A stretch of DNA of 32,000 nt, taken from the NCBI GenBank assembly GCA_963841015.1, contig CAWJAX010000004.1, forward strand, positions 12,040 to 44,039, read 5' to 3'. Below are positions 1 to 32,000 of the stretch, one piece after another. The notes under the pieces were generated by a model, which was given only the letters and a program-made list of their open reading frames with translations, did not search any database and had not been told where the DNA came from. Both the position numbers and the translations under genes were made by a program. Position 1 is the stretch's first letter. The number at the start of each line of letters is the position of its first letter. This DNA is from an uncultured Methanoregulaceae archaeon (GTDB lineage Archaea; Halobacteriota; Methanomicrobia; Methanomicrobiales; Methanospirillaceae).

Positions 1-1
1 G

Positions 2-895
2 AAGAAGACCACGGTTCTTGCCCGCATCCTCCCGGAGCACAAATACCGGGTGGTGAAGGTGCTGCAGGAGCACGGGGAGATCGTGACGGTGACCGGCGAC
101 GGTGTGAACGATGTGCCGGCGCTCCGGGCCGCCGATCTCGGCATTGCCATGGGCTCCGGCTCGGAAGCGGCCAAGAGTGCGGCCAAGATGGTGATTGTGG
201 ACAACAATCTCTCGGTCATCGTTGATGCAATCCGGAACGCCCGGGTGATCGTAGACAACATCCGCAAGGTGATCTATTACCTGATATCGACCTCGATCAC
301 CGAGATCGTACTCATCAGCACAACCGTCTTTGCCGGTCTCCCGCTCCCGCTCCTTCCCATCCAGATTCTCTGGGTCAACCTTGTCACAGACGGCGTGCAG
401 GACAAGACGTTCCCCTTCATTAAAGAAGAGGGGAACGTGATGGCCCGGCCCCCGAAAGACCCCGCAAAACAGTTCTTTGATGGCAGGCAGACGCGCCGTA
501 TCATGACCTTCGGTCTGGTCATGGGAGCCCTTGCAGCGGTCATGTTCTGGTACCTTCTCGGAAGATACCCGTACGAACTTACCGTATCGATCATATTCAC
601 GTCTGTTGTCTGCTTGCAGTGGTTCAACGGCCTCCAGGCCCAGCTGGAACACGAGCCGTTCCTGCTGGACATCAAAAAAAGCCTCACCATCAACCCGTAT
701 ATCTTCTATGGTATCGGCGTGGGCATCGTGCTCCAGCTGATTGCCATCTATATTATTCCGGGAGTATTCGGTGTTGTTCCTCTCGCCCTCGAACACTGGG
801 TATATGTAATCGCACTTTCACTGACTGCGTTCTTTGTCGTTGAAGCGATCAAATGGCTGGAGTACCGGGGCAGTCATCCGAAGGTCCCTATCTGA
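2..895 (+). CDS. P-type (P2-like) cation-transporting ATPase, C-terminal part; the 5' end lies outside the window
   Basis: The frame is open from the window edge (KKTTVLARILPEHKYRVVKVLQEHGEIV precedes the tracked ORF). It has the hinge motif VTGDGVNDVPALRAADLGIAMG followed by several hydrophobic helices typical of the Cation_ATPase_C region. Confidence 0.9.
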   Translation, partial: KKTTVLARILPEHKYRVVKVLQEHGEIVTVTGDGVNDVPALRAADLGIAMGSGSEAAKSAAKMVIVDNNLSVIVDAIRNARVIVDNIRKVIYYLISTSITEIVLISTTVFAGLPLPLLPIQILWVNLVTDGVQDKTFPFIKEEGNVMARPPKDPAKQFFDGRQTRRIMTFGLVMGALAAVMFWYLLGRYPYELTVSIIFTSVVCLQWFNGLQAQLEHEPFLLDIKKSLTINPYIFYGIGVGIVLQLIAIYIIPGVFGVVPLALEHWVYVIALSLTAFFVVEAIKWLEYRGSHPKVPI

Positions 896-1012
896 ATGAG
901 CATAGAAACCATGGAGCGCTGGTCATCTCATATTGGGTTTATTCTTGCCGCGGTTGGCGCAGCTGTCGGTATTGGTAACATCTGGCGAAATCCGGGGATC
1001 CCGGGGTTGCTT

Positions 1013-1882
1013 TCAGGTTTGCTTCCCATTCCTGATGATAAGAACTGGTTTCCTGGTCCTTCTCACTACGGTGAACGTAGTGCTTCCGAGGACCAGATTG
1101 CGCAGCCAGTCCGTGCCGTGGGCATTCATCGCGATCAGGGATACACCCTCCTCTTCCGCAACGGACAGGATCATCTCCGTTGGATCGCCGACGCGGACAC
1201 GAGGATTTGCCGCAATACCGGCACCGGCAAGGTCCTTTTTTAGTGCTGCAAGTCGGGCCTGAGCATTTGTGATGCATTCATCAATCTCTTCTTTGGTCTC
1301 CGCCCGGCTGACAACATGCAGGAGTTCGACATTTTCCATTCCCTCAAGTGTTTTTAAAACTGATATTACATCATCGGCGGGTCTGGAGAAATCCGTGGGA
1401 ACGAGAACATTTGAAAACAATGGGCGGGGAGCTGCCGGCCCGGCACCCGAAATCTGATCGGGGCGCATGACGAGAACATTCATCTTTGCATTCCGCAGCA
1501 CGGTGGAGGATACACTCCCCAAAAGCAGTTCCTGGATAGGATTGATTCCACGGGCTCCGACGATGATGAGGGACACATCTTCAGTTTTCGCAACACCCAG
1601 GATTGCCTGCGCAATAGTGCCCTGGGTAATTGCGTTGACAATCACGTCAACATTGATGCGTACCTTCAGCCCGAGATTTTCAAGAACCTCTTTTTTCTCT
1701 GCCATGAGAAGCTTGGTGTTTTCGATATGCGGCCCGTGTGTCCATCCGAGTCTTGAAGGGCGCGTTGCATCCACAACATGGAGGAGCACCACTTCCTGAA
1801 TACCAGGAATCTCGGAAACGCGGTCAAGGATTTTTTGCGAATACGGTGAAAAATCAAGAGCAACAAGCACTTTCTCAAACAT
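1013..1882 (-). CDS. Universal stress protein with tandem UspA domains
   Basis: 289 aa with two repeated halves (MFEKVLVALDFS... and LFSNVLVPTDFS...). Each half ends in a G-x-x-G...GS(V/T) Usp ATP-binding-like segment (IIVGARG...LLGSVSSTVL and LIAMNAHG...VLGSTTFTVV). A GGAGG lies a few nt upstream of the ATG. Confidence 0.85.
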   Translation of the reverse strand: MFEKVLVALDFSPYSQKILDRVSEIPGIQEVVLLHVVDATRPSRLGWTHGPHIENTKLLMAEKKEVLENLGLKVRINVDVIVNAITQGTIAQAILGVAKTEDVSLIIVGARGINPIQELLLGSVSSTVLRNAKMNVLVMRPDQISGAGPAAPRPLFSNVLVPTDFSRPADDVISVLKTLEGMENVELLHVVSRAETKEEIDECITNAQARLAALKKDLAGAGIAANPRVRVGDPTEMILSVAEEEGVSLIAMNAHGTDWLRNLVLGSTTFTVVRRTRKPVLIIRNGKQT

Positions 1883-2033
1883 AATGCCTCCGTAGGGGAT
1901 TCCAGTATCCTAGAATACATACTGTGTTTTAATAAAATGATTGGAGGAAACGAAGAGGAATTCTGAATTAGATGCAGATCGCTTATCGGTTAATTGGTCC
2001 TGAAAAATTTGAAAAAAGTGTAAAGTTGCCTTC

Positions 2034-3548
2034 TCACGATTTCTGGATATACCAACCAGTCAGTGTTTCGTCAAGTAATTTCTCGCTGTGCGGGGGTGTT
2101 GCAAGACTGATCGCGATCATTGCAACGACCGAGATGATAAATGCATAGAAGGAAAAGTGCACTGGCATGGGGATAAGGTTGATCTTGAAATAACTCAGGC
2201 CGCCAAAGAAGAGCGACGTAGCAAGACCAAGCCCCATGGCTGCAAGTGCTCCCTGACGGGTCGCCCTCCTCCAGTAAAGTCCTGCCAGGAGGGGAACGGA
2301 AAAGGTGGCGAACATGATCCCGATCCCTGCCCAGATCAGCCAGACCAGCATGTCGGGCGGGTTCAGGGCGAGCAGCAGGGTGACAATAGCAGCAGTCAGT
2401 ACCGAGATCTGGCTGATGAGAACTACCTTCTTTTCCGGAGCGTCGGGGTGGAGGATTTTCTTATAGATATCCCATGCGAAGTATGTCCCGATGGTCAGCA
2501 TCAGACGGTCGGTCGTGGACATAACAGCGGCAAGGATGATCACCGCAAAGATCCCCCAGAGTGCAACGCTGGGAAGGGAGGCCTGGACTCCATAGACAAA
2601 GACGAAGTCGGAAGCATTCTTAACCGCAGGCAGCGTCATGAGCCCTTCCTGGACCATAACAAACCCGGCAAACCCGGAAAATTTTAACAGGAACATTACG
2701 AACCCGTAGATACCAAAGGCAACCAGCGGAGACCACTTGAAAACTTTCACATCCCTGACCGCAAGGATGTTATTGATCACGTGCGGGGCACAGGCAAGAC
2801 CTATCGTCAGGAGCAGGAAGAACGATACGATATAGGGGGGTGTGAATACGGCACCCGCCCCGGAAGCCCACGGGTCGACACTAACCGGGTTCGCTGCAGC
2901 CATTACCTCGTTGATATGAGTCATTCCTCCCGCAGCCATGATCACGATCGGGGCCATGATAACAACACCAATGATCAATATCGCGCCCTGCACGAGCGTT
3001 GTCCAGGCAACCGCGTACAACCCTCCGATAACAGTATAGACTGTCACGATTGCAGCGCCAATTAAAAGGGCGATCCAGTGGGGAAGACCAAAAAGCCACA
3101 TCAGCACGATGCTGATGGCCGTGTACTGCCCGGCAAGGTATATCATAGAGACAACGATGCCAGCAATTGCCGACAAACCCCTGAGCTGTACCTGGCTTTC
3201 ATACCGGTGCGCAAGGTAGTCCTGTACGGTCAGGTATCCTGACTTCTTTGCCACTTTCCACATCTTGACGCCAAAGAAGATGATACAGAACGCGATCGAG
3301 AGCGGTACAGCGATCTGCTCCCAGATCGTGGGCCAGGCGAATTTGTAACCAAGGCCGGACACACCGAGAAGTGACATCCCCGAGCAGACCGATCCGATCA
3401 TCAGCATGGTGAAGACCCAGAAGTCCAGCGATCGGCCGGCGACAACGTAATCGGTCATGTTATGGATCTTTTTGCTTGCCCAGATGCCAATAGCGAGCAA
3501 GCCAATACAGTAGATAATGATAAGACCCGCCGCAACAGGATCGATCAT
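2034..3548 (-). CDS. Sodium:solute symporter (SSS/SSF) family transporter
   Basis: 504 aa, highly hydrophobic with about 13 predicted TM helices. The overall pattern (N-terminal GRSL..., repeated G/A-rich helices, C-terminal YWRRATRQGA) is typical of the PutP/PanF/SSF family. Confidence 0.88.
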   Translation of the reverse strand: MIDPVAAGLIIIYCIGLLAIGIWASKKIHNMTDYVVAGRSLDFWVFTMLMIGSVCSGMSLLGVSGLGYKFAWPTIWEQIAVPLSIAFCIIFFGVKMWKVAKKSGYLTVQDYLAHRYESQVQLRGLSAIAGIVVSMIYLAGQYTAISIVLMWLFGLPHWIALLIGAAIVTVYTVIGGLYAVAWTTLVQGAILIIGVVIMAPIVIMAAGGMTHINEVMAAANPVSVDPWASGAGAVFTPPYIVSFFLLLTIGLACAPHVINNILAVRDVKVFKWSPLVAFGIYGFVMFLLKFSGFAGFVMVQEGLMTLPAVKNASDFVFVYGVQASLPSVALWGIFAVIILAAVMSTTDRLMLTIGTYFAWDIYKKILHPDAPEKKVVLISQISVLTAAIVTLLLALNPPDMLVWLIWAGIGIMFATFSVPLLAGLYWRRATRQGALAAMGLGLATSLFFGGLSYFKINLIPMPVHFSFYAFIISVVAMIAISLATPPHSEKLLDETLTGWYIQKS

Positions 3549-3652
3549 GCTGATGTCTCCTTAAACGTAAGAGCCCAGTAGGTAAGCGCAATCACGATGA
3601 CGAGGATTACTACCCCGACGCAAGCAGTAGTGAGGAACGGTAGTCCGAACAT
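3545..3652 (-). CDS. Small single-TM protein (35 aa), possible symporter accessory subunit; below the ORF-track length cutoff
   Basis: My own translation gives MFGLPFLTTACVGVVILVIVIALTYWALTFKETSA. Its TGA overlaps the symporter ATG in an ATGA junction at 3545-3548. Confidence 0.5.
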   Translation of the reverse strand: MFGLPFLTTACVGVVILVIVIALTYWALTFKETSA

Positions 3653-3850
3653 TCTATCCCAGAGGTGTGCGATCTGTTAACATTTAACAAGTTCGAAATT
3701 ATTCCGATATTTTTTTAAAAAATAGTATTACTATGATTATTTATGGTTAGGACATGAAATCCCGTTTCATTATTAGTTTTTTAGATATCTTCAAGCCTGT
3801 AAAATTAAAATCGATTTATTGATATTTTCAAAAAAGTGAATGGGTGAAAT

Positions 3851-4009
3851 ATGCCAAAGCATTTTTGTCCGGTTTGTCTGGAGGATATCACCTGTAAGCG
3901 CTGCAAAGGCTCTGGCAAATATTACCCCCCTTATTCAACTCATAAAATTGTTCATGATGAATGCCATGGCACGGGGAAGATGCCCCACAATCATGAAGAA
4001 AATTATTGA
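3851..4009 (+). CDS. 52-aa zinc-finger mini-protein with a DnaJ-type CxxCxGxG motif (hypothetical)
   Basis: My own translation gives MPKHFCPVCLEDITCKRCKGSGKYYPPYSTHKIVHDECHGTGKMPHNHEENY, containing CPVC, CKRCKGSG and CHGTG. A GGTGA sits 3 nt upstream of the ATG. It competes with the tracked 90-aa ORF 3840..4112 in another frame, which has no recognisable motif. Confidence 0.4.
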   Translation: MPKHFCPVCLEDITCKRCKGSGKYYPPYSTHKIVHDECHGTGKMPHNHEENY

Positions 4010-4332
4010 ATATTCACAAACTAAAAAAAAAATCTTTGCACACGAAGTTGTCAATCGAAAGAATGACATAAGCGTATTTTTAACATCTTATAATTGCCGA
4101 AACATGGTATGAGGAATGAAATCCAATAAGAAGCCGGTAGTACTCGCCATATATTGAACCATTTTATGAGAATTTACTAAAGAACATACAGTCCGCGGTG
4201 CAAGTAACCTGAACAAGAATAAGATGAGGAACTAAAATATTAATTGCGAGAGGTTAGGGGTCTTGCTATTGACCGGCTGCATATCAGTGACTTAAGGACG
4301 ATTCTTTAAATTAAAACTCCACAATACACCAT

Positions 4333-4851
4333 ATGACCCTTGAGAGAACGATTGCGCAGCTGTTCAGGATGGACGATGCAACCTGGCTGCGGCATGCCAA
4401 TCCATGGAGCGGGATCCTGCGCAATACGGCGCTCCCTCTCCTCATTATCGCATTCTGGAGCCGGCTCTGGCTTGGGTGGTGGGCAGTCATCCCGGTTGTT
4501 ATTGCACTCCTCTGGACCTGGTACAACCCCAGAATCTTCCCGGCACCGCAATCGCTCGATCACTGGATGTCAAAGGCTGTACTGGGAGAGCGGGTCTGGC
4601 TGAACCGGGATGCGGTTCCTGTGCCAGAGTATCACCGTAAGGTACCAAATGTTCTTTCAGCAGTTGCCGCTATCGGTTTGGTCTTTATCATTTGGGGTGT
4701 TTTCAGGTTCGATCTTTGGCCTACCCTATTTGGGACCTTGATGGCGTATATGGGCAAGTTATGGTTTGCTGACCGGATGGTCTGGATCTGGCAGGATATG
4801 CAGGAAGCTTCACCGGAATACCGGAACTGGCGGATTCTCAGGCATGAGTAA
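4333..4851 (+). CDS. Hypothetical membrane protein, Trp-rich with about 3-4 TM helices; possibly a DUF6653-like family (from memory, unverified)
   Basis: 172-aa ORF with clear hydrophobic helices (ALPLLIIAFWSRLWLGWWAVIPVVIALLWTW; VLSAVAAIGLVFIIWGVF) and coding-like composition. It follows a visibly AT-rich gap. Confidence 0.65.
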   Translation: MTLERTIAQLFRMDDATWLRHANPWSGILRNTALPLLIIAFWSRLWLGWWAVIPVVIALLWTWYNPRIFPAPQSLDHWMSKAVLGERVWLNRDAVPVPEYHRKVPNVLSAVAAIGLVFIIWGVFRFDLWPTLFGTLMAYMGKLWFADRMVWIWQDMQEASPEYRNWRILRHE

Positions 4852-5017
4852 TTCTCCTATGAAATAATTAGTCCGTGGCTGATGATCACTACAGCCCTCC
4901 TCTGATATTGTTTTTTCATAACACAATATTTCCGAACACCTGCATGATGATTGATTCCTGCTTCGCGACTGTTCATTGGAATGCCCCTTTATTTCCAGTG
5001 GAGAAATAGCCAATCGG

Positions 5018-5270
5018 GAAGAAATTTTTGTAAAACCCCATTTTTTAGACCACCGTCAGAAAAAACGATCCTTATATTCGGATTCCGGAAGCCTTTCCGG
5101 GATCCGGTGGGGTAAATTAGGTGGCAAAAATCACCTCGATTTAATGGCCTTTGGTGGCTTTTCAGTGAGGTACAAATCAGCCGTATTTTGGCAAACAGGC
5201 GTAAACCTCTGTTTCAATACACACCGAAACGGACGTTATTACGGGGTTTCCCGGATCAATGTCAGGAAAG
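5018..5270 (+). repeat. Intergenic repeat family, copy A (3' portion diverged or truncated)
   Basis: It aligns by eye with 9617..9948 and 24982..25256. Shared blocks are GAAGAAATTTTT..., TTAGGTGGCAAA, TTTAATGGCCTTTGG, TTCAGTGAGGT(A/G)CAAATC(A/T)GCCGTATTTTGGCAAACAG and ACGGGGTTTCCCGG. Confidence 0.75.
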
Positions 5271-5425
5271 AGTACGCTGTTTCAATTCTCGCTATCCGGA
5301 GAAAAGGAGAGGTTATTGCAAACCCTTCCGGGGAAGTTACCCTTGAACCAGCTGATGAGGTGATCGTGATCGGTGCACCGCAGCTGATATATTACGCTTA
5401 TCTCAGGTATTCCACCCGGAGATAA
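5270..5425 (+). pseudogene. Remnant of a TrkA-C (RCK_C) domain gene; only the C-terminal half of the domain remains
   Basis: The tail of ORF 4976..5425 reads YAVSILAIRRKGEVIANPSGEVTLEPADEVIVIGAPQLI. This parallels the TrkA-C end of the neighbouring Kef protein (LLVLAIRRGEEVITGIGGETRIEAGDNAIIYAKPEDV). Everything upstream in that ORF is repeat copy A, not protein-like sequence. Confidence 0.5.
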
Positions 5426-5790
5426 AACCAGAGTGAGCATATCAGCCGTACAAAAATATGCCAGATTATCTTTGTAAGTATTCCTCCCATTGCCATGATC
5501 TACCTGATATTTCATATCCTGAACCGGCACAGGTCTTAAATTGATGAATTCATATCTATGATTAAATGGATAGAAGAAGATGACGAGTATTATCTGGTAT
5601 ATCTATAATGAAGCGCTCAAGAAGGAGCGGGAGCTGCTGGAAAAAGTAAGAAAAAAAGAACGGGATCGACTGGATCGTATCAGAAATATTGGCAAGGACC
5701 CCGGCTCATCTCACGATAAGAAATAATGCTGAGAACTTATTGAACGCTAAAACCCCGTTTATTAAAATAACAAAAACGTACATGAGAAGG

Positions 5791-7806
5791 TTATTTCCTG
5801 TCTTTCTTTTGGGTAAACAGGTATGTACCCTTCGCAACATCTTCCGGCTTTGCATAAATAATCGCATTATCCCCTGCCTCAATCCGGGTCTCGCCACCGA
5901 TACCCGTGATTACCTCTTCTCCCCGCCGGATGGCCAGGACGAGAAGGTTGTGTCGTTTTCTCAGATTGATTTCTCCGAGCGTTGTGCCGGCAAGCAGGGA
6001 CCCGGGTTCAACCGTAAGGGTAGTTATACTGACCTCGGGGATATACCGCACGAGATCCGGCAGCGTTCCCGGCACCGTGCTCGTTGTACGCAACATCTGG
6101 TACCCGTCAGCACGAACATCGGTAATAAACGACTCGATCCGGTCCCGCGGCACGAAATACTTGTTCAGAACGACAGTAAAGATCTCCACAGACGTTTCAA
6201 ACTCCTCGGCAATGACCTCATCGGCCCCAATCTCATGGAGTGCCTCAACTTCACTGACATAGCGTGTCCTGACGATAATAGTCAGTTCAGAACTGAGGCC
6301 GCGGCAGGTGCTGACAATCTTTCGGACCGCAACGGGATCATTGATGGCCACGACGGCGATCCGTGCAGTCGGGATTCCCGCATGAGAGAGCACACCTTCG
6401 CTGGTTGCATCCCCAAATATGATGGGCTCACCCTGCTTCCGGGATTCCATGACAAGGTCAGGATTGAGCTCGATAATCGTATAATCGATACCAGCCCTGC
6501 GGGCAGTGCGGGCGAGGTTCCTGCCGGTGACACCATACCCGATGATAACCAGATGATCTTTCTTCGTCTTGCGTGATGCGGGATCATCAATACTGCACGT
6601 TCCCCGCGTGATAAGGGAGAGGGCAGGTTGTTGACAGAGCCATCCGGCGACCGGTGGGCCAATACCGATCACAAACGGCGTAACTGCCATGGTGATGAGA
6701 GCAACAATGAGGAAGGTCTGGTAGGTTTCAAAGGGAAGAATACCCGTAATAAATCCACTCTGGGCAATAATCAACGAGAATTCTCCGACCTGTGCAAGGG
6801 CAAGTCCTGTCATCAATGAGGTCCTCAGGGGGTATCCGAGTGCGAGAGGAGCAGCAGTGGCGAGCAGGGCCTTGACCACAATCGCAAGAACGATCAGGAA
6901 TGCAATGATCCAGAAATTTTCAAGCAGGAACCGGAAATCCACCAGCATGCCGACGGAGATAAAGAAGAAGCTCGTGAAAATGTCCCGGAACGGGAGGACG
7001 ATACTGGAGGCCTGGCGGCTGTATTCCGATCCTGAGATAAGTAATCCGGCAAAAAGGGCTCCGATAGCAATAGAGATCCCGGACAGGGAGACCAACCATG
7101 CCACGCCAAAACAGACCAGGATGACAAAGAGTAAGAAGAATTCCTGGTTGCGGGTTCGTGCAATCTCGTGCATGAGCCGGGGTATTACCCATCTTGCAGA
7201 TACAACAAGGACCAGCACAATGAGGAGATCCTGGATTACCAGGGTCACCAGGGAATCCGCTGAAAGCAGGGGTGTAGGATCGAACAGGGACAGGCTCGCG
7301 AGGAAGGGGATGGCCATGATCATGGGAACTGCCATGAGGTCCTGGAAGATCAGGATGCCGAGCGCAATGCTGCCATGCGGGGAATCCATATCCCCTTTGT
7401 CGTGCAGGATTTTCAGAACGATGGCTGTACTGGACAACGAGAAGAGAAAACCCATCAGGATCGCTTCACCGGCAGGAAGCCCCAGCAACAGGGCAAGTCC
7501 GCAGAAGAAGGCAAAGGAGAGGCCGACCTGCAGTGCGCCGCCGGCAATTGCGATGAGCCGGATCTTCCAGAGGTCCTTGAAAGAGAATTCAAGTCCTATC
7601 GTAAAGAGCAGGAGGATTATCCCAATCTCGGCAAGATTTTTTACCTGCTCCTGCCCCTGGATAATGCTCAATCCATACGGTCCGACGATGACACCCGTAA
7701 GGATATATGCCACAAGGGGAGGTACCTTAATCCTGTTGAAGATCATCCCGACTATAAGCGCTATGGCAAAAACAATCAGGATGTCCGTTAAGAGTTCAAA
7801 AACCAT
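5791..7806 (-). CDS. CPA2-family monovalent cation:proton antiporter (Kef-type) with C-terminal TrkA-N and TrkA-C (RCK) domains
   Basis: 671 aa. The N-terminal Na_H_exchanger-like membrane domain starts MVFELLTDILIVFAIALIVGMIFNRIKVPPLVAYILTGVIVGPYGL. It is followed by a Rossmann segment HLVIIGYGVTGRNLARTARRAGIDYTIIELNPD and a TrkA-C-like end. Confidence 0.9.
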   Translation of the reverse strand: MVFELLTDILIVFAIALIVGMIFNRIKVPPLVAYILTGVIVGPYGLSIIQGQEQVKNLAEIGIILLLFTIGLEFSFKDLWKIRLIAIAGGALQVGLSFAFFCGLALLLGLPAGEAILMGFLFSLSSTAIVLKILHDKGDMDSPHGSIALGILIFQDLMAVPMIMAIPFLASLSLFDPTPLLSADSLVTLVIQDLLIVLVLVVSARWVIPRLMHEIARTRNQEFFLLFVILVCFGVAWLVSLSGISIAIGALFAGLLISGSEYSRQASSIVLPFRDIFTSFFFISVGMLVDFRFLLENFWIIAFLIVLAIVVKALLATAAPLALGYPLRTSLMTGLALAQVGEFSLIIAQSGFITGILPFETYQTFLIVALITMAVTPFVIGIGPPVAGWLCQQPALSLITRGTCSIDDPASRKTKKDHLVIIGYGVTGRNLARTARRAGIDYTIIELNPDLVMESRKQGEPIIFGDATSEGVLSHAGIPTARIAVVAINDPVAVRKIVSTCRGLSSELTIIVRTRYVSEVEALHEIGADEVIAEEFETSVEIFTVVLNKYFVPRDRIESFITDVRADGYQMLRTTSTVPGTLPDLVRYIPEVSITTLTVEPGSLLAGTTLGEINLRKRHNLLVLAIRRGEEVITGIGGETRIEAGDNAIIYAKPEDVAKGTYLFTQKKDRK

Positions 7807-7896
7807 AGGAATACGTTAGATTACCTTTGTCGGGAAATACAAAAAATTATTCGCAGATTAGAAAAAGTAGTGGGCTTACTTAAAAAAAATGAGAAA

Positions 7897-8647
7897 TCAG
7901 GGAGCCTGCCGGACGATAACCGAGGCCGACTCGTCAAACGGGTTCTTCCGCAATGCAAGGTTGAAGAGATAAGGGTAATGGTTTTAAGATATTCCATATA
8001 GATGATCCACTCGTGGATCAACCGGGTATACGCACGCTGGATATCGGGGGTGAGATGGCTTTTGTCGGATGGAGGCAATGCGGACAAGTCGCCCCGTGCT
8101 TTCAGCTCTTCGGTCAGGTGGCTGAGCGCAAGAATAAGGTCCGTGAATGATTCGTGCTCAAAGACCATGGGGTTTTCCACCAGGCGCAAAAGGAACTCCT
8201 CGTGATCGATCAGAAACCTCCGGAAATCTTCCAGGTCAATCCGGGTAAGTGAGGCACTGCACGAATAATCATCAAGGCATTTTTGCATATCCTTAAACCT
8301 TGCCATATCCCAGGTGGCAGTGACTACCAGGCGTTTTTTCACCGGACCAATACGTTCATCGCCACCGGTCAACCGGGCAAGAAGCGGCGTCCCGAACGTG
8401 GAAAAGAAGGTGCCGATGACCATGTTCAGCTTCTCCACTTCTGCTGTTTTTCCCGGGATTCCAGCAACGGGTCAATGATAAGCGTGACAATCAGCACTTC
8501 TATCGGTATGAAAGCCAGGTCCCCGACAAAGAAGATGGACAGATGGTGCTCATCATGAAAGATCAGGTAATGGGCAGTAAACAATACAAGAGACAGGAGG
8601 ATGAGCCCTGATGCAATAATCAGTTTCCACCAAGTGTCTTCTTTCAT
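7897..8647 (-). pseudogene. Conserved hypothetical membrane protein gene interrupted by two frameshifts
   Basis: ORFs 8426..8647 and 7821..8438 are contiguous parts (...LLESREKQQK | VEKLNMVIGTFFSTFGTPLL...). At a T4 run (7982-7985, A4 on the coding strand) the sensible continuation moves to another frame: YMEYLK|NHYPYLFNLALRKNPFDESASVIVRQAP*, with the stop at 7897-7899. The tracked frame instead continues as low-complexity text. Confidence 0.6.
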
Positions 8648-8696
8648 TTACCTTCTCCGGTTACCTTGTTGAGCGAGCAGACAATGGACCACAAGG

Positions 8697-9560
8697 ATGA
8701 GAGATATATCTGGGAGAAAAGAGAAAATGTCTGCTATGACATCAGGGGAGAAAACAGAGAGTCACACAGACCCGAAAAAATCCTGGAGATGCACCGTATG
8801 TGGTTTTGTCCTTGCAGGTGAAAAGCCGCCTAAGGGCTGCCCCGTATGCCACAGCCCGTCCCATGAATTTATTCAGGAAACGGACCGGGTACACCTCACC
8901 TATGAGGGTAAGCCATTTGATGTCCTGCTGATCAACGGCAGCACGCACCGCGCCGGAAACACCGGTTACATGGCCGATATTGCTGAAGAGTATCTCCGTG
9001 AACGGGGGGTGAGTTATCGCAGGTATAACCTGAGCGAGTACCGCATCGATCCCTGCTGGTGTTGTTATGCCGTGCGGGCTCAGTCCTGCACCTACCCGTG
9101 CCGGAACAAGTATGACGATACGCCCGCCTTCCACGAGATGCTTGTCGCATCGAAAGCCGTCATTGTTGCCTCACCGATCAACTGGAACGGTATGTCGGCA
9201 CGCCTCAAGATCTTCCTTGACCGGACGACCTGTCTTGAAAATCTCTACCACCTCAACAAACCCGGCCTGACCGAGGGGAAGGTGGCGGGTATCCTTGTCT
9301 GCGGCCACGAAGACGGAGCGATAAAGACCTCCATGGATATCTGGCTGAATTTCCAGCAGATGGGATATGTACTTGCGCCATTCGGTATTGCATTCAGGAC
9401 GCACGGGTCGCAGTTCAACAGCAGCACGGACCGGGAATTCTTCCGGAACGATGAGCTGATTGTACGCCAGACAAAGGGCGTTGTGAACAATGTGATCGAA
9501 CTCATGAGGCTCGGTAACGAATCACAGCTGAAAGGGAAACTCGTGCCGGTCACTGAATGA
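8697..9560 (+). CDS. Iron-sulfur flavoprotein / NADPH-dependent FMN reductase-like protein with an N-terminal rubredoxin-type zinc ribbon
   Basis: The N-terminus has WRCTVCGFVLAGEKPPKGCPVCHSP (CxxC-x12-CxxC). A flavodoxin-like core follows (VLLINGSTHRAGNTGYMA...VIVASPINWNGMSARLKIFLDRT) with a compact Cys cluster CWCCYAVRAQSCTYPC as in ISF proteins. The start is ambiguous (ATG at 8697, 8727 or 8736). Confidence 0.8.
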   Translation: MRDISGRKEKMSAMTSGEKTESHTDPKKSWRCTVCGFVLAGEKPPKGCPVCHSPSHEFIQETDRVHLTYEGKPFDVLLINGSTHRAGNTGYMADIAEEYLRERGVSYRRYNLSEYRIDPCWCCYAVRAQSCTYPCRNKYDDTPAFHEMLVASKAVIVASPINWNGMSARLKIFLDRTTCLENLYHLNKPGLTEGKVAGILVCGHEDGAIKTSMDIWLNFQQMGYVLAPFGIAFRTHGSQFNSSTDREFFRNDELIVRQTKGVVNNVIELMRLGNESQLKGKLVPVTE

Positions 9561-9616
9561 ATAGTAGCCAGAAGGGTATTATCCCCATGAAAGGGTATCC
9601 TTCTGAAACGAGTCCT

Positions 9617-9948
9617 GAAGAAATTTTTATAATAATCCTTTTTTTATCAACCATCGGAAAAAACGAGCCTCATATTCTCGTTCTGGCTGGGTTTCTGAGG
9701 CCAGGATGGGATAAGTTAGGTGGCAAAGTTCTCCTCAATTTAATGGCCTTTGGCGACCTTTCAGTGAGGTGCAAATCTGCCGTATTTTGGCAAACAGAGC
9801 GAATATATGGCGTATTTTCCACAGGAACCGAAAAGGAGCATAATCCAGAGATTTCAGAATTTGTCCGGTATAAAAGACGGAAAAACGGAGCCCAATTTGG
9901 GCTTATTTCCCCATTGATACCATTATCCCTCATAGCATCTTTTCCTGT
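9617..9948 (+). repeat. Intergenic repeat family, copy B (longest copy)
   Basis: It fills the convergent gap between 8697..9560(+) and 9971..10693(-). It shares the 5' blocks with copy A and the 3' blocks with copy C (GACGGAAAAACGGAGCCCAATTTGGGCTTATTTCC versus GACGGGAAAAGGAGTCCATTTTGGGCGTATTTTC). It contains the near-palindrome AGCCCAA-T-TTGGGCT. Confidence 0.8.
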
Positions 9949-9970
9949 CTCAACAATTCAGAATTAACAG

Positions 9971-10693
9971 CTAACCGTAAATCGTAATGATATAGTATAT
10001 CCCGACTACGATGAAAACCAAAGCAACCGCCCTCCGGATCCAGACCTCCGCTATTCCTATTCTCTGCACAGTTCCTTTGCACTTTCCTGCGCCTTTTACA
10101 AGAAGATATGAAATTAGAATGACCGGCAATCCTGTCGCAAGTGCGAACACCGCCGGGATGACCAGCGGATCCCCCGCACCAATCGCGAGCGGGATGAGCA
10201 TGGCAAAGAAGAGTACGGCGGAAAACGGACAGAAACTCAGCGCAAAGATAACCCCCAGCAGGAATGCCCCCAGGTATCCCTTGTCTGCAAGCCGTGCCGG
10301 TATCCCGGACGTGAACCCGGAGAACCAGTCTCCTCCGGGAAGCCGATCGAAATGGAAGATATCGAGAAGATAAATGCCGCACAAGACCAGGAACGGTCCG
10401 AGCAGAAGTTCCCCGTAATGCTGGAGTCCCAACGCCAGGGTCTGGAGATTCATCCCAAAGAATACAATAGCTGATGCGACTGCGATATACGCCGCCATCC
10501 TGCCGAGGGTGTACACGAACCCGGTGAGCAGGGTATGACGGCTGTTGTCAATCCTCTTCGAGATATAGGCAATGGCGGTGATATTGGTCGCAAGGGGGCA
10601 GGGGCTGATAGCGGTCATCAGCCCGAGGAAAAAAGCGGCAATAACAGGGACGGGGCTTTCCCCCATCGTCCCGAGAAATTGCAGGAGATCCAT
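9971..10693 (-). CDS. DsbD_2/CcdA-like membrane protein (ArsG-family-like permease or thiol-disulfide transporter)
   Basis: 240 aa with about 6-7 TM helices. Conserved Cys residues sit in helices (AISPCPLATN and ALSFCPFSAVLF), as in CcdA/DsbD-type proteins. It is the last gene of a tightly packed arsR operon, with a 1-nt gap to the upstream gene. Confidence 0.75.
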   Translation of the reverse strand: MDLLQFLGTMGESPVPVIAAFFLGLMTAISPCPLATNITAIAYISKRIDNSRHTLLTGFVYTLGRMAAYIAVASAIVFFGMNLQTLALGLQHYGELLLGPFLVLCGIYLLDIFHFDRLPGGDWFSGFTSGIPARLADKGYLGAFLLGVIFALSFCPFSAVLFFAMLIPLAIGAGDPLVIPAVFALATGLPVILISYLLVKGAGKCKGTVQRIGIAEVWIRRAVALVFIVVGIYYIITIYG

Positions 10694-10694
10694 T

Positions 10695-11195
10695 TCAGGT
10701 GAGATCCCCGTTCAGGCGCCGTGAGATAACATTTGTGAGATATGCCTTGTATTTCTCTTTATCCCCGGTCAAGTACCAGACGTCCATATTCTGTTGCCGG
10801 TGAAAACCGTTGGTATCGTAAATTCCAAACCAGAGTGAGGACCCGGTCACACCATATTTTGCTGAAAGGACAGCGTTCTCCGGCAGATCATAGTTGACAT
10901 GCGCAAAGACAAGTCGGCCTGAAACAAGTTCGTCTTTGAAATTGGCATTCACTGTTTTTTCCGCGAGGTCCCCGACTGCGATGCAGGATGAACACTGGTT
11001 GTTGCCATGAAAGTGGTAGATCTCCACCCGTTCAACGGAGCTGTTGATACCCGTTGCTCCGGGTGGTGATGTGTACTGCTGATTGACGGCAGGTAATTTC
11101 GCAGGCGAAGTGCACCCGGCTGCTAAACCGCTAGCAACAATCAGGGCGATAAACAATACTACCAGGTAAATTCGTTGAAGGTCTGTCATAATCAC
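10695..11195 (-). CDS. Secreted or lipoprotein thioredoxin-like CxxC protein (ArsF-family-like, naming from memory)
   Basis: 166 aa with a signal peptide and lipobox-like LAAGC. It has the motif YHFHGNNQCSSCIAVG (CxxC). The GTG start overlaps the upstream stop (GTGA). Confidence 0.65.
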   Translation of the reverse strand: MIMTDLQRIYLVVLFIALIVASGLAAGCTSPAKLPAVNQQYTSPPGATGINSSVERVEIYHFHGNNQCSSCIAVGDLAEKTVNANFKDELVSGRLVFAHVNYDLPENAVLSAKYGVTGSSLWFGIYDTNGFHRQQNMDVWYLTGDKEKYKAYLTNVISRRLNGDLT

Positions 11196-11467
11196 TCGTT
11201 ATCCGCAAGCAGCGAACGCATCACACCGGAAACTTCTGAAGACAGGTCGTCAGTTTGTATCAGCGAGAGGCAGCAGATAGTATCCTCCTTCATCCAGCTG
11301 ATAAGAGCAAGCTTGTCACCGTCTCTGATGTTCGCTTTTTTCCGGATCTCTTTGGGAAGCACAATCTGCCCCCGGTTATCCATTGAAAGTACTGCTTCGA
11401 CCTGGCACGCCAGATTGCTATCAGATGTACAAGATCTGTCTGAGCGGTTTGGGTTCATTTGGGTCAC
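11192..11467 (-). CDS. AbrB/MazE/SpoVT-type looped-hinge-helix DNA-binding protein with a vicinal Cys pair
   Basis: 91 aa. The SpoVT_AbrB signature is RGQIVLPKEIRKKANIRDGDKLAL, followed by EDTICCLSLI. The GTG start overlaps the arsR stop (GTGA). Confidence 0.8.
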   Translation of the reverse strand: MTQMNPNRSDRSCTSDSNLACQVEAVLSMDNRGQIVLPKEIRKKANIRDGDKLALISWMKEDTICCLSLIQTDDLSSEVSGVMRSLLADNE

Positions 11468-11850
11468 GCACTCTCATAAGCGAACTTCTGTCCCTTCTCT
11501 GTAAGCCGGTAGATGATCCAGTTACCATGCTGTTCTCCTTCTATAAGATCAACTCTTTTAAGCCCCGTGAGATGGTACGAGAGTTTCGAATCTGCAATTC
11601 CAATACAGTCCTTGATAATGCAGACACAGAGCGGCTGGATGGCAAGCAGGTAGAGGATAGTCAACCGGACAGGATCGGAAAGTGCGTTATGTATCGCGCT
11701 CATCTCCATGATATTTTTTGGTTTCGGCAGGTGTCTGCACAGCCCATTCACCCCTCCGACTGCATCGAGATTACAGGGTACTGAAGCGGGTATATCTATC
11801 CTGTGCACGGCCTCCTTTTTGGATTTTACCGCTGGTCTTTTTATCATCAA
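11464..11850 (-). CDS. arsR: ArsR/SmtB-family metalloregulator (CVC metalloid-site type)
   Basis: 128 aa with the HTH_5 core ALSDPVRLTILYLLAIQPLCVCIIKDCIGIADSKLSYHLTGLKRVDLI. The CVC lies at the start of the recognition region, as in As(III)-responsive ArsR proteins. Confidence 0.9.
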   Translation of the reverse strand: MMIKRPAVKSKKEAVHRIDIPASVPCNLDAVGGVNGLCRHLPKPKNIMEMSAIHNALSDPVRLTILYLLAIQPLCVCIIKDCIGIADSKLSYHLTGLKRVDLIEGEQHGNWIIYRLTEKGQKFAYESA

Positions 11851-11919
11851 AAAATCCCCCGGCTATTTCAAACAAACATGAAATGCGTAGCTATAAATAT
11901 CTTGCCCGACAATTTTGGA

Positions 11920-11935
11920 TTCAATTAAATTTGAA
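11920..11935. promoter_or_regulatory. Palindrome TTCAA-TTAAAT-TTGAA, candidate ArsR operator in the arsR/ATPase divergent region
   Basis: It is a perfect 5+5 inverted repeat with a 6-nt spacer. The same TTCAA-N6-TTGAAAT architecture recurs at 15430..15445 upstream of the second arsR. A TATA-like CTATAAATAT lies at 11891-11900. Confidence 0.4.
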
Positions 11936-12117
11936 ATTTCCTGAATGAGGATGACGAATAGTGGCTCTCTGTGAAGGATGCGTTGGGTGGGGCGAGGATC
12001 CCCCGGCTCTTTTTTTGAAACGGCAATAATTTTGGAAATATTTCGCTTAAGATACAGAATTGGAAATCTATCTTTCAAAATCACGATGATATCGGATTAA
12101 CAAAGAGGAAAATATCC

Positions 12118-14420
12118 ATGGATAAAAACGATCTTAAACCGGCGATTGAGACAGTCACGCTCCAGATTGGTGGAATGGACTGTACCTGCAACGCCGATCT
12201 GCTAGCCAGAAAACTGGATGCTCTCACCGGCATCCGTAGCCACGAGATTACGCCGGTTACCGGCCAGGCCCGGGTCAGCTACGATCCCGAGGTTATCAGC
12301 GTCCAGGAAATCATAAGGACCGTCGCGGAGGCGGGGATGACAGCCTCACAGATCCGCAGCGAGGGACGGACGAGCACCTGGTGGCGGGAGCCACAGCAGC
12401 TGGCACTCTATGGTTGCGGGATTATCGCCCTCATCGCGTTCATCTCGGGCTACTCCGGTGCTCCGATCCTTGTCACCAATGGGCTCTACCTGCTCGCCGT
12501 CATTGTCGGGGTCTACTACCCGGCACGGAAGGCGCTGATCGCACTTCGCGCCATGACGCCAACGATCCACCTGCTCATGCTGATCGGCTCGGTCGGCGCG
12601 ATGGCACTCGGACTCTGGGGCGAAGCTGCTGTCCTGATCTTCGTCTACTCGCTCGGCGACGTCCTCGAGTCCTATGCCGTGGACAAGGCCCGCGGTGCGA
12701 TCCGGTCGCTCATGGAGCTGATGCCGAAAGAGGCGCTGGTCAGAAGAAACGGTTGCGAGTCTGTCTGTGCGGTTGAGTCGATCGGTGTCGGCGAGGTTGT
12801 CATCGTTCGTCCGGGCGAGCGGATCCCAGTCGATGGCACCGTTGTCGCAGGGTCGTCTTACGTAAATCAGGCTGCAGTTACCGGAGAGCCCGTGCCGGTA
12901 CGGTGCGAACCCGGCTCTGATGTTTTCGCCGGGACGATCAACCAGAACGGGTCTCTCGAGGTCCGGGTCACCAAGCCGGCGTCCGAGACGATGCTCTCGC
13001 GGATCATCCTCTCGGTTGAGGAGGCACAAGCACAGCGGACCTCGTACCAGCGGTTCTCGGACTCCTTCGGAAAATGGTATACGCCGGCAATGTTCGTCCT
13101 CGGCATACTCGTCGCCACCGTACCGCCGCTCTTCTTCGGCGCCGAATGGTACCCGTTCATCTACCGTGGGCTCGTTGTCTTCGTGGTCTCGTGTTCATGC
13201 GGTCTCGCCCTCTCGGTCCCCGTCGCAGTGGTGGGAGCGATGGCAAACGCAGCAAAGCAGGGAACGGTCTTCAAAGGCGGGGTCTATCTCGAGACGGTCG
13301 ATAAGGTGAAGGTGATCGCTTTTGACAAGACCGGGACCCTTACCATCGGCCGTCCTGCGGTTACGGATGTTGTAACTTTCGGTGATCTCCGGGAGGATGA
13401 ACTGCTCGACCTTGCCGGATGCATCGAGTCCAGATCCGGCCACCCGTTGGCAGCCGCAATCGTCCGGAAGGCTAAAGAAAGCGGTAAGTTCTCAGCCAGA
13501 CCTGCCTGAGAACTTCGATGAGATTGCAGGACGTGGGGTCTCGGCCACTATCGATGGACAGGCCTTCCGGATCGGCAGCCCCAGTGCCCTGCTCGAACAG
13601 GGTGTTGATACCCGCCGGGCTGAAGAAGACATTGTCCGGCTTGAGAACGAAGGCCGGACCGTTGTCCTGGTCAGTCGCGACGGTTCGCTCGCCGGACTTA
13701 TCGCGATTGCCGATGAAGTGCGGGCCGGTGCAGTCGAGGCCCTGCAACGCCTCTCCCGTGCCGGTGTCCGGACCATCATGCTGACCGGTGACAATGAGCG
13801 GAGTGCGCAGGCTATCGCACACCGTATCGGCGTTGACGAGTACCGGGCCCATCTCCTGCCAACTGACAAGGTCGACGTTGTGCGGCAGCTCAGGAAACAG
13901 TACCGGACCGGTCGCCATGGTTGGCGATGGGATCAATGACGCACCGGCCATGGCCGTTGCGGATGTCGGTATCGCCATGGGTGCGGCAGGCACGGATATC
14001 GCGATCGAAGCCGGGGACATTGTCCTGATGTCCGACGACCTCGGAAAGATCGCGTACGTCCGGGAGCTCTCCCACCGGACCGTTTCCACGATCCGGCAGA
14101 ACATCGCTGTCTCATTGATCAACGTCGCGTTCATGGTTATCGCAGCCCTCCTTGGTTACCTCGGTCTGGTCACGGGCTTGCTCCTCAACGAGGCGAGCGC
14201 TGTCTTTGTGATCCTGAACGCCCTGCGGTTGCTGAAATGGAAGAGCCCGGCAGATACCGGGAAACCGGTGGTTACGGGAGTAACTGTCACCGCTCAAGGC
14301 AAACCGAAACGGTTCCGATGGAAACGCTGGCGTCACCCGCGAATGGGGGAACCTGCTGTTCCTGCACGGAGACAACCCCGGTTGTGTCAAAGTCAATCCC
14401 AGAAACCACTAGTGCGGTAG
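12118..14420 (+). pseudogene. Heavy-metal (P1B-type) translocating ATPase with an N-terminal HMA domain and an atypical CSC TM motif; interrupted by at least 2 frameshifts
   Basis: Three consecutive ORFs (12118..13509, 13382..13939, 13788..14420) carry successive P1B parts. These are the HMA domain (GGMDCTCNADLLARKL), the TM core with VVSCSCGLALSVP (13192-13200) where CPC is normally found, DKTGTLT, HPLAAAIV, MLTGDN and [14 protein letters not shown], followed by the last TM helices. Frame changes occur at about 13470-13510 and about 13903-13910. Confidence 0.85.
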
Positions 14421-14788
14421 AATCCTGTTGTTCCTGCACAGCCTCACTCGCTGAAGCACCGGCCCCGGTTGCAGAGGTTGCAAAAAGTTCCTGTTGCTGT
14501 TCCAGTGAGGCACAACCGACCGGAGCATCCGCTCCTGTTCCTAAGACCAACAATGCGAATGAACCGGGGGCATTGGAGATTGCAAAGTTCCGGATCGAAG
14601 GGCTTGGTTGTTCCTGTGAAGGCCAGATCGTTGAGAAGCAGGTAAAATCTCTTCGTGGGATTGTCAGCTTTCGGTCTGAACCCCATCACCAACAAAATGA
14701 AGGTCAGTTACGATCCCTCGATAGTTTCTATCCAGGATATTGAAGCAGCGGTGACAAAAGCGGGTGTAACTGCCATACCCTTGAAGTA
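14318..14788 (+). pseudogene. Cys-rich (3x CC[S/C]C) protein with a C-terminal HMA domain (GCSCEG metal site), carrying one frameshift; it is either a separate metallochaperone or the C-terminal domain of the ATPase
   Basis: The sequence reads [18 protein letters not shown]...ESCCSCTA...SSCCCSS...AKFRIEGLGCSCEGQIVEKQVKSLRGIVSF. After a TTT run (14669-14671) the HMA fold continues in another frame: GLNPITNKMKVSYDPSIVSIQDIEAAVTKAGVTAIPLK*, with the stop at 14786-14788. Confidence 0.65.
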
Positions 14789-14860
14789 AAAATGACGTAT
14801 CAAAAACATGGGCAGGGAATCATCTGGCCAGATACTTGTAGACTGATGTATTATTCCATA

Positions 14861-14880
14861 TATTTTTAGTATAAAAAACC
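14861..14880. terminator. Possible bidirectional oligo-T terminator between convergent genes
   Basis: TATTTTTAGTATAAAAAACC gives a T5 run on the plus strand and a T6 run on the minus strand, in the AT-rich gap between the HMA gene and the second arsR. Confidence 0.3.
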
Positions 14881-14972
14881 TGATGAAAAACTCAATCACT
14901 TTTTACGTTGATTTTCGTCAAATTACACGTCTAAAACAGTTATTAATCAGGATTATTGAGCATATCCTGACG

Positions 14973-15371
14973 TTACTTCTCCAGACGTTCTGTGCACTTC
15001 AGCGCCTGGCGCCCATTATCAGTGATGGAATAGATGATCCAGTTTCCCTGTTGTTCACCGACAATGAAGTCCTGTTCTTTAAGGATGCTGAGGTGATAGG
15101 ATAGTTTTGAGTCTGCAATTTTAACGACCTCTTTAATGACACAGACACAAAGCGGCTGGGAAAGAAGGGAGTACATAACGGTGAGCCGGATAGGGTCCGC
15201 AAGTGCCTGGTGGAGCCGGCTGCTTGCATGAAGTGCAGATGCATCTGGTATCCGGGCAAGAAGTCCTTCCATCCCTCCTTTTTTTTCGAGTTCTTTTTGT
15301 ATAGTCTCCGGGAGATCTTTGGAAAATTCGCAGCATTTTTCCTTCATGGAAGGCGTCCGTTTCCGTGCCAT
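14973..15371 (-). CDS. arsR: ArsR/SmtB-family metalloregulator (second copy, CVC type)
   Basis: 132 aa with ALADPIRLTVMYSLLSQPLCVCVIKEVVKIADSKLSYHLSILKEQDFI. It is a close paralog of 11464..11850 in the HTH region. An N-terminal KCC pair is present. Confidence 0.9.
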   Translation of the reverse strand: MARKRTPSMKEKCCEFSKDLPETIQKELEKKGGMEGLLARIPDASALHASSRLHQALADPIRLTVMYSLLSQPLCVCVIKEVVKIADSKLSYHLSILKEQDFIVGEQQGNWIIYSITDNGRQALKCTERLEK

Positions 15372-15429
15372 GGCAGATTCAAATTTATATGAAATAACAA
15401 ACTATATATGTTTTCCATAACAATGATGT

Positions 15430-15445
15430 TTCAAGAAAATTTGAA
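15430..15445. promoter_or_regulatory. Palindrome TTCAA-GAAAAT-TTGAA, candidate ArsR operator in the arsR2/permease divergent region
   Basis: It is a perfect 5+5 inverted repeat with a 6-nt spacer, sharing half-sites and the flanking AAT with 11920..11935. It lies 59 nt from the arsR2 ATG and 71 nt from the permease ATG at 15516. Confidence 0.4.
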
Positions 15446-15515
15446 ATCTTTGCTGCACATGCAGCGGGAACACGATTCAACAGATTGCATACCCCAATGA
15501 GAGGTGAATAATCAC

Positions 15516-16586
15516 ATGACAGATCCCATAACCGGCTCACTCCTGCTGGGGTGGACAACGCTGCTTGAGTACCTCTCGCAGCATGTCGTCACCTGCCTGA
15601 TCCCGGCGTTCTTTATTGCCGGTGCTATCGCATCTTTTATCAAAAAAGAAGCGATCCTGAAATACTTCAGCCCGGAAACGAAGAAGACCACTTCCTACGG
15701 GATTGCTTCGGTGTCAGGTACCGTGCTTGCTGTTTGCAGCTGTACGATTCTCCCGATGTTTGCCGGAATTCTCAAGAAAGGAAGCGGGCTTGGCCCGGCA
15801 ATCACATTCCTGTACGCGGGACCTGCGATCAATATCCTTGCCATAGTCTATACCGCAAAAGTGCTCGGGTTCGATCTCGGTATCGCCCGGGCAGTATCAG
15901 CAATCGTACTCTCGATTGTAATCGGTCTGATCATGATGAAACTGTTTCCACAGCATGACGTGGATACCACAAAAACGTTTGGCGCCGCCCGGAAAGCGGC
16001 TATCGCATGTGCGGACACCCGGCCCAATTGGGTCATTCCGGCATTCTTTATCTTCCTGATCGCGATCCTTTTGATCGGTACGTCAGCGCTGGATGTTTTC
16101 CTCAGGCTCCTGATCGTGTACTTCCTCTCCATGGCTGTTGCCTTCCTGTTGATCTACTATTTCACCCGTGAAGAAGTCACTGACTGGGGATATGAGATCT
16201 GGGACCTGACCAAGAAGATTTTCCCCATCCTGGTCATCGGTACATTCGCCCTTGGGGTCCTTGCATTCTTCATCCCCCCGGAGACGTTCAAGCCGTTCTT
16301 CGGTACCAACTCGCTGCTGGCCAACTTCCTCGCAGCCTTAGTCGGAGCAATTCTCTATATGCCCACCTTGCTTGAAGTGCCGGTCATCGGCACAACACTA
16401 GGCTATCTCTCTGGTGACATGGCAAAAGGCCCGGCTCTCTCCCTGCTCCTCACCGGCCCGAGTATCAGCCTGCCGAGCCTTCTGGTGCTGTACCGGATTA
16501 TTGGCGGAAAGAAGACCCTTGCATATGCCGGCCTGGTTGTTGGGTTTTCGACAATGGCCGGTTTCATATTCGGGAATTTTTTCTGA
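15516..16586 (+). CDS. Permease of the DUF318/ArsP-like family (vicinal CSC in a TM helix)
   Basis: About 356 aa and polytopic. It has VLAVCSCTILPMFAGILKKG, which resembles the Cys-x-Cys motif of ArsP-type organoarsenical permeases. The ATG at 15516 is preceded by GAGGTGA; the track's alternative start is GTG at 15504. Confidence 0.8.
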   Translation: MTDPITGSLLLGWTTLLEYLSQHVVTCLIPAFFIAGAIASFIKKEAILKYFSPETKKTTSYGIASVSGTVLAVCSCTILPMFAGILKKGSGLGPAITFLYAGPAINILAIVYTAKVLGFDLGIARAVSAIVLSIVIGLIMMKLFPQHDVDTTKTFGAARKAAIACADTRPNWVIPAFFIFLIAILLIGTSALDVFLRLLIVYFLSMAVAFLLIYYFTREEVTDWGYEIWDLTKKIFPILVIGTFALGVLAFFIPPETFKPFFGTNSLLANFLAALVGAILYMPTLLEVPVIGTTLGYLSGDMAKGPALSLLLTGPSISLPSLLVLYRIIGGKKTLAYAGLVVGFSTMAGFIFGNFF

Positions 16587-16598
16587 GGTGAAGAACAT

Positions 16599-16859
16599 AT
16601 GAGCGATGATAAACCCTGCTGTGCCGCTGACGCGCTCCGGCGCATACGGCAGGTGAAGATTAACGGGATCCTGACGGGTATCACACTGCTCGATGAGAGC
16701 ATTGCAGAAATACGAACGCAGAACTATGGGAGCGAACCGGAGATCCGTGTCGCTCTCCTGAAGAAGATCCGGATCTACAATTACGTTCCCAAAAGCGTTG
16801 AAGATGAATATGCAAGGATCCTGATGGAAGAATATAAAAAAGCCCTCGCAAAAAACTAA
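16599..16859 (+). CDS. Hypothetical 86-aa protein with an N-terminal CC pair
   Basis: MSDDKPCCAADALRRIRQVKINGILTGITLLDESIAEI... The ATG lies 13 nt after the permease stop and is preceded by GAGGTGAAG. I recognise no family. Confidence 0.55.
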   Translation: MSDDKPCCAADALRRIRQVKINGILTGITLLDESIAEIRTQNYGSEPEIRVALLKKIRIYNYVPKSVEDEYARILMEEYKKALAKN

Positions 16860-16892
16860 TACAAAAAAATTTGAATAACTTCTGGAGATACC

Positions 16893-17129
16893 ATGACAAA
16901 AATCGAAATTCTCGGAACCGGGTGCGCCAAGTGCAAACGGCTCTTTGCCAATGCCGAGCAGGCAGTAAAGGACCTGAAGATTACGGCAGACGTGGTCAAG
17001 GTTGAGGACCTGGATGCGATTGTCGAGGCGGGTGTCATGCTGACACCTGCACTCTTCATCAATGGCGAACTGCGGGCTGAAGGCCGGGTTCCCTGTGTGG
17101 AAGAAATCATAGCAATGCTTAAGGAGTGA
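16893..17129 (+). CDS. Thioredoxin-fold redox-active disulfide protein (MTH895/TM0996-like)
   Basis: 78 aa: MTKIEILGTGCAKCKRLFANAEQAV...TPALFINGEL. It has a CxxC active site and the size of that family. Confidence 0.85.
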   Translation: MTKIEILGTGCAKCKRLFANAEQAVKDLKITADVVKVEDLDAIVEAGVMLTPALFINGELRAEGRVPCVEEIIAMLKE

Positions 17130-17599
17130 AAAGAGTGGCAGAAACACCAACATGTTCATGTGGACAAAACGAACCGAAACGGATAATCTTTCCCTGTGCC
17201 GGGCAGGCTAACACCGGGCAGCTTACGAACCTTGCAGCTATTCAGCTGACGGAAGAAGGCTACGGGAGTATTGCCTGTGCTTCGCTGCTAGCAATCGGTT
17301 CTGAAGGTCTGGTTAAGAATGCAAAGGATGTCGATGAAGTTCTCGTCCTCGACGGCTGCCCTATGATGTGCGGCAAGAAGATTGCAGAGGCGCAGGGTGT
17401 GCCGGTGGGACAACACCTTGTCATGACTGAACTCGGTATCACCAAAGGGCCGTCGAAATCCTATACCGAAGCTGACGTCGAGAAGATCGTTGCTGCGTGC
17501 TGGAAGGGAGAAGGCCGGAAGAAGGATGCAGCAAAACCGGGAAAAAAGAGCGGTGGAAACGACAGCGGGTGCGGCTGCGGGTGTGGCGGGACCTGCTGA
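17126..17599 (+). CDS. DGC-domain putative zinc-binding protein with a C-terminal Gly/Cys tail
   Basis: IIFPCAGQANTGQLTN...VLVLDGCPMMCGKKIA matches the DGC-domain pattern. The C-terminus reads GGNDSGCGCGCGGTC. The start may be GTG at 17126 or GTG at 17135 (AAGGAG lies upstream). Confidence 0.75.
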   Translation: MKRVAETPTCSCGQNEPKRIIFPCAGQANTGQLTNLAAIQLTEEGYGSIACASLLAIGSEGLVKNAKDVDEVLVLDGCPMMCGKKIAEAQGVPVGQHLVMTELGITKGPSKSYTEADVEKIVAACWKGEGRKKDAAKPGKKSGGNDSGCGCGCGGTC

Positions 17600-17624
17600 T
17601 TGCGGATAGTGAGCACCGGGGCGG

Positions 17625-17929
17625 ATGGAAACGACCGAAGAAGACGAGATGCGTACCTGGGCTGAAGAGTACGCAAAAAAGAATGGCTGGGTGCTGAACC
17701 CGGATAAGAAGATACTGGATACCGTCATCCGGGGGCTGGTCCGCAATAAGAAGAAATTCGGAGAGCAGTACTGCCCGTGCCGGCTCGGTCCGGGGACAAG
17801 GAGAAGGACCGGACGATCATCTGCCCATGCATCTACCATAAAGACGAGATCGCACAGGACGAGCACTGCCACTGCCAGCTCTACTATCGGAAGAATGACG
17901 CCGAGCAGATGAAACGGGAGAAGAAGTGA
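17625..17929 (+). pseudogene. Ferredoxin:thioredoxin reductase catalytic-subunit-like protein, carrying one frameshift
   Basis: The tracked ORF gives ...KKKFGEQYCPCRLG, then nonsense. From about 17787-17790 another frame reads SGDKEKDRTIICPCIYHKDEIAQDEHCHCQLYYRKNDAEQMKREKK*, with the stop at 17927-17929. This completes the CPC...CPC...CHC signature of FTR catalytic subunits. Confidence 0.75.
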
Positions 17930-17945
17930 CCTGAGGTCAATCCGT

Positions 17946-18356
17946 ATGATACCACCACGATACAAGCGTCTGGAGATTGAATGGAAACATTTCGCGGTTG
18001 GCGATGCAACCTGTGAGCGATGCGGGAATACCGGTGAAGCGCTCAAAGAGACTGTCGAAGAACTAAAGCGTGAGTTTGCTCCTGCAGGAGTGAAGATCAA
18101 CCTGACCGAGACGCTCCTTGACAAAACACGCATAGCGGAGTCAAACGAGATCCGGATGAACGGGATGTTGATCGAAGACCTGCTCGCTGCCGGGGTTGTT
18201 TCGACCGACTGTCCTTCCTGTGGTACACTTGCGGGGGAGAGTACCTGCTGCCGGGCGATAGAGATTGACAATGAACGATTCGAGGATATACCGGCAGAAA
18301 TGATCAAGAAAGCAGTGTACCTCGCATTGAGCATGAGCACCCCTTCTAAAAAGTGA
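17946..18356 (+). CDS. DUF2703-like Cys-rich protein (family name from memory)
   Basis: 136 aa with cysteine motifs CERCG, CPSCG and CCR. It lies directly upstream of acr3. Confidence 0.65.
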
Positions 18357-18393
18357 ACTAACTATTGAAGAAAAAAGGCATCCAGGATTACGT

Positions 18394-19470
18394 ATGACAA
18401 CGACAAAACAACTCTCCTTCCTTGACCGCTACCTGACCCTCTGGATTTTCCTTGCGATGGCTGTCGGTATCGGTATTGGGTACTTTTTACCTGCGGTACC
18501 GCTCGTGATTACGGGCCTTTCGGTCGGGACAACGTCGATTCCGATTGCCATCGGGCTCATCCTGATGATGTACCCGCCGCTCGCTAAGGTGAAGTACGAG
18601 GAGCTTGGGAAAGTGTTCCAGGATCGGAAGGTGCTGGGCTTATCGCTCGTCCAGAACTGGATTGTCGGACCGGTACTGATGTTTGTCCTTGCCGTCATCT
18701 TCCTCCGCGACCAGCCAATGTTCATGTATGGCCTGATCCTCGTCGGCATTGCCCGCTGTATCGCGATGGTTATTGTCTGGAATGATCTCGCTGAAGGCGA
18801 CTGTGAGTACTGTGCTGCTATTGTGGGCCTGAACTCGGTTTTCCAGGTCTTTTTCTACTCGGTCTATGCATGGTTCTTCATCACCTACCTGCCCCCGCTG
18901 CTTGGCATTGGGACGGGTTCTGAGGTCTCGATCACGATGCTCCAGATTGCCGAGAGTGTCTTCATCTATCTCGGCATCCCGTTCATTGCCGGCATTGTCA
19001 CGCGTTATATCCTGATCCGCGTGAAATCAAAGGCGTGGTACGAACAGGTATTCATCCCGAAGATCTCCCCGATTACGCTGATTGCCCTGCTCTTTACGAT
19101 CATCGTGATGTTCTCCCTGAAAGGGGAGTATATTGTCAACGTCCCCCTTGCTGTCGTCCAGGTTGCAATCCCGCTGCTCTTCTACTTCGTCATCATGTTC
19201 TTTGCGAGCTTCTGGATGTCCTGGCGTCTCGGTGTTGATTACCCTAAGTCGGCATCGCTCTCATTCACGGCGGCATCCAATAACTTCGAGCTTGCAATTG
19301 CAGTTGCCATTGCTGTCTTTGGCATTGCATCACCAGCGGCATTCGCCACGGTGATCGGGCCGCTTGTCGAAGTGCCCGTTCTGATTTCACTCGTGAATGT
19401 CTCGTTCTGGCTTAAGAAGAGATGGTATGGCGGGAAGAGTGATGATACGTGCAGCCCTTCGTTACGGTGA
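18394..19470 (+). CDS. acr3: ACR3-family arsenite efflux permease
   Basis: 358 aa. The N-terminus [25 protein letters not shown] and the conserved [13 protein letters not shown] segment are typical of ACR3. Confidence 0.92.
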
Positions 19471-19486
19471 AAAAACAGGTGGTCTG

Positions 19487-19900
19487 ATGAAAAAGAAAGT
19501 CTTGTTTATCTGCACCCATAACTCGGCCCGCTCACAGATGGCAGAAGGGTATATGAAGGCAAAGTATGGTGACCGCTACGAAGTATCCAGTGCCGGAACT
19601 GAAGTAACCCGGGTCCACCCGATGGCAATTGAGGTCATGAAGGAGATTGGAATCGACATCACCAGTCACCGTTCGAAACTAATCGATGAGTTCTTCGGTA
19701 AAGGAATAGGTACCGTAGTGACGGTCTGCGATTCTGCACAGAAAGCCTGTCCGTTTTTCCCGGGTGCAAAGGAAGAAATTCACCGGAGTTTTCCGGATCC
19801 TTCGGCATTTAATGGGTCTGATGAGGAGATCCGGGCCGGGTTCCACCGCGTGAGAGATGAGATTATCCAATGGATCGATGAATATTTTACAAGAAGGTAA
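19487..19900 (+). CDS. arsC: Arsenate reductase, LMW-PTP type (thioredoxin-coupled class)
   Basis: MKKKVLFICTHNSARSQMAEGY contains the CX5R(S) P-loop. VVTVCDSAQKACPFFPG supplies the second and third catalytic Cys of the pI258-type enzyme. I chose the ATG at 19487 rather than the tracked upstream start, which overlaps acr3. Confidence 0.92.
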   Translation: MKKKVLFICTHNSARSQMAEGYMKAKYGDRYEVSSAGTEVTRVHPMAIEVMKEIGIDITSHRSKLIDEFFGKGIGTVVTVCDSAQKACPFFPGAKEEIHRSFPDPSAFNGSDEEIRAGFHRVRDEIIQWIDEYFTRR

Positions 19901-19904
19901 AACC

Positions 19905-20741
19905 ATGACTGACGAACACGAAATACGGAAACAAGTACGGAAAAGCTACGCAAAGGTTGTTGAAGGGAGTAGCGGATGCAGCTGCGGCCCAAATTCCTCT
20001 TGCTGTGGCGGAGCGACAACGGCAGAACAGATAAGCGCGAAGGTCGGCTACTCAGCCGAGGAGATGGGGGCTGTCCCGGAGGGGGCAAATCTCGGCCTCG
20101 GGTGCGGGAACCCGCTTGCCCATGCAGCGATTCATGAAGGGGACACAGTCCTAGATCTGGGATCCGGTGCCGGGTTCGATTGTTTCCTTGCTGCCCGGAA
20201 AGTCGGAAAGACAGGACGGGTTATCGGGGTTGACATGACGCACGAGATGCTGCTGAAAGCACGGGAAAATGCGAAAAAGTCGGGTGCAACCAATGTAGAG
20301 TTCCGGCTCGGGGAAATCGAAGCCCTGCCGGTTGCTGATAACTCCGTTGATCTTATCATCTCAAATTGTGTTATCAATCTCTCTCCTGACAAGGCGAGAG
20401 TCTTCCGCGAGGCATTCCGGGTGCTGAAGCCGGGGGGATTGCTCATGGTTTCAGATATTGTCCTGACCCGTGAACTTCCGGAATCAGTGCGTACTTCGAT
20501 GGAAGCCTATGCCAGCTGCATCGCGGGTGCGAGCCTGAAAGATGCCTATCTTGACCTGATCCGAAAGGCACATTTTTCCGATGTAGCGGTACTTGAGGAA
20601 ACCGCCGTACCTTTCGGGCTGGCAGTGGCAGACCCCCTTATAAAAGCAGGTTTTGAGTCCCTGTCCCTTTCGAAAGATGAATACACACAAATCACGGAAT
20701 CGGTGAAGAGTGTGAAGGTAAAGGCGATAAAAAGAAGATGA
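19905..20741 (+). CDS. arsM: Arsenite S-adenosylmethionine methyltransferase
   Basis: The N-terminus has SGCSCGPNSSCCGG, the SAM motif VLDLGSGAGFDCFLAA is present, and conserved Cys residues occur in SNCVINL and YASCIAGA. The ATG at 19905 lies 5 nt after the arsC stop. Confidence 0.9.
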   Translation: MTDEHEIRKQVRKSYAKVVEGSSGCSCGPNSSCCGGATTAEQISAKVGYSAEEMGAVPEGANLGLGCGNPLAHAAIHEGDTVLDLGSGAGFDCFLAARKVGKTGRVIGVDMTHEMLLKARENAKKSGATNVEFRLGEIEALPVADNSVDLIISNCVINLSPDKARVFREAFRVLKPGGLLMVSDIVLTRELPESVRTSMEAYASCIAGASLKDAYLDLIRKAHFSDVAVLEETAVPFGLAVADPLIKAGFESLSLSKDEYTQITESVKSVKVKAIKRR

Positions 20742-20774
20742 CTGTTAGATTATAATCCAATCCTTTGAATCAAG

Positions 20775-21140
20775 GTGAGAGAAATTACTGACGAAAGTCC
20801 ATTGATCCTTATCACCTGCTCGGGTGTTTCCAATACCGGGAAACTGACGGCACAGGTCGCGGGAATCCTTGCGCAGAAAGAACCGGATCTCTTTGAGGGG
20901 CACGTGCATGTAAAGCAGTCCACCCGCGATATGGAAGCGGTAATCAATGGTGGTAAGGTGGTGGTGATTGACGGATGCGGAGATCGGTGTGCAGCAAAGA
21001 AACTCAAAAGTTTTTTCATTACCCCCCATATCCATATCATCGCGACTGAAGAGGGAATCGAAAAGAACGGAATGGGTGACCCGAAGTTCGAAGAGATTGA
21101 AACGCTCATCGCGGCGGTTCGCAGGGAAGTTCGGCGATAA
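20775..21140 (+). CDS. DGC-domain putative zinc-binding protein (second copy)
   Basis: 121 aa: LILITCSGVSNTGKLTAQVA...VVVIDGCGDRCAAKKL. It has the same architecture as 17126..17599 but lacks the Gly/Cys tail. Confidence 0.7.
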   Translation: MREITDESPLILITCSGVSNTGKLTAQVAGILAQKEPDLFEGHVHVKQSTRDMEAVINGGKVVVIDGCGDRCAAKKLKSFFITPHIHIIATEEGIEKNGMGDPKFEEIETLIAAVRREVRR

Positions 21141-21317
21141 TCCAGATCGTGTATGTAAAAAATGAATAGATGAATTATGGAAATGGTGAAGAAATACTGA
21201 ATTTCCTGTACTCAGTTAAAATTTTTGCGGGGGACTGGAAGACCACAAAAAAATCTTTCATGCCCGGATTTGAATGATCGATAAGAAACTCGCCTGTTTG
21301 AAATCAGTGACGGAATC

Positions 21318-22235
21318 ATGAACGCTATAGAAGCCGGGCATCTCATCAAAAGATTTGGTACGGTAACCGCAGTGAACGATGTCAGCCTTACGGTGCGTGA
21401 GGGAGAAATCTTCGGGTTCCTCGGCCCCAACGGGGCCGGAAAGACGACGACGATGCGCCTGCTCACCAGCGTTCTTACTCCGGACGCAGGAACAGTCCTC
21501 ATCAACGGCATTGATATCCACCGTCATCCGCTGGATGCCAAGATGCAGATGGGTGTCATCCCGGAGAACAGCTCGGTCTACGCAGACATGTCCGCGGAGC
21601 AGAACCTGCATCTGAGTGGGCAGATGTACGGCATGTCCCGGGCACTCCGGGAAGAGAGGATCGATGAGATACTCTCAAGGATGGGCCTTTCTGAGAAACG
21701 ACGCCTCCCGGTCCGTACATTCTCGAAAGGGATGAAGCAGCGTGTAAGTATCGCATGCGCCATCATCCACCGGCCTAAAGTCCTGTTTCTCGATGAGCCC
21801 ACAAGCGGCCTTGACGTGCAGAGTCGCAGACTCGTGATCGAGACGATTCGTCAAATGAACGAGCAGGGAAGTACAATCTTCCTCACCACGCATAACATCG
21901 AAGAGGCAAACACGCTCTGCCAGACAGTCTGCATCATTAATAAAGGGAAGATCGTTGCACAGGACAGTCCCGAACGGCTTAAAAAGATGTTCGATACTAC
22001 GCAGTCCGTAGAGGTTTCCTTTGACCGGGCTGTAACCCGGGACTTGTTCGCAGCGGAAGGGATTTTGCGGGCGGAGCAATGCGGTGACAAGTGGAGGTTG
22101 TATACGGACAATCCGGACATGATCCTGAAATACCTTGTCGGGCGTGCCGAACGCGAGTCCATTGGCATCACATCCCTCACGACCTCCGGTCCGAGCCTTG
22201 AAGAGGCATTTGTCACGCTAACGGAGTGTGCATGA
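21318..22235 (+). CDS. ABC transporter ATP-binding protein (ABC-2/drug-exporter-type)
   Basis: It has Walker A GPNGAGKTT, the signature FSKGMKQRVS, and Walker B VLFLDEPTSGLD. Confidence 0.9.
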   Translation: MNAIEAGHLIKRFGTVTAVNDVSLTVREGEIFGFLGPNGAGKTTTMRLLTSVLTPDAGTVLINGIDIHRHPLDAKMQMGVIPENSSVYADMSAEQNLHLSGQMYGMSRALREERIDEILSRMGLSEKRRLPVRTFSKGMKQRVSIACAIIHRPKVLFLDEPTSGLDVQSRRLVIETIRQMNEQGSTIFLTTHNIEEANTLCQTVCIINKGKIVAQDSPERLKKMFDTTQSVEVSFDRAVTRDLFAAEGILRAEQCGDKWRLYTDNPDMILKYLVGRAERESIGITSLTTSGPSLEEAFVTLTECA

Positions 22236-22981
22236 TGGAGATACCGATATTCCTTCGCGGTATCCTCGTCATTACCGAAAAAAACATGAGGCTGTATTAC
22301 ACCAAACCGCCAGTCCTTATGTTCGGGCTCCTCTTCCCGCTCTTCATGTTCTTTGCGTTCTTCGTCGGGCGTAAACTCGAGCTGACCACCTATTTTCCGG
22401 CGTTCCTGGCGATGATGCTGTTTTTCACTGCGTCATCGGTAGGCCCGCTGATCACACCATGGGAGAAACGGGATAAGACGTATGAACGGCTCCTCTCGTA
22501 CCCGGTAACGCAGGACATCATCATCCTCGGCGACGTTGCAGCGGGTGCGATCTTCGGGATTGGGATCTCCCTGCTTATATGGATTTTGAGTTCCCAGTTT
22601 ATTCCAATTGCAGTCACGAGCCTGGGGTTATTTGTCCTTGCGTTTGTCCTCGGCACGCTTTCCTGTTCCGCGATGGGGGTCCTAATCGTATCGCCGGGAT
22701 CCGACAACCCGCCCAACGTGATGATCTTCTCAAACCTGATCCGGTTCCCACTTATCTTCATCTCCGGCATCTTTGTTCCCCTCGCGGATATGCAAGGATT
22801 GGCCCTTACGCTCGCGTATTTTTCACCTCTGACGTACCTTGTCGACTTGTTCAACGCTGCCATGAACGGAATATCAGTATTTTCACCGGCTGTTGATTGT
22901 GGGGTGCTCATTGGTATCTTCGCCGGTTTTCTCCTTGCTGCACGGTTCATTCAGAAACGGAATCTGATGAAGGGAATGTGA
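22232..22981 (+). CDS. ABC-2 type transporter permease
   Basis: About 249 aa with 6 predicted TM helices. The ATG overlaps the ATPase stop (ATGA at 22232-22235). Confidence 0.85.
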   Translation: MMEIPIFLRGILVITEKNMRLYYTKPPVLMFGLLFPLFMFFAFFVGRKLELTTYFPAFLAMMLFFTASSVGPLITPWEKRDKTYERLLSYPVTQDIIILGDVAAGAIFGIGISLLIWILSSQFIPIAVTSLGLFVLAFVLGTLSCSAMGVLIVSPGSDNPPNVMIFSNLIRFPLIFISGIFVPLADMQGLALTLAYFSPLTYLVDLFNAAMNGISVFSPAVDCGVLIGIFAGFLLAARFIQKRNLMKGM

Positions 22982-22999
22982 GGATAAAACAGCAGGGAA

Positions 23000-23630
23000 T
23001 TATGGTCTCCAGACCTCCACCATCGATTGATCACCGTGGTATCCAAGGAACTTCTGGAGAGCGGGAAGCTCGATTTTTCTTTTTTTGGGATTGGTATCAA
23101 GGGGATTGTTGAAGTACATGAATTTGTCATTGATTCCGGTCACTACAACCCAATGAGGGAGGTCTTCTTTGCTGAAAAACAAGGAATTCGTCACCACCAG
23201 GGGAACATGGTTCGAAAACAGAGATTTGAAAATGGTTTTTCCGGTGATGGTTTCTCGTTTTTCCCTGACCCCCAGTTTTCTGCATCTGGTTCTTCGTTCG
23301 TAAAACTGGTCCTTGAGCATCTCCATATCCGGGGCGTTCAGTGGTGGAACGAACTGTTCAGCAAAATCAATTCCACCACTATTGCTGGTAACTCTTGCGG
23401 AAAATCCACGAACTGCTGCAGAAAAAGCCAGACCATACCTGCTTGTTCCATAGACAGCTGACAAGGGTTCCTTCCCTCCAGAGGTCCAATTCCAACTCTT
23501 TTCCGAGGCGCACTTCCTTATCCAGGTACTTCATTGCCATCATCAATGAAGCCGGGCCGCAGGTGAAGTCATAATGCTGCCGGTAAAAGGGAATATTCAG
23601 TTGGATAGACGCTCCGTTGTCAGCCTGCAT
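23000..23630 (-). pseudogene. Peptidase C39-like (papain-fold Cys peptidase) domain protein, carrying one frameshift
   Basis: ORF 23379..23756 gives MQADNGASIQLNIPFYRQHYDFTCGPASLMMAMKYL...DLWREGTLV. ORF 23000..23464 continues SAVYGTSRYGLAFSAAVRGF...LPHWVVVTGINDKFMYFNNP. The catalytic Cys (FTCGP) and His (HWVVV) contexts are both present. The frame change is at about 23459-23464. Confidence 0.65.
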
Positions 23631-23804
23631 GTCCTGTCCCCTTTTTTGTATGTGGATTGGATGAACCTTTCTTCGATGGTGCTTTTTATTGAATACCGCT
23701 ATAATTCTGAAACTTCCTGGTGATCTGAAACAGCTCATGAAAGAATGCTGCTGCAATCAAACATGGATAATCCATCATAAAATGATATCCCGGTACATAA
23801 TCCA

Positions 23805-24059
23805 TCAGCATTGCTGTTCCGATGTTTTTATTTGTGGAGTAATCCGTATGCGTTTCAGGTCATACCATCCCTTCCCCAGCACGACGAGTCCAATCACGAT
23901 AAAAAAGCAGGAATGAACTCCATAGACCCAGGTCTCAAAACCGGAATTTCCGGAAAATAAACTCATCCAGAAGAACGGGCATACCAGACCAAAGAGGGCA
24001 AGTCCTGCACCTACTTTTACCTGGCTTTTTATCTGTTGTTCGCTGGGAGGCATTTTCAT
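23805..24059 (-). CDS. Small 2-TM membrane protein (paralog of 24103..24537)
   Basis: 84 aa. KVGAGLALFGLVCPFFWMSLFSGNSGFETWVYGVHSCFFIVIGLVVLGKGWYDL aligns with KIGYGIMLIGIFCPIFWISFLSGARGNELMFNAVHSSLVFLFGLGFVIMYRIQL in the neighbouring ORF. Confidence 0.6.
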   Translation of the reverse strand: MKMPPSEQQIKSQVKVGAGLALFGLVCPFFWMSLFSGNSGFETWVYGVHSCFFIVIGLVVLGKGWYDLKRIRITPQIKTSEQQC

Positions 24060-24102
24060 TACCCTGAGGTGTTCAGCAAATCAATCATTATCAGATACCG
24101 AT

Positions 24103-24537
24103 TCATGGATTTTCATTAAATTCACGTGCCTGTTCGTTTCTCAGCTGAATCCGGTACATTATCACGAACCCGAGACCGAATAGGAATACAAGGGACGAGT
24201 GCACGGCATTGAACATGAGTTCGTTTCCCCGGGCGCCGGACAGAAATGAGATCCAGAAGATCGGGCAGAATATCCCGATGAGCATTATACCATACCCGAT
24301 TTTTATATTGCTTTTCAGGTGGATTTCCCGGTTGGTGTTCCATTCAAGGGGTGTTCCCGTTTCCCCCCGCAGGAACTGGAGGACCTTTTTGCCAAGCATT
24401 GTGTAGGGACAGCAGGAGATCAAAAAACTGATGAATCCGCGTAGCCCTTGTTTTTGTCCCACCGATGACTCTGATACCGGGCAGCGGATCCCGGGTGCAT
24501 CACCGGAACAATTCTGTCTGATGAGCTGTCCTTTCAT
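24103..24537 (-). CDS. Small 2-TM membrane protein with an N-terminal extension (paralog of 23805..24059)
   Basis: The C-terminal 70 aa are paralogous to the neighbour. The start is uncertain: ATG at 24537 fits a TATA-like box (TATAAATT on the minus strand, 24562-24569) at leaderless distance, and the alternative is ATG at 24399. Confidence 0.55.
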   Translation of the reverse strand: MKGQLIRQNCSGDAPGIRCPVSESSVGQKQGLRGFISFLISCCPYTMLGKKVLQFLRGETGTPLEWNTNREIHLKSNIKIGYGIMLIGIFCPIFWISFLSGARGNELMFNAVHSSLVFLFGLGFVIMYRIQLRNEQAREFNENP

Positions 24538-24557
24538 TATTCAAATGTGTGACATTA

Positions 24558-24584
24558 CTAAATTTATAGGGGATACTAATTTAG
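24558..24584. promoter_or_regulatory. Inverted repeat CTAAATT-N13-AATTTAG within the back-to-back promoter region (candidate HxlR site)
   Basis: Read directly at 24558-24564 and 24578-24584. Three ACTAA motifs occur in 45 nt. TATA-like boxes lie about 25-30 nt from both divergent ATGs (24537 and 24620). Confidence 0.3.
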
Positions 24585-24619
24585 ATTTAATATACTAACA
24601 AAAAACATAGTGATATTGC

Positions 24620-24991
24620 ATGATGAAAGATCCTTCCTGTTATTTTTGCCCGGTGGAAGGCACACTCGATGTGATCGGCGGCAAATGGAAACCGCTGATC
24701 ATCTGGTTCCTGAGAAAACGTGTCCTGCGGTTCAGTGATCTCAGGCGGTCGATTCCCGGCATCACCGATGTGATGCTGACAAAACAGTTACGGGAATTGG
24801 AACAGGATGGTATTATCAGACGAAAAGTGTATACCCAGGTCCCTCCCAAGGTCGAATATTCACTTACACCTCTTGGGATGACGGTTATCCCGCTCCTCAA
24901 TGCTCTCTGCGATTGGGCGATCGAGCATATGAAGATCCCGATGATTGACGATAATGAAATTATTGTGTGTGGAAGAAAGAAGAAAAAATGA
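24620..24991 (+). CDS. HxlR-family winged-helix transcriptional regulator
   Basis: CPVEGTLDVIGGKWKPLIIWFLRKRVLRFSDLRRSIPGITDVMLTKQLRELEQDGIIRRKVYTQVPPKVEYSLTPLG is a canonical HxlR-domain sequence. Confidence 0.9.
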   Translation: MMKDPSCYFCPVEGTLDVIGGKWKPLIIWFLRKRVLRFSDLRRSIPGITDVMLTKQLRELEQDGIIRRKVYTQVPPKVEYSLTPLGMTVIPLLNALCDWAIEHMKIPMIDDNEIIVCGRKKKK

Positions 24992-25256
24992 GCCTCATAT
25001 TGGCGTTCTGGCAGGGTTTCTGAGGTCCGGAGGGGGTAAATATGTGGTAAAAACAATCTCGATTTAAAGTCCTTTGATGGCCAATAGGCGAGGTGAAAAT
25101 CTGCCTTAATTTGGCAAACAAAGCGAATATTGGGCATATTCTCCATACGAAACGAAAAGAAGCGTTTTACGGGTTTTTCCGGTATTGGTAAAATATATCT
25201 GGACGGGAAAAGGAGTCCATTTTGGGCGTATTTTCTCTCATGGCACTTAGCATCCA
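24982..25256 (+). repeat. Intergenic repeat family, copy C (5'-truncated relative to A and B; begins at the HxlR stop)
   Basis: GAAAAAATGAGCCTCATATTGGCGTTCTGGCAGGGTTTCTGAGG aligns with copy B GAAAAAACGAGCCTCATATTCTCGTTCTGGCTGGGTTTCTGAGG. The alignment continues to ...TCATGGCACTTAGCATCC, just before the stop of 25259..25744(-). Confidence 0.75.
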
Positions 25257-25258
25257 AA

Positions 25259-25744
25259 TTATTTCTGCCCAATCCGCTTTTGTGTAGTTATGAGGTATTT
25301 TGTCACATCCTTCAAACAGCACCCGCCGGAGGGGTTGTTCCGCTCACAGTTGCACCCAGCTGTTTTCATCCTGCTCATGATATCCTCAACCGCCAGACTC
25401 TTTCCGGTCCGGGTAATCTCATCATCGATCTTTTTCTGTGTCCATCCATAACAGTAGCATAGAGGGACAGGATCTTCGGTCTCCTTGATACCGACCCGTA
25501 CATTCACGTCTCCTTTTTCAATATACTCGTCAGTGTCGTTGTTGAAGTAAACCACCGCACAGTCCGGTGTGTGGCAGAATGAAAAGCCATCCGGAGATGC
25601 CAGCAGGGACCGGCGTTTTTCTCTTACGAGTGATTCCACGGAGATCCTTGTTACCGGAGTACCGGGATTCCCGCACACCAGGCATACTGGTTTTATATCG
25701 GGCTTTTTCGGGCCACAACAACAGGAGTGCTGGTTTTTTTCCAT
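25259..25744 (-). CDS. Cys-rich metal-binding protein resembling the CopZ N-terminal (Zn/[2Fe-2S]) domain family; putative metallochaperone
   Basis: 161 aa containing SCCCGP, CLVCG, CHTPDC, CYCYGWT and CNCERNNPSGGCCLKDV. The assignment to the CopZ-NTD-like family is from memory. It is divergent from cooS. Confidence 0.6.
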   Translation of the reverse strand: MEKNQHSCCCGPKKPDIKPVCLVCGNPGTPVTRISVESLVREKRRSLLASPDGFSFCHTPDCAVVYFNNDTDEYIEKGDVNVRVGIKETEDPVPLCYCYGWTQKKIDDEITRTGKSLAVEDIMSRMKTAGCNCERNNPSGGCCLKDVTKYLITTQKRIGQK

Positions 25745-25897
25745 TTTAAATTCTCCTTATATAGTACTACAGATTTTTGTTCTCATGCTTTATGAAAGAT
25801 AATCCCTGAAAATCTACCTGAAATTATCTGCATGATAAAATATTTTCTCACTAGCGATTTTTGAAAATCAGGGGAGGGAATATATACCCCGTTAACG

Positions 25898-25911
25898 GAT
25901 AACCAGTTATC
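25898..25911. promoter_or_regulatory. Perfect palindrome GATAAC-CA-GTTATC between a TATA-like box and the cooS start (candidate operator)
   Basis: Read directly. It is preceded by the palindrome CCGTTAACGG (25889-25898) and a TATA-like AATATATA (25879-25886). The cooS ATG is at 25935. Confidence 0.4.
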
Positions 25912-25934
25912 AACTGCCAGTGGAAGGATGCGTT

Positions 25935-27894
25935 ATGACCGAAGAACCAAAACCCCAGCTGATACGGGAGAAGCTCGATGTCTGCGAGCTCGATAAAGCC
26001 CGAATGGCAATCCTGAATCCTGCATTAATTGAGCAGAAGAAGAATGATCGTACAATCGACGAGAATGCTAAACCAGTCCTTGAACTGATGTTGCGGGAAG
26101 GCATCGAGACGGTCTGGGACCGGTTCGAGATGCAACAGCCTTCGTGTAAATACTGTCTTGCCGGAACATCCTGTTCGCGCTGTACCATGGGACCCTGCCG
26201 TATCATCCCGCCTAACCGTATCCGTGGTGTATGCGGTGCAGATGCCGACCTTATCGTTTCCAGGAACCTCCTGGACCTGATAGCAACCGGTTCCGCAGCC
26301 CATTCAGACCACGGCAGGGACATTGCTGAAACGCTCTATCTCGTAGGTACGGGGAAAACCAAGGATTACACCATTTCTGATCCGGTAAAACTTAAACGAA
26401 TATCAGAAGAGTTTGGGATAAAAACTGACGGGAAAAAACCAGAGCAGCTCGCTGCCGAGCTTGGCGGGGCCATGCTGGATGAGTATGGTATGCGAAAGAA
26501 TACCCTCCAGTTTCTCAACCGTGCCCCGAAAGCGACACGGGAGATATGGACAAAACTGGGCATCACCCCCCGGGGGATTGACCGTGAAGTGGTAGATTCG
26601 ATGCACCGCGTCCAGATGGGTGTTGGTGCTGACTATGTCAATATCCTGCTCCAGGGGCTGCGTACCAGTCTTTCTGATGGATGGGGCGGCTCGATGATCG
26701 GCACCGAGGTGTCGGATATCCTGTTTGGCACACCGACAATACAAAGCTCAACGATGAATCTTGCAGTCATGAAAGCAGATCATGTGAACATCTCGGTGCA
26801 TGGTCATAACCCGGTGCTCTCTGAAGTAATCGTGAAGGCGGTAGCTGATCCAGAGATGAAAGCACTCGCGCAAAAATACGGTGCAAAAGGAATCAATCTT
26901 GTCGGGATGTGCTGCACGGGCAGCGAACTGCTGATGAGAAAAGGCGTCCCGATGACCGGTAACCATCTCAACCAGGAACTGATCATTGCAACCGGCGCCC
27001 TTGAAGCGATGGTGGTGGACTACCAGTGTATTTTCCCATCGCTTCCCCGGACCGCAAGCTGTTTCCATACCCTGATCATATCAACAAGTTCGAAAGCTGA
27101 CGATACCTGGTTCGTACTTCTTCGACTTCCACGCTGAGGATGCATATCTGACAGCAAAAGCAATCGTGCGGATGGCAGTGGAGAATTTCAAGAACCGGAA
27201 CCCGCAGCGTGTCCTTATCCCGGGAGAACCCGTACCGGTTATGTCAGGATTCTCCAATGAGGCGATCAAGAACGCACTTGGAGGTTCATTTAAACCACTG
27301 ATCGACCTTATCGCTGCTGGCAAGATCCGGGGAGCAGTAGGCATTGTCGGGTGCAACAACCCGCACATTAAGCATGATTCCGGCCACATCGCTCTCACAA
27401 AAGAACTCATTAAGAAGAACATTCTCTGTGTTGAGACCGGTTGTGCTGCAATCGCATCAGGAAAAGCCGGGCTGCTGAGACCAGAAGCTGCATCGCTCGC
27501 AGGTAATGACCTCCGGGCGATATGTGAATCTCTCAAAATCCCCCCGGTGCTCCACATGGGCTCCTGCGTTGACAACTCCCGTATTCTCGTGCTCGCTGCT
27601 GAACTTGCCAATGCCCTCAACGTCCCGATCCATAAGTTACCTATCGCAGGTGCGGCGCCGGAATGGTATTCACAGAAAGCTGTCTCTATCGGAGCATACT
27701 TTGTTGCATCCGGTGTCTACACGGTGCTCGGGGTGATGCCTCATATCTCCGGAAGTCCTCCGGTAGTATCGCTGCTCACCGAAGGACTGAAAGGTGCCGT
27801 TAATGCGAGCTTTTCCGTTGAACCGGATCCGGTCAAGGCATCTGTGCTTATATCGGACCACATCGAACGCAAGCGGACTGAGCTCGGGATTTAA
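25935..27894 (+). pseudogene. cooS: Anaerobic Ni-Fe carbon monoxide dehydrogenase catalytic subunit (CooS), carrying one frameshift
   Basis: ORFs 25920..27137 and 27166..27894 are contiguous CooS parts. Conserved elements are CKYCLAGTSCSRCTMGPCRI, GVCGADADLIVSRN, SVHGHNP, GMCCTGSE, IVGCNNP and MGSCVDNSR. The second frame is open back to 27076 (…KLTIPGSYFFDFHAEDAYLTAKAIV), placing the frame change at about 27094-27100. Confidence 0.9.
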
Positions 27895-28806
27895 GTGTCC
27901 CCAACCATTAACCGTGCACAATCAACAGAAAAAAGCCATCTTTCCCCTCCTGGCGGAACGGGAATCCGGATCGTAATTACCGGAAAGGGCGGGGTCGGTA
28001 AAACCACCATTACCGCTCTTCTGGCCCACCTGTTTGCACAGGAAGGGTTCAGGGTCCTCGCTGTTGACGGGGATCCTCAGCAGAACCTTGCAGTCACCAT
28101 GGGTATTCTGCCGCAGGATGCAGAGCGGATAGTACCGGTTTCGCAGAGTACTGATTACCTTCGGGAAAAAACCGGCGCCGGCCCGGGAATATCCCCGGGG
28201 GGACTTCTTACCCTCAATCCTGATGTCAGTGATGTCATTGACCGGTTCTCGGTCAGCGTTGCCAAAAACCTCCGGCTCCTAGTGATGGGTGGCGTCAGCC
28301 AGGCTGGTGGCGGTTGTCTCTGTCCTGAGTATACGCTCCTTTCAGCTATCTTCCGTCATATGCGTCTTCTTCCTGATGAAGTAGTCCTTCTTGACACCCC
28401 GGCGGGAATGGAGCATTTCGGCAGAGCGGTCGCAGACGGTTTTTCCTGTGCGCTGGTCGTTGCTGACCCGTCCTATAATGCGCTCGCTGTCGCAGAGGAA
28501 TCTGCAGGGCTTGCACAGCAGCTGGGAATCCAGGATAGAATCCTGGTAGTAAACAGGGTACACAAGCAGGCAGAGGTTGATAAAATACAAGAAATGATGG
28601 AGGCAGTTACAGGATTTTCCCGGATGGTTTTTTTACCCTGTGATCCTGAAATAATTCATCTCGAACCTGCAGTCAACCGGCTCCTTTCACGTGAATCCGT
28701 GTTTATTGATGAAATGCGTTTACTTGCAGCAACAGTTGCTGCACAAGAAGAGAACAGGCCCTCAGCAGTGTTGAAAAAAAATTGCAGACAGGAACTGTCA
28801 AGATGA
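27895..28806 (+). CDS. cooC: CODH nickel-insertion accessory ATPase (CooC family)
   Basis: It has the P-loop ITGKGGVGKTT, DGDPQQNL, and the CxC motif GGGCLCPE. The GTG start lies directly after the cooS stop. The N-terminal 25 aa are unusual and no ATG is available, so the start is uncertain. Confidence 0.85.
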   Translation: MSPTINRAQSTEKSHLSPPGGTGIRIVITGKGGVGKTTITALLAHLFAQEGFRVLAVDGDPQQNLAVTMGILPQDAERIVPVSQSTDYLREKTGAGPGISPGGLLTLNPDVSDVIDRFSVSVAKNLRLLVMGGVSQAGGGCLCPEYTLLSAIFRHMRLLPDEVVLLDTPAGMEHFGRAVADGFSCALVVADPSYNALAVAEESAGLAQQLGIQDRILVVNRVHKQAEVDKIQEMMEAVTGFSRMVFLPCDPEIIHLEPAVNRLLSRESVFIDEMRLLAATVAAQEENRPSAVLKKNCRQELSR

Positions 28807-28896
28807 TGAAGCCTTGCTAAAAACATAATCTCCGTTTAAGATGAGCAGATCATTCCTGCCCATTGTCCTTTTTTTCCTTTGCTATTACAAAGCCAT

Positions 28897-29320
28897 TTAT
28901 GGGGTTTTCGGTTTCCCATGCCTATGATCGCCCGGTACCCACCGTCCCCCATCCTTTGTCAGCTCTTTTTTCCAGATGGGAACACCGGCTTTGATTGCCT
29001 CAATAATAAACCGGGATCCGGCGTAAGCCTCTTTTCGGTGTCCTGCAGCAACAATGATGATCAGTATATTCTCACCCACCGCAAGCCGCCCAATACGGTG
29101 GATGATATCGACATGCAGGAGCCGGAACTGTTCAGTCGCGTCTTTGGCAATTTTTTCCAGTTCCTGTGTTGCGACATCTTCGTACGCTTCGAGTTCCATC
29201 TCGGTAATATCGTCATCTCTGACGATACCATCGAAGACCACCACAGTCTCCCGTCCCCTGTTTCTTTGCTGCCTGAATGAGACCCCCGATATCGACATCA
29301 TCTGTCTGGATTGAAATCAT
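28897..29320 (-). pseudogene. moaE: Molybdopterin synthase catalytic subunit (MoaE), with a frameshift near the 5' end
   Basis: The tracked ORF gives ...ETVVVFDGIVRDDD...IIVAAGHRKEAYAGSRFIIEAIKAGVPIWKKE. A better N-terminus, MISIQTDDVDIGGLIQAAKKQGT, starts at ATG 29320 (AGGTGA upstream) in another frame. The two frames join at a C3 run (29250-29252, G3 on the coding strand). Confidence 0.85.
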
Positions 29321-29332
29321 GCTTCACCTTAA

Positions 29333-29610
29333 TTATCCTCCCGCAACCGGGGGAAAACTGCAATCTCATCACCATCGGTAACCGGGGTTTTTGCCGCATC
29401 AGCGATATCGATCCGTTTACCGTTTTTCATAAGGATGACAAACTCCCGAAACTCGCCTTTCTCATCAAAGATAGCAGCGTATCCCTCGGGATTTTTCTTT
29501 GCGACCGTGGTAATCAGCGGGGTGAACATTGTTCCCGCTGCCACATCAGTCATGATATCGCTCCCGAGCAGTTCACGGAACCGTGCAAAAAACCGGATCT
29601 TAACGCTCAT
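29333..29610 (-). pseudogene. moaD: MoaD/ThiS-type ubiquitin-like sulfur carrier (SAMP-like); a frameshift removes the C-terminal Gly-Gly
   Basis: MSVKIRFFARFRELLG...DGDEIAVFP, then RLREDN* as written. One extra C in the coding-strand C5 run (G5 at 29349-29353 on the plus strand) gives ...EIAVFPPVAGG*, the canonical terminus. The start overlaps the E1 gene's stop by 11 nt. Confidence 0.8.
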
Positions 29611-30361
29611 TTTTTCTCCTTGCTGGTGTCTTCTTTTCCATACCACCACACGCTACGCAGGCTGGGTTGCGTTCCACGCATATCTCCTCTGCGTGCGCCA
29701 GTAATCCATCCCAGATGATGAGACGCCCCGTGAGCATTTCACCGATACCGAGCAGGTACTTCAGTACTTCATTGGCCTGAACCGTGCCGATGATTCCTGC
29801 TGTCGCACCCACCACCGGGAATATTTCCTGTGGCGGGGGTTTGGGAAAGATGCATTTCAGGCACGGGGTTGTTCCGGGAATGATGGTGGTTGCCTGCCCG
29901 TAGAATCCCCGGATACCTCCATGGAAGAGCGGGATCTCCTCTGCAATTGCGACCTCGTTGAGCAGGTAACGGGCAGGATAGTTGTCCAGGGCATCTACAA
30001 TCCCATCAGCTTCCCCCACCAGGTCAGCAGCATTGGTTTCATCAATCTTTATATCGATGGCGTGGATCGTGATGTCCGGGTTTATTTCCTGTAATTTTTC
30101 CTGAGCGGACTCGGTTTTCTTCCTGCCGATATCCCGGTCGAAATGGAGGATTTGTCGGTTCAGGTTCGTCCGGTCAACCACGTCCGTATCGACAATGGTG
30201 ATTGTTCCTACACCCGCGACAGCAAGATAGAGGGAAACCGGTGATCCGAGGCCCCCCGCACCTGCTATGAAGATATGCGCTTTTTTAAGTCGTTCCTGTC
30301 CCTCATCCCCGAAGAGCAACATCTGCCGCTTGTATCGTTCGCGTTCACGTTCTGAAAACAT
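29600..30361 (-). CDS. ThiF/MoeB/UbaA-type E1-like adenylyltransferase
   Basis: YKRQMLLFGDEGQERLKKAHIFIAGAGGLGSPVSLYLAVAGVGTITIVDTDVVDRTNLNRQ contains the nucleotide-binding GxGxxG. The zinc motifs CLKC...CVAC lie near the C-terminus. Confidence 0.88.
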   Translation of the reverse strand: MFSERERERYKRQMLLFGDEGQERLKKAHIFIAGAGGLGSPVSLYLAVAGVGTITIVDTDVVDRTNLNRQILHFDRDIGRKKTESAQEKLQEINPDITIHAIDIKIDETNAADLVGEADGIVDALDNYPARYLLNEVAIAEEIPLFHGGIRGFYGQATTIIPGTTPCLKCIFPKPPPQEIFPVVGATAGIIGTVQANEVLKYLLGIGEMLTGRLIIWDGLLAHAEEICVERNPACVACGGMEKKTPARRKNER

Positions 30362-30400
30362 TGTTCACCGGAATTTTGGATTTGTTCCTGCAGTCCTGCC

Positions 30401-30835
30401 TTAATGATCGCAGGTGAGATCTTCAGCATGATCATGGGAATGGGGATGTTTCTCCTCCCATGGTTCCAGCCCTTTCTTTACACGGTAATCGTTGATTGCC
30501 TTGTGAATGCCTTCTTCGGCCAGAACCGAGCAATGCATTTTGATAGGGGGCAGACCATCAAGCGCCTCTGCGACTGCTTTATTCGAGAGATCCCATGCCT
30601 CCTCCAGCGTCTTTCCCCTGACAAGTTCAGTTGCCATGCTGCTGGATGCAATTGCTGCTCCGCAGCCGAACGTTTTGAACTTCGCATCAACTACGATGTT
30701 GTTTTCGATCTTCAAAAAGATCTTCATGATATCCCCGCAAACCGGGTTCCCGACCTCGCCAACCCCGTCAGGGTTTTCAATCTCCCCAACATTTCGGGGA
30801 TTCCTGAAATGATCCATCACCGTGTCACTATACAT
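30401..30835 (-). CDS. iscU: IscU/NifU-N-type Fe-S cluster scaffold protein
   Basis: MYSDTVMDHFRNPRNVGEIENPDGVGEVGNPVCGDIMKIFL...FKTFGCGAAIASSS...MHCSVLA contains the three conserved Cys. I chose the ATG at 30835, which overlaps the nifS stop by 8 nt. The tracked longer ORF start at 31117 runs through nifS. Confidence 0.9.
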   Translation of the reverse strand: MYSDTVMDHFRNPRNVGEIENPDGVGEVGNPVCGDIMKIFLKIENNIVVDAKFKTFGCGAAIASSSMATELVRGKTLEEAWDLSNKAVAEALDGLPPIKMHCSVLAEEGIHKAINDYRVKKGLEPWEEKHPHSHDHAEDLTCDH

Positions 30836-32000
30836 TGCATCCCCCTTCTTTTCCGCTCTTTTGGTAGAGCGGGGACATGTCCCGTAGTTTTTGTACGACT
30901 TTGGGGAGAATGTCGAGCACAATATCCACATCCCCTTCCTTATTTGCATCGCCCAGCGTGAGGCGGAGCGAGCCATGCGATATTTCGACCGGAAGCCCGG
31001 TCGCAAGTAATACGTGTGAGGGTTCAAGGGAACCGGATGTACAGGCACTTCCGGTTGATGCGCAGATACCTTCATCGTCCAGCCAGAGCAGCATCGACTC
31101 GCCTTCAATAAATTCAAAACTCACATTGAAGTTACCCGGCAGCCGTTTCTCAGGGTGCCCGTTCAGCCGTGCATTGGGAATTTTTTCCAGCACGCCTTTG
31201 AGGAGACGGTCCCGCATCGCTGTGATCGCTGCGTTGTGTCCCGGGATATCCGCAGTGGCAAGTTCGATAGCTTTCCCCAGACCGACAATACCGGCAATGT
31301 TCTCTGTTCCCGCACGACTTTTGCGTTCCTGGCCTCCACCATGAATAAGATTCTCGATCCGGACACCCTTTCTTATATAGAGTGCCCCTGCTCCTTTCGG
31401 GCCATAGAATTTGTGGGCAGAGAGGGAGAGCAGATCGATGTTTTGTGATTTCACATCAATCGGAATATTCCCTATAGCCTGCACCGCATCAGTATGGAAG
31501 TATATCTTGTGATTCCGGGCGATTGCACCGAGATCTCCAACGGGTTCTATTGTTCCGATCTCATTGTTGGCATACATAACCGAGATCAGGATCGTCTTTT
31601 CCGTGATAGCATTTTCCAGATCTTCAGGATTAACAAGACCGTACTGGTCAACCGGAAGATAGGTGACTTCAAAGCCTTCCTTTTCGAGAAACTTGCAGGT
31701 GTGGAGTACTGCGTGGTGCTCGATCTGTGTCGTGATGATGTGGTTACCACGCTTCCGGTTCGCAAGTGCCACTCCCTTGATCGCCCAGTTGTCTGATTCA
31801 CTCCCGCCAGAAGTAAAATAAATCTCGTCCGGGTCTGCACCCAATGCCTTTGCAGTCTGTACCCGGGCTGTTTCAATTGCCTTTTTCGAATGCCGGGCAA
31901 TGCTGTAAATGGAGGAGGGGTTGCCAAAATATTCCGTGAAGTAGGGGATCATGGCCTCCAATACCTCTGGTTTTACAAACGTGGTTGCAGCGTGATCCAG
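30828..32000 (-). CDS. nifS: Cysteine desulfurase (NifS/IscS class); the 5' end lies outside the window
   Basis: The frame is open to the window edge (LDHAATTFVKPEVLEAMIPYFTEYFGNPSS). The PLP-lysine context is SLSAHKFYGPKG and the active-site loop is STGSACTSG. Confidence 0.92.
   Translation of the reverse strand: MDHAATTFVKPEVLEAMIPYFTEYFGNPSSIYSIARHSKKAIETARVQTAKALGADPDEIYFTSGGSESDNWAIKGVALANRKRGNHIITTQIEHHAVLHTCKFLEKEGFEVTYLPVDQYGLVNPEDLENAITEKTILISVMYANNEIGTIEPVGDLGAIARNHKIYFHTDAVQAIGNIPIDVKSQNIDLLSLSAHKFYGPKGAGALYIRKGVRIENLIHGGGQERKSRAGTENIAGIVGLGKAIELATADIPGHNAAITAMRDRLLKGVLEKIPNARLNGHPEKRLPGNFNVSFEFIEGESMLLWLDDEGICASTGSACTSGSLEPSHVLLATGLPVEISHGSLRLTLGDANKEGDVDIVLDILPKVVQKLRDMSPLYQKSGKEGGCNV

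Follow-up and report, generated by a model that had tools for sequence, protein, structure and literature searches.

The P-type ATPase encoded at positions 12118–14789 on the plus strand of the 32,000-nucleotide stretch of archaeal DNA analysed here (the window) is almost certainly a member of the P1B-7 subfamily, which carries CSC instead of CPC in the fourth transmembrane helix (TM4). This assignment is based on the Pfam and NCBIfam domains of the protein, on the gap-free alignment of its CSC motif with solved structures, on an AF2 model and its Foldseek matches, on the invariance of the motif among homologues and on the definition of P1B-7 in the literature. The ATPase gene lies in an ars cluster in this methanogen and likewise in roughly half of 80 further species, a context that suggests an arsenic-like cargo. 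We give about an even chance to the overall explanation that an intact P1B-7 ATPase, whose frameshifts are artefacts, acts under ArsR control to export compounds of the As(III)/Sb(III) type.

The gene was delimited by six-frame translation and by Pfam matches to E1-E2_ATPase, HMA and Hydrolase. It consists of five frame segments (12118–~13505, ~13506–13903, ~13904–14310, ~14311–14665 and ~14666–14789), and the repaired product of ~887 aa is 94% identical to the intact 891-aa homologue P0001. An earlier note on this DNA had let the gene end at 14788, but the stop codon occupies 14787–14789, shifting the end to 14789. P-type ATPases are recognized by DKTGT, TGE in the A domain, HP in the N domain and a GDGxNDxP hinge. 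The phosphorylation motif DKTGT with Asp403 was found in the translation at 13324–13338 (plus strand), and AVTGEP, SGHPLA and VGDGINDAP are present in the repaired protein; all of these motifs are invariant in alignment A2. The AF2 model of P0001 comprises eight TM helices (residues 92–112, 117–144, 150–163, 167–199, 309–340, 344–380, 642–678 and 683–705), and its top Foldseek matches are ZntA (4umw), ATP7B, sCoaT (7qbz) and CopA (7r0g), with a probability of 1.00.

The transport-site motif of TM4 is S-C-S-C, comprising Cys359 and Cys361 (13189–13200, plus strand), in place of CPC or SPC. TM4 reads VVSCSCGLALSVP, and the CSC codons are tgt-tca-tgc at 13192–13200. A displaced CSC would have devalued the observation made in the earlier note, but gap-free HMMER alignments place it at the canonical TM4 position, on top of CPC in ZntA (4umv; llligCPCalvistp), CPC in CopA (3j09) and SPC in sCoaT (7qbz). 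The string RGLVVFVVSCSCGLALSVP is invariant in the 120 best homologues, which are 58–94% identical, a conservation well beyond chance. The protein hence departs from the CPx rule, as the TM4 proline is replaced by serine in 120/120 relatives; this is the known exception that marks P1B-7, a class which PMC13460109 defines by its CSC motif. In the AF2 model, the TM4 helix is broken at residues 358–360, even though it lacks the proline.

The second deviating motif is N-E-A-S in TM6 (14187–14198, plus strand), which according to alignments with 4umv and 7qbz replaces D-x-G of P1B-2 and H-E-G-x-T of P1B-4. NE[AG]SA is found across the family and also in divergent CSC groups; CSC co-occurs with NE[AGL]S of TM6 in the core family and in three such groups (P0121, P0122, P0124). 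The TM5 Lys and the TM6 Asp of P1B-2 are substituted by Val and Asn in the CSC family, and T-x5-QN of TM5, Glu of TM6 and the distal TM6 Asn are retained. These features also set the protein apart from the established subfamilies. P1B-1 pumps such as CopA possess CPC in TM4, YN in TM5 and MxxSS in TM6; the window protein has neither YN nor MxxSS and reads SLINVAFM in TM5. P1B-4 pumps (CoaT/CzcP) carry SPC in TM4 and HEGxT in TM6, instead of which CSC and NEASA are present. The P1B-4 member sCoaT is nonetheless the top PDB sequence match (E=4e-120), and its TM6 sequence H-E-G-S-T aligns with N-E-A-S-A of the CSC family, the Glu being kept. Compared to sCoaT/CzcP-type pumps, SPC is changed to CSC and His to Asn, and the CSC family has two HMA domains, whereas P1B-4 pumps are usually devoid of them. 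The best-scoring characterised relatives are ZntA/CadA (P1B-2; 4umv, 4umw; ~37% identity), which share the 8-TM fold, T-x5-QN in TM5 and an N-terminal HMA domain with the CSC family. P1B-2 is defined by CPC in TM4, T-x5-QN-x7-K in TM5 and D-x-G-x7-N in TM6 (PMC5960188). In contrast, the CSC family has CSC for CPC, Val for Lys693, Asn-Glu-Ala for Asp714-x-Gly and CxC for the CxxC of the HMA domain, which speaks against membership in P1B-2.

Beyond TM4, the earlier note had listed CxC sites in both HMA domains and three Cys clusters downstream, and all of these motifs were found at the places it gave. The N-terminal HMA domain (12148–12351, plus strand; Pfam HMA, E=9e-8) reads GMDCTCN, with Cys codons at 12181–12183 and 12187–12189, and adopts a beta-alpha-beta-beta-alpha-beta fold in the AF2 model (residues 11–78). 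GM-x-C-x-C is present in 106 of 120 homologue N-terminal regions. When aligned to ZntA, the second Cys of the window protein is located one residue earlier than in GMDCAAC. The C-terminal HMA domain (14581–14786, plus strand) carries GLGCSCEG, with CSC at 14609–14617, and is modelled as a ferredoxin-like fold (residues 822–890, pLDDT ~90); CxC is present at this position in nearly all long forms of the family. Of the two hallmarks of HMA domains, fold and GMxCxxC loop, both domains thus display the fold and match the Pfam family, but the loop is CxC rather than CxxC. The preceding Cys-rich linker (14240–14580, plus strand) is predicted to be disordered (pLDDT <50 at residues 714–818) and contains the clusters CCSC (14354–14365), CCSC (14426–14437) and CCC (14492–14500); the tails of long-form homologues contain 10.6 Cys residues on average. 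A stand-alone CxC-HMA gene of 70–110 aa directly adjoins the ATPase gene in 22 of the 24 loci having one, and the C-terminal HMA domain appears to be the tethered form of this metallochaperone, which other lineages encode separately beside the ATPase.

In the window, four 1-nt indels distribute the ATPase gene over three reading frames (~13505, +1; ~13903, +1; ~14310, -1; ~14665, +1), as located by alignment to the related loci L001, L082 and L083. These frameshifts are very probably artefacts, i.e. consensus errors of a noisy assembly, and the methanogen itself, which is Methanoregulaceae-like, most probably has an intact gene. Assembly error is much likelier than gene death because the indels are private to the window, sister contigs carry comparable indels, short-read relatives are intact and pN/pS on the window lineage is 0.125. 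The concern of the earlier note that the gene might be dead is thereby largely removed. All four lesions are single-nucleotide changes (three insertions and one deletion); nonsense codons do not occur in frame, and the only indel above 1 nt is an in-frame 6-nt deletion in the variable linker. In an 11-kb three-way alignment, the window, L082 and L001 exhibit 6, 8 and 5 private frame-breaking 1-nt indels, respectively, all in different genes. Those of L001 and L082 hit other ars genes (ACR3, ArsM, ArsP, DGC), and L082 has two different ones in the ATPase. Every gene is intact in the short-read relatives L083 and L084. The "contig_N" names of the L001, L082 and MFD MAG contigs suggest long-read (Flye-style) assembly, and no single ATPase ORF was recovered in the ORF map of L068, which derives from one of the MFD MAGs, either. 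Substitutions in the ATPase core on the window lineage amount to 45 synonymous versus 16 nonsynonymous changes.

On these grounds it is improbable that the window copy represents a real pseudogene, killed by the four frameshifts while the family functions elsewhere. Still, the lesions are more clustered than uniform error predicts: 4 of the 6 private indels within 11 kb reside in the ATPase, and when the split CooS gene of the window is included, 4 of ~7 fall into ~10% of the coding sequence. Four frame-breaking indels lie within the 2.7 kb of this gene, against some three in the remainder of the 32-kb window, of which two hit an FTR-B-like gene and one hits CooS. The ATPase gene is also a compositional outlier (60.8% GC versus 47.5–54.6% in neighbouring genes), which suggests acquired, perhaps dispensable DNA, and the nonsynonymous count of the window lineage is slightly, albeit not significantly, above that of the sister lineages.

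The neighbourhood of the gene is dominated by arsenic functions. Divergent from the ATPase, a first ArsR/SmtB repressor with the alpha3 motif LCVCIIKDC is encoded (11464–11850, minus strand; Pfam HTH_5, NCBIfam HTH_metalloreg), and a second one follows downstream (14973–15371, minus strand; Pfam, NCBIfam), which possesses an N-terminal vicinal Cys pair (KEKCCE) and LCVC in alpha3. The Cys-x-Cys theme proposed earlier for the surroundings is indeed present, as CVC in both ArsR proteins and as CSC in the PF03773 permease. The divergent promoter region of ArsR1 and the ATPase contains the palindrome AAATTTGAAATTT (11927–11939), a candidate operator, and a second, half-palindromic copy, AAATTTGAAAT, is located between ArsR2 and the permease operon (15437–15447). 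The operator-like palindrome postulated in the earlier note thus exists in both places, and four close relatives (L001, L082, L083, L084) have conserved it upstream of their ATPase genes, although by itself it is statistically weak. An ars-type operon (15504–20741, plus strand; Pfam, NCBIfam) lies downstream. It encodes an ArsP_1 permease (15504–16586) followed by an 86-aa ORF, an ArsE-family thioredoxin-like protein (16893–17129), a DGC protein (17126–17599), the frameshifted FTR-B-like gene (~17625–17929), DUF2703 (17946–18356), ACR3 (18394–19470; 450 bits, reaching the NCBIfam equivalog cut-off), LMWP ArsC (~19490–19900) and ArsM (19857–20741; arsenite methyltransferase subfamily, 356 bits). 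Upstream, three genes are oriented as ArsR1 (9971–11467, minus strand): an AbrB-like "HgcC" family protein (11192–11467; NF040962, 100 bits, cut-off 70), an ArsF-family protein (10695–11195; NF040494, 102 bits, cut-off 60) and an ArsG-family permease (9971–10693; NF040495, 268 bits, cut-off 200).

The CSC family was detected in 104 of 185,579 species genomes, and all listed carriers belong to anaerobe lineages. It is tight, leaving one representative upon clustering at 50% identity, and can be defined by SCSC in TM4, NE(A/G)S in TM6 and CxC HMA domains or chaperones; the other CSC groups (P0121, P0122, P0124) have CxxC HMAs or none. The small P1B subgroup with CSC and no assigned substrate that the earlier note brought up does exist: it is P1B-7, defined by the CSC motif in reviews citing Smith, Smith & Rosenzweig 2014 (PMC13460109; PMC7558416, Table 4; PMC4932525). 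Where these reviews of 2016–2026 touch on the class, they describe it as poorly understood or enter its substrate as unknown, still so in 2020 and 2026, and report no member as studied biochemically. The passing references to P1B-7 in this literature make no mention of a link to arsenic genes. With P1B-7 the window protein shares the defining TM4 CSC and the general P1B architecture; within P1B-7 at large, its clade represents a tight sub-family with CxC HMA domains at both ends. The statistically supported cross-phylum link of this sub-family to arsenic genes is new here.

This link emerged from a survey of the neighbours of CSC homologues for ars and ArsR genes, as proposed in the earlier note. 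ACR3, LMWP-ArsC or ArsM is located within 10 kb of the CSC ATPase in 41 of 80 species loci and, when at least 5 kb is available on both flanks, in 26 of 38 (Methanomicrobiales 8/10, Bathyarchaeia 7/8, other archaea 3/7, Bacteria 8/13), loci which are not phylogenetically independent. Among the nearest CPC-type relatives, ars genes were found at 4/80 loci and 1/19 well-flanked ones (Fisher p=3e-11 and 4e-6), this control having been drawn from metagenome contigs with methanogen-derived queries, whereas the CSC loci came from species genomes. The genomic context that sets the CSC family apart from ZntA/CadA consists of ars rather than Zn/Cd genes, and three nearest CPC relatives lie beside ZIP, CDF or ArsR genes only. 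No CDF, ZIP, MerR or CsoR gene is among the 20 commonest neighbour families of the CSC ATPase. In six Methanoculleus/Methanomicrobiales genomes, ACR3 starts 29–153 bp past the ATPase stop codon on the same strand, and in Tissierella the order is ACR3>ArsC>ArsM>ATPase. An ArsR-family gene is present in 49/80 species loci at a median distance of 245 bp; adjacent ArsR proteins contain three-Cys alpha3 motifs (CVC..C, CDLCPC, CCDLCPC, LCCCE). Moreover, one homologue located in an ars cluster, P0062, has an N-terminal ArsD domain (E=8e-25). This fusion forms a single 90%-identity cluster, the third As-binding Cys is missing from its ArsD domain, and a targeted search for a further ArsD fusion yielded none. 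DUF2703, an ars-cluster protein in Rhodococcus (PMC6514093), is fused in ~11 of 120 members. The divergent groups P0121 and P0122 have ArsR neighbours but no ars genes. Overall, the cross-phylum survey with its control strengthens what the earlier note had guessed from the neighbouring ArsR gene, a thiophilic metal or metalloid as substrate, and we continue to infer such a substrate.

Judged from sequence and gene context, there is roughly a fifty-fifty chance that the cargo is a trivalent arsenic-group metalloid, namely As(III), Sb(III) or both, or one of their thiol- or methyl-derivatives. In the mechanism we propose, the two ArsR repressors with their Cys-rich alpha3 would sit on AAATTT-N-AAATTT sites in the two divergent promoters and let go once a soft thiophilic element binds their cysteines. 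The element might be captured by three parts of the protein, the CxC of the N-terminal HMA, the CC(S/C)C clusters of the disordered linker and the C-terminal CxC-HMA domain acting as a tethered chaperone, and could then be passed to a membrane site formed by Cys359 and Cys361 of the unwound TM4 S-C-S-C, Asn/Glu/Ser of NEAS in TM6 and Asn of TM5. According to the alignment, the Lys and Asp that serve Zn/Cd pumps as partners of divalent cations are missing from this site. Export would be driven by ATP-dependent phosphorylation of Asp403 in DKTGT; within the arsenical resistance island, alongside ACR3, the ArsP-like and ArsG-like permeases, ArsC and ArsM, the pump would provide the primary, ATP-driven transport. 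We tentatively extend this proposal to P1B-7 as a whole, which might be a dedicated P-type pump class for trivalent arsenic-group metalloids, exporting arsenite/antimonite (or thio-/methyl-arsenicals) from strict anaerobes at the expense of ATP and fed by CxC-type HMA chaperones; no less tentatively, its proline-less Cys-Ser-Cys site may have evolved for a non-cationic, thiol-bound cargo. Some general points count against a metalloid: As(III) prefers three sulfur ligands, but only two cysteines are available in the membrane site; resistance islands often combine genes for different elements; CVC-bearing ArsR/SmtB regulators such as CadC sense Cd, Pb and Zn as well; and cation pumps typically have HMA domains and Cys-rich tails.

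The same considerations feed the main, though somewhat unlikely, alternative that the protein exports Cd2+, Zn2+ or Pb2+ and merely shares a multi-element island with ars genes, its regulators being CadC/CmtR-like cation sensors. Among solved and curated proteins, ZntA and the Cd/Co pump sCoaT are closest (36–40% identity), T-x5-QN in TM5 and E in TM6 are kept, Zn/Cd pumps classically possess HMA domains and Cys-rich tails, and the N-terminal Cys and alpha3 CVC of ArsR2 resemble the alpha3N layout of CadC. Two divergent CSC groups lack ars neighbours. The protein also passes TIGR01512, the NCBIfam cadmium-family subfamily model, but it fails both ZntA equivalogs (594 vs a cut-off of 1005; 511 vs 1240). 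By curated thresholds, only generic P1B subfamily models are thus passed and no conventional substrate is assigned, an assignment which according to the earlier note would have devalued the observation; the "Cd2+/Zn2+-exporting ATPase" names on homologues are automatic JGI labels, which are unsupported on CSC genes whatever the cargo. The loss of the P1B-2 cation-site K and D, the operon-like position of ACR3 directly behind the ATPase, the ArsD and DUF2703 fusions, the absence of CDF, ZIP or CzcD-type genes from the frequent neighbours and the discrepancy between nearest CPC relatives (4/80) and CSC family (41/80) in ars linkage likewise argue against such a cation pump. Both cargoes meet in TtArsX of Thermus thermophilus, a CPC-type P1B-2 pump needed for As and Cd resistance, i.e. 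one pump serving both elements (PMC5960188). Like the window pump, TtArsX is a P1B ATPase under an ArsR/SmtB repressor and genetically tied to arsenic resistance, but it has the canonical CPC, K, DxG and CxxC HMA and is encoded outside an ars cluster; its arsenic role is genetic (PMC5960188).

Mercury, as Hg(II) or a mercury-thiol, is a far less probable cargo; here the pump would serve efflux or handling in anaerobes without mer operons, in connection with hgcAB-dependent methylation. This idea stems from the gene at 11192–11467, which passes the NCBIfam equivalog "HgcAB-associated protein HgcC", and from the occurrence of this small-protein family beside the ATPase in 10–13 loci. In the Geobacteraceae locus L044, hgcA is located ~6.6 kb from the ATPase, and CxC sites, with their two thiols, would fit Hg(II) in linear coordination. 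The hosts belong to lineages similar to those of established Hg methylators. In addition, hgcAB is controlled by an ArsR-like regulator for which a connection with arsenic resistance has been examined (bioRxiv 10.1101/2022.10.17.512643). However, hgcA is present in 1 of 93 loci only and absent from the window, no mer genes are among the frequent neighbours, and the dominant neighbours are the arsenic-specific ACR3, ArsC, ArsM and ArsD.

Returning to As(III)/Sb(III) as the favoured cargo, two further systems offer parallels. AntA of Comamonas testosteroni is described as an Sb(III)-extruding P-type ATPase with the chaperone AntC and the ArsR-family regulator AntR (PMC12641948). Compared by this description, an ArsR-family regulator and a small dedicated chaperone recur here, the latter as CxC-HMA gene or domain. 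No AntA-named model is among the best 25 of 34 NCBIfam matches for P0001. AntA, named P1B-8, reportedly resembles Cu-type P1B-1 pumps and has CPC. ArsAB/ArsD fulfils the role proposed here, ATP-driven arsenite export fed by a Cys-rich chaperone, but with unrelated proteins: the ATPase ArsA is of the P-loop type, ArsB is a secondary carrier, and a phospho-aspartate cycle is absent. If the metalloid reading is true, an orphan subfamily defined in 2014 would gain its substrate and arsenic its first translocating P-type ATPase class. With arsenic or antimony as cargo, arsenic cycling in habitats that are methanogenic and sulfidic (such as paddy soils, peat and digesters) would also include a primary pump, and the protein would show how a P-type ATPase site works without the hallmark proline; with Cd, Zn, Pb or Hg as cargo, the orphan class would still be solved. 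Cultured carriers, namely Methanoculleus palmolei DSM 4273, M. formosensis Afa-1 and Tissierella creatinini BN11, make the metalloid idea testable.

A P1B-type ATPase is encoded at window positions 12118-14789 (+ strand), spread over three reading frames in translation, and HMA, E1-E2_ATPase and Hydrolase domains were found in its fragments by Pfam. Joining the frames yields a protein of ~887 aa with the P1B catalytic apparatus, which shows 94% full-length identity to P0001, an intact 891-aa homologue from a metagenome. The cysteine motifs listed in an earlier note on this DNA all proved to be in place upon translation. These are the Cys-Ser-Cys of TM4 (13192-13200, +) within VVSCSCGLALSVP, the N-terminal HMA loop GMDCTC (+), GLGCSC in the C-terminal HMA domain (14609-14617, +), three Cys clusters on the + strand (CCSC at 14354-14365, CCSC at 14426-14437 and CCC at 14492-14500), CVC in both neighboring ArsR proteins and CSC in the PF03773 permease.

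To locate the CSC motif with respect to solved pumps, the protein was aligned by phmmer to all PDB sequences. The query segment vvfvvSCSCglalsvp pairs without gaps with llligCPCalvistp of ZntA (4umv), vlvaaSPCalaiatp of sCoaT (7qbz) and vvaCPCafglatp of CopA (3j09), and CSC therefore occupies precisely the canonical metal site of TM4, where Ser takes the place of Pro. These gap-free HMMER alignments rule out that the motif is displaced from the metal site, a concern raised by the earlier note. The cation-pairing Lys/Asp is lost: the position of ZntA Lys693 in TM5 is taken by Val with an Asn beside it, and Asp714-x-Gly in TM6 of ZntA is replaced by Asn-Glu-Ala, while the TM6 signature HEGST of P1B-4 pumps pairs with NEASA of the query. 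An AlphaFold2 model of P0001 (mean pLDDT 76) has eight membrane helices, a ferredoxin-like fold in both HMA domains and a disordered linker (714-818), and groups with ZntA, ATP7B, sCoaT and CopA in Foldseek. In this model TM4 is broken at 358-360 (S-C-S), between helices 344-357 and 361-380, so that the unwinding usually ascribed to Pro is still predicted without it.

The motif is strictly conserved in the family. Among the 120 best matches from a library of 5.8 billion proteins, which share 58-94% identity with the query, RGLVVFVVSCSCGLALSVP is invariant (120/120). TM6 reads NEASA in 78 and NEGSA in 23 of these proteins, the N-terminal HMA loop is GM-x-C-x-C in 106/120, the C-terminal HMA is of the CxC type, and long-form tails carry a mean of 10.6 Cys. 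Clustering of the library at 50% identity (1.84 billion representatives) reduces the whole family to one representative scoring 1423 bits, followed by the next at 724 bits. TM4 of the next 149 representatives contains CPC in 108 cases, SPC in 26, APC in 2 and CSC in 7. The seven further CSC representatives are divergent lineages, in which the HMA is CxxC-type or absent where the N-terminus is complete; TM6 reads NE[GL]S in P0121, P0122 and P0124, the three of them whose TM6 was captured by the scan. Collapse to one representative, bit-score gap and divergent lineages place the window gene in a tight, distinctive clade within a broader CSC group.

By its motif, the CSC ATPase belongs to P1B-7, an orphan class already described, and its categorical novelty is low. 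The earlier note was right about a small CSC-type subgroup lacking a known substrate: PMC7558416 lists the P1B-7 substrate as "Unknown", and according to PMC4932525 no member has been studied biochemically. Literature searches for CSC pumps and for arsenic pumps of the P1B type returned passing mentions only. P0001 clears only generic P1B subfamily models in NCBIfam and stays below the cut-off for both ZntA equivalogs; the curated models thus assign no substrate, which answers the worry that CSC homologues might already have a conventional one. The JGI names "Cd2+/Zn2+-exporting ATPase" are automatic labels.

Compared to three relatives, the window gene carries four private 1-nt indels (+1 at ~13505, +1 at ~13903, -1 at ~14310 and +1 at ~14665) and an in-frame 6-nt deletion in the variable linker; nonsense codons are absent from it. 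Programmed frameshifting is ruled out, as the four sites shift in both directions and are all private to the window contig. The fear that the gene is dead had some ground, since the frame is broken four times, but the lesions are private 1-nt indels, relatives are intact, and the ATPase core has retained a pN/pS of 0.125 (45 synonymous vs 16 nonsynonymous window-lineage substitutions; 0.06-0.09 in sister lineages). All cluster genes, including a 908-aa ATPase, are intact in two relatives with short-read-style contigs, L083 (JGI) and L084 ("k141" contig). Two closely related, syntenic contigs from one ENA project, L001 and L082, bear record names of the type "contig_N", from which we take them to be long-read (Flye-style) assemblies. 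An 11-kb three-way alignment revealed private frame-breaking 1-nt indels in all three contigs: six in the window (ATPase 4, FTR-B-like gene 2), eight in L082 (two in the ATPase, the others in ArsP, an 86-aa ORF, DGC and ArsC) and five in L001 (ACR3 2, ArsM 2, DGC 1). L068, a Methanoregulaceae MAG contig with a "contig_N"-style name, likewise shows no single ATPase ORF in its ORF map. Taken together, consensus error is very probably the cause of the frameshifts, far ahead of gene death, and a real pseudogene in the source organism appears improbable. The four lesions are nevertheless more clustered in the GC-rich ATPase gene than uniform error predicts.

Other genes are affected as well. The CooS-like CO-dehydrogenase/Prismane gene is split into two frames, 25920-27137 (profile positions 2-306) and 27166-27894 (330-512), probably by another assembly frameshift at ~27137-27166; a CooC-like P-loop ATPase follows directly at 27895-28806. 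The ferredoxin-thioredoxin-reductase-B-like (FTR-B-like) gene at 17625-17929 has two private 1-nt deletions (~17768 and ~17786). It reads frameshifted after FGEQ in L001 too, while L082 encodes a 103-aa product, probably the intact form. At the left edge of the window (50-895) lies the C-terminal part of a P2-type (Ca/cation) ATPase, whose gene in L001 (919-3503) falls apart into three ORFs, another sign that indel noise affects the L001 contig.

Two ArsR-family genes in divergent orientation, identified by Pfam and NCBIfam, border the ATPase at 11464-11850 (ArsR1) and 14973-15371 (ArsR2). Upstream, in the direction of ArsR1, NCBIfam detects an AbrB-like protein, an ArsF-family protein and an ArsG-family permease. 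Downstream follow an ArsP_1-family permease, an ArsE-family thioredoxin-like protein, two DGC proteins, the FTR-B-like protein, DUF2703, an ACR3 that meets its equivalog model with 450 bits, an LMWP-type ArsC and ArsM. Homologues of the ArsEFG organoarsenical system are divided between both sides of the ATPase, with the ArsG-family permease and the ArsF-family nitroreductase subunit at 9971-11195 (-) and the ArsE-family protein at 16893-17129 (+). The DGC-domain (PF08859) proteins at 17126-17599 and 20775-21140 and DUF2703 at 17946-18356 are Cys-rich and reside inside the ars operon.

Each divergent promoter region contains a palindrome, AAATTTGAAATTT at 11927-11939 and AAATTTGAAAT at 15437-15447. 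Both copies of the operator-like element proposed earlier are hence present, and four close relatives retain the first upstream of their ATPase; the palindrome's statistics are weak, however, as AAATTTGAAAT has 4 matches at no more than one mismatch and 7/100 shuffles reach as many. A generic inverted-repeat search of both intergenic regions returned nothing stronger, and the palindrome counts as a candidate operator only because of where it lies and because close relatives conserve it. Elsewhere, a repeat of ~90 nt (up to ~250 nt by BLAST; 74-88% identity) occurs in three copies at 5108-5198, 9707-9797 and 25031-25121. Copies 1 and 2 bracket a 4.4-kb segment (Na+/H+ exchanger-TrkA, rubredoxin-FMN reductase) that is missing from L001, and these two copies may therefore mark an insertion or deletion. 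An Rfam scan of the window, including the repeat, gave no matches, and folding of the repeat is unremarkable (z=-1.8).

We further scanned one genome for each of 185,579 GTDB species by pattern, which detected the SCSC motif region at 104 loci, and examined the best 80. These belong to anaerobe lineages, comprising archaea (including Methanomicrobiales, Methanocellaceae, Methanomassiliicoccus, Methanoperedens and Bathyarchaeia) and bacteria (including Clostridia, Actinomycetota, Deltaproteobacteria of the Geobacteraceae and Syntrophaceae, Chloroflexota and further lineages). Archaeal and bacterial members are 60-75% identical, and the ATPase core of the window (12118-14240) is a GC outlier with 60.8% vs 47.5-54.6% in 16 other window genes, which suggests horizontal spread of the pump.

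Every ORF lying up to 10 kb from the ATPase was clustered without prior labels, and representatives were annotated with Pfam. ArsR is found at 49/80 loci (median distance 245 bp), a stand-alone HMA protein at 24, ACR3 at 23, ArsP_1 and DsbD-like proteins at 15 each, LMWP ArsC at 14, DGC at 11, AbrB/MazE-like proteins at 10, ArsF-like proteins at 9 and ArsM at 8. By tblastn, the flanks of 41/80 loci contain ACR3, ArsC or ArsM. When at least 5 kb were available on both sides, ars genes were present at 26/38 loci (Methanomicrobiales 8/10, Bathyarchaeia 7/8, other archaea 3/7, Bacteria 8/13). As control, the identical test was applied to the nearest relatives of the CPC type (P1B-2-like) at 80 metagenome loci, yielding ars genes at 4/80 loci and 1/19 well-flanked loci (Fisher p=3e-11 and 4e-6 vs CSC). 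The contrast is large despite the limits of this control, i.e. a different collection, methanogen-derived queries and CSC loci that are not phylogenetically independent. Three individual CPC relatives had only ZIP, CDF or ArsR neighbors. By tblastn, DGC occurs near the CSC ATPase at 22/80 loci and DUF2703 at 17/80, and neither near the CPC controls. Around the divergent CSC groups P0121 and P0122, ArsR is present and ars genes are absent; the ars link is accordingly claimed for the core family only.

These data bear on the main alternative, possible but less likely, in which the ATPase pumps divalent soft metals and has no more than its resistance island in common with the ars genes. While the homology of the ATPase would suit such a cargo and ArsR/CadC-type sensors are ambiguous, the rarity of ars genes near the CPC controls, the loss of the Lys/Asp pair and the lack of Zn/Cd-type neighbors among the frequent families (CDF, ZIP, MerR and CsoR are all missing from the top 20 at the 80 loci) argue against it.

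Individual loci are consistent with a metalloid cargo. In six Methanoculleus/Methanomicrobiales genomes, among them those of the cultured M. palmolei DSM 4273 and M. formosensis Afa-1, ACR3 is encoded on the ATPase strand and begins 29-153 bp past the ATPase stop; the M. palmolei pump gene falls within 724,949-745,293 of CP137641.1. A Tissierella locus has the order ArsR-...-ACR3-ArsC-ArsM-ATPase. At its N-terminus, the homologue P0062 carries a genuine ArsD domain (Pfam E=8e-25) that contains the vicinal Cys pair, and ArsD, ArsR, ArsC and DsbD-like genes surround its gene. P0062 is singular, since a search with its N-terminus retrieved stand-alone ArsD, ArsD-GNAT fusions and HMA fragments, and no second ArsD-ATPase fusion. 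About 11 of the 120 best matches possess an N-terminal domain of DUF2703, a thioredoxin-fold family that occurs in a Rhodococcus ars cluster induced by arsenate (PMC6514093). The separate HMA gene directly adjoins the ATPase at 22 of the 24 loci having one and encodes CxC in essentially all cases except two Methanoperedens copies, suggesting that the C-terminal HMA of the window protein is a tethered dedicated chaperone. Adjacent ArsR proteins mostly have at least 3 Cys within one turn of the alpha3 helix (CVC..C, CDLCPC, CCDLCPC, LCCCE), a layout that would fit the S3 sites of As(III)/Sb(III) sensors, though it is not exclusive to them.

We propose that a thiophilic element derepresses the ArsR-controlled genes, is captured on the CxC/CC thiols of the ATPase and would then be passed to Cys359 and Cys361 with Asn/Glu/Ser ligands. 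ATP hydrolysis would drive export of As(III)/Sb(III) or a derivative, and the pump may work beside ACR3, ArsP-like and ArsG-like permeases that handle other arsenic species. The antimony pump AntA is reportedly termed P1B-8 and said to be Cu-pump-like. This Sb(III)-extruding P-type ATPase with its chaperone AntC and regulator AntR (PMC12641948) and TtArsX, a P1B-2 pump of the CPC type that genetic evidence ties to As and Cd (PMC5960188), are precedents for metalloid handling by P1B pumps. The family-wide, controlled ars association favors the thiophilic metal or metalloid substrate that the earlier note suggested from the ArsR neighbor. This association and the CxC chaperone architecture turn the P1B-7 cargo question into a directly testable hypothesis, for which cultured carriers exist.

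A link of the ATPase to mercury is a minor lead. The Cys-containing AbrB/MazE-like protein (91 aa; 11192-11467, -) matches the NCBIfam equivalog "HgcAB-associated protein HgcC" with 100 bits (cut-off 70), its family recurs beside the ATPase in 10-13 species loci, and in the Geobacteraceae locus L044 hgcA lies ~6.6 kb from the ATPase. However, hgcA is present at 1/93 loci only, which rules out a general hgcAB linkage. The HgcC-family neighbors and the L044 hgcA gene hint that ars-type islands are connected with mercury-methylation loci. Finally, in several Bathyarchaeia genomes (loci L063, L066, L067 and L076) the CSC pump has two or three paralogous P1B ATPases at distances of up to 10 kb. Interspersed among these paralogues are ArsR genes, small 4Fe-4S ferredoxins and an unannotated family of 198-aa membrane proteins.
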